This document shows positions 1-64,000 of a stretch of 64,000 nt of DNA, piece after piece. The notes below the pieces were generated by a model. That model made no database searches. It saw only the letters and a list, made by a program, of their open reading frames with translations, and was not told the DNA's origin. Within the stretch, counting starts at the first letter, position 1, and every line of letters starts with the position of its first letter. A program made the position numbers and the translations under genes. Origin of the DNA: an uncultured virus (IMG/VR IMGVR_UViG_3300047554_000629) (taxonomy: Duplodnaviria > Heunggongvirae > Uroviricota > Caudoviricetes); the IMG/VR virus record IMGVR_UViG_3300047554_000629, positions 1-64,000 of that record. One strand, written 5' to 3'.

Positions 1-114
1 GCGATTATCAGCACTATACCACGCCGACATTCCTGCCCATCTCGATTGCCGTATTCGAGTGGGTTGGTGAACTGCCGCGTCGATGATGGACCGGAAACCA
101 AGTGAGGGCTGACG

Positions 115-564
115 ATGGCAACGACAAAACACAAATTGTTCATCCGGTGGATGAATCGCCGCGACATGCCAGAAGTTCTTGCAATCGAGCAAGCCAGCAA
201 CGACGAGCCGTGGGCTGAGGATGATTTCTTGAAATGCTTGCGAGAACGAAATTGCATCGGAATCGTTGTTGCCCAAGGCGAAAACGTGATCGGATTCTCG
301 ATCTATGAACTTCAAAAAGGTCTGCTCGGAATCATCCGACTTTCTGTTCATCCGGCGCATCGCAGACGCGGTATCGGGAAAATGATCCTTGAAAAGCTGA
401 TTACAAAACTTTCGCTTGCGCGTCGAAATCGACTTTCAACCGTGATTTGTGAGACGGAACTTGCAGGTCAGTTGTTTCTGCGGAAAAACGGATTCAAAGC
501 GATGAAAATGATTCGCGGGCACTTCGGCTCTCGTGACGGAATCATGATGGAGTACGAACTGTGA
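115..564 (+). CDS. rimI: RimI-like GNAT acetyltransferase
   Basis: IRWMNRRDMPEVLAIE start, acetyl-CoA motif VHPAHRRRGIG, C-terminal FLRKNGF. Confidence 0.75.
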   Translation: MATTKHKLFIRWMNRRDMPEVLAIEQASNDEPWAEDDFLKCLRERNCIGIVVAQGENVIGFSIYELQKGLLGIIRLSVHPAHRRRGIGKMILEKLITKLSLARRNRLSTVICETELAGQLFLRKNGFKAMKMIRGHFGSRDGIMMEYEL

Positions 565-633
565 TCCGCTACCTCGACCGCAAGCTAACCGCCCGACAAG
601 CCGCTATGCGGTGAGAAAAACGAAAGGCTAAAC

Positions 634-867
634 ATGACACCCGCCTACCGCTGGCCGAAACCTGGAACCGACTCGACGCCGACCGAGCCGGGGCACTACT
701 GGCTCAGGAACGCAAAACAGTCGTCAGGGCTATTGATCCCCGATGACGTTTACGAAGTGAGTCTGTTCGCGGGAATACTGATGATCCACGATTACGGACC
801 AGTATACGTCCACGACATCATCGGCGAGTGGTGCCGCGTGCCGGAGCCGGGAGAGCCGGGAGCGTGA
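634..867 (+). CDS. small phage hypothetical protein
   Basis: ORF with GAAAGG RBS; PTEPGHYW motif common in small phage proteins. Confidence 0.55.
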   Translation: MTPAYRWPKPGTDSTPTEPGHYWLRNAKQSSGLLIPDDVYEVSLFAGILMIHDYGPVYVHDIIGEWCRVPEPGEPGA

Positions 868-941
868 AACGTCTGACCACAACTGAACGCAACCGCCGCA
901 TCTCGGAAGGGCTTCGGCTTGCGTGGAAACGGAGGAAACAA

Positions 942-1145
942 ATGGCCGCACTTTGGATCAACGTCGAATTCGAGTCAGTCAAACGAATCACCGACAAGGC
1001 GATCCTATTCGTTGTCGATGGTGAGGATGTTTGGATTCCAGTGAGCCAGATTGCGCCCAGCGACCGTGACCAGTACGAAGAGGGCGATACTGATGGAAGC
1101 GTTTCCGTCAGCGAGTGGTTTGCAAACCAGAAAGGATTAGCATGA
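942..1145 (+). CDS. small phage hypothetical protein
   Basis: GGAGG RBS before ATG 942; TDKAILF...WIPVSQI. Confidence 0.6.
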   Translation: MAALWINVEFESVKRITDKAILFVVDGEDVWIPVSQIAPSDRDQYEEGDTDGSVSVSEWFANQKGLA

Positions 1146-1354
1146 ATACGATCAGCAAGTTTCATTTCGGGAATGGCATCACGTTCTGCCGACTTGATGA
1201 CGGCAGCGTTCGTGTCGAGGGAATGCAAGACAAAGAATCTGTCGTGATTGACCCGTATTCGTAGATGTCGATTATCGACGCTGTTGGGTTCAACCCTGGG
1301 CAGACGATTGGACTGGCCAACGAAATTCATCGAGGGATTGGGAGTAACGTATGA
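1142..1354 (+). pseudogene. small gene interrupted by an in-frame TAG at 1262-1264
   Basis: Frame reads ...DPYS*MSIIDAV...; start and end overlap the neighbouring genes. Confidence 0.35.
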
Positions 1355-1698
1355 ACCGACTTCGCGCTATCTGGTTGTTTCTTCGCATCGTTTGGCGTCC
1401 GTGGGACACGTACCCGGACGGCGACAGGATTCGCACATATCGAATTTCTGCAAAAACCGCGTGGGAAGTTTCACAAACTGTTTGGCTCGATTAACGGCTT
1501 GCGTGGAAACGGAGGAAGAAAATGAGCGAACAAGCAAAATGCCAACTGTGTGGCGAACCAATGCCCGCTGGCGAAGAAATGTTCAATTTCCACGGCTACA
1601 GCGGGCCATTGCCGAGTTCTGCGAACAGAAAACGGCAGAACATCGGCGCAAGGCGCATCATTTGCAACTGATTATCGACAAATACAAGGAGAGCGACC

Positions 1699-2436
1699 AT
1701 GAATCTTGACCGCGTTACCATTACCGGACCCGATGACAGCATTCGGCCTGAAGACTTGATCGGACTGACAAAGGAATTCCCGTTTGTGGAGTGGGGCATC
1801 CTTCATTCCGCGAGCAACCGTGGGAACAATCGATTTCCAAGCCACAAGTGGATGTGCGATCTGCAAGACTTGGCTGGCAAAGAACACTTGCCGCTGTCGC
1901 TGCATCTCTGCGGTCGATACGTCCGCGAGCTTCTCTTTGGCGGCATCCCAGAAAGCGTGCTGACGTTCCTTCCCATGTTTCGCCGCGTCCAACTGAACTT
2001 TCATGCCGAGCGAAACGAATGCCATCCGAAATCGTTTTTTGAGGCGCTGAAGAAAATCAGCGAAGGGCAACGCGAATTCATCTTCCAACTTGATGGCGCT
2101 CTTGGCAATCAGCACATGGACGCGGTACGCGCGATTGGTGAACTCAACACGTTCGGCTTGTTCGACGTGTCCGGCGGTGCTGGCATTCTGCCAACCGAAT
2201 GGCCGTCACCGATCTACTATCGCGACATGCGACCGGACTACCACGGCTACGCAGGCGGTCTTGGGCCGGACAATCTCGCCGAGCAGATGCCGCTGATCGG
2301 CAAAGCCGCGAAAGGTTGTCGATTCTGGATTGACATGGAGACGCGGGTGCGGTCGGACAACGACCGGCAATTCGACCTTGCCAAAGTGCGGAAATGTTTG
2401 GAGTTGTCGCGGCCGTTCGTGAAAGGGCCAGCATGA
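1699..2436 (+). CDS. TrpF/PRAI-like TIM-barrel protein
   Basis: VQLN, LFDVSGGAG, GYAGGLGPDN and WIDMETRV motifs. Confidence 0.7.
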   Translation: MNLDRVTITGPDDSIRPEDLIGLTKEFPFVEWGILHSASNRGNNRFPSHKWMCDLQDLAGKEHLPLSLHLCGRYVRELLFGGIPESVLTFLPMFRRVQLNFHAERNECHPKSFFEALKKISEGQREFIFQLDGALGNQHMDAVRAIGELNTFGLFDVSGGAGILPTEWPSPIYYRDMRPDYHGYAGGLGPDNLAEQMPLIGKAAKGCRFWIDMETRVRSDNDRQFDLAKVRKCLELSRPFVKGPA

Positions 2437-3200
2437 ACCACGAATCCGCCTTCCTCGCCGCCATCCGCGACCAGCCCGCCGACGATTTCCGCCGACTCGT
2501 ATATGCCGAGTACCTGGATGGGCAGGGCGATCCGAGAGGCGAACTGATACGGGTGCAGTGCGAGTTGGCGAAGATGACTTGCGACAAGTGTAACATGACT
2601 GGCACTTTCATAGCCGACAATGGAAAACATTACGTGAAATGCAGCACCTGCTGGCCTCTGCGAGAACGTGAAATCGAACTGTTCCATTTCCATTGGAACG
2701 AATGGGCCAAACCGTTTGACGCACTCAGACGGATCAACCCGCTGCCGTTCACCGTCCGCTTCGTTCGCGGCTTCCCCGAAGTCTCGCTGACGATTAGTGC
2801 GTTCCTGGGTGAGCGGTGCGAATGGCACGTTCACACCGGCAATTCTCGCAGTGGCAATTTCAGCAAGTGCCTTTACTGCCACGACACCGGCTACCGCAAC
2901 GGCCTCGCCGGTCCGCTGTTCGCCGCGTGCCCGGACATCATGGCCGTGCGACTGACGGATCGGGAGCCAGATTTTGTTGACTGGTGGAACGCGGATCGGC
3001 CGCATCCAAACTCTTCTACTCTTCATCCAGAATCAGAATTACCATTCGTGCTCTGGAAGAATCTCGACATAACTGGTCGTGATCGGTGTAAACAAGCCGA
3101 CTCCCCCGCTCATGCTCACGCCGCCATGTCCGCCGCGTGCATGAAGCTGGGGCTGGAGTGGGCGGAACTGGAACACGAACGAAAGGCGGTGACGGCGTGA
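2433..3200 (+). CDS. TIGR02996-domain protein with Cys-pair insertions
   Basis: AFLAAIRDQPADDFRRLVYAEYLDGQGDPRGELIRVQCELA. Confidence 0.8.
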   Translation: MNHESAFLAAIRDQPADDFRRLVYAEYLDGQGDPRGELIRVQCELAKMTCDKCNMTGTFIADNGKHYVKCSTCWPLREREIELFHFHWNEWAKPFDALRRINPLPFTVRFVRGFPEVSLTISAFLGERCEWHVHTGNSRSGNFSKCLYCHDTGYRNGLAGPLFAACPDIMAVRLTDREPDFVDWWNADRPHPNSSTLHPESELPFVLWKNLDITGRDRCKQADSPAHAHAAMSAACMKLGLEWAELEHERKAVTA

Positions 3201-3772
3201 ACATCGAAATACTGTGCTGGAAGTGCGGGACTGGCTTGAAGTATCACTTCTACATCAGCCCAATAGTAGACAATTCATTGAGTATGGAAATCGATCCATG
3301 TCCAAAGTGCTGTCCACATCCGGTAGCCGTGGACAAGACAGACACGGAGTCAATCAGGAAGATGGAAGCGGCAATGGCGGAATACTTGAAGAGTTACAAC
3401 GAACCGATAACCGCACTCACCGACGAACTCGGCAGACCGGCTGGGGCTGTCTGGAAAAAAGCAAATGGGTACAGAATCGTACTACAAATAACAAAAGAAT
3501 CTGACGGCAGATTTTCAGCCGTGGCACTGAATCTTCCAGGGGCGGGAAGCTGTGGTGATACTGCCGCCGAAGCCGAAGCCAATGCCAAGGAAGCGATTCT
3601 CGCAGCTATTGAAAGCTACGGCGATTACATTCCGTGGACGGAACCGCGACTGACAAAAGATACGGGGATTGTGAAATATATCATGCTGAAACGTGAATCG
3701 GAACCCGTTGACGACTTCCCGAATCAATACGACGACTACGTTCGCGGGCTGCGAAAGGAAGGCAAGCTGTGA
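3197..3772 (+). CDS. zinc-ribbon plus HicB-like domain protein
   Basis: CWKC...CPKC, then DGRFSAVALNLPGAGSCGDTAAEAEANAKEAI. Confidence 0.6.
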   Translation: MNIEILCWKCGTGLKYHFYISPIVDNSLSMEIDPCPKCCPHPVAVDKTDTESIRKMEAAMAEYLKSYNEPITALTDELGRPAGAVWKKANGYRIVLQITKESDGRFSAVALNLPGAGSCGDTAAEAEANAKEAILAAIESYGDYIPWTEPRLTKDTGIVKYIMLKRESEPVDDFPNQYDDYVRGLRKEGKL

Positions 3773-3999
3773 GCCGCAAAACCGGGAACCTACGAAAACG
3801 CCCTGCTATCGAGTCAGCAAAATGCAAGGCGTTACCAAAACGTGCCACGGCAATTCAAAGATTGCTGCAATCTACGTTCAAAGTTCATATAGACGCTGGG
3901 CGGGATCAAATCGTGTTTGATGCCGTATACGTCACTGACGTTACGCCACAGACGCTGTTCTTGAAAGCAGTAGGAATGACCACCATTTTGGGGTAAGCC

Positions 4000-4332
4000 A
4001 TGACCGACCTGCAAAGAGCCGCGATTGCACTGGATGAATTGTTTGCGGATAAGAGCCGATGGACGCAAGGGGCGTTTGCACGGCGGAAAGACGGTAGTGA
4101 ATGCTCGTCACGTTCTGGTGATGCTGCTTGTTGGTGTTTGCTGGGAGGGATAAATCGTACCGCAGAGTGTCTTATTGACTGTGGAATTTTGCAAAAAATG
4201 GCCGAAGATATAAGTCATGAACAGCACCTTTCTTATACCGCAATAGATGTCAACGACTTCAGAGGCTACGATGCCGTCATGCAGGTGATCGGTGAGGTGC
4301 GCAAGCGGCTTGGTGTACCGAGGGCAGAATGA
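4000..4332 (+). CDS. phage hypothetical protein
   Basis: WTQGAFAR...CWCLLGGI motif. Confidence 0.6.
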   Translation: MTDLQRAAIALDELFADKSRWTQGAFARRKDGSECSSRSGDAACWCLLGGINRTAECLIDCGILQKMAEDISHEQHLSYTAIDVNDFRGYDAVMQVIGEVRKRLGVPRAE

Positions 4333-4661
4333 AAATAACCAACAGGCATCTGCTCAGGGAGTTTTCCAGGAAGCCAGCATGTGAGTTTTGCGGCAAGAGG
4401 AACACTCATGGCCTCGACCCGCACCATTTTTGGGTCAAGAGAGGCATGGGCGGAGGAAGCCGACTGGATGTGGCCATAAACCTGATTGCACTTTGCCGAA
4501 TTCCGTGCCACCATGATGCCGAACACGGGAAGATCACCAAAGAGACACTGCTGAAGATCGTGTCCAGAAGAGAGAAGAGGACAGAAGAGAGCATCATCAA
4601 AGAGCTGACGAGGCTCAGGTGGTCGATTGGCAAAGAACAACAAACAGACACATGGCAATAA
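4329..4661 (+). CDS. HNH-like (Ref/DUF968-type) nuclease
   Basis: CEFC...DPHH...GMGGG...NLIALCRIPCHHDAEHG. Confidence 0.65.
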   Translation: MKITNRHLLREFSRKPACEFCGKRNTHGLDPHHFWVKRGMGGGSRLDVAINLIALCRIPCHHDAEHGKITKETLLKIVSRREKRTEESIIKELTRLRWSIGKEQQTDTWQ

Positions 4662-4685
4662 TAGGCGCGACTCGCGCCTATTATT
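4657..4685. repeat. 23-bp palindrome family, copy 1
   Basis: AATAATAGGCGCGACTCGCGCCTATTATT overlapping the stop codon at 4659-4661. Confidence 0.9.
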
Positions 4686-4702
4686 TCGGTATCCGTTTTT
4701 TC

Positions 4703-4731
4703 TTGACGGCGAATCGCTTTTGCTATACACT
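4703..4731 (+). promoter_or_regulatory. sigma70-like promoter
   Basis: TTGACG-17 nt-TACACT. Confidence 0.55.
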
Positions 4732-4748
4732 GTCCTAAACCCAAGGAA

Positions 4749-5066
4749 TTGAAAATGAAAATCCGAGATGCAGCAATTCGAGTCATGGAACGTGGCCATT
4801 CTCGGTTCCCAAGACTCGCCCAACACTACTTGGCCAGAAACGTCGTTGCCGAGTACATTCACTCAAATCCAGAGTTCGGCAAAGAAGAAGTAGGCGATGC
4901 CCCTGACGCACTCAAGGAGTCGCTTCGGGCCGCTTTTGATGCTGTTGAAGCACGGCTTGAGTCAAACGGGAAAACGGTCCTGTTGTCACTGGTTCAAGCA
5001 GCTGAATATGTTCTGATTGACGCCGGGCTCATTGACGTTCTGTGGGATATGTGGTTCAAAAAGTAA
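4749..5066 (+). CDS. hypothetical protein
   Basis: ORF after AAGGA RBS, downstream of the promoter. Confidence 0.55.
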   Translation: MKMKIRDAAIRVMERGHSRFPRLAQHYLARNVVAEYIHSNPEFGKEEVGDAPDALKESLRAAFDAVEARLESNGKTVLLSLVQAAEYVLIDAGLIDVLWDMWFKK

Positions 5067-5099
5067 TTTCACTTGAAAGGGTCTATCATGGCCGAATAA

Positions 5100-5342
5100 T
5101 TGAACAAGCCTGTTGCTGGCTGGAAGTCCAGTGAGTTCTGGAGTAACCTTCTTTCGCAGGTGACTCCTGTTGTTGGGCTGCTAGTCACTCTTGGAGTTGT
5201 AACACAAGTCCAAGGCGATGCATGGTCGAAGACTGGCGTGGCCATCATTGGCGCAATTGCGTCCATCGTTGCCGCTTTCGCTGGCAGCAGCACGGCAAAG
5301 AACTACACCAACAACCGAACGAAGCTGAAATCTGGTGAGTAA
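5100..5342 (+). CDS. holin-like two-TM protein
   Basis: GWKSSEFW motif, two hydrophobic helices, basic C-terminus; preceded in frame by ATG-GCC-GAA-TAA. Confidence 0.55.
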   Translation: MNKPVAGWKSSEFWSNLLSQVTPVVGLLVTLGVVTQVQGDAWSKTGVAIIGAIASIVAAFAGSSTAKNYTNNRTKLKSGE

Positions 5343-5442
5343 AAATGAACGGCTACGAAATTGCAGCTATCATCGTTGCTTGTGCGGTCGCGTTCATGTT
5401 GATTACGGCTACGCTTCGTGCTAAGTACAAAAAGGACTCATA

Positions 5443-6003
5443 ATGTCACGCATCCTGATCTTACTGATCCTGTCCTGTCCCGCGTTCGCACAATCGCCGC
5501 CGTCAATCGAAAAACTCGTTGACGATCTTGCGGCACTACGGGCGCAACGTCTGGACCTGGAGAAGAAAGAGGCCGAGAAGTCGGCAGAATTAAAGTCACG
5601 GCTGGCGGAGTTGCAGCGCCGCATCGACGATCTTGTCGGGCCGGTCAAGCCAGACACGAATGCGGAGTTCCTATCGGCGGTCAAAGCCGCTCTCGCAAAA
5701 GAATCGGACGCCGACAAGTTGTTACTGCCCAAACTGATTAGCCTGTATCGGGCCGCATCGCAGACGGTATCGGCGGCAACGACCTGGGGCGCGTTATGGC
5801 AGGCAATGGCATCGACCGCGACACAACTTGGCATAGCTGGCGGCAAGTTGCCCAACGTACAAGCCGCTGTAAGCAAAGAGTTAATCGCACGTTTGCCGAT
5901 CAACCCGCGTGAGAAACCGGCTGAGACTCTGACGGCGGATCATGCGAAACTACTGGCGTCTGAGTTTGCCCGCGTTGTCACCGTACTGGAGCAAGTGAAA
6001 TAA
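5443..6003 (+). CDS. signal-peptide coiled-coil protein
   Basis: Hydrophobic N-terminus ending AFA, then heptad-like helix. Confidence 0.6.
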   Translation: MSRILILLILSCPAFAQSPPSIEKLVDDLAALRAQRLDLEKKEAEKSAELKSRLAELQRRIDDLVGPVKPDTNAEFLSAVKAALAKESDADKLLLPKLISLYRAASQTVSAATTWGALWQAMASTATQLGIAGGKLPNVQAAVSKELIARLPINPREKPAETLTADHAKLLASEFARVVTVLEQVK

Positions 6004-6794
6004 TGGAAAAACTCATAATTACATCAGAGCACGTTCGAGAAGGTAAATACATTGGAACGCCTGTCAATGACTGGCATGGCCACATTGAGATAGAAGCTAA
6101 TCTTGGAATTGTGTTTTTCAACGGAAGCATAATTGCCAAAGGCAAGGTCGTTTCAAAAGCTGGTTCTGGAATCAAAGCCGGTGAGGGAATCGAAGCCGGT
6201 GAGGGAATCAAAGCCGGTGAGGGAATCAAAGCCGGTTGGGGAATCAAAGCCGGTGGTGGAATCAAAGCCGGTGAGGGAATCAAAGCCGGTTGGGGAATCA
6301 AAGCCGGTGGTGGAATCAAAGCCGGTTGGGGAATCGAAGCCGGTGGTGGAATCAAAGCCGGTGAGGGAATCGAAGCCGGTTGGGGAATCAAAGCCGGTGA
6401 GGGAATCAAAGCCGGTTGGGGAATCAAAGCCGGTGGTGGAATCAAAGCCGGTTGGGGAATCGAAGCCGGTGGTGGAATCAAAGCCGGCGAGGGAAGCGAA
6501 GCCGCTGCGGGAATCACAGCCGGTGAGGGAATCAAAGCCGGTGGTGGAATCAAAGCCGGTGGTGGAATCAAAGCCGGTGAGGGAATCGAAGCCGGTGGTG
6601 GAATCGAAGCCGGTTTATCGATTGTATGCAAGTGGATTTTTTCAAAGTTTCGTATTTTTGCTGGTCTGTGTATATGGAAAAATCCTGACCAAAGCGAAAT
6701 GGAGATTCGCGGACAGCTTCGCTCAGGCACAATAGCGTTTGGGACTCACGTTGTTCCAAGTACAAAAGAAGAACCAGAAAAGGCGGCTGTATGA
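6003..6794 (+). CDS. hexapeptide-repeat (GIKAGx)n protein, probable beta-helix
   Basis: About 25 G-I-[KE]-A-G-[EWG] units. Confidence 0.75.
   Translation: MEKLIITSEHVREGKYIGTPVNDWHGHIEIEANLGIVFFNGSIIAKGKVVSKAGSGIKAGEGIEAGEGIKAGEGIKAGWGIKAGGGIKAGEGIKAGWGIKAGGGIKAGWGIEAGGGIKAGEGIEAGWGIKAGEGIKAGWGIKAGGGIKAGWGIEAGGGIKAGEGSEAAAGITAGEGIKAGGGIKAGGGIKAGEGIEAGGGIEAGLSIVCKWIFSKFRIFAGLCIWKNPDQSEMEIRGQLRSGTIAFGTHVVPSTKEEPEKAAV
6168..6614 (+). repeat. 18-bp tandem repeat, about 25 units
   Basis: GGAATC(A/G)AAGCCGGT(GAG/TGG/GGT). Confidence 0.95.
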
Positions 6795-7834
6795 GCAACG
6801 CATTCGATTTCAGTCAAGTCGGTGGCGTGAGAATGTTTCAGGCGACCGACGACCCCGGTGATCCTGACGCTGGAGTGTGGAACTTTGGACTGGTTCCGTC
6901 CGCAATCGACCAGAATTTGTCGCCGCCAATTCGCAATGAGTTTTTCTCGCGTGTTGCATCTGATGTGATTGACATTTGCCCACGACTCCCAGACTTCCAC
7001 GAAGCCGCGCCATCGCTTGCTGGTAGGTGGGACGGGAAAACGTCTATCAGTCTTTGGCTTGCTACTCAGAAAGTGGACAAGGGCAACCTTGGCAGAATCG
7101 GCGTCTTTCTGCCAGCACAAAATCAGCCTCGTGGGACGTGTGTTGGACGTGGATGCTCAGGCGCTGGCAATGTGCTGCAATGCGTTCAGATCGTGGCCGG
7201 ATTGTCTCAGTCAGAGTTTAGGTCGCTATCGCACGCATGGCTATATGCTGGCGCTCGAAAGAAGGGCGGAATGCTCCGTTCGTGGTCTGATGGCGCACCA
7301 GGAGCATATGCCGCATTGTGGGCACAGGAGAAAGGGCTTATCACTCAAACCGAAGGCAATGACGAGAACTACTACGGGGCAGGATCGGATGACGTTGCCG
7401 TAAAATGGGGATATTACGGACCACCTGTTGAACTTGAACCGGAAGCCAGTGACAACCCATTCCAAGAAGTTGCTTACTGCCGATCATTTCAGCAGTTTGC
7501 CGACACTATCGCATCCGGTGGAGTCGTGACAGTTGCCAGCAATCAAGGCTTCACGATGGAGAGGGATGCGGACGGAATCTGCCAACCGAAAGGGTCATGG
7601 GCACACCAGATGTTTGGCGCTGGCGTTGTCGTAATCAAGGGCACGGCTTACGGGCTGATCGGTCAATCATGGGGCAACAACGTGCCGTCCGGCCCCACCG
7701 CACTTGGATCGCCGGATTATGTGTTTGCGGTCCATCACGAAGTTCTTGACCGCATGTTGCGGCAAGGCGACTCGTGTTCGATCCTGTCTCTGAAGGGATG
7801 GGGCGCAGTCAATCCTGATCCGTGGGTGTTCTAG
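6791..7834 (+). CDS. papain-like (C1) cysteine peptidase
   Basis: QNQPRGTCVG (Cys), WAHQM (His), QSWG. Confidence 0.7.
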   Translation: MSNAFDFSQVGGVRMFQATDDPGDPDAGVWNFGLVPSAIDQNLSPPIRNEFFSRVASDVIDICPRLPDFHEAAPSLAGRWDGKTSISLWLATQKVDKGNLGRIGVFLPAQNQPRGTCVGRGCSGAGNVLQCVQIVAGLSQSEFRSLSHAWLYAGARKKGGMLRSWSDGAPGAYAALWAQEKGLITQTEGNDENYYGAGSDDVAVKWGYYGPPVELEPEASDNPFQEVAYCRSFQQFADTIASGGVVTVASNQGFTMERDADGICQPKGSWAHQMFGAGVVVIKGTAYGLIGQSWGNNVPSGPTALGSPDYVFAVHHEVLDRMLRQGDSCSILSLKGWGAVNPDPWVF

Positions 7835-8097
7835 GAGAAATCATCATGGCTGTTAAATGTTCTGTACCGCAAGGGCAGCAAGCGACTATTGATCATCTAA
7901 AATCTACGCTGACAACTGTAATCCAGTCCTGGATTGATGAATCCTATCGATGGTGGTACATGGTATGGTCTAGGCTCTTTCGTTGGTAATAACATCGCAT
8001 CATTCATGAGCAAAGCCGCCATTGCTGTCATTGAAGCCGTAGTTGATACTGACAGATACCACAAAGAAAACAAAACGTCGTTTGAATAAGGCATGAA

Positions 8098-8982
8098 ATG
8101 CGAAACATCGCTTCCATTCTGATCGTTCTGTCATTGGCGTCCGTCTTACGTGCTGACGACGACGCGCGAGCAATCATGCTCATGCTCATGCGCATCGCGT
8201 TGGCGAACCCGTCGAAGCAGGCTGAACAGCCTGTCACTGAATCCAAGCCGTCAATCTGCATCACGCTCGCAGATTTCCCTTGCGCTCCGTGCGAAGCCCT
8301 GAAGCGGTACGATTGGTCCGCGTTCAATGTTGAATGGAAGATCGGCGGCGCAGATTCATACCCGCAAATAACGTGGTACGAAAACGGTGAACGATGGGGC
8401 GTCAAAGGGTTGTACACGCCGGAACAAATTCTCAAGTACGTCCGACCTGTGAAGGCGTCACAAGCCCCGACGCCGATAGACGAGGTGCGGCGCATTCTTG
8501 CGCTGCTCAAGCCGACTCGCGCCGAGACGTTCATCGACTATGGTTGCGGAGATGGTCGTTGGCTCATTGAAGCCGTGCGATCCTACAGGTGCAAAGCAAT
8601 AGGTATCGAGATTGACCCGGCACAAGTCGAAAGAGCCCGTGTCGCCGTCAAGGATGCCGGACTCGACAACCTTATCCGCATCATCGAAGGCGATGTAACG
8701 ACTGTTGACGTACAAGCCGATGTTGGTGTGGTGTACCTATACCCGGACACGCTGACACGGCTCAAGCCGAGATTGACGCAATTGAATCGGTTCGCATCAT
8801 ACATGCACCGCGTTGACGGGCTTGTGATGCATCAGGACGGCGATGTATGGCTGTGGGAACGCCAACCGGAACAGCGGCACGCCGTATGGGGCGGCAGTGT
8901 GTATTCAGGGCCGGTCTGCTCGAATCCAGGATGCGTTATGTGCCAGTCGATCCGGCAACAACTTGGACAGAGGACACGATGA
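8098..8982 (+). CDS. signal peptide + thioredoxin-like CxxC + class I SAM methyltransferase fusion
   Basis: CAPC motif; FIDYGCGDGR and IGIEID SAM motifs. Confidence 0.7.
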   Translation: MRNIASILIVLSLASVLRADDDARAIMLMLMRIALANPSKQAEQPVTESKPSICITLADFPCAPCEALKRYDWSAFNVEWKIGGADSYPQITWYENGERWGVKGLYTPEQILKYVRPVKASQAPTPIDEVRRILALLKPTRAETFIDYGCGDGRWLIEAVRSYRCKAIGIEIDPAQVERARVAVKDAGLDNLIRIIEGDVTTVDVQADVGVVYLYPDTLTRLKPRLTQLNRFASYMHRVDGLVMHQDGDVWLWERQPEQRHAVWGGSVYSGPVCSNPGCVMCQSIRQQLGQRTR

Positions 8983-10749
8983 CTGGGAATGGTGGGACTA
9001 ACCGACGTGTACAGGCCAACATAGACCCAGGCGACCAAGGGATTGACTCATGCAAACCGCTTCCCAACAACAACACGCCGATCGCGCCGCTGCCGACAAG
9101 ATGAGGCGGACGGCAAAACGGGCCGCGAACAACGCTCGGTCGGTCGAGATTCAGTGCAGCAAGACTGCCGCGCACGCTGCCGCGCTTCGTGCTCGGAAAG
9201 CAACGGGTCGTTCATGAACCGGATTAGAACAAGGTCAGTCATAATGGTATGACAGCAGAACATTGACATGGGTTCAAGGTGTAACAATGAAACCTATGCA
9301 CCGCAACGTGATGAAGTTCCTGATATCCGATGAGGATGCCGCCGCCGATCCGATCATGGCAACGCCGTGCGAAAAATGCGGATCGGCACGTATTGCGGCC
9401 GAGGCCGCAGCATACGGGCACAAGTGCGAGAACTGCGTCCACAAGAGCCACAAGCACTGCGTCACGCATATACCGCCGAGGGTGAAGTAATGCTCTCACG
9501 CATGTACCGACGCTGGTGGTTCAGGCACTCGTTGGCAACGGCGCGAATGGAACGGGCGATACGCAGAGAGGAAAGCGAGCGGTTCCAGATACGTTGGCGA
9601 ATGACGTTTCCAACATTATCTCATATGGCAAGCTCAATTGATGCACTCGCCACAGCGCTTAGAAACTTTGTAGAAGTAATCCACAATGCATTCCCGTCAG
9701 AGGCAGTACAACAACTGGCAGAAACGCTTGAGCTACAAGCATGGGGTGAAGAATGACCGACCTACTCGCCGAAGTCACGGACCATGCTGTTGAGCCGCCA
9801 CGACCGGACCTGTACGTTGTCGTAGCGTATTATCATCAGCTAGGTGTATGGGAAGTCACGTGCGACTCGTTTACCACACGCGAACAAGCGGAAGAGTACG
9901 CAACCAGGCACCCACGAGCTAAAGCATGGCTCTATCCGAAGATCGTCAGAATACCGGGGGTCGAATGAACTACATCTGCCACAAGTGCAAACTGCCGACG
10001 CCACCGGACGATATTGTCAACGGGCTGTGCAAACATTGTCAGCCGAAGGGTAGACGTTTTCCATCATCAAAGAAAGGATTCTTCAATCATGGGCACCGTA
10101 GGAATAGTTGATGACGAGCCGGAAGACGGATCGAGGCCTCACGGTCTTATGCGAGGGAAGGACATGGTTTCTGAGAATGAAGAAACGCCATTGAATCAAA
10201 AGAGTCTTGATGAAAGCCGAACCCACTCGTCGTGGGAACGGTAAAGACCGCTGCTGTGGTAGGAGTTCCGAAGCAGTGGGCTTTGCTCTCCCGGCTTGGT
10301 GTTGCATCGGCCCTCCTGTGCGACATCAGGCCGGGTTTTTGTTACAATGAGTAGGTGGTTTTGTTTTTCACAAAGGAGTGTATGATGCGATTTGTTCTCT
10401 GCTTGATTGCGTTGATGGCCATTTGCGTATTTGCCAGTGCCAATGACAAATCGACAGTGGCAAAGGCACCGTCTGTTGCTGCTCCGTGCGGCCCAAACGG
10501 ATGTCCGATCCGATCCCGGTCACTGACTCTGCATTTTGAGAGCCAAGGCGCATGGAATTTCGACGGCCATCGCGTGTCTGGGTTCTTCGGGCGAGTCCGT
10601 GCCGTTGCCCAGGCATTTGCGTTCAAGGCTGTTCATTTTGTATCTGCTGTGAAATGCAATGTCGCTGGCATGGTTGTGAATCGGCCACGGCTTGTTCACC
10701 GAGAACGCCACTTTGTTCTTGTCAGGCGTCGATAGACTGTGTTCAACAT

Positions 10750-10780
10750 CAGGGCGGGGAAACCCGCCCGCTTCTTTTGG
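10750..10780 (+). terminator. intrinsic terminator
   Basis: GGGCGGG-GAAA-CCCGCCC then a T-rich tail. Confidence 0.55.
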
Positions 10781-10986
10781 TGGGACATGAAATTCATTTT
10801 GCTACGAAAACGATCTGTGATGACTGACGAAGGATGGAAGGCACTGGGGCAAAACGTCGAGGCCTTAGTGTGGGACAGGGAAATCGACGCACTTGCCTAC
10901 ATGGTCGATATGCCGCTTACAAAAAACAAGAAACGCGGTGTTCTTGGGGCAGTCATATCACCACTCATTACCAAAGGGGATTTGCA

Positions 10987-11193
10987 ATGAAGCCTAATTG
11001 GGAAATGGTCGGAGACGTTGGAGCCTATCACTACTCCAAAGGCGAGCAGGACGGCTACCAGCAAGGGTTGGACAACAGCATGTCGTCTCTTGGGTCTGTG
11101 ATTGGCACTGCCATCGTAGGGGCGTTGTGTGTTGTCGGACTTGCCGCCGTCTCGTCTTGGATCAGCGGCGGATCAGCAGAAGAATTATCGTAG
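10987..11193 (+). CDS. small membrane protein
   Basis: AAGGGG RBS, C-terminal hydrophobic helix. Confidence 0.5.
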   Translation: MKPNWEMVGDVGAYHYSKGEQDGYQQGLDNSMSSLGSVIGTAIVGALCVVGLAAVSSWISGGSAEELS

Positions 11194-11566
11194 CAGCAAA
11201 CGAAACTCCAACCAGCAGGCCGAATAAGATTCGCTGCTGGTTGCCAATTATCTCTCTCATCTTGTCTCTAGTCTCTTCAAGCACTCGACTTGTGAACAGT
11301 TCGCTTCTCATGTCGCTCAAGATCACGTCCATATTCACGTCATCGAACGATGATGCCGGGATGCCGATTCTGTCAAGCTCAGACACGGTTGCATTGTGAA
11401 AGATTTTGCAAGAGATCAGAACAATGTCTGGCCGCTTATCCCTTGCAAACTCTACTGCTTCTGGCCCGTTGTCAAAATAGCCGTCAACATGATGCCCAAG
11501 GTCGATGAGGCTTCTGACAACCTGCGATCTTCGCTTTTCGTCTTTGTCGGCTACGACAACTCTCAT
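11162..11566 (-). CDS. receiver (CheY-like) domain protein with C-terminal TM helix
   Basis: MRVVVADKD...NGPEAVE...KRPDIVLIS; the usual phosphoacceptor Asp appears replaced. Confidence 0.55.
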   Translation of the reverse strand: MRVVVADKDEKRRSQVVRSLIDLGHHVDGYFDNGPEAVEFARDKRPDIVLISCKIFHNATVSELDRIGIPASSFDDVNMDVILSDMRSELFTSRVLEETRDKMREIIGNQQRILFGLLVGVSFAATIILLLIRR

Positions 11567-12425
11567 CGGAGCCTCGCTAGTTTTGGCTTATCTGAATCGT
11601 CATCGATCTTTTTTTTGAATGGCATGTAGCCGTTAGTGATTTTCGTTTTTTTTCTAGGCTTCGACAATTCAGATATGATCTCAAACACCATGAGGATTGA
11701 GGCCATGATGGTGAATGAGACAAGAAAAAGCCTTATTGCAACCAAGGCGAATTCCAAGTTCATGGGGTCTCCTTACTTTGTCACGCCGTTCTTCTCAGCG
11801 GCAAGCGAAGAGCCCCATGACCGCTCTCTCTTGGCCCGGACTTCACACAGAAGCGACTGTGCTCTTTCGTTGAGCTCGAAAGACCTCTTCTTGATTTCAG
11901 AAGCCTCACGAACCCACTTCCTGAACTTGAAGGCGGCAAAAGCGCCAAAGATAATCACTAAAGCCGTGATAAAGCTAAGAATCTGGTCAACTGTTGTTAC
12001 GGCCAGCATCTTTGATCGCCTTCCAATAAGAATGTATGTCGGTCAACTGAAGACGGATTTGGACCATTTCTTCAGATAGCTTTGATCCAAGCTGTTCAGT
12101 TCCATCGGCTGTTTCTTTATGCGCTTTTGCCAGCGCATCAATCGCACTTGTGTTATTAGCCTCTTTTTCCTTGAAGTGCTTCAAAAGCATCCAGTTGGCA
12201 GCAAGTGCGCCGAGGATCACAGCACCTGCTACACCGGCGTTTGCTATTTTGGCAACAATGCCGATCATTGTTTCGTCCATCGCTACTCGCATGGCGTTTG
12301 TGCAGGTTCGTACAGGTAACTCCCAGGCGCAGACGGTATTGCGCACATTTTCCCAACTGGGCAGGCGTGAGGATGCGCAGGGTCTTCGGACCATTGCTCT
12401 CCATCCCAGAACCAATGGCAGCTGT

Positions 12426-12905
12426 TCACTTCTTCTCCTTTAGCCTTTTGACATGGACGGTGCAAGCAACGTCTCCTCCGCGATGGCCAGAAACAAACTC
12501 TCCCATAGCACCGTCAATGTCCCCGCGTTTCTTGAGGATCAGGCCACGGATCAAATGAGCCCGATTCCGTGCCTCTCGGCTTCCATTCAGACTCTTTTGA
12601 GTGTAGTAGAAAGCGCCATCGTCGTCGCCAAGATACATGCAGCACTCGGCAGAGTCCAAATCGAGATTGTTCGCCTTAAAGATTCTCAAGGCTTCGTGAT
12701 ACTCACGATTGGACATATGCAAGTTGGCACGGGCAACTTCAGACATTTCGACCTTTGACATTTTGCTAACCAGTGGAAGGACTGCGACAAACGATAAAAG
12801 GCCAGCAGCCACGATGGCAACCGGCCTCTGCCTCAACGCAATGCCGAGCAAGACGGCGGCAAGTGCGATTCCTGCAATGATGATGGCGTGCTGCACGTTA
12901 AACAC
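12426..12905 (-). CDS. membrane-anchored TPR-like protein
   Basis: Two N-terminal TM helices; AHLIRGLILKKRGDIDGAMGEF. Confidence 0.6.
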   Translation of the reverse strand: MFNVQHAIIIAGIALAAVLLGIALRQRPVAIVAAGLLSFVAVLPLVSKMSKVEMSEVARANLHMSNREYHEALRIFKANNLDLDSAECCMYLGDDDGAFYYTQKSLNGSREARNRAHLIRGLILKKRGDIDGAMGEFVSGHRGGDVACTVHVKRLKEKK

Positions 12906-13035
12906 TCGCCTCGATTGATCGAGTCAACATCAGACATAGGTCTCTTGCATGTCTTGCACTTCGGCTTGTGAACGCAATCACAAGGCCAAGTTCTGAAACA
13001 GTACAAGCATACCGTAGGCGACGGGTCATTCATAA

Positions 13036-13107
13036 TCGCAGAGATGGGAATCGAACCCATTACCTGCTGGTTATGAGCCAGCCGAGATGCCAATTCTCTA
13101 CTCTGCT
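13036..13107 (-). tRNA. tRNA with CAT anticodon (Met/fMet-like)
   Basis: Cloverleaf AGCAGAG-TA-GAGA AATTGGCA-type D arm, GCTGG CTCATAA CCAGC anticodon arm, ATGGG TTCGATT CCCAT T arm, CTCTGCG-A; 1:72 mismatch; no encoded CCA. Confidence 0.9.
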
Positions 13108-13227
13108 ACAGGCTTCAGGCTGCTGCCTTCTTTTGTACTGCTCAACAGCCACACGTCGGCGGTTCAAGACGACGGAAGCCTACCATTTATAGGGAGAAGA
13201 AACCGGATTACTCTAAGAGAGGTAGGA

Positions 13228-13575
13228 CTAAGACTTGAATGGCCCAACGTGCGGATAGCTTGGCTTAACGTGATCGTTCATGAACTTGCCTTTGCTGCTT
13301 GCTGCCAGCATTTTCTTGTACACTTCAAACGGAGCCGATGGATACCAGTAAATCGACTGGTTTCCAGTGGCCTTCCCGTCTTTCCCTTTGGAAACGAACC
13401 AAACTCCAAGCCCGTGCTTGGTCTTGTCTTCTTCTTCGGACTTCCAGCAAATGTAGCCGACGTTTGAAGACGACACCGGCGTCCAGTTCGACGCCTGCTG
13501 AATCTCTTGCGCCTTGAACTTGGTGATCGGCTTGTCGCGGACCAATCTGCCGTTGCGAAAGAACGGTCTGGCCAT
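13228..13575 (-). CDS. KTSC-domain protein
   Basis: VSSSNVGYI...YWYPSAPFEVYKKMLAASSKGKFMNDHVK. Confidence 0.7.
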   Translation of the reverse strand: MARPFFRNGRLVRDKPITKFKAQEIQQASNWTPVSSSNVGYICWKSEEEDKTKHGLGVWFVSKGKDGKATGNQSIYWYPSAPFEVYKKMLAASSKGKFMNDHVKPSYPHVGPFKS

Positions 13576-13871
13576 TAACGAACACTCCTGACGTAGAACG
13601 AATAATCGCCGTAGGTGACGGTCGTTGAGCCGTCTGTCACCTTCCAGTATCGACGCCAAGTGCCGGATGTGTCAAGGTCGCTGGCCGAGGTCGTGAATCC
13701 CCAAATGTAAGTCGAAATACTGGTTGCTGTTTTGGGAATCACAGTCCCGTCTGGCTTGACGAGATACAGAGTGGCCGCAGTCAGAACCCAAGCGACTCCG
13801 CCTTTGGTAGTGTTCACGGCCCGAAATCTCTTGATGTCGCCAGTGAAGTAAACTCTGGTGTCTTGGATCAT
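13575..13871 (-). CDS. virion-associated beta-rich protein, possibly frameshifted at its 5' end (~14038)
   Basis: LVKPDGT...DLDTSGTW; frame stays open upstream through WGSSWGSSWG. Confidence 0.55.
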   Translation of the reverse strand: MIQDTRVYFTGDIKRFRAVNTTKGGVAWVLTAATLYLVKPDGTVIPKTATSISTYIWGFTTSASDLDTSGTWRRYWKVTDGSTTVTYGDYSFYVRSVR

Positions 13872-14040
13872 TCTCGCACTCGATTCCGTGTCGCCGACAT
13901 TGAACGTGTCGTCGATGTCGTAGTCAAAGTCGAACGTGTCGTCAATGACTGGAATATTATCCGCCTCTTCGATGTCCCACGAAGAGCCCCAACTGCTGCC
14001 CCAAGAACTTCCCCATGTTGACGGAATGACCGAACTCCAT

Positions 14041-14063
14041 AATAGGCGCGAATTGCGACGATT
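14041..14063. repeat. 23-bp palindrome family, copy 2 (degenerate)
   Basis: AATAGGCGCGAATTGCGACGATT. Confidence 0.75.
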
Positions 14064-14081
14064 ATCTTATTATACCTTGTA

Positions 14082-16841
14082 TTACGGCCCCCACGTACTG
14101 CCTGACTGGCCGTTTCCGGTGATCAAAACGTCGTTGACCCTCTGGACGTTACAATCGAGATTTGCAGCCACAGTGAACGTCAGGCTATCAGTCTTGGCCT
14201 TGATTGCCACGATGCTCGCATTGGCCGTCAAAGCGTCGTCGCACTCACTCTGGACCTCTGTGTCCCAGTTCGTGTTCCAAGCTATCGAGTTGGATGTCAC
14301 GGTCATGGTATTGACCTGGAATGTGGCCGCTGTTCCGCCATGCGTCACATTGGCCAAGTAAACGCTCAGGTTGCCACTGGACAGCGTGTTTGGCGTCGTC
14401 CCTAGCCATGAGCCCAAATCGACGCGATTGAACGGCAGGACGGCAAATGTGCTCGACGAATCGGGGTTTGTGGCCCAGTTCGGCTCAACCGTCGCAACCT
14501 TGGTCGATCCAACGTAGTCGCTGACCCTTCGGCACTGTCCAACGCCGGTCCCGCCAGTGATGTAGACCCAGCAGTCGTTGTAGAAGTCATCGACCGCACT
14601 TGCCGACGCATCCAGGGTGATGTTCCCTGCTGCCCCGGTTTGTGCCGTGCTGCTTCGGATCGTTTGCATTCCGGTGTCGGCTGCAAACGTGGCCCGATCA
14701 ATGGCCCCGTCTGCGATAGAAGACGCTGTGATGACGCCGGTTCCAAGCGAGCCAATGTACGAGTCCATTCGGCCAGACACAAGAGAGGCAGGCAACCGGC
14801 TCTGAATGTCCTGAGTATCGGTCTCGATGTCGGTCTGCTTGTCCCTTACGGCCTCCAAGCTGTCTGTGGTGTTGTCGTAGCTTGAGTACGCCGGAGTTGC
14901 AGACTTGCTGTGCAACTTGGCCCACAGAGACGAATTGGCCACGATAGAGCCAGGATCAGCCACTTGAACCAAGTGGTCAAGTTGATTGACCTCGATGGCG
15001 TCCTGAACTTCGGACTGAACTTCGGCGTCCCACGATGCGTTCCACGGCACAGTCGTGAGGGCCGCGCCAGTCGTGCCGATGTTGTCCCGATTGGCCTCAA
15101 GGGAATCCGTAGTGTTGACGTAACTGCTCCAATCGGCGGTTGCACTCTTGGACGCCAACTTAGCAATGATCGAGTTGTCAACTACATCGTCTGCATCGGC
15201 CACGGCAACTAGATGGTCGAGCTTTTGGGCCACAAGAGCATCATTCACTTCGGACTCGACTTCTGCCTTGGCCGAAGTGGTAAATCCGCCGATTGTGCCA
15301 GACAGATTGCCGGTGATGTTTCCGGTGATTGATCCGGTTATATCTCCACGGATAGGAACCCCCCCAGTTCCTGCAACAGCCTTGATACCGTCGCACGTTC
15401 CTGATGTTCCGCCAGTTGCAAGAAGACCGTGCTTGCTTGAGCCAGCAGATATAAGGTTAAGCCCATTACCAGACGTAGTTGCCTCGCATTTCAAAGCATC
15501 ATTACTTGTGCTCAGTACATATATCCCTGTCCCTGTCCCATTTATCCCGCTTTGGAACAATGCCCCATATGTACCTGATCCAGAACCACTGCCACCAGAT
15601 ACTGATAATCCAGACCCATTATCCGATCCAACTATTCTAATTCCATCAGAAGCTCCTGTTCCAGCAGAGCCTATATCTAAGCCAACAGAACTGGCCCCAG
15701 ACCCGCTTGTGATTCTAAATCCACATCCTGATCCGTTGCCCGTAGACAACATTCCATGACCGTTACCTCCACTGCTCGAACACGTAAACCCTGTCCCACT
15801 CGCATTCGTATACGTTGCCCCGCCACTAACCGTGAATGCACCAGTGATCGTCAGAGAATGCAGCGTGGCCAATCCGCTCGACAGAATGTTGTTGAAGTCC
15901 AATCCGGCCTCGCCGGTTGCTGCCACATCCAGCGTCCTGTTCATGACGGTCGGCTTCAAGGCGCGATCGGCGATGATCGTCACAATGTCCGTTGTGGCCA
16001 TCGTGAACACTGCCGGATCAGTGCGAAGCGTGATGGTCTTGGTTGAGCCGGTGTAGTCGTCAACAACGCCCACAGCCTTCTGCGCGGCCGTGCTCGCATC
16101 CTCAATCACGATGATGCAGTCGTTGTACGCATCATTGTCCGATGAGCCTGCTGTGAGAGTAAACGAAGTCTGGCTTGCCAAGGTTGCAATCGTCGTGCGC
16201 TGCAACACTTGGCCGTACCCTGTGCCGTCGTATTGCTTCTCAAGATTATCAGCCGCCGCTGTGTCGCCTGAGATAGCAGTGGCATCAGAATCCATCTTGC
16301 CACTGACCAGAGCGGCTGGCAATCTGGATTGAATATCTTGGGTATCAGTCTCAACATCAGTCGCAGTCTTGACTGTGGTTCCGCTCAGAGTAACCGTCGT
16401 TGACGGGCTTCCAACATTTGCCCAATCAACACCCGCTTCGCCTCCAGACGAAACATCCAGTTTTCGGCCAGCAGTCGTTGGTCTCAGAAGATTTCCAAGC
16501 ACCAGATAGTAAGTAAATCGGACAGTTTGGCTGTCCACGGTGATCGCGTTGATGTTCACCCAATACTGAGAGCCATCGGCCCAAAAACTGGCATCCGAGT
16601 TGTCCGAAGTGTCGATGCTGAATCCGTGAAGACCAGTCGTGGCATCAAAGTCAATGCCGTCTGTGTCTAGGAGCGTATATCCGTTGTCGCTGGCTCTCTG
16701 TGTCGTTGAGCCGTTTTTGTATACTTCAATGTCGGTGACTGCCAAGCCGGTGATCGTGACCGACCCACCGGAGCTGTCATATGTGTCAAACGGGAAATAG
16801 ATCGTGTCGCCTGAGTTGAAACAGGCTGGCATGACAAACAT
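14082..16841 (-). CDS. large tail fibre or virion structural protein
   Basis: 919 aa, G/S/T-rich; duplicated ETDTQDIQSRLP and DY.GSTK modules. Confidence 0.7.
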   Translation of the reverse strand: MFVMPACFNSGDTIYFPFDTYDSSGGSVTITGLAVTDIEVYKNGSTTQRASDNGYTLLDTDGIDFDATTGLHGFSIDTSDNSDASFWADGSQYWVNINAITVDSQTVRFTYYLVLGNLLRPTTAGRKLDVSSGGEAGVDWANVGSPSTTVTLSGTTVKTATDVETDTQDIQSRLPAALVSGKMDSDATAISGDTAAADNLEKQYDGTGYGQVLQRTTIATLASQTSFTLTAGSSDNDAYNDCIIVIEDASTAAQKAVGVVDDYTGSTKTITLRTDPAVFTMATTDIVTIIADRALKPTVMNRTLDVAATGEAGLDFNNILSSGLATLHSLTITGAFTVSGGATYTNASGTGFTCSSSGGNGHGMLSTGNGSGCGFRITSGSGASSVGLDIGSAGTGASDGIRIVGSDNGSGLSVSGGSGSGSGTYGALFQSGINGTGTGIYVLSTSNDALKCEATTSGNGLNLISAGSSKHGLLATGGTSGTCDGIKAVAGTGGVPIRGDITGSITGNITGNLSGTIGGFTTSAKAEVESEVNDALVAQKLDHLVAVADADDVVDNSIIAKLASKSATADWSSYVNTTDSLEANRDNIGTTGAALTTVPWNASWDAEVQSEVQDAIEVNQLDHLVQVADPGSIVANSSLWAKLHSKSATPAYSSYDNTTDSLEAVRDKQTDIETDTQDIQSRLPASLVSGRMDSYIGSLGTGVITASSIADGAIDRATFAADTGMQTIRSSTAQTGAAGNITLDASASAVDDFYNDCWVYITGGTGVGQCRRVSDYVGSTKVATVEPNWATNPDSSSTFAVLPFNRVDLGSWLGTTPNTLSSGNLSVYLANVTHGGTAATFQVNTMTVTSNSIAWNTNWDTEVQSECDDALTANASIVAIKAKTDSLTFTVAANLDCNVQRVNDVLITGNGQSGSTWGP

Positions 16842-17051
16842 CTTTCATGCTCCTACTTCTGAAGCTCGGCAATCAACTTGCCTTGCTCGTAAAGTTTCTC
16901 ATCACGCATCTTGGCATCTTGTCGAGCCTGAAGGTATCTGGCCGCAAGATCATCACGATCCACAGATTTCAGAAGCTCAAGGTTCTTAGACTTGTTAGCT
17001 TTCAGTTCCGCAAACGTCTGATTCTCGATTTCGCCCCAGTTCATGTCTGCC

Positions 17052-17597
17052 TCACAGTTTTCCAGAGAGTTTGCCAGCAAGTTTTCCAAGCAACTTTGGG
17101 ACTCCGCCAGCCGTGTAGTACACCGTCATCTGAACGTAATCCACTTTGGCCAGAAACGCCATCGAGTCGTAAAACGCCCCGTATCCGACCTTGACTCCGT
17201 TGATCGTCGCGCCAGCCGGTATCGCGCTGAAGTCAAAGTTCGTTGCCTTCAGATACTCAGAGGCATTCAGAGCGCCGTCCCAAACGGCCAAGACACACCC
17301 GAAATCGCTTGACTTCACCTGTGCCGCAGTCGGCGTCAATCCCCAAAGAACCGCTGCTCCACCGTAATCAAGCAACGTCTCGCTTCCAGGAAGAGTTGCC
17401 GCATTGTCGGCCACTCTGTTGTCGCCAGAAACAGACCCGCCAACAACCAGCTTAACCACTTCCACGTCCGTAAGCAGAGACACCGTGGCATAGGTGTCGT
17501 TGTTCGACGCCGCATTTGAAGCATCAGTCCACGCCGCAGAGCCGTGGCTGTTGTCGCTCGCAAGAGTTCCAGGTGCTACTGCTCCGGTGTCGGCCAT
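17052..17597 (-). CDS. tail-associated protein
   Basis: YLKATNFDFSAIPAGATINGV motif; position in tail operon. Confidence 0.6.
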   Translation of the reverse strand: MADTGAVAPGTLASDNSHGSAAWTDASNAASNNDTYATVSLLTDVEVVKLVVGGSVSGDNRVADNAATLPGSETLLDYGGAAVLWGLTPTAAQVKSSDFGCVLAVWDGALNASEYLKATNFDFSAIPAGATINGVKVGYGAFYDSMAFLAKVDYVQMTVYYTAGGVPKLLGKLAGKLSGKL

Positions 17598-17640
17598 ACT
17601 ACTTATAGGGTCGATGCCGGATTTTTACGTCAGAACGGTA

Positions 17641-18822
17641 CTACGGTATGATCCGATACTTGATCCACGATCCGGCCATCACCCTAACAGCTGTTCCGCT
17701 TGTCTCACTCGCCAACTGAATCCGCGTCAATCCGCTCGGTGACGCCCCGGCAATCACCGTCGCCATCACCGCAACCGGCCAACTCTGCGTCGTATTAGGA
17801 ATCCCGCCGACTGCTGCCAGCAGAGATGCTGCAATGTTCCCGCGCGTTGTCAATTGCGATGTCGCAGTCTGAGCCGTGTCAATCGTCGCAACGCCGTCAG
17901 ATAAGCCCGTTGACCATGCGAGCCCCACTCGCGGATTCACTGTCGCCGTTGCCGTGCGAATCATAAGCGTGCCTTCGACTTCGTACCGCGAGTTCGCGGC
18001 AGGCGTGAACCCAAGGGCCGCACCGCCAGGGGCGACAAGCACATCACCTGCCGCCGTTGCCGTAGTCGAGTGGTCGGACGTGACTCGCACATACGTCCAC
18101 GGGTCGGAACCCGCCGCTGGAAGCTGAGCAGACGGAACCTTGCCGTCTGCGCCGAGGCTTGCGTATCCGTTGGCCGCACCCTTCTGCGACGTTTCTTGCT
18201 TTGCTGAAAGAGCCGTCACAAGGCCGGTTACATCAGATTGAGCATGAGAGTGGGACGAGGACGCTTTGCCGTCAAGTGACGTTTGCAATCCGGTCACATC
18301 GCCAATGGCGTGCCCATGAGCCGTAGGAGTCCTGGCGTCCGAAAGCCTTGAGTCATTATCGACAACTGCTGTTCCAGTGATGTCGCTTGGGGAATGAGCA
18401 TGGGCGGTTGGGGGGCGTGCGTCTGAAAGCCTTGAATCATTCTCAACTACCGCAGTCCCAGTGATTTCACTTGGAGGATGGGTGTGTGATGAAGGATTGA
18501 ATGATGAAGGGACTCCAGCAAGACTGGAATACTGCCCATCGAATGCTTGACCGGCACTGGACGCAGCCCCAATTGCATTCCTCGCAGCCTCAAGACATGC
18601 ACTCTGCTCTGATGTTGCAGCCGATGCAAGACCAGACCTCCAAGCAACTGCTCCCGAAGTGTCATCCCATGATGTCCCGTTCCAGTGTTTCAGGTATGTA
18701 TTCACCGGGTCATATGACGGCAGCGTTATCCACTCTGCGCCAGAGAACAACTCTGGATGAGACGTTTTCACAATCTCAACACAGATGTCCGACCCGTCAA
18801 GTCTTGCTTTGACAACTGGCAT
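17641..18822 (-). CDS. tail fibre protein
   Basis: Repeated HxH..SDITG / DSRLSDAR units; KGAANGYASLGADGKVP. Confidence 0.75.
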   Translation of the reverse strand: MPVVKARLDGSDICVEIVKTSHPELFSGAEWITLPSYDPVNTYLKHWNGTSWDDTSGAVAWRSGLASAATSEQSACLEAARNAIGAASSAGQAFDGQYSSLAGVPSSFNPSSHTHPPSEITGTAVVENDSRLSDARPPTAHAHSPSDITGTAVVDNDSRLSDARTPTAHGHAIGDVTGLQTSLDGKASSSHSHAQSDVTGLVTALSAKQETSQKGAANGYASLGADGKVPSAQLPAAGSDPWTYVRVTSDHSTTATAAGDVLVAPGGAALGFTPAANSRYEVEGTLMIRTATATVNPRVGLAWSTGLSDGVATIDTAQTATSQLTTRGNIAASLLAAVGGIPNTTQSWPVAVMATVIAGASPSGLTRIQLASETSGTAVRVMAGSWIKYRIIP

Positions 18823-18823
18823 G

Positions 18824-21118
18824 TCACCAATCCACTATGGGGAATCGTGCCGTATAAGACAAATGGACGTTAGTGTTGCTCAATGCGTAATGGCCGCTTG
18901 AAACTGCTCCAGACGTAGCCTGAATCTGCAAATTGGATGTATCATAAACCCTAGCCGAGCATAATGCGATAGTTCCTGTTCCAAGAGAAGCAGTTCCACT
19001 TCCAACGGTCGAAGGCATATCCGTGTGTGCCGACATTGCGCCAGCAACGACAAGTCCAGTGTCAATCACCGAACTCCCTGGAGTCGGAATCACGAACAAG
19101 TAAGTGCCTGTTCCAGCAGCCCCAGCCGCCGTTTGTTCATAGAAGAAACTCAACAGCATGTCCTGCCCTTGCCGCTTCCATGCGCACAGTTCCTCTCTCG
19201 TAGCGCCCTTTGTTGGGTTTGCAGTAACTGCATTGATTGTTGGGGTATAAGTTGTCCAGTCCTTGTGAACATGAGACACCACTTGCCAACCGCTTAGGCC
19301 CATTGATCGAACAACCAGCTGTTCACTTGCAAGAACGATCAGATAACGCCGATTCCCATTGAGTGAATTAGCACCGAAATCAAGCCTGACATACGCCGAA
19401 GTCATTGCTGAATCACCCTTGAAGTGCAGATACCTTCCGGCATCCTCTGACTTCAAAGTTGAAACAGTAACATCGTACCCACCAGTTGAGAGAGTGATTT
19501 CACGTCCAAACTCGTCAGCGTCAATCGTTGTTGCGCCTGTGACGCTTAATGCTTCACGGCCTCGCCATTGAAGAACGTCATCGTTGTACGGCTCGCAATG
19601 GAAGCTATCGACATGGAAGTCAATTGCCGTAGCGTCAGTCGTTGCAATGTGAACGAACAGCCGGTAGCTTGAACTACTTGACCCTAGCCGAGTGATGAAA
19701 CAAATGTCACTCCCGGCAGTGCCAACTGAGTCAACACGAGAGAAGCCGCTAAGCAGTGCAGCCCCGGTCACATCGTAAATGCCAAACCTGAGAACCCCAT
19801 TTGTCGTGTCTGTGACAGTGGTGCTTCCTCTGACCATCGCCCTGACAATGACCGCTTTGCTCCTCATCGTGTCAGGAACAGTGAAATCGTAGCTGATGCC
19901 TTCGCCCTGTCTATTGGCCGCGCTCTTGGTGATCTTGAGAGACTGAGCACCTTCCATGTACGTCGTGGCATCAACGGCAATCGTGATGTTTGTAGCGCCG
20001 CCGGTCGCGTCTACTGGAGTAGTTCCAGCCGCATCGGCATAAGTTGACCATCCGGTTGTTCCGTCCTCAAAGTCCGCGTTGGCAATGTAATTGATCGGCA
20101 TCCGTGACCGATTCGCCGCACTCAGAGTCGCCGCCCCAGAAGTGAATGTTCCATCGGCATTCTGAATCAGCGTGTTACCGGCACTTCCAGACGCCGAAAT
20201 GATCTGCTCAGGAACTACGGCCCCTGTCCACGGATAACGCCATCCACCGGGAGGAGCCTGTGACCATCTTGGGTCAGGGAACAGCCCTGGCCCTGGCATC
20301 GGAAACGGCATCGGCCCAGGCTTGGGAAGAATGCCAATGATCGGCGATATAATCGGCCAAATAGGCGAAGGGAGCGGATTAGGCGGGATTCCACCAGGAG
20401 GAATTGGCCCAGGCATCGGCGGAACAGGAGGCCACGGCGGGATTCCGCCTCCACCAGGGGGAATTGGCGACGGCATTGGCGGGACCGTTCCTCCGCCGCC
20501 TGGGGGCATTGGAGGCATCGGATAGCAATCAGGAAGATTCATCCCAGGGCACATCGGGAGAATCAACGGATATTCCGTATAAAATGGGTAATCTCTTAAT
20601 TCAACCCATACGCCATTCCCCTTGTAACGAATAAATGGTCCAGTCGTCTGTGATTGCCCACACAGAACATACGCTCTTTGGATGTCTCCAACTGAAAAAC
20701 AAGTAGCAGCAGTTGCAATCACATAGCAGCATTTTGATGGAGGAGGAGGTTCTGGATCAGTTCCCCACGGCGTACAAGTTGCACAAGCCGATCCGATGAT
20801 GTCATAAACGTAATCGGTGTATACGTTAGTCTGGCCTCTGATCCGAAGCCAGACCAAATCTCCAACATTGAAGCATCCGCAGTTCAAGTCAACAACAAAA
20901 GCCGGAGCACCTTCAGGAGCTACGCCAGATGCGCCCTCTCGGCCCATCGGATGATCGTCATAGACCAATCCACTTGGGTTAAGCTGAAGCTCTTTCCACC
21001 CATAAGGTGTAAGCACATTCCCATCGCTGTCGGCGACATTTGCGCCGACAGACGTTATCTCAGCCAAGAATATGTCGCCAGCTGGCTGAAGGTTCGGGTC
21101 ATACCAATCATGTGCCAA
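18824..21118 (-). CDS. tail tip/fibre protein with Pro-rich linker and carbohydrate-binding-like domain
   Basis: Cys-rich N part, P/G-rich linker, NYIANADFEDGTTGW, WTTYTPT. Confidence 0.65.
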   Translation of the reverse strand: MAHDWYDPNLQPAGDIFLAEITSVGANVADSDGNVLTPYGWKELQLNPSGLVYDDHPMGREGASGVAPEGAPAFVVDLNCGCFNVGDLVWLRIRGQTNVYTDYVYDIIGSACATCTPWGTDPEPPPPSKCCYVIATAATCFSVGDIQRAYVLCGQSQTTGPFIRYKGNGVWVELRDYPFYTEYPLILPMCPGMNLPDCYPMPPMPPGGGGTVPPMPSPIPPGGGGIPPWPPVPPMPGPIPPGGIPPNPLPSPIWPIISPIIGILPKPGPMPFPMPGPGLFPDPRWSQAPPGGWRYPWTGAVVPEQIISASGSAGNTLIQNADGTFTSGAATLSAANRSRMPINYIANADFEDGTTGWSTYADAAGTTPVDATGGATNITIAVDATTYMEGAQSLKITKSAANRQGEGISYDFTVPDTMRSKAVIVRAMVRGSTTVTDTTNGVLRFGIYDVTGAALLSGFSRVDSVGTAGSDICFITRLGSSSSSYRLFVHIATTDATAIDFHVDSFHCEPYNDDVLQWRGREALSVTGATTIDADEFGREITLSTGGYDVTVSTLKSEDAGRYLHFKGDSAMTSAYVRLDFGANSLNGNRRYLIVLASEQLVVRSMGLSGWQVVSHVHKDWTTYTPTINAVTANPTKGATREELCAWKRQGQDMLLSFFYEQTAAGAAGTGTYLFVIPTPGSSVIDTGLVVAGAMSAHTDMPSTVGSGTASLGTGTIALCSARVYDTSNLQIQATSGAVSSGHYALSNTNVHLSYTARFPIVDW

Positions 21119-21130
21119 GGTCTATCCCCA

Positions 21131-21157
21131 GAAATAGGCGCGACTCGCGCCTATTTC
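21131..21157. repeat. 23-bp palindrome family, copy 3
   Basis: GAAATAGGCGCGACTCGCGCCTATTTC overlapping the stop of 21151-21459. Confidence 0.9.
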
Positions 21158-21459
21158 AGTTCAGGCCATTTGTTCAAGCCACAATCCAAGCCAATCCATC
21201 TCGACTTGCCCGCTTTCCCGAATACCGGGTCTCTATGCGGAATGATGTCAAGCCAGCATCCACACTCCGCGCATCGCTGGTCTTCGTCTCTGTACATCTC
21301 GCACTTCGAAGTCTCGCCATCACCACGGCATATTCTGAGCCGAATCTGAACCCTGTCTTCGTCAAGCGGGCCTTTCTTTCGGATTGCTGCGGCAGCATAG
21401 TTCGCCGCCATCTGCAAATCCGAAGGCAAAGGAGTACAACCTGTGCATGGTTCACTCAA
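21151..21459 (-). CDS. Cys-rich small protein
   Basis: RLRIC...C...RCAECGC...CGLNKW. Confidence 0.6.
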   Translation of the reverse strand: MSEPCTGCTPLPSDLQMAANYAAAAIRKKGPLDEDRVQIRLRICRGDGETSKCEMYRDEDQRCAECGCWLDIIPHRDPVFGKAGKSRWIGLDCGLNKWPELK

Positions 21460-21869
21460 GCGTACACTTCTCCCTCAGCCGTCAACTCGTAAGTGATTCC
21501 AGCGTGTGTGCTGGCAATCAGTGTATCGCTCGTAGTTGGAAGCTCAACCTTGCCGCCAATGATATAGCACAGCCCATGCGGAGCCACAGTCGGAGGCGGT
21601 CCAACGCCCGGCGCACCAGACGGCTGCACAATTGCAAATCCGGCAAACTGCGCCCTTGAGCCGTTCTTCTTGAACAACTTGATGATGTCAGCGCCAGTGG
21701 CCGTAGTCACCGTCGAGTTGAACTTGACCATGTAGACCTTCTTCCGGCCACTGGACGTGCCAGTAGCCAGAGTAGCATACGTCCCAGTCGTGCCGTCCCA
21801 GTTCGTATTGGCCACACTGATCGTTTGCTGATCTGACGTTTCAGATGTTGGGAAACCTGGACCTGCCAT
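21456..21869 (-). CDS. virion structural protein
   Basis: ANTNWDGTTGT; position in tail operon. Confidence 0.55.
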   Translation of the reverse strand: MAGPGFPTSETSDQQTISVANTNWDGTTGTYATLATGTSSGRKKVYMVKFNSTVTTATGADIIKLFKKNGSRAQFAGFAIVQPSGAPGVGPPPTVAPHGLCYIIGGKVELPTTSDTLIASTHAGITYELTAEGEVYA

Positions 21870-21878
21870 GAATATCTC

Positions 21879-23006
21879 CTAAGCGATTACGCCTGGATTC
21901 GTGAAAAGAAATTGATAAGGGAAAGATGGTATGATCGGTCTTCCGCTTGAAGCCGCGTGTCCAGGAACTTGTGTTTTTACATAGTACCAAGACGACGTAT
22001 GGGCGAACGGAACAAGATTGTGTCCGTGCGGAACGTCTTGAGTTCCGGTTGTGACAGCAAGCTCAGCCGCCCCTCTTGTCGGATTCATCTCGGTGAAAAA
22101 GAACGTGATGTCAACAAGTTTCTGATTGGCAAAAACCCCTGCCGATCCAGACCATTCTAAAACATCTGGAACAATCGGCGTGTATCGAACGACGTTGATC
22201 CCTTCCAACAGAAGCGTGCCTTTGCCATAATTCCACCAATCATACTGGTTCACCTTGCCTATTGTCCGATCAATGTATGATTCAATAGTCGGGTCTTGTG
22301 TGTTTACATAAAGCTCCGGGACGTGATACCACGTCATCTTGATTGTTTTCTTTTTGAGGAACATCCTCAACTGGCCATTGCCAGCTGACTTACCATGAGG
22401 GACCGCACTGGCCGCAACGTCAAATATGAATCTTCCTGCGTTTGCAGTGACGTACTCTCCAGATGGGATAGTCTCTACGTCAACATATCTGAGCCACTCT
22501 TGCGCATACGTTACATCCGATTGAACTGTTCCGTTTTCTCGATAGATGCTAGTAACGCCAGTTGGGATGCTGTCATCTTTAAGAACAGCAAATGGCCTTG
22601 GGGTGAATGAACAGCCTCCGAATCTCCATCCAGGATACATGGCAGACTTAGAGATCAGTGATGCCTCAAAAATACCTGGTCCATCTGTCGTAAATTGTGA
22701 CGGCCTGCCGACCCCTCGAATGTCGCTTATCCCTTCACAGTAACACCACCAGAAAAACGGATCGGCCTTTGGTTGTACTCTTTTTAGCCTGTAGCCGTCA
22801 TTGTGCGTGTGCGTGCTTCCTGTAAGCTCAATTATTGCGTCTGTAACCTCTATAGGGTCTGTGATAGCCTCATGTCCTGTAGCCGTCTGACCGTCTTGGC
22901 CGATGATGTAGTTGCGAACAGACTTCAACCCACCTCGAACCGACACGCTTGCCGTGCTTGGGCTGACTCCAGCCGTTGTCTCCATGTATAAGCGAAGATC
23001 AGCCAT
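21879..23006 (-). CDS. putative tail tip/hub protein
   Basis: Follows tape measure; IGKVN...GTLLLEG. Confidence 0.55.
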   Translation of the reverse strand: MADLRLYMETTAGVSPSTASVSVRGGLKSVRNYIIGQDGQTATGHEAITDPIEVTDAIIELTGSTHTHNDGYRLKRVQPKADPFFWWCYCEGISDIRGVGRPSQFTTDGPGIFEASLISKSAMYPGWRFGGCSFTPRPFAVLKDDSIPTGVTSIYRENGTVQSDVTYAQEWLRYVDVETIPSGEYVTANAGRFIFDVAASAVPHGKSAGNGQLRMFLKKKTIKMTWYHVPELYVNTQDPTIESYIDRTIGKVNQYDWWNYGKGTLLLEGINVVRYTPIVPDVLEWSGSAGVFANQKLVDITFFFTEMNPTRGAAELAVTTGTQDVPHGHNLVPFAHTSSWYYVKTQVPGHAASSGRPIIPSFPYQFLFTNPGVIA

Positions 23007-23017
23007 TCAAAATCCTC

Positions 23018-24208
23018 TTATCGACGGAAGTGCATAAGACGGTCAAGTTTGTCGAGCCCCATCTCAAATGATTTCCCAACAGCCTTTGCCTTCGTGTATT
23101 CTGTCTCAACGTCACCAGCCAGCCTCCTGGCAGCACTAGCAACATCCTTCACATCATTGAATATGCCAGTGACTTCCTCCTTCTTAGCCTCAAGCCACTT
23201 CTGCGCCATCTCGGCAGACTCTTTGATCTTCTCAACTGTCGGCATCTTTTCTTTAACCAAAGCTACAAGGTCTTTGATCTCGTTGACCGTCTTGTTTGTT
23301 CCGTCATCCCCATTGGCAATCAGCTTCTCAAGTTCACCCTTGATCTGGCCAAGGAACTCAACTGCCTGCTCTGCCGGGTCTTTCTTTTTGTCGTCTCCGT
23401 AAGCACTGGCCCGAAACGCCTCAAGCTGAACGCTCTTGGCCAAATCCCCGATAGCTTTGAACGCAGGATTCATCAACACCGCTGTTCCGCCAGACTCTTC
23501 TTTTTCAGATTTCCCGGTTTTGCCGAGTCCCTTGATCAGCCCCTCGATCCCTTTGGTCCATCCGAATGACGCCATCAGGCGAGCAGAAAACAGTATCATG
23601 TCTTTGATCAGGTTCCTTACCGTCTCACGAAGTTCCTTCATCACGTCCTTAACCGACTTGCCCTCTCCAATAAGCCCGCTCATCGTCCCTTTGACCATCT
23701 CTGCAAGGCCGCGTGAGAACGCCGTGAAAGAAGACCAAACATCTTTCATGATGTCGATGACGCCAACCATCACATCCTTGATCATTCTCAATGTCGGCAT
23801 CATGCCATTGATCATGATCGACATATCATCGAACGACTGAATCAACACATCGCCAATTGCCTGTGACAGCTCCTGGATCATCGGCTCAAGTTTACGCATG
23901 ATCGGCAGCAACTTGTCCGACAAATCCTTTGTGACCTCTCTGGCCACATCGACCATTGGCCGCATTGCAACGCCAATCACGGCGTTCAGGTCTCTGAACT
24001 TCCTCCCAAGATCATCGACAAGAGCCGGATCGATTGCTTTGACAAAGTGAGATGCAATGTCTGTGAGCTGCTCAAACGGAACAATCATCATCTTCATCTG
24101 ACCGACGAATGTTCTCGTCATGTCAACGAACGGCTGTACGATGCTCGACATACCCGGAGTAGCAAACCCCGCAGCCATCGCGCCAGACATCTCTCCAAAC
24201 GAAGCCAT
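23018..24208 (-). CDS. short tape-measure-like protein
   Basis: 396 aa amphipathic helical protein after tube and chaperone genes. Confidence 0.55.
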   Translation of the reverse strand: MASFGEMSGAMAAGFATPGMSSIVQPFVDMTRTFVGQMKMMIVPFEQLTDIASHFVKAIDPALVDDLGRKFRDLNAVIGVAMRPMVDVAREVTKDLSDKLLPIMRKLEPMIQELSQAIGDVLIQSFDDMSIMINGMMPTLRMIKDVMVGVIDIMKDVWSSFTAFSRGLAEMVKGTMSGLIGEGKSVKDVMKELRETVRNLIKDMILFSARLMASFGWTKGIEGLIKGLGKTGKSEKEESGGTAVLMNPAFKAIGDLAKSVQLEAFRASAYGDDKKKDPAEQAVEFLGQIKGELEKLIANGDDGTNKTVNEIKDLVALVKEKMPTVEKIKESAEMAQKWLEAKKEEVTGIFNDVKDVASAARRLAGDVETEYTKAKAVGKSFEMGLDKLDRLMHFRR

Positions 24209-24458
24209 TAAACACCTAATTCAAGTCGCTTGAGAACAGCAATCACATAGTCCCGGCTCACTCCCTTGGGGAGCAACACAGACGGCCCCTTCGGCTTGCC
24301 GTCTACAACCGGGTGAATGATCCTGATCCGCATTTGCAGAAGCCTCCCGATGTTGTCACGGGAGTTATCAGGGACGAACTTCAGTCCCTTCGGGAACTCG
24401 ATTCGTTCGCCGTCCGTCATGATCGCAAATGCCGGATCGCCGCTGCTGTCCACTTCGC

Positions 24459-25220
24459 TCAGGACTGCTTCGGCAACTGCTTGTTCATCTGAGAAAGACA
24501 TGCTTCTCTCACTTTCTTCATTTTGAAACACTTCACCAAATGATCGTAAGCATCCGCAAGATTCGGCGTATCATTGCTGACGCCGTAGTTTGCCAACTCT
24601 CCAGACTCTGCCATTGCAGAGAAAGCCGACAATCCATCACGATCCGGCATCTGGAGCACATTGACAAGTTTGTCGTAAATCCGGCAATTCTCTTTCCACG
24701 ACGTATCGAAGAAGTTCCTTATGGCCTCTTCATTGGCTTTCTTGTCATTGCTCATGACGCAACCATAATTCTGCAACTGGCCGTGCATGGCCAACGTGGC
24801 AATCATGACGTATTGCCGATCTTTGGTGACATCACGCGGCACACTGAACGGGTCTTTATCGTTCTCGCCGGGATAAACATCAAAGCACTTGTGCTGGTCC
24901 AATCCAAGACCGCCGATCATCTGAAGACCGCTCTTCGCCATGTCATCCTCTTCTTTCTGTTCTTCGTTCTTCTCGTTTTGCTTGTCTGGTTCCAACGGCG
25001 GAATCACCAGAGCACTTGCCATCTCTTTGTTCTTCTCAAGAACGCCGCTAATCGACTCGCTCATGCTGTTCAGCATCTGCCAAAGCTCAAACGTCCTTCG
25101 TGGAGTCTGATTCGCTATCTCTTCGTCTGAGCAACTCAGTGGCCACGACTTCAGCTGGCAGAACGCCCTGTTCCAGTCCATCTTGAGGTCTTCCCTGTCC
25201 TCAAGTTTTGGGACACTCAC
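24459..25220 (-). CDS. hypothetical protein, probable internal start at 24941
   Basis: ORF; GAGG RBS before MAKSGLQMIG. Confidence 0.5.
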   Translation of the reverse strand: MSVPKLEDREDLKMDWNRAFCQLKSWPLSCSDEEIANQTPRRTFELWQMLNSMSESISGVLEKNKEMASALVIPPLEPDKQNEKNEEQKEEDDMAKSGLQMIGGLGLDQHKCFDVYPGENDKDPFSVPRDVTKDRQYVMIATLAMHGQLQNYGCVMSNDKKANEEAIRNFFDTSWKENCRIYDKLVNVLQMPDRDGLSAFSAMAESGELANYGVSNDTPNLADAYDHLVKCFKMKKVREACLSQMNKQLPKQS

Positions 25221-25237
25221 TGGCCCTGAATGTCCCC

Positions 25238-25723
25238 CTACTCTTTTGGGGGCGACGGCAATCCATTCTTCATGGTCAAAGAAATCTTGGCCCTCAGTTC
25301 CTCCGGCTTAGCCGCCATCAACTCAATCGACTCGTCAAACGAAAGGCCAGTGAACAGAGAGACCAGAACAACGCTTCCCTCGAATATCACGCCAGACTCT
25401 TTCGGTGCGGCCTCGCCCCTGTCCGCCATGCCCATGATCTTCATCATGATTGGGCTTCCGAATGAATATGTCCCATTCTCAACACAATCATCGGAGAAAG
25501 AATTTTCCAAGGCATCGACTTGCTCCTGCGTCATCAGCCCCATTTCTTTTTTCTTCTTCCACAGAACCAGTTTCACACCAAACGCGCGGTCGATCAGATA
25601 CGACTCAACAGCGGAAATGATTGACTTCCACTTCAATGGCATGATCTGGACAGTGCGCCCTTTGAACTCAATCTCCAAAGGCGATGCTTGCCCACCAAGA
25701 CCGGCTGAAACGCTCGCAGACAT
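25238..25723 (-). CDS. putative tail assembly chaperone
   Basis: Position between tube and tape measure. Confidence 0.45.
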   Translation of the reverse strand: MSASVSAGLGGQASPLEIEFKGRTVQIMPLKWKSIISAVESYLIDRAFGVKLVLWKKKKEMGLMTQEQVDALENSFSDDCVENGTYSFGSPIMMKIMGMADRGEAAPKESGVIFEGSVVLVSLFTGLSFDESIELMAAKPEELRAKISLTMKNGLPSPPKE

Positions 25724-25731
25724 AAGGCCCC

Positions 25732-26181
25732 TTAGAAGGTAACTGAGAATGATCCGTTGGATTCAATCGACACAGAAGCACGAGCCACGGCATTGCTTGT
25801 AGCAGTGCTAAGCCGAATATCGGCAACACGGAATGTGATCGTGAAACTTGAACCGCCGCCGCCAAGAGCAAATACCATCGAAATGCTCTGCCCTTGAGTT
25901 AATCCAAGAGAACTGTTGTAAGGCCCTTCGACAGTGCCCTTACACGCGAAAATGCCAGCCTCATTCGACTGATAACCGCTAGATGTAAAATTCGTTGTCG
26001 GAATGATTTCTGCTGGGAATGACAAGTCAACCTTGTCCATCGGCTGAGAAGTTGCGCTCCAAGTCCAGCTACTCGCCTTTCCCGGATAAAAGGTGCCAAG
26101 CAGAAGAAGAAACGGCAGCAGCAAGATTAGATAATCAAGCCACTTATCAGCGTCTTTCAAAAACTGAAATAATTCAAACAT
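25732..26181 (-). CDS. putative tail tube protein
   Basis: FYPGK...TTNFTSSGYQSNEAGIFACKGTVEG...IESNG. Confidence 0.6.
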   Translation of the reverse strand: MFELFQFLKDADKWLDYLILLLPFLLLLGTFYPGKASSWTWSATSQPMDKVDLSFPAEIIPTTNFTSSGYQSNEAGIFACKGTVEGPYNSSLGLTQGQSISMVFALGGGGSSFTITFRVADIRLSTATSNAVARASVSIESNGSFSVTF

Positions 26182-26192
26182 TTCTTCTCCTA

Positions 26193-26684
26193 TCACGCAG
26201 TCTTGAGAACAACCGCAAGTGTGTACGTCAATGTCCCAGACCCGGCTGTGTTTGTCAGTCTGATATTTCTTGTAGTGTTGTCAACGGTGGTCGCCGTCGT
26301 TGCTCCGAACGCAAACAAGCCGCCAGAGGCTCCATTGACCTGCGGGCCTGTGCCAGCAAGAAACCAACTCAACGGATTCGCCGCACCAGGGTCATATCTC
26401 CATGTCGTGCCAGAGGTCTTTACAAATATCATGTAAGCGCCGGTTGGCGTCAACGCCGTTCCGAATGCCGTCTCTGTCAGCGACCGAATATCGATTGTCA
26501 CTGCGGCAGCTGCTGATAAAGTCCCCTGAACGAAGTAAACTTCACTGGCATCGCTGGCCCCGATTGTCGGGACTATTTCGCCAACTAAAGCACTTGAATG
26601 CGTCGATGAATCAAAGCCGGTGATGGTATGGAGCTGTGTCCACGCCATACTTACATCAAGCCGCGCTGTGACCAGATTCGCCAC
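26193..26684 (-). CDS. virion structural protein
   Basis: Thr/Ala-rich beta protein in neck/tail region. Confidence 0.55.
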   Translation of the reverse strand: MANLVTARLDVSMAWTQLHTITGFDSSTHSSALVGEIVPTIGASDASEVYFVQGTLSAAAAVTIDIRSLTETAFGTALTPTGAYMIFVKTSGTTWRYDPGAANPLSWFLAGTGPQVNGASGGLFAFGATTATTVDNTTRNIRLTNTAGSGTLTYTLAVVLKTA

Positions 26685-27139
26685 TACTTACCGCCTCTCA
26701 CAGCCGCAAGGATTTTCTGCTTGTGTGCTTCTTCAGCAGCAATCTCTTTGTTGAATCTCTGTGTGTCCTTGGGGCAATCGACGTAGGACACCTGATCGCC
26801 CTCTCCTCTGGCCCGCTTGATGATCGACTTCACGCATGAAGGAATCGAGTCCAGGAAGGATTTACAAGATGCTTCACGCTCCTTGAGGCTGCTCGACTTC
26901 CAGCAGTCTTCGCACATCACCGCCTGACTCTTCTCGCCGTCAATCATCAAGACGTTATCAGTCGGCTTTCGATGGATGTTCTCAACAACCAGCTTCCCAA
27001 CTTCGTAGGAGATGTAATGGAACGGCTTCCATATCATGCTGTCCTTGCACTTCGGGCATTCCATCATTCCAAGCGACTTCCCCTTGGCGTTCTCTGCCGC
27101 TATCTCTTCAGGGGAATACTCGATTGTCACCTTTGGCAT
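26684..27139 (-). CDS. zinc-finger hypothetical protein
   Basis: CPKC...CEDC. Confidence 0.5.
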   Translation of the reverse strand: MPKVTIEYSPEEIAAENAKGKSLGMMECPKCKDSMIWKPFHYISYEVGKLVVENIHRKPTDNVLMIDGEKSQAVMCEDCWKSSSLKEREASCKSFLDSIPSCVKSIIKRARGEGDQVSYVDCPKDTQRFNKEIAAEEAHKQKILAAVRGGK

Positions 27140-27146
27140 CGCATCC

Positions 27147-27701
27147 TCACGGTCGAGTATCGTCAGCAGACAAATCCCAGTTGAACTCAAGTTCCAATGT
27201 CAGCCTGAACGGACGCCATGTGCTTGTTCCAGGCCCCGGAGGCTCAAACGAAACCCACAGCATCGGCCTCTTCAGGATCGCATCACCATCGGCATTGAGA
27301 AGGTCTTCTTCCCAAAACGCCGCAAACAACCGGCCAAGAAGCCTATTCCCCCTCGGTGGAGGAGAAGCGGCCTCATCTACTGCCGCCTCTGCTCTCCAAA
27401 ACAAATCGAGATCGTTCCTCATCCACAGCGTAATCCGCACCTGCCCCTGAACAATGAACTCGCTGATGTTCCCGCCGCCTATGAACACATCGCCATGCGC
27501 CCAAACAAGACTCGGATACCTGACCGTGATAAACCTGTCCGAGAACGGCATGTTCCCAGGCAACGCCTCATCATCCAAAGTCATGTACACCTGCGATGAA
27601 TCGACTATGTTCGCATCAATCACCTTCTGGGCCATCCGCTTATGGACCGTATCAAGCGATGTCCCAGAAAGCCGAGTCACATCCGGGTCGAAGGCCATCA
27701 A
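27147..27701 (-). CDS. putative tail terminator/neck protein
   Basis: Position after adaptor; size 184 aa. Confidence 0.45.
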   Translation of the reverse strand: MMAFDPDVTRLSGTSLDTVHKRMAQKVIDANIVDSSQVYMTLDDEALPGNMPFSDRFITVRYPSLVWAHGDVFIGGGNISEFIVQGQVRITLWMRNDLDLFWRAEAAVDEAASPPPRGNRLLGRLFAAFWEEDLLNADGDAILKRPMLWVSFEPPGPGTSTWRPFRLTLELEFNWDLSADDTRP

Positions 27702-28237
27702 TTAGTCCCCGTCAACGGATTGCTCGTCCAGTTATCCGACCGGCTTCCAAAGAACCGGCTGAATACTTCCGTTGGCCGATTGGAAATCCCGTCTGACCGC
27801 TTGCTGACATCCACCGTAGAAATCTGGCCTGCCTCAGCAGCCTCTTGGATGCCAAACACCAACTCGCCCTTGTTCAATGCGTCCAGCATTTCACGGGCCT
27901 CTTTGTAGCCGGACACCTTCTCAGGCTCAGGGATTCTCCTCTTGGCCAAGTGATAGAACGCCAAATCGCACACAAGCCCCTTCAGTGCAGCCTGACTGGC
28001 CCCTGTCAATGCGGCCAAGTCTGTTGGTGTGTACCTTTCGCCGCGATAGCAAGCCATTTCCACTTCGCCAGATGCCCGAAGCAAAGCCTTCGACACGATG
28101 TTGTTGGTCGGCAAGTCTCCAGGCGTCAACGTCACACCAGCATCGCTCGCATAATGGCAAATCTTGTTCACATCATGTGCGTCAACAAGATCGTCAGAGT
28201 CGGCGTATGACGTTGCGCTAGAAACAATCGTGGCCAT
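27698..28237 (-). CDS. head-tail adaptor (Mu gp36/DUF1320-like)
   Basis: YADSDDL...ALLRASGEV...LVCDLAFYHLAKRR...YKEAREMLDAL. Confidence 0.7.
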   Translation of the reverse strand: MATIVSSATSYADSDDLVDAHDVNKICHYASDAGVTLTPGDLPTNNIVSKALLRASGEVEMACYRGERYTPTDLAALTGASQAALKGLVCDLAFYHLAKRRIPEPEKVSGYKEAREMLDALNKGELVFGIQEAAEAGQISTVDVSKRSDGISNRPTEVFSRFFGSRSDNWTSNPLTGTN

Positions 28238-28258
28238 TCATTCACCAGTCCTACAACG

Positions 28259-28291
28259 AAAAAACCCGTCGCCGCCAAGGGCGACGACGGG
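28259..28291 (-). terminator. intrinsic terminator
   Basis: CCCGTCG stem with a T run on the minus strand. Confidence 0.55.
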
Positions 28292-28313
28292 CGGCGTAAC
28301 GGAGCACAATCAA

Positions 28314-28880
28314 TCAAATGACCCGATGCTCTTTCCACACAATCGTCGATGCGTAGAGAGCCACGCTTGCCTTCGTGCAAGCCAAGTAAACCAAAACTCC
28401 AGACGGCACAATCAGAGAACCATTGAACTCGTGAACAGCCGCAGTCGTTGCGTGCGCGGTTCCTGTGTCTGCTTCAAGGTTGATCGTGAACAGCGTTCGC
28501 ATCCATTCGGTTGCAACACCAGCAGTGACAGTGTTTGTTCCGGTATTCGAGCAATTGATAGACGACGACTTGCCGAAAAACAACCGGCCATTGACAGGCC
28601 TGTTTGTTTCATCAAGAGCCGTCATAAGCTGGCCGGTAGCAATTGCAGTCAGTCCCCTTCGTGCCATCAAACCAATTGCGCCGAAGTCTGCCGTCCCAGA
28701 AGTCCTTGCACAACTCACAGAAACCAACTCGATGTCAACGCCAGACTGCGGCGGATTCCAGATCGGCAATGCACCGCCGCCAAGGGCCGTCGCTGTATAG
28801 ATCGGGATCGCAAGCCCAAGCGGGGTAGTGCTCAGGCTGAACGTGATCCCGTCTTTTGTGTCCTGATACATCGCTGTCAT
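28314..28880 (-). CDS. capsid-associated structural protein
   Basis: IWNPPQSG motif; directly after capsid gene. Confidence 0.5.
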   Translation of the reverse strand: MTAMYQDTKDGITFSLSTTPLGLAIPIYTATALGGGALPIWNPPQSGVDIELVSVSCARTSGTADFGAIGLMARRGLTAIATGQLMTALDETNRPVNGRLFFGKSSSINCSNTGTNTVTAGVATEWMRTLFTINLEADTGTAHATTAAVHEFNGSLIVPSGVLVYLACTKASVALYASTIVWKEHRVI

Positions 28881-28901
28881 TCTCCCAAGTCATCGATCAG
28901 A

Positions 28902-29999
28902 TTAGATCGGGCTCAGAATGTTCTGAATCAGCCAGCCAGAGGCTGGGGCAGCAAGCACTTCCTGAATTTCTTCCGTGACGTAGCCGCGTGTCATGCGGTT
29001 CTCAGGATCATCGAACGTCTCAAGTTCGATTTCCTTGCCGTAGTAGTACAATTGCAAGGTCGAGAAGTTGGACGAACTTGCCATTCCGTCCAAGCCTCCG
29101 ATTCGAGATAGAACAATGGCCGAACTGTCATCCTTGATAAACCGGCGTCCAGGGACAGCGCCAGTCACCGAGGCCTCAGAACCGATTGCGGCCGATGCGG
29201 AATCACGTTCGGTCACAATGCTGGCGTCTTCGACCAGAATGTCCCAGCCATAAAGCTGATCCGGCAGACCCCACTGAGAATTCTGCCCAGGCTCACGACC
29301 CTTCACCTGTGCCATCGCAAATGGCGATTCACGCAAGTAATCATGAATTTCAGGAGACCGGCTGACTCGAAGGGCCGCATTCGGGCTCAACATCAAACGC
29401 AACAGACCCTTGTTTCGGAAGTTCACTGCGCCGTTGGTGTACAAGTTGATCCGAGCGCCAACGGTATCCAGCGTGCTCTTGATCGCAAGGTAGTTGCCGC
29501 TGCCAGGATCAGACGAGGACAAATCCCAGAACCCGCGACCGCCGTTCAAAGAGTTGGCCGTCGCCGTGTTATTGCCCCAGCCGCTTGTCGTCTCAAGCAA
29601 CGTAATTGCTCGCTGAGTTCTGGCCGTCATAAGTCGGCTTCGTGCTTGCATGGACTCCACATCGAGAACCTTGATGTCGGCTTGTTCGATGAGCTTCCAG
29701 TCAAGGACGAACTTCTCAAATCGCCGTTCGGTCTGGAACTCAACGGTATCGAACTTCGCACCGTTGAAGTCGCCGATGTCTCGGCGCATTCCGCCTTTCC
29801 AGACGTTTTCCTTGTCGTTCACAGAGCGAACGAACGAATCCACGCCGATCCTGTAATAGAGACCGACCGTTTTCTTGGTCTCAATCAGCTGGGCGTAGTC
29901 ATTCAACAGGAAGTTCTTGGGGTCGCGGGCAAACATAATTGCTTGCCCGGTCGCTTCTGGAACAAAGGCGTTGAATTCACCGAAAAAGTTCAAGGCCAC
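28902..29999 (-). CDS. major capsid protein (HK97-fold expected)
   Basis: 365 aa, AGGAG RBS, after scaffold and decoration genes; WGLPDQLYG...APASGWLIQNI. Confidence 0.75.
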   Translation of the reverse strand: MALNFFGEFNAFVPEATGQAIMFARDPKNFLLNDYAQLIETKKTVGLYYRIGVDSFVRSVNDKENVWKGGMRRDIGDFNGAKFDTVEFQTERRFEKFVLDWKLIEQADIKVLDVESMQARSRLMTARTQRAITLLETTSGWGNNTATANSLNGGRGFWDLSSSDPGSGNYLAIKSTLDTVGARINLYTNGAVNFRNKGLLRLMLSPNAALRVSRSPEIHDYLRESPFAMAQVKGREPGQNSQWGLPDQLYGWDILVEDASIVTERDSASAAIGSEASVTGAVPGRRFIKDDSSAIVLSRIGGLDGMASSSNFSTLQLYYYGKEIELETFDDPENRMTRGYVTEEIQEVLAAPASGWLIQNILSPI

Positions 30000-30032
30000 G
30001 GCCTTCTCCTTGCAAAATTATTGCAATACCAA

Positions 30033-30422
30033 TTAGACAGATCGTTCAAACGTCTTGACCTGTACACGAATCTGCTGGCCAGACGTTCCGCTGACAATGG
30101 CGCGAGCGCCAACGTCATCAAGGTCTGTGCTTGAAGTCACGCCCTTGCCGTCTGCGTCAGACTTCAGATAGTCGCCAGCAGTGACGGTCCCGCCAAGCTC
30201 AAGCAGGCACTCTTCGTTTTCGAGGTAAACGCCGACAGGCTCGCCAGCGATTGCCGCGCGGCCAAGAGTTTCCACATACGGAGTCCGGCGAGTATCACGC
30301 TGGCTAATTCCGTAAACCCGGCCGTTAGCGCCAGATTGCGTAACTTGGCCGCTGTCCGTTGTGTCCTTGATGACAAAACGGCACGGATAAATAGCTGCAC
30401 TTGCAATTGCCGAAGCAGGCAT
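30033..30422 (-). CDS. capsid cement/decoration protein (DUF2190-like)
   Basis: LELGGTVTAGDYLKSDADGKGV. Confidence 0.7.
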   Translation of the reverse strand: MPASAIASAAIYPCRFVIKDTTDSGQVTQSGANGRVYGISQRDTRRTPYVETLGRAAIAGEPVGVYLENEECLLELGGTVTAGDYLKSDADGKGVTSSTDLDDVGARAIVSGTSGQQIRVQVKTFERSV

Positions 30423-30439
30423 GTTTCTCTCCAGTCAGA

Positions 30440-31243
30440 TCAGCTAACTCGAATCATGTCAAACGTCGTGGCCGCAGTCTTGCGAAGCAAGTATGTGCCG
30501 CCAGTGGTCGTTACAGCGCCAGAACCGATCAGCGTCACATCGGTTCCGCCAGAAAGCGTCGATGTATTCGATGCGTGATTCGCGTAATGGAACACAAGCA
30601 AAGAATCCCCAGTTCGCAATTCTGGGAAGTCGCCAGCAGTCTGAGTCCCTGTGCGAGTCGTCATCGTGACGTTTCCGCCAGATGCGTCCTGGAACAAAAC
30701 CCGACCGCGAAGATTCGCTGCCGACACAGTACCAGCGTTCGCAACCGTTTCCTTGGACGTGTAGAACGGCAAGCCCTGGGCAAAAACAGTCGCCGCATAC
30801 CAAAGAGTAGCCGATGTCGGGATGAACAAAGCCATCGTTCCGGCTTCCATCGTGAAAGCCGCATCTTCGGCCAATGCGTTGATATTGTCGTTGCCGCCGT
30901 TCACCGGATATACAAGCAACTTCGCAGTAGTATCGTTGATGACCCAGTACGGGCCAACCGTTGTCGCAGCCGCAGGCAACGCAACACCCTTCGCGTTGTC
31001 AGCACCAGTAACAACCGTCACTTGATTCACGATCACAGCGGCATCAGTGGCACTTGAGCCAGCTGCCGCCAGTGTTCCACGCGACAGACCCCACATGCTG
31101 CTTGCAGGCATCATGTGATTGCCAGACGAGTCCAGCACAACCGCTTTGCTGGCAACGCCAGTACCGGCTGTAGCGCCGTCCAAGACCGCTTCTTCAGTGG
31201 TCGTCAGCGTACCGGCAGAATTAACAGGACGGCCATAGCCCAT
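30440..31243 (-). CDS. structural (decoration-like) protein
   Basis: LDGATAGT..ASKAVVLD; VYPVNGG.DNINAL. Confidence 0.55.
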   Translation of the reverse strand: MGYGRPVNSAGTLTTTEEAVLDGATAGTGVASKAVVLDSSGNHMMPASSMWGLSRGTLAAAGSSATDAAVIVNQVTVVTGADNAKGVALPAAATTVGPYWVINDTTAKLLVYPVNGGNDNINALAEDAAFTMEAGTMALFIPTSATLWYAATVFAQGLPFYTSKETVANAGTVSAANLRGRVLFQDASGGNVTMTTRTGTQTAGDFPELRTGDSLLVFHYANHASNTSTLSGGTDVTLIGSGAVTTTGGTYLLRKTAATTFDMIRVS

Positions 31244-31258
31244 GATCCAACTCCTCAA

Positions 31259-31281
31259 AATAGGCGCGAGTCGCGCCTATT
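31259..31281. repeat. 23-bp palindrome family, copy 4
   Basis: AATAGGCGCGAGTCGCGCCTATT overlapping the stop of 31280-31960. Confidence 0.9.
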
Positions 31282-31960
31282 AACGACCCGTGTAAATTGC
31301 TGAGACCTTTTCAAGAACGCCAGCATTCGTGGCATTGCCTGAATGCAAAATCATCGGCTCGTTCATGCCGTCAAGCGGCCATTCAGTGATCGCAAGACCA
31401 GGGATGGTCCCAACAAAACCAGCAACGCCTTCGCCAGCGTCGGAACCAAGGTAAGTCGTGATGCTCGCAGGGAGCGTGTATTGCGGATGGGCCAAGTTGT
31501 CGTTCGGATTCGTGTCCGTGATGATCCCGAAGAACCAGAACGGAGCACCCTTCAGAACCGTCGAAGTCGGCACGTTCGTCGTCATCGTGATCGCCAGCGT
31601 CGATACGCTGGAAACCGTGTCGAGAACGTAATTGCCATCGGCAGTCTGGTAAACGCAAAAATCGTTTGCCGCAATCGCGTTGTTCGATGTGTTCACAGTG
31701 CCAATCGCACTGTAAGCGCCAGGGTCTCGCTCAATGTTGATAACGGCTTGAGAAGTCGCAGCCGCAGCAGATGCGAACGTCTTTCCTAATGGCCTCATCA
31801 CTGTAAGAGTGTGAGCTGTTGCGCCAGCTGTGTACCAAACGCTCGTCAAACGAGTGAAACTCTTTTCACGAGGCGGCACAAGCCGAGTAATCACCGTGCC
31901 TGCGGTTTGGGTCAGTTTCCCATGCCCAAAAACGCCATGTCCTGGAATCGAAATCATCAC
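31280..31960 (-). CDS. structural protein
   Basis: AAGGAG RBS; head operon position. Confidence 0.55.
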   Translation of the reverse strand: MMISIPGHGVFGHGKLTQTAGTVITRLVPPREKSFTRLTSVWYTAGATAHTLTVMRPLGKTFASAAAATSQAVINIERDPGAYSAIGTVNTSNNAIAANDFCVYQTADGNYVLDTVSSVSTLAITMTTNVPTSTVLKGAPFWFFGIITDTNPNDNLAHPQYTLPASITTYLGSDAGEGVAGFVGTIPGLAITEWPLDGMNEPMILHSGNATNAGVLEKVSAIYTGR

Positions 31961-32013
31961 TTCTCCTTAGCTGCGTCTGGTGTCGGACAAGCCGATCATG
32001 CCGAGCGCACGGG

Positions 32014-32919
32014 CTAATTGTTGACGACCACTTCGCCTGTCATCGCGTATTGCTTGCACTGTTCCCAAGTCGCCTTGGGGTTTTTCTTCATGTAATCGCG
32101 GGCTTTGTCCAAAGAGTCCTTGCCGAATGCTTCGCCCTTGCCGCTGTTGACCTTCTGGTCAGTGATCTGGAGGAAGTCGCCAATCGGCGCGCCCTTGGCC
32201 GCGTACTGGACTGCTTCGTCTTTTTCCCAGTAGGCAAGAATCTGAGCTGCTTCTGCTTTGCGAGAGACCTCGTTCATGCCAAGCAACTTCTTCTTGATTT
32301 CGGCTTTCTTCTTTGGATCGCCGAGTGCTTTGACACCAGCATATTCAAGCTGGTAGATGAGGTTGTCCGTGTCTTTTTCAGCGGCCTTGAGAGTCAGCTT
32401 GGCCAACTCCGCGTCTTTCTTCGTGCGGTCGCTCTTGAGGCTGGCAATCTCTTGCCGAAGCCCACCAATCGCGTTGGCAACCTGCTCAAAGGCCTCAGCA
32501 TAAGTGATGACCTGATCGCTGTTTTGCATCGCAAGAGCCTCTTCGGGTTTCTGTTCACCTTCCGGCAGCGGGACTTCTTCAGCACCGCCGCTCATTGCTT
32601 CCTGAGTGGCCGCTTCTTCAGCCGCCTGTGGATCAACAGGCTGCTCTTCTTGACCGCCTTGGTCAGCCATCATGTGTTCGTAGAGTTGTGCCAGACCGTA
32701 CAGAGTCGGATTGGTCTGGAGTGCGTATTCAAAGTTGGCCAGCCATTCCGCATGACCAGGAGGTTCTTGCGGACCTTGCTCAGCACCCATGTCCATCTCG
32801 GCATCGGGAGTAGCAGCCTCGCCGCCGCTCTCTTCCTCGCCTTCGTAGGATTCGGATTCGTGGCCTTCACGCTCTTCGCGGTCTTTTTTCTCTTGCTCTT
32901 CGTCTCTCTCGTCAGCCAT
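32014..32919 (-). CDS. putative scaffold protein
   Basis: Acidic N half, coiled coil, basic helical C-terminus. Confidence 0.6.
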   Translation of the reverse strand: MADERDEEQEKKDREEREGHESESYEGEEESGGEAATPDAEMDMGAEQGPQEPPGHAEWLANFEYALQTNPTLYGLAQLYEHMMADQGGQEEQPVDPQAAEEAATQEAMSGGAEEVPLPEGEQKPEEALAMQNSDQVITYAEAFEQVANAIGGLRQEIASLKSDRTKKDAELAKLTLKAAEKDTDNLIYQLEYAGVKALGDPKKKAEIKKKLLGMNEVSRKAEAAQILAYWEKDEAVQYAAKGAPIGDFLQITDQKVNSGKGEAFGKDSLDKARDYMKKNPKATWEQCKQYAMTGEVVVNN

Positions 32920-33160
32920 GATGGCCCCTTTGGAGACCTTGTTATCGGCCAAACTTCTTTGCGAATGATTTCGCTTTGGCAGCGATTCGCGCCGTCTGAT
33001 AACTGATAGGCGCAGACTGGCTCATGCCATCAAGACAGGTAGATGGGATCGAGTCAGATTGAAACGCTTGATAATCAGGCGGAACCATCTTTGCCACAGG
33101 AAGAGGAGGAGCCATCTTGGCAACAGGCGGCTTTTCAGCCGGAAGAACATCAAGAACTCG

Positions 33161-36100
33161 CTATTGCCGTTGCGGCTTGAATCCATTAGCCGGACTTGAC
33201 TGCTTCCCTGATTGAGCAGCAACATTCGGCTTATCGCCAAGAGAATTCCGAATCGCCTTCCTTGCGCCAGCAGCAACAAGAGCGACCAAAATTGACTTTG
33301 TTAGAGCCCTTCTCTGTGTTCCAGGATCGCCAAGCAACAAGTTTCCGAACTTCTTCAACGGCGAGTCTTTGCCAAAGTTGATTAACTTCTTTTGGTCTGG
33401 ATGAGCCCGCTGAATAAACGAAGGCGGGATGTAATCCCCTTCGCCAAACTTCTGCCCCTCAAGCGTGATGCCGCCCTTCGGAGCACGCGGCCCCTTGGCC
33501 ATGCTCTTCGGCATGTCCTGCGGAATCCGCATCAGCAACTTCCGGTTCAACTCGTGCAATTCTTCAGGCGTTGCATTCGAGATGAAGTCGCCGACATGGC
33601 CAGAGAGAGTCTCATGCAAGTGCTGCTGCAACTCTTTCTGAACTTCAGGAGGAGCATCGGCAATGAAGTCACTCACAGTTTGCTTGAGTTCAGGATCGAG
33701 TCGCTTTGGGACCGATGGCGATACTCCAAAAGCCTTACCAAGTCGCTTTTTGACACTCTCAGACATCTTCTGCCTAATTGCGCCGCCCATCGTCTTTGGC
33801 TGAGTTGGGATCGGCTTGCGACCGTCGCCCTCTTGGGCCTTCTTGAGTTTGGCCTTCTCTTCAGGAGTCGCCGACTCCAGAACTTCGGACGGAATGAATT
33901 GACCGCCGATGTACTTCTTGCCTTGAAGAGTCACACCACCAACCGGAGCGCGTTCGGCTGCGTAGGGAACCGGCCGTTTCTTTGATTGATCGGTAACTGC
34001 ACCAAGTCCTGCACCGCCAGCAGCACCCATCGTCCCGCCAATGGTAGCACCAGCAAGTGAGCCAACTGGACCAAGGATGCTCCCACCCACAGCGCCAGCA
34101 GCAGCACCGCCAGCACCTCCCATTAACCCACCTTTGGCAAGTCCTTTGAAGAAGTAAGGGACTGGAGACTTCTTCCCCTTGTTCTCAACCGGCGTGTCCT
34201 TCACACCAGCCGCCTTCAGTCCCTTCTCTGCGACCCAACCGACTGGGCCAGCCACTTTGCCGCCCATCTTTGAGCCGAGTTTCTCACCGAGGAATCCGCC
34301 TGCAATTCCGCCGACTGTAGAAGTGATCGGGGCCGCTGGTCCTCCGAGCATACCCAAGGTAGCACCAGCTGCGCCACCGCCGATTGCGCCAACAACTCCG
34401 CCAGCGTTGTTGTTCATCTTGGGCTTCGGGACTTCGTACCGGACTGGATTCTTCTTCCCGGCAGATACAACCGCGCCTTTCATCTTTGGCATGGATTTCA
34501 CGTTCCTTAGCCACGGAGGATCAGCGTTCCCTGAATCACCTTGGGCAACAGCTGCAGCAGCCGGAGTCGCAGCCGGTGCAACATCCTTCGGCTTCCTCAC
34601 ATACTTCCTCTTCGGTTTCGGACTGTCCTGAACAGCAGTTGCAGCCGGAGCCTGTGCCGGATCGGCAACAACCGCTTTCCCAGGTGTTGCATTGGCGTTG
34701 ATTGAACCAAGCAAATCGTCTCCGTCCGTGCCAGCTGCTTTCGGAGGAGGAGCACTTCTTCGTCCAGCGCCTGGGGGCGTTGTCTTTGGAGTCGGCTTAT
34801 TTGCCGTAGGCGGATTGCCTTTGCCAGCAACTGGAACATCGCCGTAAAGGCCAGCCAAAATGTCTTTGCCAAGCATCTCTGTCGCAGGTTGTCCAGTATT
34901 CCCGCCGTTCATCGGACCAGGGAAACCTCCCTGTGTTCCTGTCGGCGGAGTAGAAGGCTGACCGGCCAATCGCGCTGGGAATCCAGGCTGAACTCCTCCA
35001 GTGTCAGCTGGCAATGCTTCCATTCCAAGCCTTGACGGGAACCCTGGCTGTGCGCCATTGCTCGCTGCTGGAGTCGGCTTAACTGCCCCAGGAATTACCT
35101 TGTTCCTTTCAATCCTCTTTGCCCTATCTTGTGCCCGCTGAGCCACAGATTGCCTTGCTTGAGAACCCATACCCAACATTGCGCCGCCGCCAATTCCGGT
35201 TACACTACCGGCAATAGCGCCTTGTTTGATTGCCGTTCCAAGCCTTGATCGATACTCTTCGTCGGTCTCTCCAGGCTGTTGCCCATCAGCCATAATTCCG
35301 CTGCTGATACCAGTCAGCGCAGCACCGCTCAGTCCGCCAAGTGCCGATTGCTTCAGCACTTCGCTGGTTCGTGGGCTTTCACGCCGGAATTTCTGAACTG
35401 CACGAGACATCCTCTGGCCAAGTGATCTGTTGACCGGCGCATACTCTGTCGCCTGATTCTGAGTCGGTCCCATAGCTTTCCCGATCTGGTCTGCGGCCAC
35501 CATAGAGCCGACTTGAGCGGCCCCTTGTTGGACAGCCGGATTACGAACTGCCTTGCCAGCACCTTTCGCAATCGCACCGCCTGCCTTGGCCAACGCTGCG
35601 CCGAAGCTGTACTGCTCGGCATCTTTGGTTTTCCCAAGTGCAACGTCGAACTTGCCATACTGCACCGGCTTCGCTTGCCCCATGCACATCGACTTCTGAT
35701 CCGGCGTCATGGACCGAGCAAACGACGGCGGGATATGATGGCCAGCCTTAAAGTGATGGCCACCAATCTCGATGCCGCCTTTCGGGGCACGAAGAGAAGA
35801 GGCGTCGTATTTACCAACGGTCTTTCCTGCACCTGGGAAGAGTTCAGCGTTGACTTTTTTCATAAACTCGGCCCCCTCTTTCCCTGTGACAATTCTCGTT
35901 CCAACAGGCTTCGAAGGGCGAATCATAAACCGTTCTCTTGGGGTCAGACCAGCAGTAGTGCCAATTGCCATCCCCCTACTAATCAAGGCAGGCACTTGCT
36001 CTTTGCTGAAATTGAGTTTCTTGGTCAGACTCTTGATGAGTTCTTGATCGCCCTTCTCTGGGTCGATTTTCGTCAATTGATGCGTGATTCTGTCGGCCCG

Positions 36101-37582
36101 TTCCTTGTTTTTCGACGCCCTATCAAACGCAATCTTGGCCAATGTGATCCTTCGGTCTGCCGCCATCCCCTTCATCACGCCAGCGTATTCCTTCGGCCCT
36201 GCCGGACTCACTGGCGCACCGAAAGACATGCCAGCGTAATTCGCCGGTTGGCCAGATACTATCGAGTCTGCAATCGCGTCGATGTTATTGCCGCCTGTAT
36301 ACTTCGCTGGCTTGCCTTTGCACGAACTCGTCAATGGCCGATTCTTGGCCGGATCAAATCCAGACACCTCCTTGGTCATTCGGTCAATCTCTGCCTGACG
36401 AGCAGCGTTCTTCTGCTTTTGCATCGCTGCCGGATCAGCAGTTGGCTTGGCCGCAACAGACGTGCCCTTGGATGATTGCAAATCACGCGGCAACGGCTCT
36501 TTGAAACTCAAGAAGCCGCGCTGCGGAACGCCAACAGTCGCACCGGCGTACTTCGTCGGCTTCGTCTTGCCTGCAAACTGCCTTACTTTGGTTTCTTGGT
36601 TGTTCGGCAACATCGCCCGACGCGCCATGATGGCGTCGTTCTTCTGCTGCTTCATCGCCCCACGAACCGCCGCTGCCGGAACTCCTGCTGCCTGAGCAAG
36701 AGTCGTCTTCCCAGCCGCTTGTGCAACCGCATCTGCCTTGGACGGAATCGCCGAGGCTCTTGTATTGGCCAACTTCTGTGCCGCTTCACCAACCGGAGTC
36801 TGCCTGAACTGACCTGCGGCCTCGTGCGCTGCACCGGCCAAGATGCGAACCGGGTTCTGTTTCAACGCTTGCCCGGTTCGCTTCAGCCGCTCCAGTTTGG
36901 CTTGTGCTTTTAGGCCAGGGGATACGTATTGTTGCGCCTCGTACATCGCCACATAGTTCGGCGGGATCGGCTGGCCGGATTTGAACCTGTATCCGCCGAT
37001 TTGGATGCCGCCTTGGGGGGCAACGCATCGTTTGCCGACAGTTTTCTTCTCCATGGCGCGAACGATGCTCGAATACGGCATCGAATTGGCCTGATACGAC
37101 ACGATGCCCATCGGCAGGAACGGGTCGCGCTTCAAAAGCGCAACGCCAGTGACCTTGTTCGAGTTCGGATAGAAGTCAACACTGCGGAACGGGTATTTTT
37201 TCGTGTCTTCCCAGTGTTCTTTGTCGTAGTACAACGTGGCCAAGACTGCCGGAGTACCCTTTGGCCCGAATGTGCCAACTTTCGCATTGCGAGCAACGCC
37301 AACAATGTCAGGCTGGAGCTTTTCAGGGTACGAAGGGTCGCTTTGTTGCCGATGGCCGATGGTCATGATCGGCGGAACGCCGTATTCGGCCTCTCGCACA
37401 TTGATCTGGTCCGCAATGAGCGGCAAATCCTGCGCAGTGACCACTATGTCAACTTCTTCCCCGTTTGGCCCTCGCGTTTTCCGCGTGTGCGGCACGAAGA
37501 TCGGCACATTCTCCACTCGAATGTACCGATTCGGGTCATTGATCTTGGCCAGGAAGTCGAGAGTTGGGTCGTTGGTTGCCAT
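33161..37582 (-). CDS. prohead-protease-like domain fused to a ~1,300-aa low-complexity modular extension
   Basis: IGH...YPFRSVDFY...TGVALLKRDP in first ~170 aa; glycine-zipper and P-x-x-Y-delimited modules. Confidence 0.65.
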   Translation of the reverse strand: MATNDPTLDFLAKINDPNRYIRVENVPIFVPHTRKTRGPNGEEVDIVVTAQDLPLIADQINVREAEYGVPPIMTIGHRQQSDPSYPEKLQPDIVGVARNAKVGTFGPKGTPAVLATLYYDKEHWEDTKKYPFRSVDFYPNSNKVTGVALLKRDPFLPMGIVSYQANSMPYSSIVRAMEKKTVGKRCVAPQGGIQIGGYRFKSGQPIPPNYVAMYEAQQYVSPGLKAQAKLERLKRTGQALKQNPVRILAGAAHEAAGQFRQTPVGEAAQKLANTRASAIPSKADAVAQAAGKTTLAQAAGVPAAAVRGAMKQQKNDAIMARRAMLPNNQETKVRQFAGKTKPTKYAGATVGVPQRGFLSFKEPLPRDLQSSKGTSVAAKPTADPAAMQKQKNAARQAEIDRMTKEVSGFDPAKNRPLTSSCKGKPAKYTGGNNIDAIADSIVSGQPANYAGMSFGAPVSPAGPKEYAGVMKGMAADRRITLAKIAFDRASKNKERADRITHQLTKIDPEKGDQELIKSLTKKLNFSKEQVPALISRGMAIGTTAGLTPRERFMIRPSKPVGTRIVTGKEGAEFMKKVNAELFPGAGKTVGKYDASSLRAPKGGIEIGGHHFKAGHHIPPSFARSMTPDQKSMCMGQAKPVQYGKFDVALGKTKDAEQYSFGAALAKAGGAIAKGAGKAVRNPAVQQGAAQVGSMVAADQIGKAMGPTQNQATEYAPVNRSLGQRMSRAVQKFRRESPRTSEVLKQSALGGLSGAALTGISSGIMADGQQPGETDEEYRSRLGTAIKQGAIAGSVTGIGGGAMLGMGSQARQSVAQRAQDRAKRIERNKVIPGAVKPTPAASNGAQPGFPSRLGMEALPADTGGVQPGFPARLAGQPSTPPTGTQGGFPGPMNGGNTGQPATEMLGKDILAGLYGDVPVAGKGNPPTANKPTPKTTPPGAGRRSAPPPKAAGTDGDDLLGSINANATPGKAVVADPAQAPAATAVQDSPKPKRKYVRKPKDVAPAATPAAAAVAQGDSGNADPPWLRNVKSMPKMKGAVVSAGKKNPVRYEVPKPKMNNNAGGVVGAIGGGAAGATLGMLGGPAAPITSTVGGIAGGFLGEKLGSKMGGKVAGPVGWVAEKGLKAAGVKDTPVENKGKKSPVPYFFKGLAKGGLMGGAGGAAAGAVGGSILGPVGSLAGATIGGTMGAAGGAGLGAVTDQSKKRPVPYAAERAPVGGVTLQGKKYIGGQFIPSEVLESATPEEKAKLKKAQEGDGRKPIPTQPKTMGGAIRQKMSESVKKRLGKAFGVSPSVPKRLDPELKQTVSDFIADAPPEVQKELQQHLHETLSGHVGDFISNATPEELHELNRKLLMRIPQDMPKSMAKGPRAPKGGITLEGQKFGEGDYIPPSFIQRAHPDQKKLINFGKDSPLKKFGNLLLGDPGTQRRALTKSILVALVAAGARKAIRNSLGDKPNVAAQSGKQSSPANGFKPQRQ

Positions 37583-37630
37583 ATCCTTTATAGGGGGATG
37601 CAATATGGCAACCGAACGACGGATGATGTG

Positions 37631-38335
37631 CTATTTAAGAGGTTTGGCCCCTTCGATGTCGTCGATATGTCCGCCCGGCAGCTTTTTACCAGCGTATCCA
37701 ACTGGCTTTGTCTCTTCTTCGTCAGGCAGCGAATCCATCACATATGCCGGTAGCTCTACAATGTCGTGATTGCGAGCCTTCCTGATCCGATGCCGACCAT
37801 CAATGATCTTTGTGACGCCATCCTTGTGCCAAATGAGAAGAGGATGCGACAAATCGCATTCTTCTGCCCTCTCCACAAACGCCGGTGAACGGTCATGTTC
37901 GTCCGATTCCGAGTCCTGCATGAGTTTTGACAACTCATCGACTGGCACAAACATCAACTTGGCCGACTCTTTCGCAAATTCGGCCAATTCGGGGATTCGA
38001 TACTCCTTGCCACCCTCTTCTAACGACCACGTTTGGCCCCAGAACGGCTCTTTCTTGCCAACCACCGTGACCGCGTGCTCTTCAGAAGGATCGTCTTCAG
38101 TCGGCCTCTTGTGCTCCTCGACAATCAATGCCCCATCATCGCCGATATAAACGACCGGATTTTCGTCGTCTTGATTTTCTACAGGCGCATCTTCTTGTGT
38201 GGACTCATCTTGTGGACTAATCGGCGCAATTTGCGCCGATTCTTCTGGGTTGTATTCGTCGTCTTCGATAAGCAAATCCAATACAAATCCATTTGCATGA
38301 ATGTGCCCTGAGAAAATCTCTTCCAGTTCAGGCAT
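37631..38335 (-). CDS. ParB/Srx-like domain protein
   Basis: DLSHPLLI...IIDGRHRIRKA. Confidence 0.65.
   Translation of the reverse strand: MPELEEIFSGHIHANGFVLDLLIEDDEYNPEESAQIAPISPQDESTQEDAPVENQDDENPVVYIGDDGALIVEEHKRPTEDDPSEEHAVTVVGKKEPFWGQTWSLEEGGKEYRIPELAEFAKESAKLMFVPVDELSKLMQDSESDEHDRSPAFVERAEECDLSHPLLIWHKDGVTKIIDGRHRIRKARNHDIVELPAYVMDSLPDEEETKPVGYAGKKLPGGHIDDIEGAKPLK
38219..38241. repeat. 23-bp palindrome family, copy 5 (in frame in CDS)
   Basis: AATCGGCGCAATTTGCGCCGATT, read as SAQIAPI. Confidence 0.75.
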
Positions 38336-38336
38336 G

Positions 38337-41300
38337 TTACACCAGATTGTTCTTTTTCAACACAGCCCAGCACTTCGGGAATTTTGCTTTGGCTACATTT
38401 GGCTTGGTTATGGCAAGACGAACATACTCTGCCCACCCCTCGTGAGCATTAGACATTGCATATGAACTTAGCGGAGCTTTTTTCTCGTCTTCGTGCAGGA
38501 TTTCAATAACCCATGCTTTTTTCCAATCAAAATCACTGCTGTAGGACAAATCGCCCAATTTGCCGTCAATAATATGGCCAATCTCATGGGCATAAACGCT
38601 GGACATTCTTGTGTCCGCAAGTTTCCCTTCGTGTTTTATACTCGGCGCGCCGTCAAGAAACATGCCGCCAGAACCAACCTCGACGGCTCCTCCAACTCTA
38701 CCGTCATTATCCGTCGCTGTGGATTTTGATATATCTTCAGAAAGCCTCTTTGATGTTGGATAGAACTTCACATGCCGAAGGTTCTTCAAAAGCGAGCCTT
38801 TCATCTTTGGATTCATACTGGAAATCGTCTTAACAATTCCAGACTTGAACTCGCTCTTGAGGCCATTCGGAATATCCTTGTCTTTGTCTATTGATGAATG
38901 AATCGCTGACACAAGATCATTGCTGTTCTTTGGATTGGCGGAAATGATATTCCCTTTTATCCACCTGTTTGGGTTTTCTGAAACAGGAGGGCGTGCAAAT
39001 GCCGCAATTACACCGCCTACAGCCGCTGACGCTACCGCAGACTTACCAGCAACAACCAGTGCGTGTTCTACAGAATCGCCTAATGCCATATTGCGTACAA
39101 ATACAAGAGCCCCAGCAGTAGCAGCACTTCCAAAAGCGCCTTTCAAAAAGTTCACAGCCCTTGCAGTAACAACGCTGTGCCCGTGAGTCATTCCTGGAAC
39201 TTTTTCTTTTCTAACAACAGACGATCTTTTCCCAGGCGACAATGCCGCCTTTTCGCTCGAACTTGCTCTGGCAATCGCTTCTTTGGGTATAAACTCTCCG
39301 CCCTTGAAGTGCTCTCCGCCAACTTCGATTCCGCCCTTGGGGGCATGGACAGCCTCGTATCCAATTGCCTGATTCATAATCGGTGCAATTTGCGCTGATT
39401 TCTGGGAGTACGACTCCAGCGCCCTTGCAACAGCCGGTGCTAACGCGGACGCCTCTGCATTTGCCAGTTCTTCAAGGGCCACTTCGGACACTTGAATGCC
39501 ACTACGCCGAATGCGGTTCTTGATCTTGTCCCGAATCCATAGCGATACAGCGCCTTCGCTGTGGCTGTCCGAAGACGGTTTATTGAGCAAATGAACCAAC
39601 GCATCTCCAGCCACGTTCTTGGCGACATTTTTGATGTGTGCCCTCAAGTCTTCAGTCGGCTTGGATTCCGGCATTGGCTTTTCGCCGTCGATGCCAGACA
39701 TGCTGAGCATCAGCGGCGCATACCGCTCTGCCGCTTCAGATGCCTCGCTCACCAAGTCTTCCTCAGTGGCCTCGATTCCGGCCTCTTTCATGGCCTCTTG
39801 CATCTTGCCCTTGAACAACTCGACAAGGTATTCGTGCATCACCGCCGAGGCCGGAACTTCATCCTGATAACCGACCATCCACTCGTCATCCTGGCTCGTT
39901 ACTAAGCTGCCGCCCTTCTTTTTCATGAGCACGTCGAATAGCTTCGGGATGAGCATCACGCCCTTCTTGATGCCCAACACAGCCAAGTCCATCGTGGCCT
40001 GTGTCGCTGCCCGAAGAGCGAGTCTCTTCAAAGCATCTTTCTCGTTTGGAACCCTAGAAGACTTACCTGTCACCGGGTCTATCACGAGTTTTGTTTCATT
40101 AGGATCGATGCCAAGAGAGATTGCTGTCTTATCAAACGCTCCCTGTGCCAACGGGCTCTTGGCGATGTCTCGCCTCAGTTTCTTAGGGTCTCTGATCATC
40201 CGTTCCGCGATCTTGCCAGCGTACTTGGCCGTCTCGTGAGCCGCCTTCGGCACGCCTCTGAGGCTCTGCTTCTTGTCAAACGCCTTCGACCGATTGCCGG
40301 AATACTGGTCGATGATCCGAAGCGCCATCGTGGCCACGGTGTCTTCGCCAGTGGCTGTAACTTCGCGCTCACGTTGATAAGCCCGACCACGGGCACGGGC
40401 ATACTCATGCGGCGTTAGGCTACCGAATTCCTTGATCTTGTTCATCACATATGGCCGAAGTTTGAAGTCCGTCTTCAGCCAACGCTCGGTCTCTTGGATC
40501 AAGTCATACTCGTTGCCCATCAGGATCGGCTCATCAGGCTTCGGAGCCCGAATCCCAGCCTGTTCCAGCATGTCATCGACAGTGGCCGGTTTGTCTTCTT
40601 GTTTTTCAGACCTGTCCATGCCGGTTTGCTGCGTCTCAGGCTTCTTGCCATGATCCTGCGGCCTGGAAGCAGGCATCTCCGGCACTTTCTCGCCTGAAAT
40701 CGCCTTCTGGCCAGCCAATGCCGCCTTCTCCTCCGGCGATGCGCGGGCAATCACAGAGCCAGGAATAAACTGGCCACCTTCGTAGTGCTTACCGGAAATG
40801 TCAATACCACCCACCGGCGCACGAGTCGCCTTGTACTCAATCGTGAACTCATCATCAGACACCGCCAAATACTCGATCACAAGGCCATCGTTGGCCATCG
40901 ACACCTGCCCACCCTCTTCAGGCGGGGCCGGATCAAGAGGAACACTCGTCCCGTCAGCCAAACGAATGTAATTCCCGTCTTCCGTCTCGTCTGTGTTCTC
41001 TTCGCCCATGATTTCTTCAAGTATCTGATCAACCGTCATATCGCTGGCCTCTTCGGCCACTTGCTCGTCCCGCTGGACCTGTTGCTCTTGCTGCTCTTGG
41101 GCCGCTTGCTCCTGGGCTTGCTGTTCCTGTTGTTCCGCTTGCTGCTGCTCTGCGGCTTGTTCTTGGCCCTGTTGCTGCACTTGGGCCTCTTGATCTTGCG
41201 GCATCTCTTGAGGCTGGCCCTCTGCTGGAACTTGCATCTGTTGTTGCGCAGCTGCTTGCTGTTGCTGGGCCTGCATTTGCTGCTGCATCTGGGCTTGTTG

Positions 41301-42776
41301 GGCCTCCATCTGAATCTGCGTTTGCGCCTTGAGCAACTCAATCTGCGTCTCTGTTTGAACCTTGGACTGAACCTTAAGCAACATCTCCTGGTTAAGAATT
41401 TCATCGTCAGGCTCAGGAGCCTTGAGGCCAGCGTTGGCCAAAAGCTCGTCTTTCCTGACAGAGCCGCCCATCTGAAACACCGCCGAAGCATTCTTCAACT
41501 TCGCATCGGCCTTTGGATCATCAACATCAAATACAAATCTGACCCTGAAGTTGGCCTTGGGGAAATTCCATCGCTGAATTACAGGGATATAATCTTCAGA
41601 AAAAGTGTCGGCCAAATTGTTTGCGTCAAACTTCAGGATGCGCCATTTAGTGTTCTCATGGAACTGAGATACTCCGCTGCCAAGTCCCGTTGCCTCTGCA
41701 TTGGCGCTCAAAGTCTGGCCGATGATCAATCGCTCGATGTGCTGCTCAAAGTATTCCTTGACGATATTGATCAGGATGTTGATGCCGCCGCCTTCAAACC
41801 GAAGCAAATCAACACCGGCGGTATCCTTGCTCTGCCCACGGGTCTTCGGCATTGCGATGGCGTATCGTTCGCCGACGTTTTGGGCTGCGGCCTCGGCTTC
41901 TGCCTTGGAATTTGGATTGCCTTCATCATAGTAGAACACCATGATGCCACCGATGCTCATCTTCTTCAGGTGGTTGATCGCCCACCCAAGCATCTCGTCA
42001 CGAAGCTGGAAATTCCAGTAAATCTGAGACCGCAAGCCAACGCCATGCACGCCGCCTGACATCTCGCCTTCAAAGAAGTCGGCGTCAACGCACTGGTGTT
42101 TGTGGATGATGAACCGCTGCCGCCACTTCGGGTCTTTCAGCCGAAGCACCATCGACCTTTGATCCGAGAAAAGGTCTTCTTCCTTGACGATGCCGCGTTC
42201 TTTCAACGTCCGGCCAATAGAGTGATTGACCATCACCCTTGGAACATCGTCATGGCCGTACAGGATTTTGTCGCCATTGACCGGCTTGTGCCCGACGACT
42301 CCAAGCCGATTCTGGCCATCAATCGGAATCGCGCCCCACTTGACCTGATTCGCGTATCGGCCATACCAGATCGCCCAAGCCAGCTGCCAAACGAACGGCG
42401 TCCACCGCGACGTATTGGCCACGATCTTCGACATATCATCAGTTACGGCCTTTTGAATCTTGCTCTTTTGGTTCTCAGGCTCAAGATGCCAGCCAAGAGC
42501 CGAAAGCTGAAGGAATCTCTCGTTCATGCATCCCAAAACGAACGCATCACGAAGCATCGCCAGCGCGTTTTCGCGGCTGTGCTTCGTGGCCTCGTCATGA
42601 GTCCATCGATGAGACCGAGTTACGGATTGATAAATTGATGAGAATGTTCTGTGCTGCGGCAACAGAAAGCCGCCCTCGTCTTCGATGGGTCGGCCATTGT
42701 GATCAAGCAGCCGAAGCGGTCCACTCCCGTTTCGGCTCATCAGGCCATTAACGTCTGGTTCTGGTAGCAGTGCCAT
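38337..42776 (-). CDS. portal protein (DUF935/Mu gp29-like) fused via a Gln-rich linker to a C-terminal zincin metallopeptidase
   Basis: IIGQTLS...GLGSGVSQFH portal motif; HEIGH...SSYAMSNAHEGWAE. Confidence 0.75.
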   Translation of the reverse strand: MALLPEPDVNGLMSRNGSGPLRLLDHNGRPIEDEGGFLLPQHRTFSSIYQSVTRSHRWTHDEATKHSRENALAMLRDAFVLGCMNERFLQLSALGWHLEPENQKSKIQKAVTDDMSKIVANTSRWTPFVWQLAWAIWYGRYANQVKWGAIPIDGQNRLGVVGHKPVNGDKILYGHDDVPRVMVNHSIGRTLKERGIVKEEDLFSDQRSMVLRLKDPKWRQRFIIHKHQCVDADFFEGEMSGGVHGVGLRSQIYWNFQLRDEMLGWAINHLKKMSIGGIMVFYYDEGNPNSKAEAEAAAQNVGERYAIAMPKTRGQSKDTAGVDLLRFEGGGINILINIVKEYFEQHIERLIIGQTLSANAEATGLGSGVSQFHENTKWRILKFDANNLADTFSEDYIPVIQRWNFPKANFRVRFVFDVDDPKADAKLKNASAVFQMGGSVRKDELLANAGLKAPEPDDEILNQEMLLKVQSKVQTETQIELLKAQTQIQMEAQQAQMQQQMQAQQQQAAAQQQMQVPAEGQPQEMPQDQEAQVQQQGQEQAAEQQQAEQQEQQAQEQAAQEQQEQQVQRDEQVAEEASDMTVDQILEEIMGEENTDETEDGNYIRLADGTSVPLDPAPPEEGGQVSMANDGLVIEYLAVSDDEFTIEYKATRAPVGGIDISGKHYEGGQFIPGSVIARASPEEKAALAGQKAISGEKVPEMPASRPQDHGKKPETQQTGMDRSEKQEDKPATVDDMLEQAGIRAPKPDEPILMGNEYDLIQETERWLKTDFKLRPYVMNKIKEFGSLTPHEYARARGRAYQREREVTATGEDTVATMALRIIDQYSGNRSKAFDKKQSLRGVPKAAHETAKYAGKIAERMIRDPKKLRRDIAKSPLAQGAFDKTAISLGIDPNETKLVIDPVTGKSSRVPNEKDALKRLALRAATQATMDLAVLGIKKGVMLIPKLFDVLMKKKGGSLVTSQDDEWMVGYQDEVPASAVMHEYLVELFKGKMQEAMKEAGIEATEEDLVSEASEAAERYAPLMLSMSGIDGEKPMPESKPTEDLRAHIKNVAKNVAGDALVHLLNKPSSDSHSEGAVSLWIRDKIKNRIRRSGIQVSEVALEELANAEASALAPAVARALESYSQKSAQIAPIMNQAIGYEAVHAPKGGIEVGGEHFKGGEFIPKEAIARASSSEKAALSPGKRSSVVRKEKVPGMTHGHSVVTARAVNFLKGAFGSAATAGALVFVRNMALGDSVEHALVVAGKSAVASAAVGGVIAAFARPPVSENPNRWIKGNIISANPKNSNDLVSAIHSSIDKDKDIPNGLKSEFKSGIVKTISSMNPKMKGSLLKNLRHVKFYPTSKRLSEDISKSTATDNDGRVGGAVEVGSGGMFLDGAPSIKHEGKLADTRMSSVYAHEIGHIIDGKLGDLSYSSDFDWKKAWVIEILHEDEKKAPLSSYAMSNAHEGWAEYVRLAITKPNVAKAKFPKCWAVLKKNNLV
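39378..39400. repeat. 23-bp palindrome family, copy 6 (in frame, degenerate)
   Basis: AATCGGTGCAATTTGCGCTGATT, read as SAQIAPI. Confidence 0.65.
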
Positions 42777-42806
42777 ACCAATTATAGGGATATGGAGACA
42801 CTCAAG

Positions 42807-43061
42807 CTAAAGTCTGGTAGCCGACTGAATTGCCCAGACAATCAAGTTGCCGATGACCGTTCCAACCAAGATCGAAGCGGTCAGAACCAATGACCACTTG
42901 AACAAACTCGGCAAAGGAGGCCGCTTGTCGATGATCTCGATTCCGCCTTTGACCGGCACTACATCAATGTAAGGCGGCTTGATGATGTCTATGTGGACCG
43001 GATGGCCATTCTCAGGCCCATACTCGACATCGTACCCGTCATCGTCCTGTTTGTAGTCCAT
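42807..43061 (-). CDS. small membrane protein
   Basis: GGAG RBS, C-terminal TM helix. Confidence 0.5.
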   Translation of the reverse strand: MDYKQDDDGYDVEYGPENGHPVHIDIIKPPYIDVVPVKGGIEIIDKRPPLPSLFKWSLVLTASILVGTVIGNLIVWAIQSATRL

Positions 43062-43080
43062 CTTTGGCTCCAGTTTCAGA

Positions 43081-43103
43081 AATAGGCGCGAGTCGCGCCG
43101 ATT
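43081..43103. repeat. 23-bp palindrome family, copy 7
   Basis: AATAGGCGCGAGTCGCGCCGATT overlapping the stop of 43102-43410. Confidence 0.9.
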
Positions 43104-43410
43104 ATTGCATGTCCCGAAGTTCTTGAGAGGTCTTCCCGCAATCAGGGCATCGGTCAAGTTGAGGGTCGAACTTGTTGTGGAAGCACTTATCCGGCTCTTG
43201 GGGCTTCTCCACTGAATCAATGCTGCCAAACGACACCTTGCCGGATTCTACCACGGCGTCACTCGGCAAATTCGTCTCTACTTTCGCTGGCACGCCCATC
43301 TTGGCCAATAGCCCAGTATCACGAAGCACAGTCATCATCTCGTTGACCGAGCAGAAACCAAGCTCATGCCAGCCTTGACCGTCGTGCCATTTATAGTACA
43401 GGCCACTCAT
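43102..43410 (-). CDS. hypothetical protein with zinc ribbon
   Basis: CFH...RCPDCG. Confidence 0.5.
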   Translation of the reverse strand: MSGLYYKWHDGQGWHELGFCSVNEMMTVLRDTGLLAKMGVPAKVETNLPSDAVVESGKVSFGSIDSVEKPQEPDKCFHNKFDPQLDRCPDCGKTSQELRDMQ

Positions 43411-43663
43411 TTCGACTCACCACCGTCTTGCGGCACTTGCTGCATCAAATGGCCGAGTAATCCCAAACTCGGAATATCCCTGAACGACTTGTAGCCGACC
43501 GTGGCACACCAAATCTTGTACGACAATTCTAGGCAATACGCTTCGGCGCACTTCGCATGAGACTCCGAGCTTTCAAACGACGAACTTTCGCTGATAACGC
43601 CTTTGAGTTCACCGGCCCCTTTTGTGATGTGCTTGATGGCCGCATTGAATTCTGAATAGTCAA

Positions 43664-43795
43664 TCATTTGTGCCCCTTGATAAAGGAAAGAACCACGCCC
43701 CTGAAATACGAAGACAAATCGCGGCCAGCAACCTTACGAGCGGCCTTCATCTCCTCTTGCGTGAGGAGAATCTGAAGCCGCTCGGTACGCTTCAT
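43664..43795 (-). CDS. putative ribbon-helix-helix regulator (43 aa, not in ORF track)
   Basis: MKRTERLQILLTQEEMKAARKVAGRDLSSYFR; stop overlaps next ATG; divergent from the MTase. Confidence 0.5.
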   Translation of the reverse strand: MKRTERLQILLTQEEMKAARKVAGRDLSSYFRGVVLSFIKGHK

Positions 43796-43865
43796 GTTTT
43801 TAGGCATTGCCGTTCTGCCGCGTTTTCGCATACTATATCATTATCATAACTATAGAGGATCGGCA

Positions 43866-44885
43866 ATGGTGAATGTCGGCAAACACGAGTTGCACCACGG
43901 CAATTGCCTTGACATTCTCAAGTCCATGCCGGACAAGAAGGTGTCTCTGACACTCACGAGTCCGCCGTATGAAGACTGCCGAACCTACGGCATTGATTTC
44001 TCTGTCAAAGGCCAAGACTGGGTTGATTGGTTTATCCCCATAGTCATCGAATGTTGCCGAATCACTGATGGCCTAGTGCTTGTAAACGCAGCCGGGAAAG
44101 TCCGTGACTTCAAATACTCGCCGGTCATGGAATGGCTTGTGGCCGATCTGACACGCAAACACGGCATCGTATGCGGCCCGTCGCCATACGTCTATTACAG
44201 AGTCGGAATCCCAGGCAGCGGAGGCCATCACTATCACCGCCGAGACTGGGAGCCTGTCTATGCCTTCGCTCTTCCAGACCGACTTCCATTGAACTGGTCG
44301 GATAATAAAGCCACTGGCCACAAACCAAAGTGGGTTCCTGGCGGAGAAATGTCATACCGGCTTGGAGACGGCAAACGTGCTAACCACAAATCTCAAGGAC
44401 GAGACAAGTGGGGAAATGCTGGCGAATCATCCGGCGAAGGAAGAAACGCCGATGGCAGCAGAAAGAAGAGGAAGCGATTCGGTGCCAATCCTGAAGGCGA
44501 CGTAAAAGTCTCACACGACAGAGACATTGTTGATATTGCCAACGCTGGCAATCGAATAAGTGAGATGTACGACGCCGACATGGTTAAAAAGCTGCTCGAC
44601 GACGGAGACGCGGGCGACATCGTTCACTGCAAAGTCGGCGGCGGTCTTATGGGGCATCCTTTGGCGTCACAAAACGAAGCCCCGATGTCTCTCACGCTGG
44701 CCTCTTGGTTCGTTCGCAGCTATGCGCCGCCAGGAAGCTACGTCCTTGATCCGTTCATGGGCAGCGGAACTTCTCTGCACGCCTGCCTCGAAACCGGCCG
44801 AATCGGAATCGGCATTGACATCAGGGAATCCCAAGTGGAACTGACAAAGAGCCGTCTTGAGTCTGTTACACCGTCTATGTTCTGA
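43866..44885 (+). CDS. N4-C/N6-A DNA methyltransferase, beta class
   Basis: TSPPY before VLDPFMGSGT. Confidence 0.85.
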   Translation: MVNVGKHELHHGNCLDILKSMPDKKVSLTLTSPPYEDCRTYGIDFSVKGQDWVDWFIPIVIECCRITDGLVLVNAAGKVRDFKYSPVMEWLVADLTRKHGIVCGPSPYVYYRVGIPGSGGHHYHRRDWEPVYAFALPDRLPLNWSDNKATGHKPKWVPGGEMSYRLGDGKRANHKSQGRDKWGNAGESSGEGRNADGSRKKRKRFGANPEGDVKVSHDRDIVDIANAGNRISEMYDADMVKKLLDDGDAGDIVHCKVGGGLMGHPLASQNEAPMSLTLASWFVRSYAPPGSYVLDPFMGSGTSLHACLETGRIGIGIDIRESQVELTKSRLESVTPSMF

Positions 44886-44911
44886 GTTCTATTCGCCGAG
44901 ACGACTGAGGA

Positions 44912-45379
44912 GTGATCATGGACTGCCAATGCCAGACCTGCCAGAATGCGTGCAAGTACAAGCCGGGATGGTTCCGCCCAGGAGAAGTCGAGAAAGTCGC
45001 CGACTTCCTCCAAATTTCTCTTAACCGGCTGTTCAAAGAGAAACTGGCCGTAGACTTCCTCTACAGGTCGGACGATGGCAATTCTCCGGTGTTTGTTTTG
45101 TCGCCTGCAACGACATCAGGCGACCCAGGGAAGGAATTCCCTTTCGACCCACGAGGCCAGTGCGTGTTCTACAAGGACGGCAAATGCGAGATTCATCCCG
45201 TTAAGCCGCACGACTGCCGAGCATACGACCACACGCAAACAGGCGATCAGTCATTGCCAACTCACTACGAAACCGGGGATTCTTGGAGCGACCATCAGGA
45301 TCAGATAAAATCACTGCTTGGACGCGACCCTGAGTTGCCATCTGTAGGCTTATTTGACTTCTTAAACATCATGACATGA
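44912..45379 (+). CDS. YkgJ-like Cys-cluster (Fe-S/Zn) protein
   Basis: CQCQTCQNAC...CVFYKDGKCEIHPVKPHDC. Confidence 0.7.
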   Translation: MIMDCQCQTCQNACKYKPGWFRPGEVEKVADFLQISLNRLFKEKLAVDFLYRSDDGNSPVFVLSPATTSGDPGKEFPFDPRGQCVFYKDGKCEIHPVKPHDCRAYDHTQTGDQSLPTHYETGDSWSDHQDQIKSLLGRDPELPSVGLFDFLNIMT

Positions 45380-45775
45380 GGGGAACATGAAGCCAACTCA
45401 GCAGACTACAAAACAGGTTAATAGACCATCTCGGTCATGCGTTTGTGCCACTTGCACTCTTGACGAGAGGCTCAGAAGCAATGGCTTCAAGATTCTAGCT
45501 AGGCCAAGAAATTCTCAGCCGATCTGGATAAAGGACGGGAAGCAGTTTCTTCAGTCTGACGCCGTTCAGCAGTGCAAACCTTTGCCAGCAAAAAGGTAGT
45601 CACGCGATTCCCAACCGAAAGCGTAAGCCGTCTGAAAAGCCGCCTTCGTATTGGGCAGAGCATGTAAGAATTGTCGAAGAAGAAAACAAAAAGCTGCGAA
45701 CCATCATAGTTGACATGATGCACAAAATGCAGCAAGCAGCTGAAATTGCCTCTCCGTTCTTCAGAAAGAGCAACC

Positions 45776-46366
45776 GTGAAGCTACTCTTGAATAACTGGA
45801 GAACGCCAGCAACCGGATACAAGCTGAAAACACTCGGCTGCGCGTCCATCGTCGCAACCGAATACCCCAAGGGCGTATATCCGATGCACGGTGAGTCCGG
45901 CTTCTCAGACTTCCAGTGCCTCAGTCCGATCCGAATCACCATGCTGGCCATCAATGAACACGTTTCGATGTGGGACGAGCCTCCTCATTGGTACGGCATC
46001 CAGCGATGTGCCAGGGCCATGCACGGGAAAGTCCTTGTCGCTGGCCTCGGTCTTGGCCTAATCGCCCATGCCCTCAAATGGAACAAGGCTGTCCGCGAAA
46101 TACTGATCATCGAAAACAACCAAGACGTTATCGACCTCATCGGCCCCATGTGCCCACGCTCGGCACAAATCGAACACGCCGACTGGTATCGATGGGAAGG
46201 CCGATTCGAGCCAGATAGCGTACTCATGGACTTGGCAGATGGCGATTACACCAAAGAACGTGTGGCCGACGAAACCGAGAAATGCCGACAAAGGTTCCCA
46301 TCGGCGACAACGATCTCCGTCCACGGAAGCGTAGAGTCTAGGCAGAACGAGATGAGTGCTTTCTAA
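45776..46366 (+). CDS. spermidine-synthase-like SAM-dependent transferase
   Basis: GKVLVAGLGLG...IIENNQDVI. Confidence 0.65.
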   Translation: MKLLLNNWRTPATGYKLKTLGCASIVATEYPKGVYPMHGESGFSDFQCLSPIRITMLAINEHVSMWDEPPHWYGIQRCARAMHGKVLVAGLGLGLIAHALKWNKAVREILIIENNQDVIDLIGPMCPRSAQIEHADWYRWEGRFEPDSVLMDLADGDYTKERVADETEKCRQRFPSATTISVHGSVESRQNEMSAF

Positions 46367-46428
46367 CAACGAAAGGAGATTTCGTAAACAACCCCACGGC
46401 TGAAGCCGGGGGGCTTTGCCGCTGGGTT

Positions 46429-47502
46429 TTAGCCCGCGACTTTTGGGGCCGGTTTACTGACGGCCCAAGCCCTCAAATTGAGGGCAGCGTTTCGGTCGGC
46501 ATTTGTGGAGTGCCCGCAATGTTTGCAGACAAACTCAGACTGGCTCTTTCGGTTGGCACGCTCGCAGTGGCCGCAGACATGGCACGTCTGGGAACTGTAT
46601 CGCGGGTCAACCAAGACTACGGACACGCCTGCCCGTCGGGCCTTGTACTCCACAAACTGCCGAAGCTGAAAGAAACTCCAGTTGCCAAGTCGTCGCCGGA
46701 AACGCCTAGAAGCCGTTTGCTCACAACGGTCACGCAAACCGGAGAGGTTCTCCAGAGCGATACCGATGCCGAGTGTCTTGGCTTTGCCGACAAGACTCTT
46801 GCTGATGGCGTGGTTTACCCATGCTTGATAGCGGGACTGCCGCCCCGCCATCCGCTTCAACCGTCGCTTGGCAGACTTGGTTCCTTTCCGTTGGTACTGC
46901 TTACGGGCTGTCATCCGGCGCTTGCGGTTTCGTTCGACACCCGCACCGGAGAACGATTCCCCGGTGGAGTCGGTAGCAATCTGGACAATGCCAAAGTCAC
47001 AACCCAAGTATTCGGTAACCGGCTGTGGGTCGGAAACGGTCGCCTTGACTTGAACATGCAGAAAGTAACCGCCATCGCGTTTGACAAGTGCAGCGCTGGT
47101 CGGAACCTTCCCCGCAAGCGCGGTTCGCTGAAAGTCGCCAAGTTGGGTCGTCAGTCGATGCCGCCCATGCAACAGGGTCAGGCTGAAAGTCCAGTCGGAT
47201 TCTCGGAAGGAAAAGATTCGAGCATCGTAGTTCACGCTCGTAGGAGCAAATCGGGAGAGGTCTTTTACGGCGGCAACGCGACCGATGGCACGAACGGCCA
47301 GATTCGCCGACAGCCCGAACGCAGTCCGCGTTTCGCGGTAGGCCAATTTGTGCAGAGCGAGATGTCCTTTAGTCTCTGTCTCTGCCGCACGACGAACCAA
47401 GTGATTGCACGCCGCAGCGAAAGCCACAAGTGTAACGTCGATTTCAACCGCCTGTTCAGCGGTCGGAACCAGCTTGCAACAGATGGTACGGATGGCTTCC
47501 AT
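46429..47502 (-). CDS. tnpB: TnpB RNA-guided nuclease
   Basis: GCDFG, ALENL, zinc ribbon, NADRNAALN. Confidence 0.9.
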   Translation of the reverse strand: MEAIRTICCKLVPTAEQAVEIDVTLVAFAAACNHLVRRAAETETKGHLALHKLAYRETRTAFGLSANLAVRAIGRVAAVKDLSRFAPTSVNYDARIFSFRESDWTFSLTLLHGRHRLTTQLGDFQRTALAGKVPTSAALVKRDGGYFLHVQVKATVSDPQPVTEYLGCDFGIVQIATDSTGESFSGAGVERNRKRRMTARKQYQRKGTKSAKRRLKRMAGRQSRYQAWVNHAISKSLVGKAKTLGIGIALENLSGLRDRCEQTASRRFRRRLGNWSFFQLRQFVEYKARRAGVSVVLVDPRYSSQTCHVCGHCERANRKSQSEFVCKHCGHSTNADRNAALNLRAWAVSKPAPKVAG

Positions 47503-47895
47503 TCAGACACCCTTCTGGTTCTCGATGTACTGCTTGATAACGGCCAGAGGCGCGCCGCCAACAGTCGCGACAAAGTAGGAGTTCGTCCAGAGCGATGGCA
47601 ACCGGCTACGCAACGCTGGGTACTCCGTGCGCAGGAACCGGGACGAACGGCCCTTGACCAACTTTATCAGCCGGTGGATTCCGAACTGTGGATCGACTTC
47701 AACGAGCAGATGTACGTGATCGGGCATCACTTCCATCTCGATCAGTTCCGAACGGGTTTCAAGGATCACTTCCCGAATCAGATTCTTGAGCCGTTCATCA
47801 ACGCCGTCGATCAAGACCTTGCGACGATACTTGGGGCAGAAAACAACGTGGTACTTGCAGCAGTAGGACACGTTGTTATTGCTCTTGAGCCTCAT
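47503..47895 (-). CDS. tnpA: Y1 HUH transposase
   Basis: YHVVFCPKYRR, DHVHLL, LWTNSYF, YIENQK. Confidence 0.95.
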   Translation of the reverse strand: MRLKSNNNVSYCCKYHVVFCPKYRRKVLIDGVDERLKNLIREVILETRSELIEMEVMPDHVHLLVEVDPQFGIHRLIKLVKGRSSRFLRTEYPALRSRLPSLWTNSYFVATVGGAPLAVIKQYIENQKGV

Positions 47896-48092
47896 TCCTG
47901 TATTATACACGTCCGAGATGTCGAATGCCACCTCAGTAGCGTGGATTCGCCGTCTCCATTCCTCCCCATGCCTGAAGGCAGGGGTTTCTTGGAGACATTT
48001 CATGAACAGCAAAGCCAAATTTTGGTTTGTGTTCGCTATTGTGTCTTCATGCTTTTGTGCGTTCTTATTCTCAATCTACTCATGGAAAGTCT

Positions 48093-48116
48093 GGTAGTGG
48101 CTCAACATGGTGTTGA
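48093..48116 (+). repeat. 24-bp inverted repeat, left copy
   Basis: GGTAGTGGCTCAACATGGTGTTGA; exact reverse complement at 49309-49332. Confidence 0.95.
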
Positions 48117-48140
48117 CAACCTGGACGACCCTGATAGAGT
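48113..48140 (+). promoter_or_regulatory. sigma70-like promoter of the stand-alone tnpB (probably leaderless)
   Basis: TTGACA-16 nt-TAGAGT, 7 nt before GTG. Confidence 0.55.
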
Positions 48141-48147
48141 TATCCTT

Positions 48148-49323
48148 GTGCTGAAAACGATTACCTATCGTCTGTACCCGTCGCGGGAGCAGGAATCTTT
48201 CCTGTTCTACTTCCTCTACATTGGCCGCAAGATTTACAACGACGCACTTGCCGAGCGCGTCCGGTTCTACAAAGACACTGGCAAAAGCCTGACTAAATTC
48301 ACGCAACAGATGGACCTGACGATACGCAGGTCAATTAGCCCGGTGCTTGCCTCTGTCCCTGTCTGGATTGAGCGAGACTCCCTGTCTAGGATAGACAAGG
48401 CATTCGCCAATTTCTTCCGCAGAGTAAATGAAGGGAGTGCCAAGCCTGGGTTCCCGCGATTCAAGTCAGCCAATCGCTGGAACAGTTTCTCAATGCCTAT
48501 CCAAGGCAGTGGCAAGAAACTGGTGCAAGGAAATAGAATCCGCGTGGCCGGGATTGAAGGAACAATGCCAAGCCGTGGCGGGCAACAAATACTTGGAAAG
48601 ATCATTGTCCAGAGAATTGTTCATCGAGCAGGCAAGTGGTTCTGCAAGTTCGTAGTTGATGACAAACTCGACCCACCGCCTATTCATCCTGTAAAGTCGG
48701 CTATCGGCGTCGATGTTGGTCTGAAATCGTTTGCAACGCTTAGCAACGGTTCAACGATTGAGAATCCACGATTCTATCGGGGACTGGAACTCAAGCGTGC
48801 CCATCGCAACGTGTCTCGTAAAATCAAAGGCAGTCGGAACCGATGGAGAGCCGTTCGTCGTCTTCAATCGGTTTATGAGAAAGTCAGAAACTTACGCCAC
48901 AATTTTACGCATCACGAGAGCAAGAGGATTGTCAATGACCACCAACTGATTGTTGTCGAAAAACTGAACATAGCTGGCATGGCCAGAAGCCGATTTGCCA
49001 AAAGTATCTTGGACGCTGCATGGGGTCGGTTCATATTTCAATTGCGTTACAAAGCTGAAAACGCTGGTTGCGCATTCGTTGAAGTTGACCCCCGTGGCAC
49101 AAGCCAAGATTGCAGCAAGTGCGGCCAGACCGTGCCAAAGAAGTTGTCGGATCGTGTCCATAAATGCTCTTGCGGTCTCGTGCTAGACCGCGACCATAAT
49201 GCGGCGTTGAACATCCTTCAGCGTGCCGTTCGATCAGCACCCGGCCCCGGTAGGTGGATCGGTAAAGCGTGTGGAGAGGCTACGAAGACTCGGCGAAACA
49301 CGAAGGCTTCAACACCATGTTGA
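48148..49323 (+). CDS. tnpB: stand-alone TnpB with intact RuvC D-E-D
   Basis: TYRLYP, GFPRFK, GVDVGL, VVEKL, TSQDCSKC, DRDHNAALN; true start lies inside the 937-aa track ORF. Confidence 0.9.
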   Translation: MLKTITYRLYPSREQESFLFYFLYIGRKIYNDALAERVRFYKDTGKSLTKFTQQMDLTIRRSISPVLASVPVWIERDSLSRIDKAFANFFRRVNEGSAKPGFPRFKSANRWNSFSMPIQGSGKKLVQGNRIRVAGIEGTMPSRGGQQILGKIIVQRIVHRAGKWFCKFVVDDKLDPPPIHPVKSAIGVDVGLKSFATLSNGSTIENPRFYRGLELKRAHRNVSRKIKGSRNRWRAVRRLQSVYEKVRNLRHNFTHHESKRIVNDHQLIVVEKLNIAGMARSRFAKSILDAAWGRFIFQLRYKAENAGCAFVEVDPRGTSQDCSKCGQTVPKKLSDRVHKCSCGLVLDRDHNAALNILQRAVRSAPGPGRWIGKACGEATKTRRNTKASTPC

Positions 49324-49332
49324 GCCACTACC
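49225..49332 (+). ncRNA. putative omega RNA overlapping the tnpB 3' end
   Basis: CGTGTGGAG...GAAACACGAA (CGTGT/ACACG pairing) then GGCTTCAAC; boundaries approximate. Confidence 0.55.
49309..49332 (-). repeat. 24-bp inverted repeat, right copy
   Basis: TCAACACCATGTTGAGCCACTACC. Confidence 0.95.
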
Positions 49333-49413
49333 GAAGTGTTCTACAATAGGCGTCATTCGCATGTACGAGCGATAGGCAAGCCGAAATGCTTGAGAAGAAG
49401 AAAGGAAACAACA

Positions 49414-50028
49414 ATGGTTCGTAAAATTGGAAGAATCCAGTTCCCGGTTTTTTCTGGAATCCGCTGTTTGATGCTCCCTTATATTCAAGGAGATTCAAAA
49501 AGCGTCCCGCATGAGTATGGTCATGGATACGAATCAATACTCGACGACCTTTATGTCAGGAAAGGGGACATCGGGTTTTTGACAATTGACGAATCAATTG
49601 CTCATTCTGGATCGCCGCATCGCGGAGCGAGAGCCAAGCATGGACGGGCATTGCATACAGAGGCAGGTCGTCATCCAGACATGGTGTACGCCTGGGGTGG
49701 CGGGAATTGGGGCGGCTCCAATAGAACAACGCTGAGCAGAGATGTTAAGGTTCTCATTTCAAACAGCATCGACAAGACTTGCGCTGTTTGGGATGCAGAG
49801 CATGAAAACACTACCATTGACGGGGACATTGGGTATTTGAGTGATCGTTATCCTTACGATTCTGCGATGTTCATGATGGCCGGTGAAGTGTACGAGATCG
49901 GAATCCTGACTCCACACGAAAGCCTTCCAGTCAACCAAGACACAAGGCGGCAGTTTATTCGCATTGTGTCGTCTGGGGTGAATGGAAGAGAGCCGTATTT
50001 TACCAAGAACAGGCTTCTTGATTACTAG
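49414..50028 (+). CDS. hypothetical protein, possible 2OG-Fe(II) oxygenase fold
   Basis: LTIDES...LHTE...TPHES...RQFIRI. Confidence 0.45.
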   Translation: MVRKIGRIQFPVFSGIRCLMLPYIQGDSKSVPHEYGHGYESILDDLYVRKGDIGFLTIDESIAHSGSPHRGARAKHGRALHTEAGRHPDMVYAWGGGNWGGSNRTTLSRDVKVLISNSIDKTCAVWDAEHENTTIDGDIGYLSDRYPYDSAMFMMAGEVYEIGILTPHESLPVNQDTRRQFIRIVSSGVNGREPYFTKNRLLDY

Positions 50029-50035
50029 GTTGCCA

Positions 50036-50275
50036 AAGAAATAGGCGCAACTCGCGCCTATTTCCGCCTCCCCCACAGGCTGACCTTCTTTTCGTCTCTT
50101 CGGGGCGGCTCGTCTGGTATACTTGCAGGCGAGCCCCTCTGTCCCCTGCCTCCGATGCCGATCCGTGCGCCCATCGTCTGGTCTGTTCGTGATGCTCCGG
50201 TTTCTATGCCAGCTAGTGAAGCAACTCCGAAGTCGGCATGGAAGTGGGCCAGATTGAATGCGTCCATGCCGTCTG
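50036..50275 (-). repeat. inverted copy of the terL 3' end, including palindrome copy 8 (50040-50062)
   Basis: Ungapped match to 53256-53495 with about 25 mismatches in 240 nt (hand count). Confidence 0.95.
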
Positions 50276-50344
50276 ACAAGCGAAAGAAACAGCACAAGTT
50301 CAAGTGCAGACGATGCCACAAAAAGGCGTTCCTAGAAGAGCCAA

Positions 50345-50881
50345 CTACTTCGGCCGAGGCTTACTGGCCGCAATCTCAGCCTTGACATTCTTATGGCGCT
50401 CTTCCAAGGCTTTGTGCTCTGGAGAGTCGTATCGGTGCATCTGCTTCTGCAGCTTCAACCAACGGCACTCTTTGTCAGGGCTTGCAAAATCTGGGAAACT
50501 CAAGCCGTCCCACTTTTCTCCCTGTTCGGCCCTGTTGACAACCTCATCATCCCAAGTCCTGTATTGCGACTTCAGCTTTTCTTTGTCCCTGGCAATCGTT
50601 GTTGCCGGATCATGCAGCGTAGAAACAACGTAGTATGTCACGATCTTCGTGAGGCCGCCTGAACGCTTCTCGGCAACGAACACGCCGCCAGTCGGCTTGT
50701 GATACCTGTGCTCGATGTCGCTTCGGTTGTTCTTCTGAGACGGGACCATGTTCTTGTCAAGTTTTGACGACTCAAGATATGCCGAGATGATTTCTTTGGC
50801 GTCTTCGTTTACAAAAGACGCGGCCCTCTCGACCCATCGATCATACGCATGGTTGCTTACACTGATTTTTGAACGGTCCAC
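50345..50881 (-). CDS. hypothetical protein, possible RelE-like fold
   Basis: VSNHAYDRWVER...KIVTYY. Confidence 0.45.
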   Translation of the reverse strand: MDRSKISVSNHAYDRWVERAASFVNEDAKEIISAYLESSKLDKNMVPSQKNNRSDIEHRYHKPTGGVFVAEKRSGGLTKIVTYYVVSTLHDPATTIARDKEKLKSQYRTWDDEVVNRAEQGEKWDGLSFPDFASPDKECRWLKLQKQMHRYDSPEHKALEERHKNVKAEIAASKPRPK

Positions 50882-50927
50882 AACATCCCCTTAAAAAGAA
50901 TCGCCCCTGCAAGCAGGGGCATAAAGG

Positions 50928-51263
50928 TCACACCAGTTCCAGAATCCTTCGCGCCTGTTCACGCCCCATCTCGTTGACCGCACTCTTCATGGCCGCAACG
51001 TGACCGGCGTAGTCGATTGGCCTCGGCGGATCAATTGGCCCGGTGGTATACGAAGTCACAAGGCGGAACGACTTCTTGGCTCCGTCTTGTTTTGGCTTCC
51101 CATTCTTGATGATCGACTTGTACGTTGACACCTGAGCCAACGTGGCCTCGACACCGCTCTTGGAGCAGTATTCGACGATCTTCTGATTGTCCGTGATGCC
51201 GTCCTTGATCGCTTGCCGAACCATCCCCATCCGAGACGGCTTCTTCTCTTTTGCCTTTGACAT
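50928..51263 (-). CDS. basic hypothetical protein
   Basis: AGAGG RBS; followed by hairpin GCCCCTGC-AA-GCAGGGGC. Confidence 0.55.
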   Translation of the reverse strand: MSKAKEKKPSRMGMVRQAIKDGITDNQKIVEYCSKSGVEATLAQVSTYKSIIKNGKPKQDGAKKSFRLVTSYTTGPIDPPRPIDYAGHVAAMKSAVNEMGREQARRILELV

Positions 51264-51403
51264 GCATACCTCTTGTTAGAAACGGGACCAAACACCATTA
51301 TCATGATACTGGATGTGACACGCCGCGTCTATAACTCAACCGGGTAGCCCAACGGAAGAGGCAGCGTCGGCCTATCAGACTATCACAGGAGACTTGTAAC
51401 GTC

Positions 51404-51572
51404 GTGCCAAGGTCATGATCGTTTGTCGGCCTTAATGCCCTGAGATGCAGGTTCGATTCCAGCTCCCCCAGCTTATCCACAACCCTACTGGGGGATCGTC
51501 TAACGGAAAGACATCAGGCTTAACGATTGAGGGCCACAAGTGGATAAGAGCATGACCAACCTGAAAAGGCGC
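51404..51572 (+). ncRNA. circularly permuted tRNA-like RNA (YrlA/Y-RNA-like)
   Basis: T arm 51447-51463, loop-closed acceptor stem 51464-51495, D arm 51498-51512, CCTGA/TCAGG stem extended by long end pairing. Confidence 0.7.
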
Positions 51573-51596
51573 ATCCCATCTTGAGTGATGGACTCG

Positions 51597-51630
51597 GACC
51601 CGGCAGACGGCTACTCTGTCGGGTCTTTTC
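51597..51630 (+). terminator. intrinsic terminator after the ncRNA
   Basis: GACCCGGCAGA-CGGCTAC-TCTGTCGGGTC-TTTT. Confidence 0.75.
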
Positions 51631-51632
51631 TA

Positions 51633-51661
51633 TTGACACATCCAGGCGTCATGCGTAGCCT
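51633..51661 (+). promoter_or_regulatory. sigma70-like promoter for terL (leaderless)
   Basis: TTGACA-17 nt-TAGCCT, 6 nt before ATG, no RBS. Confidence 0.65.
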
Positions 51662-51667
51662 GCTTGC

Positions 51668-53473
51668 ATGTTAAGTGCCTCCGAACTCGCCGAACTTGAA
51701 GCCTATCTCCCGCACGCCAATGAAGATGAACGTCGGAAGATCAACGAGTATCTAGTCTCCATCCGCAAGGTGGAGAACAACTTCCCTTGGGCCGCATACC
51801 GATACGATCCAATCGGCTATGCGTACAACGTCCTTGGCCTCACGTTCCTTTCCGACGATCAGAAGATTGCACTGCGAGCGGCTGTAACGCCTCCGTACCG
51901 AGTGCAAATTGACGCCGGAAACGCTGTTGGCAAAAGCCTAACCTGCGCCGTCTTGGCCTCATGGTTCTACGACTCATATGACCCAGGCTGCGTTTTCACT
52001 ACGGCCCCGACGCACGATCACGTTGTCCGCGTGCTCTGGGCGCAAATACGCTCGCTTAGGTCCAATGCCAAGATGAAGCTACCGATGGACTTCATCGGGC
52101 CAGCTGCACCTGAGATGCGATCATCGGAATATCACTTTGCAAAAGGCCTGACCGCCTCGAAAGGAGAGGCGCTCAAAGGTTCTCACTTGCAGAATATGTG
52201 CTTCATATTCGACGAGTCTGAAGCATTGCCGGTGATGTACTGGGAATCTGTTCGCACGATGTTTAAGCCGCAGCCGGGTATGCTGTGGCTATCCGTGGGC
52301 AACCCGACAACCACCAGCAGCGCTGCATTCCTTGAGTCCACTCGCACGGATGAGAACAAGAAGCCGTTCTGGCGCAACCTGCGCATGAGTGTGCTCAATC
52401 ACCCAAACATCATAGCTGGTCTCCAAGGGCTTCCGCCGCCAATCCCAAACGCCGTCGATGTCGGCATGGTGGATGACTGGGTGCGACGACTATGCACGCC
52501 TCTCGATGAAAAAGAAGAAAAAAAAGCCACTGACTTCCAGTGGCGAGGAAGATGGTATCGGCCAAGCGGTGAAGCCGAGACGGTCATTCTCGGCTGTCGC
52601 CCGTCAACAGGAGCATCCGGCGTTTGGTCAGACTCGCTCTGGGAAGCCTGTTGCCATCTCGATTTGCCGTTCCCAATCGATCAACCACCCGAACTTGGCT
52701 GTGACGTGGCCAGAGTCCTTGGTGGCGATGATTGCGACATTCACGCACAATGGGGCGGCAACTCTCTCGCCCATGACTCTGCCAATGGCCGCTCTATACC
52801 AGCTACCATCGCTCGTCTCAAAGAGATGGCCGAAGAAGTATGCGAGTTTGCCAACGCCAAGAGAAAGGAACTTGTGGCCACTGGCAAATACTCACCCGAA
52901 GAACTCTCCAGGGCTCAAATCCACAAGCCGTGGGTTCCCAAAGAAATACCTGTCAAGATCGACGATTGCGGCATCGGCAACGTCATCACCGACTTTGCAG
53001 ACGGCTGGAACTTCATCCCAGTCAACCCAGGCTGGGCTGCAAAGCAAGACCTACGTTATCCCAACGTCCGAAGCGAGCTGTGGTTTGAGACCCAGGAGAA
53101 GGCCATACTGTTCGGCCTCAGCATGAAGCACCTGTCTGAAGATGATCAGCAGATGCTGCGTATCCAATCCTTTGCGCCAAAGTGGGAGTTGGATGCTAGA
53201 CGCCGACGAGTTGTTGAGAGCAAAGAGGACACAAAGAAACGACTTGGCCGCTCGCCAGACGGCATGGACGCATTCAATCTTGCCCACTTCCATGCCAACT
53301 TTGGCGTGGCCTCATTGGCAGGCATCGAAACCGGAGTATCACGAACAGACCAGACGATGGGCGCACGAATCGGCATCGGCGGCAGGGGACAGAGGGGCTC
53401 GCCTGCGAGTGTTCCAGACGAGCCGCCTAGAAGAGACGAGAACAAAGTTACTCTGTGGGGGAGGCGGAAATAG
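51668..53473 (+). CDS. terL: terminase large subunit
   Basis: Walker A GNAVGKS, Walker B FIFDES, GNP, nuclease LGCDVAR and SPDGMDA. Confidence 0.9.
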   Translation: MLSASELAELEAYLPHANEDERRKINEYLVSIRKVENNFPWAAYRYDPIGYAYNVLGLTFLSDDQKIALRAAVTPPYRVQIDAGNAVGKSLTCAVLASWFYDSYDPGCVFTTAPTHDHVVRVLWAQIRSLRSNAKMKLPMDFIGPAAPEMRSSEYHFAKGLTASKGEALKGSHLQNMCFIFDESEALPVMYWESVRTMFKPQPGMLWLSVGNPTTTSSAAFLESTRTDENKKPFWRNLRMSVLNHPNIIAGLQGLPPPIPNAVDVGMVDDWVRRLCTPLDEKEEKKATDFQWRGRWYRPSGEAETVILGCRPSTGASGVWSDSLWEACCHLDLPFPIDQPPELGCDVARVLGGDDCDIHAQWGGNSLAHDSANGRSIPATIARLKEMAEEVCEFANAKRKELVATGKYSPEELSRAQIHKPWVPKEIPVKIDDCGIGNVITDFADGWNFIPVNPGWAAKQDLRYPNVRSELWFETQEKAILFGLSMKHLSEDDQQMLRIQSFAPKWELDARRRRVVESKEDTKKRLGRSPDGMDAFNLAHFHANFGVASLAGIETGVSRTDQTMGARIGIGGRGQRGSPASVPDEPPRRDENKVTLWGRRK

Positions 53474-54122
53474 GCGCGAGTTGCGCCGATTTCTTCTTAT
53501 CAAGCATCTCAGTCAAATGCTTCCGAATGGCCGAATTTTGGTCATCGCATTGCTTATTGTAATCGAACAAGTCTTCGGGACTGTTGAAGAACATCCTGCC
53601 TACCAGTCGTTGGTCTTCTACGCGGAATCTGTCGTCTTTGTCAATGAAGCAGAACTCTTTCTCTGATGAAGCCACCAGCCTGAACTGGTTCCCATCGCTA
53701 TCAAACACCGTCATGTTCACGCCAAACACGCAACCAGGATGCTCAGGGTCAGGAAACTTTTCACGAGCGTCTCGAATGTCTTTTGCCGACAGGCAGACCT
53801 CGGTATTGTGATAAACAAGCACAATCGTCTTCAGTTTGCCCCAGTCCAAGACGGCCTTGTACCGTATCGATTCATAGTCTTCGCCGAAGCCCGTGTACGT
53901 AAAGCCATAAGCGGCCCCGACGCAGTTGTCGTCATAGAAGACAATCTCGCCGGAGAACGGAACCTGATCGCCGTCAAGCGACAGGCCACGCTCCATTTCA
54001 ATCCAATATGTCTCAAGATGGCAACCAAGGCTCTTCGTCTGGTACTGATGGCGCGCATCCTTGATGAAGTTCGCCTTCTTCGGCAGCGGCGCAGTGCAGA
54101 TGATCGTGTCATACATTCCCAT
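53448..54122 (-). CDS. phage hypothetical protein
   Basis: MGMYDTIIC...YQTKSL motif. Confidence 0.6.
   Translation of the reverse strand: MGMYDTIICTAPLPKKANFIKDARHQYQTKSLGCHLETYWIEMERGLSLDGDQVPFSGEIVFYDDNCVGAAYGFTYTGFGEDYESIRYKAVLDWGKLKTIVLVYHNTEVCLSAKDIRDAREKFPDPEHPGCVFGVNMTVFDSDGNQFRLVASSEKEFCFIDKDDRFRVEDQRLVGRMFFNSPEDLFDYNKQCDDQNSAIRKHLTEMLDKKKSAQLAPISASPTE
53469..53491. repeat. 23-bp palindrome family, copy 9
   Basis: AATAGGCGCGAGTTGCGCCGATT; supplies the terL stop and is read as SAQLAPI in the convergent ORF. Confidence 0.9.
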
Positions 54123-55527
54123 TCTTGGCCTCCTGTTCTTCAATCAAAGCCACAGCTTTCTTCAGGCAGTCAAGGCAAATGTCTGGTATTGTGTTGGTGG
54201 GGTCCATTGCTTCGCCAATTTCGACTGCGTACAACGGCGTGCATCCGCACTCATCGCATAAAACCTCAGTCCATGCTTTGTTCCCGATAACACAGTCAAT
54301 CGCATCGGGATCAAGATTGTCTCCTACTGGCTTGAGCGATTCCAGTTTTTGCAATTTATCCTGGAAATGCGAGGCTGAGCGGAATTGATTGCGCCATCTT
54401 TGGGCAGCAGTGTTTGCCAGAATTTGCCGCGTAATCAGTCTCATGTCATTTCCTCTCGTTTTGCTCTTGAGCGTAGTTGTCGTCCTGGCCCTGTCGTTGT
54501 TCCAGTGCCGCCACGCGGTCCTGAAGCTGCTGGACAAGCATCTTCACTTTACGGATGCTGCCTGGTCCTCCGTCTGAGTATGTGCCTTCGACGGTCAACG
54601 GTATTGCAGCAGCAATCCCATTAACGGAATTAACCGGCATCCAGTTCGCACTGAAGTCTTCAAGCCCCATGAAGCTCAGTTCTCCCGTCCTGTCAATCAC
54701 ATACTCGACTTCTTTGAAAATCTTTTTGACTGTTGCCAATGTGGCCAAAGGGCCGTACCTGTTGACGTACCGCCCGCCGACGACAACCTCGTCCGGTTCT
54801 GGCGGCGCGTCGGACTTGAGGGTCATCTCTTTGATTGTTTTTACGCTGAATGGCACTAGGCTTCCGCCGTGTCCAATTGTTTTCATCACCGCAACCGGCG
54901 TGCCATCTTCATAGCTATCGAGATGGACGACAAGCCGATCAACTCGGCTATCCGACCACACTTGCCCTACTTTCACTTCGGTCATGGCTCGCTCCTTTTT
55001 TCGTCTGCGCAAATTGAAACCGCCATTACAGCCGACCCAAACAAAATCGCAAAAAGCAGTATCCCAGCTACAATGCCCATTATCGACCAGGGATTCCCTG
55101 TTGTGTTTCCGCCTCCAATTCTAACCCACTCTGGCCCGTTTATATGCACATACTGGCACACCAGAACAACAGACACAGACGCCAAAGCCCAGGCGATGAT
55201 GGTGAACACTAAACGAAGCGTCTTCATGACTGCCCGCCTTTCAGTTCTTGGAGGGCCACTTCGAGCCAGATGATCATGATTTTCCGTAGGTCATCCCAGG
55301 TAATTGCCGACAAGCGATCTCTGTCGATCATTGATCTCTACAGAGTATCGTTATACCTGTCATGCATTTGCTTGAATACTGATCTTGCTTTCAAAAAATC
55401 ACCTGTCAAAATCATGCTTGCAAAAATCTGCATGTCCTTGCAGCACTTCATGACATCATCTTGTGAAACTAAATTAGGAACCTCTGGCTTCTTCATGTTG
55501 GCCAACGACGGAACAGACGCAACCATG

Positions 55528-55911
55528 TTAAATCTCCTGGATGTCAATACCGAACACAGCACGCATCAACTTGTACTTGATCCGGTAAGCACGGTTCTTC
55601 CTGGTGATCGCCGACTTCACATCCTCAACGACTTCACGGCCGTCTACTGTGCGCTTATATCTGAAGTCTGCGATGAAATCGCAGACATGGACGCCGTTGA
55701 CCTCGATACGGTACTTCACCTGCCGATCAAGTTCGTAAATAGCCCCGGCTGCAAGCATATTTTGCAACTGCTGCCAGCGGGCAAATTCCTTCTTGCTGTC
55801 GAAGCCGTTGGTTTTCACGTTGCCGTACTTCGGCCTCTTCTTTTTGCCGCCGCTTTCGGTCAGTCGGCCTTCACGGCGAGCACGCTCAAGACCTGCACGA
55901 AGAGATGCCAC
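55528..55911 (-). CDS. DUF1064-like PD-(D/E)XK nuclease
   Basis: KYGNVKT.GFDSKKE...ADFRY...VEDVKS. Confidence 0.75.
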   Translation of the reverse strand: MASLRAGLERARREGRLTESGGKKKRPKYGNVKTNGFDSKKEFARWQQLQNMLAAGAIYELDRQVKYRIEVNGVHVCDFIADFRYKRTVDGREVVEDVKSAITRKNRAYRIKYKLMRAVFGIDIQEI

Positions 55912-55913
55912 GG

Positions 55914-56504
55914 CTATTCCTCCAGGGCTTTGTACAGACCAGCGATCCACTTGTTGGCACTGGTAACTGACTCAATGTGCTTGTCCCTTGATTCTTTGGC
56001 CGACGCAACATCCTTCTCAAGTCTCGCTATTTCGGCCTGCTTCCATTCTTCGGCAGGCACAACGCTTGGCACGTCCATCTTGAAACAATAGCAATCGAAA
56101 TCGATGGACTCCTTTAGCTGCTTGATCATGAACTCCTTCAGACCCTTGTATTCATCGGGGCAAGGCCACATCATAACCTTCCCAAGCATGGCAGAATACC
56201 GACCATACTCAAGACGCTTCCTTAGTATGTATTCTTGGTTTTTGGCAATGAGCGATGCAATCTCTCTCTGCTGAGCATCGAGGATGTCCTTCTCACTCAT
56301 AGCCTTGGCCGCTGCAAGTTCTGACTCGTCTTCTTCCACGATCTTTTGGTAGTAATCGCTCGGTTCTCGCTCCTTCGGCGGCTGGTCAAAAGAGTCGTCC
56401 CGCTGATGCATACACGCGCCCATCCCTCTTGCGCACTGCAACGCAAACTCCCTGAGAGTCGTCACCTTGCCTTCTTGAACCTTGCAAGTGTATCCTGTCG
56501 GCAT
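55914..56504 (-). CDS. phage hypothetical protein
   Basis: MPTGYT...FALQCARGMGA motif; AAGGAG RBS. Confidence 0.7.
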   Translation of the reverse strand: MPTGYTCKVQEGKVTTLREFALQCARGMGACMHQRDDSFDQPPKEREPSDYYQKIVEEDESELAAAKAMSEKDILDAQQREIASLIAKNQEYILRKRLEYGRYSAMLGKVMMWPCPDEYKGLKEFMIKQLKESIDFDCYCFKMDVPSVVPAEEWKQAEIARLEKDVASAKESRDKHIESVTSANKWIAGLYKALEE

Positions 56505-56541
56505 AGCAAGTCTCCTTGGGTGTGATGAATCGTGTTATGCC

Positions 56542-56569
56542 ATTGTACTACATCGCCAGAACTTGGCAA
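56542..56569 (-). promoter_or_regulatory. sigma70-like promoter
   Basis: TTGCCA-16 nt-TACAAT. Confidence 0.5.
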
Positions 56570-56587
56570 CAAGATTCCAGAATCCAT

Positions 56588-56610
56588 AATCGGCGCATTT
56601 CGCGCCTATT
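56588..56610. repeat. 23-bp palindrome family, copy 10
   Basis: AATCGGCGCATTTCGCGCCTATT. Confidence 0.8.
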
Positions 56611-58489
56611 AGTTAGGAGAGCCTAATGGCCAAAAGCGGTCGTCAGATGATTGGTAGATGGACCGTGTGCTTTATTCCTGCAAGGTAGCCGAAGCACCTT
56701 GAGAGAAGCGGTCAACAGACACTCAGGATTCCACGCAAAGGCCATTCAAAAAACAATCATGGTTTCAGAATTACTGAACTTGCAGTCCCAGGTTGTCAGC
56801 ATTGGACAGGGCCTGGAAATTGGTTGATTGGTTTTGAATGTGAACCGCCGACCCCACGGAAGGTCGGGTTCCTGCTGGTGGATACGCACAGCGGCTTGTG
56901 AGCCGTTGTGCTGCAACCGATTTGCCGCTCGTTTGGTTTGATTGGCTGAATTGGCTGCACACGCCGCCGATATGGGCGGCTCGCTGGGCCGATGGACCCC
57001 GGCTTTCGGAGAACCACTCCAGACCGCTCCTGGGCTTCAGTCACCCTGGGCAGCGATGGGATTAGATTAAAGTGGCTGCTTTTTTCGGCCCAAGAATCCT
57101 TCATGTCGCCTTCTGGCAAACGAGCTTTTTCCCACTAGACAGAAATGCTGAACGTGCTACACTAACACTGTCAGCTTTGGTAGTGGCCACCGGGTGCTCG
57201 TAAAACAACCCGGTGGCCACGTCTTTTTACCACATCCGCCAAGCATGTCAACGCAAAATCATCTTGGCTTTTTGGATTTGTTCTTCTTGGTTGCCAGCAT
57301 CAGCGACTTGCGAGCTGCACGAAATTCCCGTTTGTCTCGGCATTGCTGCTGGTACAGGCCTTCAGGATCGTGGACATGGCAGAACCATTTGCCGTTTCGA
57401 ACTCGGTCTGCGTGGATAGGGCAATCCAGGCCCTTTGTTGTGGTCGCTGAGCATTGCATAATCATCTCCTGTACTTCGCTGCTCGCCGTCTTGATGCTCC
57501 TCTGCCGTTTCTTCCAAGGATGCACTTGTTGAAAGTGCATCTATTCCCGTACCTGTCATCCTTCTTGATCGGCCAGCCTTCCTCAAGGAACCTTGTCAGC
57601 ACCATAAACTCCCAGCCGTGTTTAGTTACAATGCTGTAGTTCGGCTTGTGAATCGAAACCTCGCACCGCGAAACCTCAGAGTCCATTGTTGCGCGATGCT
57701 CTTTCCACTTCGTTTCGCCAGCACGGCGAACGAACCCAGGAGTTCCAGCATTGATCTTTAGGCCACGCATATTTTCAGGGTAGTGTATTCTTACACACCA
57801 TTCAAGACATATCTAAAGAATATGATAAGCCTACAGGAACGGGAAGCGCGCAAGAACCCCTGGTTATTGGGGGTTCCTGCGCTTTCGCAAGCCGTACAGT
57901 ATACGGTATAGCGGCGTAGCACAAGCAACTTCAATCATAGACGAGCTATGACGCCGGACCAATCCGGTTGAGGACGTGCTTGATTAACCTCATCCTCGGA
58001 GGTTTAGTGTTTAGCCACCTCCCGTTGCCTCTGCGTTGGCCAGAGGGCTTAATTCCCTATCGAGATTCAGGCGGATGCCCGCCAAAGTCGTCGCATACTG
58101 GCCTTGTGGCCAAGCCCTGGGCAAAGACAAACCACCCAGGACGGGCAGATCGGTTCCCACGTTTCCTGTGGGACTGGCTTCGTGAACCAAGGGCGGTATA
58201 AGCCCTCACCGTCTGGTCGCTGCACTTCCTGACTACGGCAGCAAAATCGTATTCCCAATTGTCCCCGCAGGGCGGCTAGGGAGCCGAATTTTCTCATTCA
58301 GGGAGTTTTCAATCGTTTTAGGGGTTGCCACCGAGACGTGCATCTGTTAAGGTGCATTTGTCTCACAGCAGCCGCGTTGCTTGTGAACCAGTGCCCCGGA
58401 GTGTTAAGCTCGCGGGGCACAATTCATTTACACAGCATAACACACTTCCAAGCCATTGCAACACAATTCAACGGAATTCTTCCCCATCG

Positions 58490-59236
58490 TCAACAAACAA
58501 TCCTGCCAATGTTCCGAAACAGCCGATCATCGGCCTTGCGTTCGCGCTCTACGACTCTGTACAGGTGATCCACAAGCGGCTTGAACTCACGCATCTTGGC
58601 CAATGACTTGGCCTCGATCTGCCGGACCCGCTCTTTGCTGATCCCAAGGTCATTGCCGATGTCCTCAAGGGTTTCTCCACCAACGAATCGCCGGACGATG
58701 ATGCTGTAATACCGCTTGTCGAGGCAGAACGACATGAGGGCCTTGGTCTCTGGCGCAAGGTCTTCTGGAACTTCCTCATACTCTGGCCGATCAACAAAAT
58801 CAAGCTGGTTGGCATCCCTGAACCTGGAGGATGCTTTGATCTGATTTTCGACCACTGACATTGGCAGTACGTGGATTCTCTTGATCCACTCGTGTTCTTT
58901 TGTTGCCCCGATTCTGGTTGTTGCTTTACCAGCGGCCTTATGGATGCAGTTCTTGATCCAGTGGAACGAATATGTTCCCTTTGAGGCTCCGTGAGACGGA
59001 TCGTACCGGACAAGGGCCTCGCACATGCCCAAGACACCGGCCTGAATGAAGTCATCGAGCCAGTTGAGGTACAGTTGGCCTTGTTCGTGGATGTTTGTCA
59101 TTGCGGCCAGGATGTAGGCGCACCTTCGGGCCTCCTTGTAGACAAGTTGCATGTTGGCCATCACCCATTCCTGATCTTCTTTGTCAAGCCTTGACTTTGG
59201 CTCTTTGGATTGGACAATTCCTTCTGCCGATAACAT
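58490..59236 (-). CDS. sigma-70 family RNA polymerase sigma factor
   Basis: DFIQAGVLG...RYDP...TYSFHWI (region 2); TLEDIGNDLGISKERVRQIE (region 4). Confidence 0.85.
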   Translation of the reverse strand: MLSAEGIVQSKEPKSRLDKEDQEWVMANMQLVYKEARRCAYILAAMTNIHEQGQLYLNWLDDFIQAGVLGMCEALVRYDPSHGASKGTYSFHWIKNCIHKAAGKATTRIGATKEHEWIKRIHVLPMSVVENQIKASSRFRDANQLDFVDRPEYEEVPEDLAPETKALMSFCLDKRYYSIIVRRFVGGETLEDIGNDLGISKERVRQIEAKSLAKMREFKPLVDHLYRVVERERKADDRLFRNIGRIVC

Positions 59237-60192
59237 GGTGATCTCCTAGTCGTGCTCTGTGAAGTCGGCCAAGGGCGGGCGGATTTGTGACCGCGCCGCC
59301 CATTTTCTTTTCCGCCGCCGAGTCTAACCTTTCTCTTGTGGCATTTCAAGCAATTTCTGATGGCTAATCAGGTCTTTGGTGATCATCAATGCCAACCTGA
59401 CGATTTTGTTCACTTTGAACCGCACAACGCCATCGATATTAACTATCAATGGCTGCATCGGGTGTTTTGCTGTGCTCATGGCTTCAGGTGCTCCCTTACA
59501 TCATACGGCAGCGGAACGTACTCGACTTTGAGTATCCAAACTTCATACGGCTTGCCAGCAGGTTGCACCGTCCCCGTTGGGCCTTTCTCAAGACTGACGA
59601 ACTTGGCAAACATCCACGGGCAGTCATGATGGGATCGCGGGATTCTCAGTCCGCCGACACCGAAAAACTCAGGCGGGACTGGCGTAGGCGACAAAAACGT
59701 GTCGGGCTTCACATCACCTAGTATGCTCCGCACATGATTCCACGGCATCACACCGTCGTAAGACAGCATAGATATGCTGTCTTTTAAGACTGACCCTCTC
59801 ACGGCTTCGCCTCCATAGGAAACATTTCATCCAATTCCTTTTGGAACTCCTCATCGGACTGCTCAGGAAACGTCCGATGAGCCGGGTTGAGTATCTGGTT
59901 CTCGATTGCCGTCTTCTCGGCCTCGGTCTTGTTTCCAATGCCAATCAGCATGTCAACCGCGTACATGGCCGAACACGCCATTGAGAGAATGTCACCGAAC
60001 TGCGGATTCGTCTGATCGAACTTGGCATGGAAGTCGTCGCCTTCTCGACCGGCGCAGAACTCGACAGACTCAATCGTTTCACGGCTCGCATAGCAGCTGG
60101 TCTTTGGCCGCTTCCAATTCAGCCTAACCCACAACGACCGGCGGCCGTCAGTGAGGCCAATCTGTGTCCACGAATCGTCAGGCATGGGCCAC

Positions 60193-60654
60193 CTAGTCGA
60201 TGAGGAACAGCTTCACGTTGACCGTGGAGCCAGAGTAGTTGCCTATGGCTATACTATCGACTGCCTCCATCGTTGGTTCACTTCCGCCCGTAATTAGGGT
60301 TGTGTTCGCTGCCGGAAGTATCGAGCCATACCCACAGAGCCAGAATGGGAAGTACGGCCTGATCTTGTGCGTCACGTTCCCGGTCTGCCCGATCAACTGA
60401 AGGTAGATGATCTGGTCGGCCCAGCAGTACAGGTAGTCGAAGTCCACCGGGTAGTTGGAATCCTCGTCCCACAGAGTCCGCACCGTGGCCGTTGGCACTT
60501 GGCCAACGAACGGGTAGACGAGTCCGGTGACGGTCGGGCTCTCAGAGAACGAGTACAGTTCATCAGGCGAACTGTCGGATTCGCCCTGGTTGGCGGCGAA
60601 GGTTGTGCCGTTGATCTCGATCTCGAATCGAGAGACGATGCCTAAGTTTGCCAT
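60193..60654 (-). CDS. hypothetical beta-rich protein
   Basis: Clean ORF, GAAAGG RBS. Confidence 0.55.
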   Translation of the reverse strand: MANLGIVSRFEIEINGTTFAANQGESDSSPDELYSFSESPTVTGLVYPFVGQVPTATVRTLWDEDSNYPVDFDYLYCWADQIIYLQLIGQTGNVTHKIRPYFPFWLCGYGSILPAANTTLITGGSEPTMEAVDSIAIGNYSGSTVNVKLFLID

Positions 60655-60836
60655 GAGACTTTGCCTTTCTGATCAAGCCTGTGAAACAATGCAAGACACG
60701 CCAACCCGACCACTTCAGGAGCACCATGCTTCTTGTAGTTGGCCACAGTGTTCCTATGCAGGCCAAGCAATGAAGCTGCCTCACCGTCGCCTATGCCCAT
60801 CGAGAGCATCCACTTTACAAAGTCTTCGGCACTCAT
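60642..60836 (-). CDS. small HTH regulator
   Basis: EAASLLGLHRNTVANY. Confidence 0.65.
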   Translation of the reverse strand: MSAEDFVKWMLSMGIGDGEAASLLGLHRNTVANYKKHGAPEVVGLACLALFHRLDQKGKVSWQT

Positions 60837-61160
60837 TTGCACAATTTTAGTGCATTTTGCGGCGGTGGACATCACAAATTTTGTGCATTCGGCTAGTTGC
60901 GGTCGTCATGGTCTGTTTCGCCTCTGAAGTGCTCTCCAAGTCCGGCAGACGACGCTTGGCCATGAACGGCATGGATTTCCTCGAATTTCTGGTAAAAACT
61001 CCCTGGTTGCCCAGGCAGGTTGCTGCCGGTGCAGGCATAATCGTGGTCGCTCGCATGTGGGCAACGCTTGTTGCCGCACGTCGGACACCTTGGCATTTGC
61101 CGCTCAAGCAGGTTCGGCGTTCTCTCATGAACACACCGGACACACATGCAATCAAGAAGG

Positions 61161-61847
61161 TCAGACATGGCCATTGCTCCCGTTCGTAGATAGCCCGTGT
61201 GCAACACCATTTAGCGTAGGACGCACGATCTCGGCTTCAGGTAGCGGAATAGCGACTCTGGACTTAATATCGGCCAGTAGGGCCAATAGACCGGCTTTGT
61301 GGGTGTCTACTTCGGCGAGTGACAAGCCGCCAGAGGTCAGGTCGATTTTCTGGGCCGGACGTTGGTTGTCTGGCATGATGGCATACTTGTCCTCGATGGC
61401 CGACAGATGGGGGTGCGGATCACGGAGTTTGTAAGTGACTTCGCCGTCTTTGGTTATGGTGATACCGGCGATCATACGCCGGGCTTCTCGTGGTATCTCG
61501 TGTATGGGTTTGGACTTGCCGTTTTCGTCGAATAGATCGGCTGGGTCTTGGTACGCTATTTGTTGCCGGATTTTCCTTGTGCGCTTGTATTCTATGGCCA
61601 TTTGGGCGGCTTCGTGGTCCTTGACGTGCTGCTGGACTTCTTTGAGGTACGCGGCCACATCTGGACGTTTGAGTAGTGAGTAGGCTCGCTGTTGCGCTTG
61701 CTTGTCGGTTTGGGCGGTGAAGCCAGCTTGCTTGTAGGCGCGGGCTCTGTTGCCGGTGGCGATGTAGATGTGGACGAAGTTGGCGTATCGCCCCCTGAGA
61801 GTGTTGAACTTCTTGGGCTTGATCGGGTTTGGTTCTCGTTCAGACAT
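61161..61847 (-). CDS. terS: terminase small subunit
   Basis: NRARAYKQAGF...AYSLLKRPDVAAYL; DPADLFDENG. Confidence 0.8.
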   Translation of the reverse strand: MSEREPNPIKPKKFNTLRGRYANFVHIYIATGNRARAYKQAGFTAQTDKQAQQRAYSLLKRPDVAAYLKEVQQHVKDHEAAQMAIEYKRTRKIRQQIAYQDPADLFDENGKSKPIHEIPREARRMIAGITITKDGEVTYKLRDPHPHLSAIEDKYAIMPDNQRPAQKIDLTSGGLSLAEVDTHKAGLLALLADIKSRVAIPLPEAEIVRPTLNGVAHGLSTNGSNGHV

Positions 61848-61856
61848 GGTGATGAC

Positions 61857-63362
61857 CTACTGTTTGGCCTCTTGGGTGTTCACTTGAACATGCGGCTTGG
61901 CCTGCTCGATGATTTGGCAGACATCGGCTTCATAGAATTGGGCAGACATCTCGACACTGGCCGTGACAACGCTCGGCTTGGCCATGTCACAGATGATGGA
62001 GAGCTTGGTTACGCCTTTGGGGTTGATGCCGAGTGTTTTACAGAGCATTTGTCCGAATACGGATGATACGTTGAATTTCGCCTTGGGCTCATTTTTTGCT
62101 GGAGTCGCAAACGGGTCTTTGATCATGATAGGACTGCCGCAGCCATCCTCAAAAGAAATAAAAGAGTGCTCGCTTTTTAAAACAACGACTTTCACCCCGT
62201 AAACAAAGTCTGTTAGGCCATACTTGGCGTTTGTACTTTCAAAGAACTTCTCTCCCCAGTAGTTCCTTACATAGTCTCTGATCTCGTGCGTCCTTGACAG
62301 ATCGAGCGCTGTCATCTCGCCGCCTATTATCATCAATATGCCTTCACTTGTTGGCCTTCTGAAATGCCTTGCAACATATCCAAGAGAGTTGTTTATTGCC
62401 ATGAATCCAGGCGATCTAGGGTCAGCGCTGGCATGTGGCCAACCACTTACCATCCTTAGAAAATCTCCGTGTAAAATTTCAGTTGACTCTTCTTTCTGAC
62501 TGAGCGAGCGGAATGGGTCTTTGATTACGGCATTTTTGACATCGCCGTTAGTCATTTTGGCACAAATCAAAATGCCGTCCACCTTCCCTTTATCTTTTTT
62601 GATAATTATCTCTAATCCGTACAAGAAGTGCGGTAGCCCCCATGCGGAGTTTGGCCAGACGTATTTGGCACCGTTGACCCGTGGCTGGTCTCCGACATAC
62701 GTGGTGCGAATGTGTTCTCTCACTTCGTCTGTTTTTGAAAGAAGGCCAGCAGTTCTCTGGTCAATCTTCATAGAGACCTGCACAGGCGTCTCGCCGTTTG
62801 TAATAGAGGCGATGGCAATGTGAAGCGTTCTTTTGATTTCCAAGTAGTGCGGCGAATTAGGATCAGCATTTGCCTGCGTCCAGTCAAATGATAGTTCTGG
62901 AGTTTCATCGAATGCTTTTACTTGTCCAAGCATCCTCAAGATTTCCTTGCGAATAATATCGGCGCTCAGCCCCTCTGCTTGCAGAGCCTCAGAAGCAAGA
63001 CCTTCTGGCTCACGGATAAGGCCAAGCAATAAGTGCTCAGTCCCCACATAGTTGTGATTGAGGCTTCTGGCTTCCTCAATCGAGCATTCGATCACTTTTT
63101 TCACAAGAGGAGTATGCGAAAGTCTCCCCATCATCGCCGTCTCCAACTTTGGGCCGGTTTGGGCAATTGCTTCCACTCTCGTTTCGATCTTTCGGAGATC
63201 GATGTCGAGGTTTTTCAAGACATTGGCAGCTACTCCTGATCCTTCCTTGACCAGCCCCAGCAAAATGTGCTCGGTGCCGATGTACTCGTGGCTTAGACGT
63301 TGGGCCTCTTGGTTGGCCAGCTGCATCACCTTGCGAACCCTGTCGGTAAATCGTTCATACAT
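61857..63362 (-). CDS. ClpC N-terminal domain fused to two capsid-like domains, no AAA+ module
   Basis: MYERFTDRVRKVMQLANQEA...GTEHILLGL twice; aa 161-255 and 308-395 align to capsid aa 158-258. Confidence 0.85.
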   Translation of the reverse strand: MYERFTDRVRKVMQLANQEAQRLSHEYIGTEHILLGLVKEGSGVAANVLKNLDIDLRKIETRVEAIAQTGPKLETAMMGRLSHTPLVKKVIECSIEEARSLNHNYVGTEHLLLGLIREPEGLASEALQAEGLSADIIRKEILRMLGQVKAFDETPELSFDWTQANADPNSPHYLEIKRTLHIAIASITNGETPVQVSMKIDQRTAGLLSKTDEVREHIRTTYVGDQPRVNGAKYVWPNSAWGLPHFLYGLEIIIKKDKGKVDGILICAKMTNGDVKNAVIKDPFRSLSQKEESTEILHGDFLRMVSGWPHASADPRSPGFMAINNSLGYVARHFRRPTSEGILMIIGGEMTALDLSRTHEIRDYVRNYWGEKFFESTNAKYGLTDFVYGVKVVVLKSEHSFISFEDGCGSPIMIKDPFATPAKNEPKAKFNVSSVFGQMLCKTLGINPKGVTKLSIICDMAKPSVVTASVEMSAQFYEADVCQIIEQAKPHVQVNTQEAKQ

Positions 63363-64000
63363 GATTTCCTAGTCCTTTCGTTGCAAAGAGGTCTATCTCA
63401 TGGCTTGTCCGCTTCTTGCTTGTTGTCATCATTCTTGATGCCAAGCCGACGTTCGGCCCAGCGCAACAATGCGTATACCACGCCTGCCACTGGAACGCCC
63501 AGAGACTTTACCACTTCGTCCTGGTCGATCTTGCTGGCGAGAATCCAGAGCGGCGCAACACATATGACGCCGACAACGCCTATCTGAACCGTGGGCCAGA
63601 AGTGTTTATGTTGGTAGAATTTAATAGTGGCTTACCTCAGTGTTGATAGCCGATGCGTTTCATCGAGCCTGCTTCCGTTTCCAGAAGTCTTACTGGCTCT
63701 CCGCGCCCGCGCCTAAAAGCACGGCCACGAACTATCATAGCCGCAGCAACATCCCGGTTACAGGATAATCCGCACCATTTGCACGAGTTCCGATCACCTA
63801 GTTCGGTGTGGCGGTCCAGATTGCGACTATTCCGCCATGCCAACGCAAGGTAAAGGAGGCGGTCCATGTTGGACCTGAGAAGAGCCGCTTATTGACAACG
63901 GCTGTCTCTGTTTTCGCCCGGCCAGTGTTAGCGCACCGACCGGGCTATTGAAGCGGCAAGCCCACGTAGCCTAATGGAAAGGCACCCTGTTCGTACCGGG

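What the first reader, a model, noticed from the sequence alone, without database searches (positions are those of the whole stretch)
48093..49332. Stand-alone TnpB whose predicted guide perfectly matches its own promoter, or a TIR-bounded TnpB element
Seen: after the omega-RNA-like scaffold ending GGCTTCAAC comes ACCATGTTGAGCCACTACC, the exact reverse complement of 48093-48111 beside the gene's own -35 box. The sequence 5' of this target is TGTCAAC, containing the reverse complement of TTGACA. No IS605-type end hairpin is visible, and RuvC D-E-D is intact. Established: nuclease-dead TnpB derivatives (TldR) repress promoters using guide RNAs. Inference A: RNA-guided autoregulation using the -35 box as TAM. 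Inference B: the 24-bp repeats are transposon ends (GGTAGTGG resembles IS1-family ends), giving a non-autonomous TIR element that carries TnpB and may target its own left end. I see no clean target duplication.
Basis: partly seen in the sequence, partly recalled or inferred. Interest (0 to 1): 0.8.

Follow-up and report, generated by a model that had tools for sequence, protein, structure and literature searches.

The report
TnpB gene inside an IS1-type transposon
The perfect 24-base inverted repeat around this phage-borne TnpB gene is most likely the pair of terminal repeats of a small IS1-type transposon that carries TnpB as its only gene and has no transposase of its own, rather than a guide RNA evolved to match the gene's promoter.

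Summary
Arms 48093-48116 and 49309-49332 are a perfect 24-nt inverted repeat, with none expected by chance. They bracket an apparently nuclease-competent tnpB (48148-49323).

Reading B (a TIR-bounded element) is supported. A second phage contig (L266) carries a TnpB that is 56.6% identical, in the same layout:
- The repeat starts 54-55 nt before the start codon, and TTGACA abuts the left arm.
- The stop codon lies 9 nt from the outer end.
- The outer tips are the same (GGTAGTG), while the inner arm sequence differs but matches between left and right.
- A clean 8-bp target duplication flanks the element.

L266's 19-nt arm also occurs in seven further phage contigs.
- Four of these hold bounded elements with 8-bp duplications and no TnpB. 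Two of the four contain remnants of an IS1-like transposase.
- A fifth contig has the arm followed by an IS1-like transposase gene.

So the repeat is a transposase substrate, not a product of guide-promoter matching. The window copy has no target duplication, and I found no cognate transposase for it.

Reading A is not needed to explain the repeat. One question stays open. The right arm begins 3 nt (window) or 0 nt (L266) after the last conserved block of the putative guide-RNA (ωRNA) scaffold, so the arm sits where a guide normally would. DDE-associated TnpBs with inverted ends are published. An IS1 link was not found in the papers I searched.

The parts
48093..48116 (+). Left terminal inverted repeat (IRL), 24 nt, with outer tip GGTAGTG
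   Evidence: Perfect inverted repeat with 49309-49332. The same 7-nt tip is found on the L266-type arms and, as a candidate end, 15 nt beyond the stop of the L273 IS1-like transposase gene, where no partner arm was found.
48113..48140 (+). Promoter-like site for tnpB: TTGACA, 16-nt spacer, TAGAGT, with TG before the -10. Its -35 overlaps the inner end of IRL.
   Evidence: 10 of 12 matches. A site at the homologous position in L266 is TTGACA-17-TAGCAT. The start codon lies 7 nt (window) or 6 nt (L266) after the -10, which suggests a leaderless mRNA (inference).
48148..49323 (+). tnpB (391 aa, GTG start). RuvC D189/E271/D349 and the CxxC...CxC zinc finger are present. The last 5 codons (4 complete, plus the third base of the preceding codon) and the stop codon lie inside the right repeat.
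   Evidence: Pfam; alignment A1; PDB match to ISDra2 TnpB at E 3e-50.
49248..49305 (+). Putative 3' part of the ωRNA scaffold. Nucleotide blocks shared with L266: CGGTAGG, CGGTAA.GC.TGTGGAG and GAAACA.GAAG. The last block ends 3 nt before the right repeat.
   Evidence: Sequence comparison. GAAACA.GAAG is read in different frames in the two genes (R-N-T-K against E-T-G-S). Related tails occur in all three frames among clade proteins, so the conservation is at nucleic-acid level. No RNA data and no Rfam match.
49309..49332 (+). Right terminal inverted repeat (IRR), 24 nt. The outer end lies 9 nt after the tnpB stop codon.
   Evidence: The stop-to-end distance is the same 9 nt in L266.

Best explanation
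Positions 48093-48332... more exactly 48093-49332 form a 1,240-bp non-autonomous DNA transposon of the IS1 type that has landed in a phage genome. Its two 24-bp terminal inverted repeats (tips GGTAGTG...CACTACC) are the binding and cleavage sites of an IS1-like DDE transposase supplied in trans, probably by the host. Its only gene is a nuclease-competent tnpB. That gene is transcribed from a sigma-70-like promoter abutting the left repeat, probably as a leaderless mRNA. Its ωRNA is expected to come from the 3' end of the gene and to run into the right repeat.

Shown:
- The repeat, the gene and the promoter-like site.
- The conserved layout in a 56.6%-identical homologue that has an 8-bp target duplication.
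- The use of that homologue's repeat by elements without TnpB.
- Its linkage to an IS1-like transposase gene.

Inferred:
- That the window's own repeat variant is recognised by such a transposase.
- That the element is or was mobile in this phage.
- What the TnpB-ωRNA complex targets. Two options remain open. The guide may lie beyond the right repeat (and any target duplication), as reported for Fanzor1 in TIR elements. Or the right repeat itself may fill the guide position.
For: 1. The repeat is real and unique: 24 of 24 nt, none expected by chance.

2. It is specific to this clade. Among 171 relatives at 30-57% identity with usable flanks, only L266 has an upstream/downstream inverted repeat longer than 11 nt. 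A first set of 91 loci matched a mismatched-pair control.

3. L266 lies in a different, complete 128.9-kb phage. Its TnpB is 56.6% identical.
- Its 1,236-bp element starts GGTAGTGTCCTAATTTGGA followed by TTGACA, 54 nt before the ATG.
- It ends ...TCCAAATTAG GACACTGCC, 9 nt after the stop codon.
- It is flanked by the direct repeat CTTTCTTT on both sides, right after a terminator-like hairpin.

4. L266's 19-mer is present, exact, in 7 other viral contigs, none with a TnpB within 2 kb.
- In 4 of the 7 a partner arm lies within the 2 kb fetched, giving elements of 789, 773, 502 and 1,135 bp.
- Their 8-bp duplications are GATTGGGG, GGAAGGGC, AGATTCTA/AGATTCCA and GCGGCACG.
- So 5 of 5 bounded L266-type elements have an 8-bp duplication, 4 of them perfect.

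5. The link to an IS1-like transposase.
- L278 has the same arm, then about 900 nt, then a transposase gene. Its scores are NCBIfam transpos_IS1 E 1.2e-17 and Pfam DDE_Tnp_IS1 31.2 bits, above the 24.1 cut-off.
- L271 and L272 hold remnants of that transposase's C- and N-terminus.
- Relatives of the L273 transposase are named 'IS1 family transposase' by NCBI and JGI, and most carry PF03400.

6. ISfinder's IS1 features, as reproduced in PMC10425158 Table 8 (passage read), are ends GGnnnTG and direct repeats of 8-9 bp. GGTAGTG fits this pattern.

7. Precedent.
- Altae-Tran et al. [quoted passage not shown] They also report solo TnpBs flanked by the same ends as transposase-bearing elements.
- Yoon et al. 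2023 (PMC10711439, passages read) describe a non-autonomous TIR/TSD element encoding only Fanzor1.
Against: - The window copy has no target duplication (4 of 8 flank bases alike).
- No second insertion bounded by the window's own 24-mer was found. The only other hit in viral contigs is the same phage, 100% identical over 6-7 kb.
- No IS1-like transposase is present in the window, in its 71.8-kb and 104.7-kb records, or in L266's phage. No transposase with the window-type repeat was found anywhere.
- Only two TnpB elements of the close clade could be seen as DNA. The metagenome and genome scans returned only relatives at 49% identity or less.
- The transposase matches to the IS1 model are below NCBIfam's curated cut-off (64.5 and 52.1 bits against 100). 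The IS6 Pfam model also passes its cut-off in L278 (28.9 against 27).
- The GGnnnTG tip is shared by the IS6/IS26 family (PMC6807381, passage read).
- Contigs of three sequencing runs showed no joint that skips the element. Contigs drop rare variants, so this neither shows nor excludes current mobility.
Confidence: 0.8

Rival explanations
1. Reading A. The 3'-terminal 19-20 nt of the element are the ωRNA guide. The repeat exists because this guide pairs with the DNA beside the gene's own -35 box. TnpB would then bind (or cut) its own promoter region and autoregulate, using the complement of TTGACA as its TAM.
For: - The right arm starts 3 nt (window) or 0 nt (L266) after the last conserved scaffold block GAAACA.GAAG. 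That is where a guide normally begins.
- In both TnpB elements the left arm is followed by TTGACA. On the bottom strand the matching sequence is therefore preceded by TGTCAA.
- At the right end the preceding bases differ: CTTCAA in the window and AGGAAG in L266. A 5-6-nt TAM could therefore spare the element's own right end.
- I saw no TTGACA directly after the arm in the seven L266-type contigs without TnpB (by eye).
Against: - The same repeat bounds four elements with no TnpB, no ωRNA and no promoter. It also sits beside a transposase gene. Its existence therefore does not depend on a guide.
- The outer 7 nt are conserved between the two TnpB elements although they would be the TAM-distal end of a guide. 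This is expected for transposon tips, not for a guide.
- RuvC is intact, so binding should lead to cutting of the carrier genome. Known promoter-repressing TnpB derivatives (TldR) are nuclease-dead, as the finding itself states; I read no paper on this here.
- For Fanzor1 in TIR elements, the TIR and target duplication are part of the scaffold and the RNA runs about 15 nt beyond them (PMC10711439, passages).
- The TAM is unknown.
Confidence: 0.1
2. An ordinary IS200/IS605-type TnpB-only element (IS1341-like), mobilised as single-stranded DNA by the neighbouring Y1 TnpA. On this view the repeat arms are its end hairpins or are coincidental.
For: - A Y1 TnpA gene lies 130-250 nt away on the other strand.
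- The protein is closest in the PDB to ISDra2 TnpB.
- Each arm contains a short internal hairpin.
Against: - The neighbouring IS605 element has its own matched end hairpins at 47965-47987 and about 46389-46411. Both have a TTCA loop and a bulged T on the minus strand. I saw nothing like them at the ends of this tnpB (by eye; no pattern search).
- The family is defined by the absence of terminal inverted repeats and of target duplications (PMC13565253, passage read). This element has 24-bp repeats, and its homologue has an 8-bp duplication.
- 170 more distant relatives lack such repeats.
Confidence: 0.04
3. The element inserted into the loop of a pre-existing long hairpin or palindrome in the phage, so the two arms are target DNA rather than part of the element. 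This was my own early idea.
For: Removing 48117-49308 would leave a perfect 48-bp palindrome. Transposons of single-stranded DNA could favour exposed loops (inference).
Against: - L266 has the same geometry and the same 7-nt tips in an unrelated site. There the true target sequence is visible as an 8-bp duplication outside the arms.
- The arms of the L266 type travel with five different elements.
- The tnpB stop codon lies inside the arm at the same distance from the end in both elements.
Confidence: 0.02
4. The two arms pair at the RNA level, closing the mRNA 5' and 3' ends into a 24-bp duplex for processing or stability.
For: Perfect complementarity over 24 nt.
Against: The promoter-like site lies at the inner edge of the left arm, with its -10 only 7 nt before the start codon, in both elements. 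The left arm would therefore not be in the tnpB transcript. The same arms also occur on elements with other cargo.
Confidence: 0.02

Closest known systems
DDE-transposase-associated TnpB branches with inverted terminal repeats, including solo TnpBs flanked by the same ends (Altae-Tran et al. 2023, PMC10691335, section 9 read)
   Same: - TnpB lies inside a transposon with symmetrical inverted ends.
- The TnpB 3' end lies close to the transposon end (here 9 nt; they report within 250 bp).
- A solo TnpB is presumably mobilised in trans by a transposase that uses the same ends.
   Different: - The DDE families named in what I could read are IS630 and ISL2, IS630 and IS1031 (review PMC13565253, passage). 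IS1 is not named.
- Their figure 4 and additional files 10-11, which list the ends, were not available to me. An IS1-type case could be among them.
- Here the carriers are bacteriophage genomes.
- Here the same ends are shared with small elements that carry other cargo.
IS1 family insertion sequences (ISfinder features as reproduced in PMC10425158 Table 8, passage read)
   Same: - Tips fit GGnnnTG, and the arms are about 19-24 bp.
- 8-bp target duplications occur in the homologous elements.
- The transposase genes linked to these ends score best against IS1 models, and their relatives are named IS1 family transposase.
- As I recall (no call), transposase promoters in IS1 also reach into the left repeat.
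   Different: - The element has no transposase gene; its cargo is tnpB.
- It is 1,240 bp, against the listed 740-1,180 bp.
- The window copy has no duplication.
- The transposase matches are distant, below NCBIfam's cut-off.
- The GGnnnTG tip and the 8-bp duplication are also typical of IS6/IS26 (PMC6807381).
Non-autonomous TIR/TSD element encoding only Fanzor1 in Spodoptera frugiperda ascovirus (Yoon et al. 2023, PMC10711439, passages read)
   Same: - A virus-borne, transposase-less element with terminal inverted repeats and short target duplications.
- Its only gene is a TnpB-family RNA-guided nuclease.
- The RNA gene overlaps the right end.
   Different: - That element is eukaryotic, from a virus of insects, and its nuclease is Fanzor1.
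- There, RNA-seq showed that the TIR and target duplication are part of the scaffold and that the RNA extends about 15 nt beyond. Here no RNA data exist.
- I found no consistent pairing of the right arm with the scaffold in both elements.
IS200/IS605 family, IS1341-type TnpB-only elements, and ISDra2 TnpB
   Same: The protein has the same three Pfam domains and an intact RuvC site. Its best solved relative is ISDra2 TnpB, at E 3e-50.
   Different: That family has no terminal inverted repeats, makes no target duplication and has hairpin ends (PMC13565253). This element has the opposite features.
TldR, nuclease-dead TnpB derivatives that repress promoters with guide RNAs (as stated in the finding; no paper read here)
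   Same: A fixed RNA segment is complementary to DNA next to a promoter.
   Different: RuvC D-E-D is intact here. The complementary DNA is a transposon end that also occurs on elements without TnpB.

Membership tests
IS1 family (as a non-autonomous derivative) | Terminal inverted repeats with tips GGnnnTG | tested here: met
   Both ends read GGTAGTG from the outside. The rule is taken from PMC10425158 Table 8. The same tip rule holds for most IS6/IS26 members (PMC6807381), so it is not exclusive to IS1.
IS1 family (as a non-autonomous derivative) | Direct target duplication of 8-9 bp | tested here: inconclusive
   Not present at the window copy (GAAAGTCT against GAAGTGTT). Present at 5 of 5 bounded L266-type elements, 4 of them perfect.
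IS1 family (as a non-autonomous derivative) | Mobilised by an IS1-family DDE transposase that recognises these ends | tested here: inconclusive
   None in the window, G000, G001 or G002. The L266-type arm lies beside an IS1-like transposase gene in L278, and transposase remnants lie inside L271 and L272. No transposase was found with the window-type arm. Binding and transposition cannot be tested here.
IS1 family (as a non-autonomous derivative) | Linked transposase belongs to IS1 by sequence | tested here: inconclusive
   - NCBIfam transpos_IS1 is the best hit (64.5 and 52.1 bits) but lies below the 100-bit cut-off.
- Pfam DDE_Tnp_IS1 scores 31.2 bits (cut-off 24.1) in L278 and 18.5 bits in L273.
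- IS240/IS6 scores 28.9 bits (cut-off 27) in L278.
- Relatives are named 'IS1 family transposase' and most carry PF03400.
IS200/IS605 family (IS1341-type) | No terminal inverted repeats and no target duplication; hairpin-forming left and right ends | tested here: not met
   The element has a 24-nt perfect inverted repeat. Its homologue has an 8-bp duplication. I saw no hairpins of the kind found at the neighbouring IS605 element (by eye). The definition is from PMC13565253.
TnpB RNA-guided nuclease | OrfB_IS605 / TNB domains with the RuvC D-E-D triad and a zinc finger | tested here: met
TnpB RNA-guided nuclease | ωRNA encoded at the 3' end of the gene, with a guide | not testable with these tools
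   Nucleotide blocks are conserved irrespective of reading frame, which suggests an RNA. There is no Rfam match, and no RNA run is listed. The guide boundary is unknown.
TldR-type transcription regulators | Loss of RuvC catalytic residues | tested here: not met
   D189, E271 and D349 are present and invariant in the clade.
DDE-associated TnpB (Altae-Tran 2023) | Inverted terminal repeats around TnpB, TnpB 3' end within 250 bp of the end, and the same ends on transposase-bearing elements | tested here: met
   (the end lies 9 nt after the stop codon). Searches cover the L266-type ends. For the window-type ends, no transposase-bearing partner was seen.

The most novel reading that the evidence does not exclude
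In this TnpB lineage the right terminal repeat of an IS1-type transposon has taken the place of the guide, so the nuclease is hard-wired to recognise its own transposon end. The complex would pair with the left repeat next to a TGTCAA motif, the complement of the gene's -35 box. There it would either shut off its own promoter or cut at the TAM-distal end of the match. That end is the outer tip of the left repeat, which is where the transposon joins its flank. This would be an RNA-guided protein acting on transposon ends rather than on the empty target site.
Probability: 0.12. Interest if true: 0.85.

Novelty: new variant of a known kind. Interest (0 to 1): 0.5.

Why it matters
TnpB is normally tied to transposons that excise without a scar, and its guide is simply the neighbouring DNA. 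Cases inside cut-and-paste or copy-type DDE transposons are rare in prokaryotes. They are thought to mirror how eukaryotic Fanzors arose.

This is a compact, phage-borne example with three features of interest. The ends look like IS1 ends. The same ends move other cargo between phages. The transposon end sits exactly where the guide should be. That last feature makes one question directly testable: what does a TnpB target once it lives in a TIR/TSD element, the flank beyond the repeat or the repeat itself?

It also flags a family of small IS1-type cargo elements in freshwater phage genomes.

Tried and rejected
- Empty site. Relatives of the two flanking phage genes were sought in viral contigs. 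Six other contigs share only the 49414-50025 gene and nothing else within 6 kb, so no empty site was found.

- Close relatives as DNA. They returned only relatives at 49% identity or less.
  - The phage and plasmid collections gave nothing at 60% identity or above; the best rows were near 41%.
  - 0 of 401 Chloroflexota genomes matched at E 1e-95. Only 4 candidates per genome were scored, and no positive control rang.
  - One viral scan was lost to a pattern I mistyped.

- Sequencing runs. No RNA holder was listed. Contigs of two runs from the probable source sample, and of one independent study, showed no joint skipping the element. The independent run holds 151-nt pieces identical to parts of both tnpB genes. 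Contigs cannot show rare excision.

- Rfam: no match in 45500-50500 at E up to 1.

- Folding.
  - The last 184 nt of the gene fold no better than shuffles (z 0.22).
  - Pairing of the right arm with the upstream 260 nt beats shuffled arms in the window (-25.3 kcal/mol against a mean of -18.7; frac<=obs 0.010 of 200 shuffles).
  - It does not do so in L266 (-13.1 against -14.6; 74% of shuffles as good).
  - So there is no consistent sign that the arm is folded into the scaffold.

- Partner flanks. The 8- and 12-nt flanks were searched elsewhere in the window to test for an inversion or deletion product. No 12-nt partner exists. Three 8-nt matches elsewhere in the 64 kb (24527, 63118, 63599) are about what chance gives.

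- Host. The terminase gave only matches of 25% identity or less to isolated phages. One tRNA-Met was found. The protein atlas gave mixed taxa. Cluster look-up gave no organism names.

- A partner arm for the L273 transposase element was not found.

- Earlier findings of this scan were not open.
Full report
**What is there**

The window is part of an IMG/VR virus record of 71.8 kb. A second record of 104.7 kb is the same phage, 100% identical over the 6-7 kb compared. The region holds two mobile elements head to head.

On the minus strand lies a complete IS605-type element.
- Its Y1 TnpA (Pfam Y1_Tnp, E 3e-42) is at 47503-~47895/48018, and a 357-aa TnpB is at 46429-47502.
- It has matched end hairpins at 47965-47987 and about 46389-46411. 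Both have a TTCA loop and a bulged T when read on the minus strand.

On the plus strand lies the gene of the finding, a 391-aa TnpB at 48148-49323.
- It has the HTH_OrfB_IS605, OrfB_IS605 and Cas12f1-like_TNB domains.
- It matches ISDra2 TnpB structures at E 3e-50.
- D189, E271, D349 and the zinc-finger cysteines are invariant in a 26-sequence alignment.

**The observation**

The inverted repeat is real.
- The arms are 48093-48116 and 49309-49332, 24 nt, 100% complementary.
- There are two matches and none expected in 100 shuffles.
- No further copy exists in either record of this phage.
- The right arm covers the last 5 codons (4 complete plus the final base of a fifth) and the stop codon of tnpB, and ends 9 nt after the stop.
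- The left arm overlaps a promoter-like site, TTGACA-16-TAGAGT with TG before the -10 (48113-48140).
- That site ends 7 nt before GTG 48148. The HTH profile aligns from residue 1 of that start. The mRNA is therefore probably leaderless, and the left arm is probably not transcribed from this promoter (inference).
- The flanks GAAAGTCT and GAAGTGTT are not a duplication.

**Is the repeat a family feature?**

Not of TnpB in general.
- In 91 relatives at 30-45% identity, the longest exact upstream/downstream inverted repeat was 11 nt or less, the same as in mismatched pairs.
- In a larger set of 171 loci, a single locus stood out. That locus, L266, came from a back-translated pattern specific to the close clade.
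- L266 lies in a different, complete 128.9-kb phage with direct terminal repeats. Its TnpB is 56.6% identical to the window's.

L266 has the same layout.
- The element starts GGTAGTGTCCTAATTTGGA, then TTGACA, 54 nt before the ATG.
- Its promoter-like site is TTGACA-17-TAGCAT, also with TG, and ends 6 nt before the ATG.
- The element ends ...GGAAG TCCAAATTAG GACACTGCC, 9 nt after the stop codon.
- It is 1,236 bp, against 1,240 bp in the window.
- The arms match each other in 18 of 19 positions.
- The outer 7 nt (GGTAGTG) are the same as in the window. The inner part differs between the two elements but matches between left and right within each.
- The element is flanked on both sides by CTTTCTTT. 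This is the T-tract of a 12-bp-stem hairpin that looks like the terminator of the upstream gene. It is a clean 8-bp target duplication.

**The decisive test**

I scanned the viral contigs for L266's 19-mer. It occurs, exact, in seven further contigs, none with a TnpB within 2 kb.

In four of the seven a partner arm lies within the 2 kb fetched:

| Locus | Element length | 8-bp duplication |
|---|---|---|
| L271 | 789 bp | GATTGGGG |
| L272 | 773 bp | GGAAGGGC |
| L275 | 502 bp | AGATTCTA / AGATTCCA |
| L279 | 1,135 bp | GCGGCACG |

Their cargo is varied.
- L271 holds a remnant of a transposase C-terminus.
- L272 holds a remnant of its N-terminus together with a small ribbon-helix-helix-like reading frame.
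- L279 has a 368-aa reading frame of unknown kind on the other strand.

The other three contigs showed no partner arm in the DNA fetched.
- In L278 the arm is followed by about 900 nt and then a transposase gene that runs off the contig end.
- In L273 a 284-aa transposase gene lies about 1 kb outside the arm. A GGTAGTG-tipped sequence (GGTAGTGCTCGCGG...) lies 15 nt beyond its stop codon. This would be a third arm variant with the same tip, but no partner arm was found for it.

The two transposases are 53% identical to each other. Their family scores:

| Model | L278 | L273 | Curated cut-off |
|---|---|---|---|
| NCBIfam transpos_IS1 (best hit for both) | 64.5 bits (E 1.2e-17) | 52.1 bits (E 7.4e-14) | 100 bits |
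| Pfam DDE_Tnp_IS1 | 31.2 bits | 18.5 bits | 24.1 bits |
| Pfam DDE_Tnp_IS240 (IS6) | 28.9 bits | not above cut-off | 27 bits |

The listed relatives of the L273 protein are named 'IS1 family transposase' by NCBI and JGI, and most carry PF03400. The organisms named are Opitutales, Opitutaceae, Limisphaerales and Lacunisphaera.

ISfinder's description of IS1, as reproduced in PMC10425158 Table 8 (passage read), is 740-1,180 bp, direct repeats of 8-9 bp and ends GGnnnTG. GGTAGTG fits. Harmer and Hall (PMC6807381, passage read) note that the same tip pattern is shared by IS6/IS26, which makes 8-bp duplications. The family call therefore rests mainly on the transposase, and it is a distant IS1 relative.

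**What follows**

The repeat is a transposon end. In the L266 family it exists on elements without TnpB, without an ωRNA and without a promoter beside it. It makes target duplications, and it is linked to a DDE transposase gene.

The window element shares the tips, the size, the promoter position and the stop-to-end distance with L266. I therefore read it as the same kind of element with a diverged inner arm, presumably matched to a different transposase.

- Neither phage encodes an IS1-like transposase, so mobilisation must be in trans. This is inferred.
- The missing duplication at the window copy is unexplained. Harmer and Hall suggest for IS6/IS26 that missing duplications may come from deletion of adjacent DNA by the element's own activity. 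The same could apply here (inference).
- I found no partner flank in the window.

**The open point: where is the guide?**

The two elements share nucleotide blocks in the last 85 nt: CGGTAGG, CGGTAA.GC.TGTGGAG and GAAACA.GAAG (49248-49305 in the window).

- The last block is read as R-N-T-K in the window and as E-T-G-S in L266.
- I tested the 120 proteins listed with a loose pattern for tails that would encode the same nucleotides in each of the three frames.
  - Of the 120, 29 lacked the anchor motif and 91 were assessed.
  - 11 had KQE, 15 had E[TA]G[ST], 9 had R.RK-like tails and 56 had none of my patterns.
  - Several of the 56 have NQEV, a close variant.
- The conservation is therefore at nucleic-acid level, as expected for an ωRNA scaffold.

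The right arm begins 3 nt (window) or 0 nt (L266) after this block, where a guide normally starts. Two readings remain.

1. The arm, and any duplication, is an added part of the scaffold and the guide is the flank beyond it. This is what small-RNA-seq showed for Fanzor1 in a TIR/TSD element (PMC10711439, passages). I found no consistent pairing of the arm with upstream RNA in both elements.

2. The arm itself is read as a fixed guide. In that case the matching DNA at the left end is preceded on the bottom strand by TGTCAA in both elements. The right end itself is preceded by CTTCAA (window) or AGGAAG (L266).

No call decides between the two readings.

**Comparison with what is known**

- Altae-Tran et al. 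2023 (PMC10691335, section 9 read) report TnpB branches associated with DDE transposases. All have inverted terminal repeats, and some solo TnpBs are flanked by the same ends.
- A 2026 review (PMC13565253, passages) names ISL2, IS630 and IS1031 as the DDE families involved.
- My searches for TnpB together with 'IS1 family' listed no paper holding both terms among the 12 shown.
- The first search, for TnpB with terminal inverted repeats and target site duplication, gave 32 papers. I opened the relevant ones.
- The figure and additional files of the 2023 paper that list the ends were not available to me. An IS1-type case there cannot be excluded.

I therefore rate this a new variant of a known kind.

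**Limits**

- Only two TnpB elements of the close clade were seen as DNA.
- The window-type arm has no independent second insertion.
- There are no RNA data.
- The host is unknown. Verrucomicrobiota is only a lead, taken from the names.

Noticed in passing
window 46380-48010 (approximate ends), minus strand: A complete IS605-type element. It has a Y1 TnpA (47503-~47895/48018) and a 357-aa TnpB (46429-47502). Its left- and right-end hairpins match (47965-47987 and about 46389-46411), each with a TTCA loop and a bulged T. It lies head to head with the TIR-bounded TnpB element, 60-85 nt away.
   Followed up: partly
window 50036-50282 and 53249-53495: A 247-bp inverted repeat (89% identical) brackets the large terminase gene. 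The left copy encodes, on the minus strand, a duplicate of the terminase C-terminus. In the source runs, a 3,434-nt contig carries the exact reverse complement of 50049-50282 at its far end, and a change-of-strand joint is reported. This could be an invertible segment or a population variant.
   Followed up: no
window 49320-49347: A promoter-like site reading outward from the element: TTGAGC inside the right repeat, a 16-nt spacer, then TACAAT in the flank (9 of 12 matches). It lies upstream of the phage gene that starts at 49414. This would be a hybrid promoter of the kind insertion sequences often create.
   Followed up: no
L271 2001-2789, L272 2001-2773, L275 2001-2502, L279 2001-3135: A family of small elements in phage contigs, bounded by the same 19-nt IS1-type arm with 8-bp target duplications. 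They carry varied cargo: transposase remnants, a ribbon-helix-helix-like frame, small membrane-like frames and a 368-aa frame of unknown kind.
   Followed up: partly
L278, reverse strand of 3-1862: Between the terminal arm and the IS1-like transposase gene, about 300 codons stay open in the same frame as the transposase. This may be a passenger gene or an N-terminal extension. The contig ends inside the transposase gene.
   Followed up: no
window 46431-46581 and 48871-49021: An independent freshwater-sediment run (X3) holds 151-nt contigs identical to parts of both tnpB genes. The phage or its elements therefore occur in a second study at low depth.
   Followed up: no
window 48004-48034: An imperfect 14-bp-stem palindrome (GAACAGCAAAGCCAAA / TTTTGGTTTGTGTTC) lies between the two mobile elements, near the expected left end of the IS605 element. 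Its role is unknown.
   Followed up: no

What the first reader, a model, noticed from the sequence alone, without database searches (positions are those of the whole stretch)
61857..63362. ClpC N-domain fused to two diverged copies of the phage's own capsid segment
Seen: capsid aa 158-258 reads WDLSSSDPGSGNYLAIKSTL...TNG...AALRVSRSPEIHDYLR...NSQWGLPDQLYGWDILV. Repeat 1 (~62511-62882) reads WTQANADPNSPHYLEIKRTL...TNG...LLSKTDEVREHIR...NSAWGLPHFLYGLEIII. Repeat 2 (~62109-62441) reads WPHASADPRSPGFMAINNSL...TALDLSRTHEIRDYVR...NAKYGLTDFVYGVKVVV. Both repeats end in IKDPF, and there is no AAA+ module. Established: ClpC N-domains bind adaptors and tagged substrates, and some defence systems (CapRel, Lit) sense major capsid protein. 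Inference: the segment is probably the HK97 A-domain, and the protein may be a bivalent capsid decoy that soaks up capsid-sensing immunity proteins and links them to Clp proteolysis, or a regulator of capsid assembly. I know of no described protein with this architecture.
Basis: partly seen in the sequence, partly recalled or inferred. Interest (0 to 1): 0.9.

Follow-up and report, generated by a model that had tools for sequence, protein, structure and literature searches.

The report
Phage ClpC-head fused to capsid pieces
An uncultivated freshwater phage carries an intact gene that joins a near-copy of its host's ClpC substrate-docking domain to two worn copies of the central domain of the phage's own type of capsid protein, an arrangement found nowhere else and whose job is still a guess.

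Summary
ORF 61857-63362 (-) encodes 501 aa: a ClpC-type N-domain (Pfam Clp_N E 7e-32; 75% identical, gapless, to a Planctomycetes ClpC), then two tandem units (aa 161-284, 308-418) that each match residues ~158-257 of the phage's major capsid protein (MCP, 28902-29999 -) by BLASTP (E 4e-9, 6e-8) and the MCP family profile (hhalign E 5e-12, 4e-11), then an 82-aa orphan tail. There is no AAA+ module. The MCP model is a confident HK97 fold. The copied segment lies between the spine helix and the C-terminal sheet, so it is the A-domain by topology. The repeats are sisters on long branches inside the MCP family and keep the family's conserved columns. Origin from the phage's own MCP is neither shown nor rejected. 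The architecture is a singleton: no homologue in 1.84 billion representative proteins, and no extra A-domain copy in 25 related virus records. Function is inferred only. The likeliest role is a soluble, non-assembling A-domain mimic tethered to a host-ClpC-NTD mimic, acting as a decoy or competitor. Multivalent NTD sponge and MCP-binding assembly factor are close rivals. Real and odd, with mechanism untested.

The parts
61857..63362 (-). Whole gene, 501 codons plus stop: ClpC N-domain, two A-domain repeats and a tail
   Evidence: The same sequence is found in a second IMG/VR record of 104.7 kb and in two contigs from another assembler.
62925..63362 (-). ClpC-type N-terminal domain, aa 1-146 (two Clp_N repeats; GTEH motifs at aa 29-32 and 107-110)
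   Evidence: Pfam Clp_N E 7.1e-32. PDB ClpC1/ClpC NTDs score E 5.5e-39, against 1.4e-5 for ClpB and about 6e-4 for ClpA. 109 of 146 residues are identical, without gaps, to a Planctomycetes ClpC.
62511..62882 (-). A-domain repeat 1, aa 161-284 (W-x-x-A-x-A-D-P ... IKDPF)
   Evidence: BLASTP E 4e-9 to MCP 158-257. hhalign E 4.6e-12 to the MCP family. It keeps 6 of 9 aligned columns that are >=90% conserved in the family.
62109..62441 (-). A-domain repeat 2, aa 308-418
   Evidence: BLASTP E 6e-8. hhalign E 4.1e-11. It keeps 5 of 8 aligned columns that are >=90% conserved. Its match to repeat 1 has E 2e-12.
61860..62105 (-). Orphan C-terminal tail, aa 420-501
   Evidence: No relation to the MCP profile (hhalign probability 0.15%). 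No match in Pfam, PHROGs, PDB sequences or 1.84 billion representative proteins.
63363..63380 (-). Shine-Dalgarno-like AGGA motifs 4 and 10 nt upstream of the ATG
   Evidence: Read directly from the sequence.
61161..61847 (-). Small terminase subunit gene, 9 bases (61848-61856) downstream on the same strand (probable co-transcription)
   Evidence: Pfam Terminase_2 E 5.4e-14; phrog_51 E 1.7e-13.
28902..29999 (-). Major capsid protein gene (HK97 fold), a member of the family from which the repeats derive
   Evidence: AF2 pLDDT 83.7, pTM 0.81. Foldseek probability 1.00 to solved phage capsids, including HK97 Head II. It lies between a cement/scaffold-like gene and a head-tail adaptor gene.
29127..29528 (-). 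MCP residues 158-291, the segment homologous to the repeats (A-domain by topology)
   Evidence: In the model it lies after the spine helix H111-136 and before the C-terminal strands E293-349.

Best explanation
SHOWN. This is an intact accessory gene of an uncultivated freshwater phage. Its product has three parts. The first is a near-copy of a planctomycete ClpC N-domain with both phospho-arginine-pocket glutamates in place. The second is two tandem, strongly diverged copies of the axial (A) domain of the phage's MCP family; they lack the N-arm, E-loop and P-domain that a subunit needs to join a capsid lattice. The third is an 82-aa orphan tail.

INFERRED. The protein is a soluble double mimic. 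The A-domain pair presents the conserved core of the capsomer-forming domain without being able to assemble. The N-domain presents what host ClpC shows to adaptors and phospho-arginine-tagged substrates. Most likely it works as a decoy or competitor made alongside or before capsid protein. It would occupy host factors that recognise free MCP A-domains (capsid-sensing immunity) and/or ClpC-N-domain ligands, so that new MCP escapes sensing or ClpC-dependent destruction.
For: Architecture and homology.

The fold looks maintained by selection. About 350 codons after the N-domain stay open despite roughly 70% divergence between the repeats. Identity to the MCP family also tracks family conservation: in columns >=90% conserved R1 keeps 6/9 and R2 5/8; in columns <50% conserved they keep 8/59 and 6/47.

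The repeats are sisters (support 97/92) on branches of 1.78 and 1.43 against a median of 0.39, so they evolved faster after leaving the lattice.

Host mimicry: the N-domain is 75% identical over 146 aa to a Planctomycetes ClpC, with 57 of the first 60 residues identical. Both GTEH glutamates are kept; passages of PMC12583610 call E32 and E106 the crucial pArg determinants.

Accessory, sporadic distribution, as is usual for counter-defence genes: Clp_N occurs in 2 of 26 related virus records (this phage and one other). Extra A-domain copies occur in 0 of 25 other records. In a relative the position upstream of terS holds unrelated small ORFs.

Precedents from abstracts: an N-domain-only ClpC homologue binds a ClpC1 N-domain ligand (PMC10030653, search listing), and a phage protein modulates ClpCP (PMC6873191).
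Against: No binding partner was shown by any search. The repeats are only about 28% identical to the MCP, so surface mimicry of an epitope is uncertain. P206 and E257, nearly invariant in MCPs, are lost in both repeats. A decoy that shows the same interface as MCP could trigger a sensor rather than block it. No capsid-sensing system is known for the presumed host group. The gene is a singleton, with no orthologue in 15 billion clustered proteins, so no comparative support for function exists. The low G+C of the repeats (46.9% and 45.1%, against 53.0% with sd 2.7 for 43 genes) would also fit relaxed constraint.
Confidence: 0.33

Rival explanations
1. Multivalent ClpC-N-domain sponge. The A-domains are reused only as a self-assembling hub; three tandem pairs could close a six-fold, capsomer-like ring. 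The hub displays several N-domains that soak up ClpC adaptors or phospho-arginine-tagged proteins and so retune host ClpCP. Capsid recognition plays no part.
For: A-domains are the part of the HK97 fold that meets around the capsomer axis (PMC13581612 passages). Stand-alone Clp_N genes recur in phages: Myrna gp251 of 235 aa, a 199-aa gene in related record G003, and phrog_35667. The N-domain therefore looks like the recurring functional unit and the rest variable. The N-domain is far better conserved (75% to host ClpC) than the repeats.
Against: No oligomer was predicted or measured. The single-sequence fold of the protein failed. It is unclear why two copies of a capsid domain would be recruited rather than a coiled coil.
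Confidence: 0.22
2. Capsid assembly factor. The A-domain pair binds the A-domains of nascent MCP or capsomers as a chaperone, cap or size regulator. The N-domain's hydrophobic groove holds unfolded MCP or recruits host factors to procapsids.
For: The natural partners of an A-domain are other A-domains. Family-conserved residues are retained in both repeats. The gene sits directly upstream of the small terminase gene.
Against: 25 of 25 related virus records have a single MCP-profile match and no such factor. The gene lies about 32 kb from the head module.
Confidence: 0.18
3. Evolutionary accident. A chimeric ORF was made by illegitimate recombination between a captured clpC 5' end and duplicated MCP fragments. 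It is tolerated but has no function.
For: It is a singleton. The repeats have low G+C and very long branches.
Against: The frame stays open over 501 codons despite deep divergence of the repeats. Substitutions spare family-conserved columns. The N-domain is kept at 75% identity. SD-like motifs are present and the gene is tightly packed in an operon.
Confidence: 0.12
4. Minor virion protein: a decoration or vertex component that docks on capsomers through its A-domain-like units.
For: It is homologous to the MCP. Paralogous capsid proteins exist in other phages (T4 gp24, recalled, not checked here).
Against: It lacks the N-arm, E-loop and P-domain needed to enter an HK97 lattice; only MCP 158-291 is matched. 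It lies outside the structural module.
Confidence: 0.05

Closest known systems
Stand-alone ClpC N-domain proteins of phages (phrog_35667; Mycobacterium phage Myrna gp251, 235 aa; 199-aa gene in related virus record G003)
   Same: A phage-encoded ClpC-type N-domain without any AAA+ module. phrog_35667 matches aa 1-146 at E 7.5e-39. Myrna gp251 is 47% identical over aa 1-158.
   Different: Those proteins carry only a short tail of 55-90 aa. Profile positions 154-235 of the PHROG are not matched here. None carries capsid-derived domains. Their function is unknown.
Mycobacterial ClpC2 (partial ClpC1 homologue)
   Same: A non-proteolytic protein built on a ClpC1-N-domain-like module that binds N-domain ligands (cyclomarin A, phospho-arginine). 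Sources: abstracts of PMC10030653 (search listing) and PMC13345244. PDB ClpC2 chains match at E 4.7e-14.
   Different: ClpC2 is cellular. Its N-domain-like module is C-terminal and it acts as a transcriptional repressor. This protein matches true ClpC/ClpC1 N-domains far better (E 5.5e-39) and carries capsid domains.
SPO1 Gp53, a phage adaptor-like modulator of B. subtilis ClpCP
   Same: A phage protein aimed at the host ClpC system (abstract of PMC6873191).
   Different: Gp53 binds ClpC like an adaptor. The protein here copies the ClpC domain that adaptors bind, so it would compete with ClpC rather than activate it. No sequence relation was seen.
HK97-fold major capsid proteins, and MCP paralogues used as minor capsid proteins or by satellites (T4 gp24, PICI Ccm; both recalled, not checked here)
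   Same: The repeats are homologous to an HK97-fold MCP.
   Different: Only the A-domain is present, it is duplicated in tandem, and it is fused to a host-derived domain. It cannot be a lattice subunit.
Targets of capsid-sensing immunity (Avs7/8/10, CapRel-SJ46)
   Same: The copied domain is the one whose capsomer-forming interface Avs7, Avs8 and Avs10 bind (PMC13581612 passages) and which CapRel-SJ46 touches (PMC9712102 passages).
   Different: No sensor of the presumed host is known, and no capsid-derived decoy is described in the texts searched.

Membership tests
Clp_N / ClpC N-terminal domain (PF02861) | Two tandem Clp_N repeats scoring above the Pfam gathering cut-off | tested here: met
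   109.8 bits against a cut-off of 20.7, two stretches. Both repeats are also found in the sister record at 64.4 and 59.1 bits.
Clp_N / ClpC N-terminal domain (PF02861) | ClpC type rather than ClpA or ClpB type | tested here: met
   PDB ClpC1/ClpC NTDs score E 5.5e-39 to 1e-37, ClpB 1.4e-5 and ClpA about 6e-4. 75% identity to a Planctomycetes ClpC.
Clp_N / ClpC N-terminal domain (PF02861) | Glutamates of the two phospho-arginine pockets (E32 and E106 in ClpC, per PMC12583610) | tested here: met
   GTEH is present at aa 29-32 and 107-110 and aligns with the same motif of ClpC1. The role of these residues comes from passages read. Binding itself was not tested.
ClpC/Hsp100 AAA+ unfoldase | AAA+ modules D1 and D2 and an M-domain | tested here: not met
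   Pfam lists only Clp_N at E<=1. The PDB alignment to full-length ClpC stops at about residue 180. This is not an unfoldase.
HK97-fold major capsid protein | Sequence homology to an MCP whose model has the HK97 fold | tested here: met
HK97-fold major capsid protein | The complete fold: N-arm, E-loop, P-domain with spine helix, A-domain | tested here: not met
   Only MCP 158-257 (up to 291 with the IKD strand) is matched, twice. The tail is unrelated to the MCP. This is not a capsid subunit.
HK97-fold major capsid protein | The repeats themselves fold like an A-domain | tested here: inconclusive
   The single-sequence AF2 model has pLDDT 34.5 and the Atlas model pLDDT 0.52. The case for the fold rests only on retained conserved columns.
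Phage stand-alone Clp_N proteins (phrog_35667) | Match over the whole 235-position profile | tested here: not met
   Only profile positions 11-153 are matched, by aa 1-146. It shares the N-domain but not the family's tail.
Anti-defence decoy or sponge | Binds and neutralises a host immune sensor or its signal | not testable with these tools
   Host and sensors are unknown. No call bears on it.

The most novel reading that the evidence does not exclude
This would be the first capsid-derived molecular decoy. A phage has excised and duplicated the A-domain of its capsid protein, the surface that several bacterial pattern-recognition receptors read, and fused it to a copy of the host ClpC docking domain. 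The non-assembling mimic would soak up capsid-directed sensors, or the ClpC-dependent route that removes capsid protein, before real capsomers appear.
Probability: 0.15. Interest if true: 0.9.

Novelty: new variant of a known kind. Interest (0 to 1): 0.62.

Why it matters
Capsid proteins are now known to be prime triggers of bacterial immunity, and the A-domain interface is a recurrent target (PMC13581612 passages). The known escape route is point mutation of the capsid. A phage that makes a separate, freely evolving copy of the sensed domain would be a different principle: counter-defence by self-mimicry.

Independently of that idea, the 75% copy of a host ClpC N-domain adds a clear case to a scattered, unstudied set of phage Clp_N genes. 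It suggests that competition for ClpC's substrate and adaptor docking site is a recurring phage strategy in ClpC-bearing hosts.

It is also a clean natural example of an HK97 A-domain surviving as an independent unit under selection. That is relevant to how this fold can be dissected and reused.

Tried and rejected
- Structure of the fusion protein: single-sequence AF2 gave pLDDT 34.5 and pTM 0.21, unusable. The ESM Atlas holds the sequence, but its model has pLDDT 0.52, and neither the feature hits (<=0.80) nor the structure hits (TM <=0.30) mean anything.
- Complex prediction of MCP (42-row alignment) with repeat 1 (30-row alignment): verdict 'no answer', score 0.00 in two runs, controls not run. 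It counts neither for nor against binding.
- RNA evidence: no RNA holder listed among the 2 runs found. The two DNA runs come from one sample that may be the source, so they are not independent support.
- Relatives of the repeat region:
  - 1 of 1444 word-index candidates, the protein itself.
  - 4 hits among 1.84 billion representatives: the protein itself, a 242-aa MCP-like protein, and two large repeat proteins (WD40 and others) taken as spurious.
  - None in JGI metagenome contigs.
- Host assignment through prophages: the MCP alignment found nothing in genome contigs, and the MCP found nothing in the 50,697 phage records.
- First attempt at search for related loci with the 42-row alignment failed because no stretch was conserved enough. 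It was repeated with 12 close rows.
- The weak match in record G004 (E 0.003) is a high-GC ORF with no visible likeness and was dropped.
- Tail versus MCP P-domain: no relation.
- Promoter scan of 61000-64000: 1 site found against 2.0 expected, not informative.
- Considered and rejected: a frameshifted or second MCP gene, because only the A-domain is present, twice, and the tail is unrelated; and an assembly chimera, because of the continuous contigs and because the short cellular clpC contigs differ by 1-5 letters in their 32-50-letter matches.

Full report
WHAT IS THERE.

The window is bases 1-64000 of a 71.8-kb IMG/VR virus record. The same phage occurs in a second record of 104.7 kb. On the minus strand, 61857-63362 is one open frame of 501 codons. 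Two AGGA motifs lie 4 and 10 nt upstream of its ATG. The small-terminase gene follows 9 bases downstream on the same strand (Terminase_2 E 5.4e-14). Further downstream are small ORFs and a sigma-70-family gene at 58490-59236.

The head module lies about 32 kb away:
- a 1479-aa protein with a Mu-type portal domain, 38337-42776 (PF06074, E 1.2e-35);
- a cement/scaffold-like gene, 30033-30422;
- the 365-aa protein at 28902-29999;
- a Mu Gp36-like head-tail adaptor, 27698-28237.

THE DONOR IS THE MAJOR CAPSID PROTEIN.

The 365-aa protein has no Pfam hit. It has 68 homologues of 200-639 aa in the 5.8-billion-protein index, none of them annotated. Folded with 41 of these, it gives a confident model: pLDDT 83.7, pTM 0.81. 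Foldseek matches that model at probability 1.00 to solved tailed-phage capsids (HFTV1, P-SCSP1u, PhiTE, Sf14, T5 and HK97 Head II at E 2.2e-9), with at least 378 chains at E<=0.001.

In the model a long helix, H111-136, is followed by a helix-rich region with short strands (H172-187, E200-204, H206-233, E252-256). Then come the C-terminal strands E293-349. By the standard HK97 topology this is spine helix, then A-domain, then return to the P-domain sheet. Residues 158-291 are therefore the A (axial) domain. This step is an inference from topology, not a residue-level superposition.

- N-domain. Residues 1-146 are a double Clp_N domain (E 7.1e-32), and nothing else in Pfam matches at E<=1.
- Repeats against the MCP, by BLASTP. 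Residues 161-255 align to MCP 158-257 (30% identity, E 4e-9). Residues 308-412 align to MCP 158-272 (28%, E 6e-8).
- Repeats against the family profile. For the 42-row MCP profile the hhalign E-values are 4.6e-12 and 4.1e-11. An HMM of that family finds both units in the phage record at E 1.8e-11 and 6.6e-9.
- Repeats against each other. They are 27% identical (E 2e-12). Both end in IKDPF, which lines up with the MCP strand FIKDD at 287-291 in a local alignment. The repeated unit therefore spans essentially the whole A-domain.
- Tail. The last 82 residues match neither the MCP profile nor Pfam, PHROGs or PDB sequences, and nothing in the 1.84-billion-protein representative library.
- Assembly. 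Two contigs made by a different assembler from two runs of one freshwater sample cover 60500-64000 with no differences, at word depths of 31.6 and 21.5. The sample may be the source, so this excludes an assembler-specific join and nothing more. The short high-depth contigs that touch 63241-63296 differ by 1-5 letters in their 32-50-letter matches and are cellular clpC genes.

WHERE THE PARTS CAME FROM.

The N-domain is 75% identical, without a gap, over 146 residues to the ClpC of a Planctomycetes MAG, and 57 of the first 60 residues are identical. It matches solved ClpC1/ClpC N-domains at E 5.5e-39, against 1.4e-5 for ClpB and about 6e-4 for ClpA. Both GTEH motifs are present. Passages of PMC12583610 name the glutamates of these motifs (E32, E106) as the crucial determinants of the two phospho-arginine pockets. 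They also describe the N-domain as the docking site for MecA, McsA/McsB and pArg substrates. The probable host is therefore a planctomycete, and the N-domain is a host-derived mimic that has been kept close to the original.

The repeats tell a different story. They are 26-32% identical to many members of the closer MCP subfamily, 14-18% identical to the most distant members, and no closer to this phage's MCP than to others. In a maximum-likelihood tree of 45 A-domain segments, the two repeats are sisters (support 97/92) on branches of 1.78 and 1.43, against a median of 0.39. They sit inside a 21-row clade that contains the phage's MCP, but outside its own 10-row clade. AU tests do not reject an origin from the phage's own lineage (p 0.097) or from the 10-row clade (p 0.18). 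The simplest history is one capture of an A-domain from an MCP of this subfamily, a tandem duplication, and then fast divergence. 'The phage's own capsid' remains possible but unproven.

IS IT UNDER SELECTION?

Identity of the repeats to the MCP-family consensus residue (42 MCPs) tracks family conservation:

| Family conservation of column | R1 keeps | R2 keeps |
|---|---|---|
| >=90% | 6 of 9 | 5 of 8 |
| 70-90% | 10 of 18 | 9 of 17 |
| 50-70% | 13 of 31 | 11 of 23 |
| <50% | 8 of 59 | 6 of 47 |

In a 30-row alignment of A-domain segments, the four invariant columns (T, A, E, G) include both repeats. The frame has stayed open through this divergence. Two residues nearly invariant in real MCPs, P206 and E257, are lost in both repeats. 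That would fit release from lattice-specific constraints. The repeats have lower G+C (46.9% and 45.1%) than the genes of the window (53.0%, sd 2.7, n = 43). I cannot tell whether this reflects amino-acid change or relaxed constraint.

HOW UNUSUAL IS IT?

- The repeat region has no relative among the 1444 word-index candidates other than itself.
- A full phmmer pass of aa 150-501 over 1.84 billion representatives gave four hits: itself, a 242-aa MCP-like protein (see below), and two large repeat proteins that I regard as spurious.
- JGI metagenome contigs gave nothing.
- Among 26 virus records with a related MCP, all 26 have the MCP. Only the sister record of this phage has the two extra A-domain matches, so 0 of the 25 others do.
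- Clp_N occurs in 2 of the 26: this phage, and record G003, where it is a 199-aa N-domain-only protein 39% identical to this one.
- In relative G002 the terS gene is preceded by unrelated small ORFs.
- tblastn of the whole protein against 50,697 phage records matched 31 records, all through the N-domain only; 0 cover 80% of the query. Many of these are short unannotated fragments that may be host DNA. Myrna gp251 (235 aa) and Phabba are clear phage cases.
- PHROGs has a family for such proteins, phrog_35667, function unknown. It matches only aa 1-146.

MECHANISM.

Nothing beyond the anatomy is shown. My reasoning runs as follows.
- The protein cannot be an unfoldase, because it has no AAA+ module.
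- It cannot be a capsid subunit, because it has no N-arm, E-loop or P-domain.
- Both recognisable parts are copies of surfaces that other proteins read. The ClpC N-domain is read by adaptors and pArg-tagged substrates. The A-domain is read by neighbouring subunits and, according to passages of PMC13581612, by Avs7, Avs8 and Avs10 at the capsomer-forming interface. CapRel-SJ46 also touches an A-domain loop (PMC9712102).

A soluble double mimic acting as a decoy or competitor is therefore the reading I favour (0.33). Three rivals stay close:
- The A-domains may serve only as an oligomerising hub for a multivalent N-domain sponge (0.22).
- The pair may bind MCP and act in assembly (0.18).
- The ORF may be a tolerated accident (0.12).

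PMC12583610 does describe N-domain contacts with ClpC M-domains in the resting state, so docking in trans is conceivable but purely speculative.

PRIOR DESCRIPTION.

Four full-text searches turned up no capsid-derived decoy and no Clp_N-capsid fusion. A 2025 preprint cataloguing 268 anti-defence proteins does not contain the word 'capsid'. A 2026 review of phage countermeasures mentions capsid proteins only as triggers and escape mutants. These searches cover open-access papers and bioRxiv only.

VERDICT.

This is a real, statistically solid and so far unique chimaera. The functional half remains a hypothesis with several equally good rivals.

Noticed in passing
window 46510-49323 (+): A 937-aa ORF. 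Its C-terminal 390 aa are a TnpB/Cas12f-like module (HTH_OrfB_IS605, OrfB_IS605, Cas12f1-like TNB; phrog_506 E 4e-92). They are preceded by a roughly 540-aa N-terminal extension with no family match, an unusually long TnpB inside a phage.
   Followed up: no
window 38337-42776 (-) and 33161-37603 (-): Two giant head-module ORFs of 1479 and 1480 aa. The first has a Mu-type portal domain only at aa 73-447, so about 1000 aa are unexplained. The second has only a weak lysin-like stretch at aa 1065-1136.
   Followed up: no
proteins P0074-P0143: Planctomycetes encode many AAA-less 'Clp N-terminal domain-containing' proteins of 300-700 aa. Some score higher than the query's own N-domain, which suggests several N-domain copies. 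Others are fused to UVR (PF02151), four-helix-bundle (PF05635), Uma2 endonuclease (PF05685) or HIT (PF01230) domains. This looks like a diversified N-domain-only family in the presumed host phylum.
   Followed up: no
protein P0071 (242 aa, from a 26-kb contig): A second MCP-derived protein that is not a full capsid subunit. An unrelated 66-aa N-terminus is followed by a segment 38% identical to MCP 134-266 (E 2e-26) and a shortened C-terminus. It is the best database match of the repeats (31%). Its context could not be fetched.
   Followed up: partly
L065 1336-1935 (-) in related virus record G003: A 199-aa N-domain-only ClpC homologue, 39% identical to this one, next to a DNA methyltransferase-like ORF and a dCTP-deaminase-like ORF. 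At 39% identity (against 75% between this protein and a Planctomycetes ClpC) it may be an independent capture of the ClpC N-domain by a phage of the same MCP family.
   Followed up: partly
window 58490-59236 (-): A phage-encoded sigma-70-family factor (regions 2 and 4) in the same minus-strand gene block as terS and the fusion gene. Relative G002 also has a sigma factor next to terS.
   Followed up: no
window 62109-62882: The two repeats have G+C of 46.9% and 45.1%, two to three standard deviations below the window's genes (53.0%, sd 2.7). The N-domain (50.7%) and the tail (51.8%) are nearer the mean.
   Followed up: partly
window 43794-44885 (+), 45746-46366 (+), 8098-8982 (+): Three methyltransferase-like genes: an N6/N4 DNA methylase, a PHROG methyltransferase and a SAM-dependent methyltransferase. 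A GNAT acetyltransferase lies at 115-564. All are probable accessory or counter-restriction genes.
   Followed up: no
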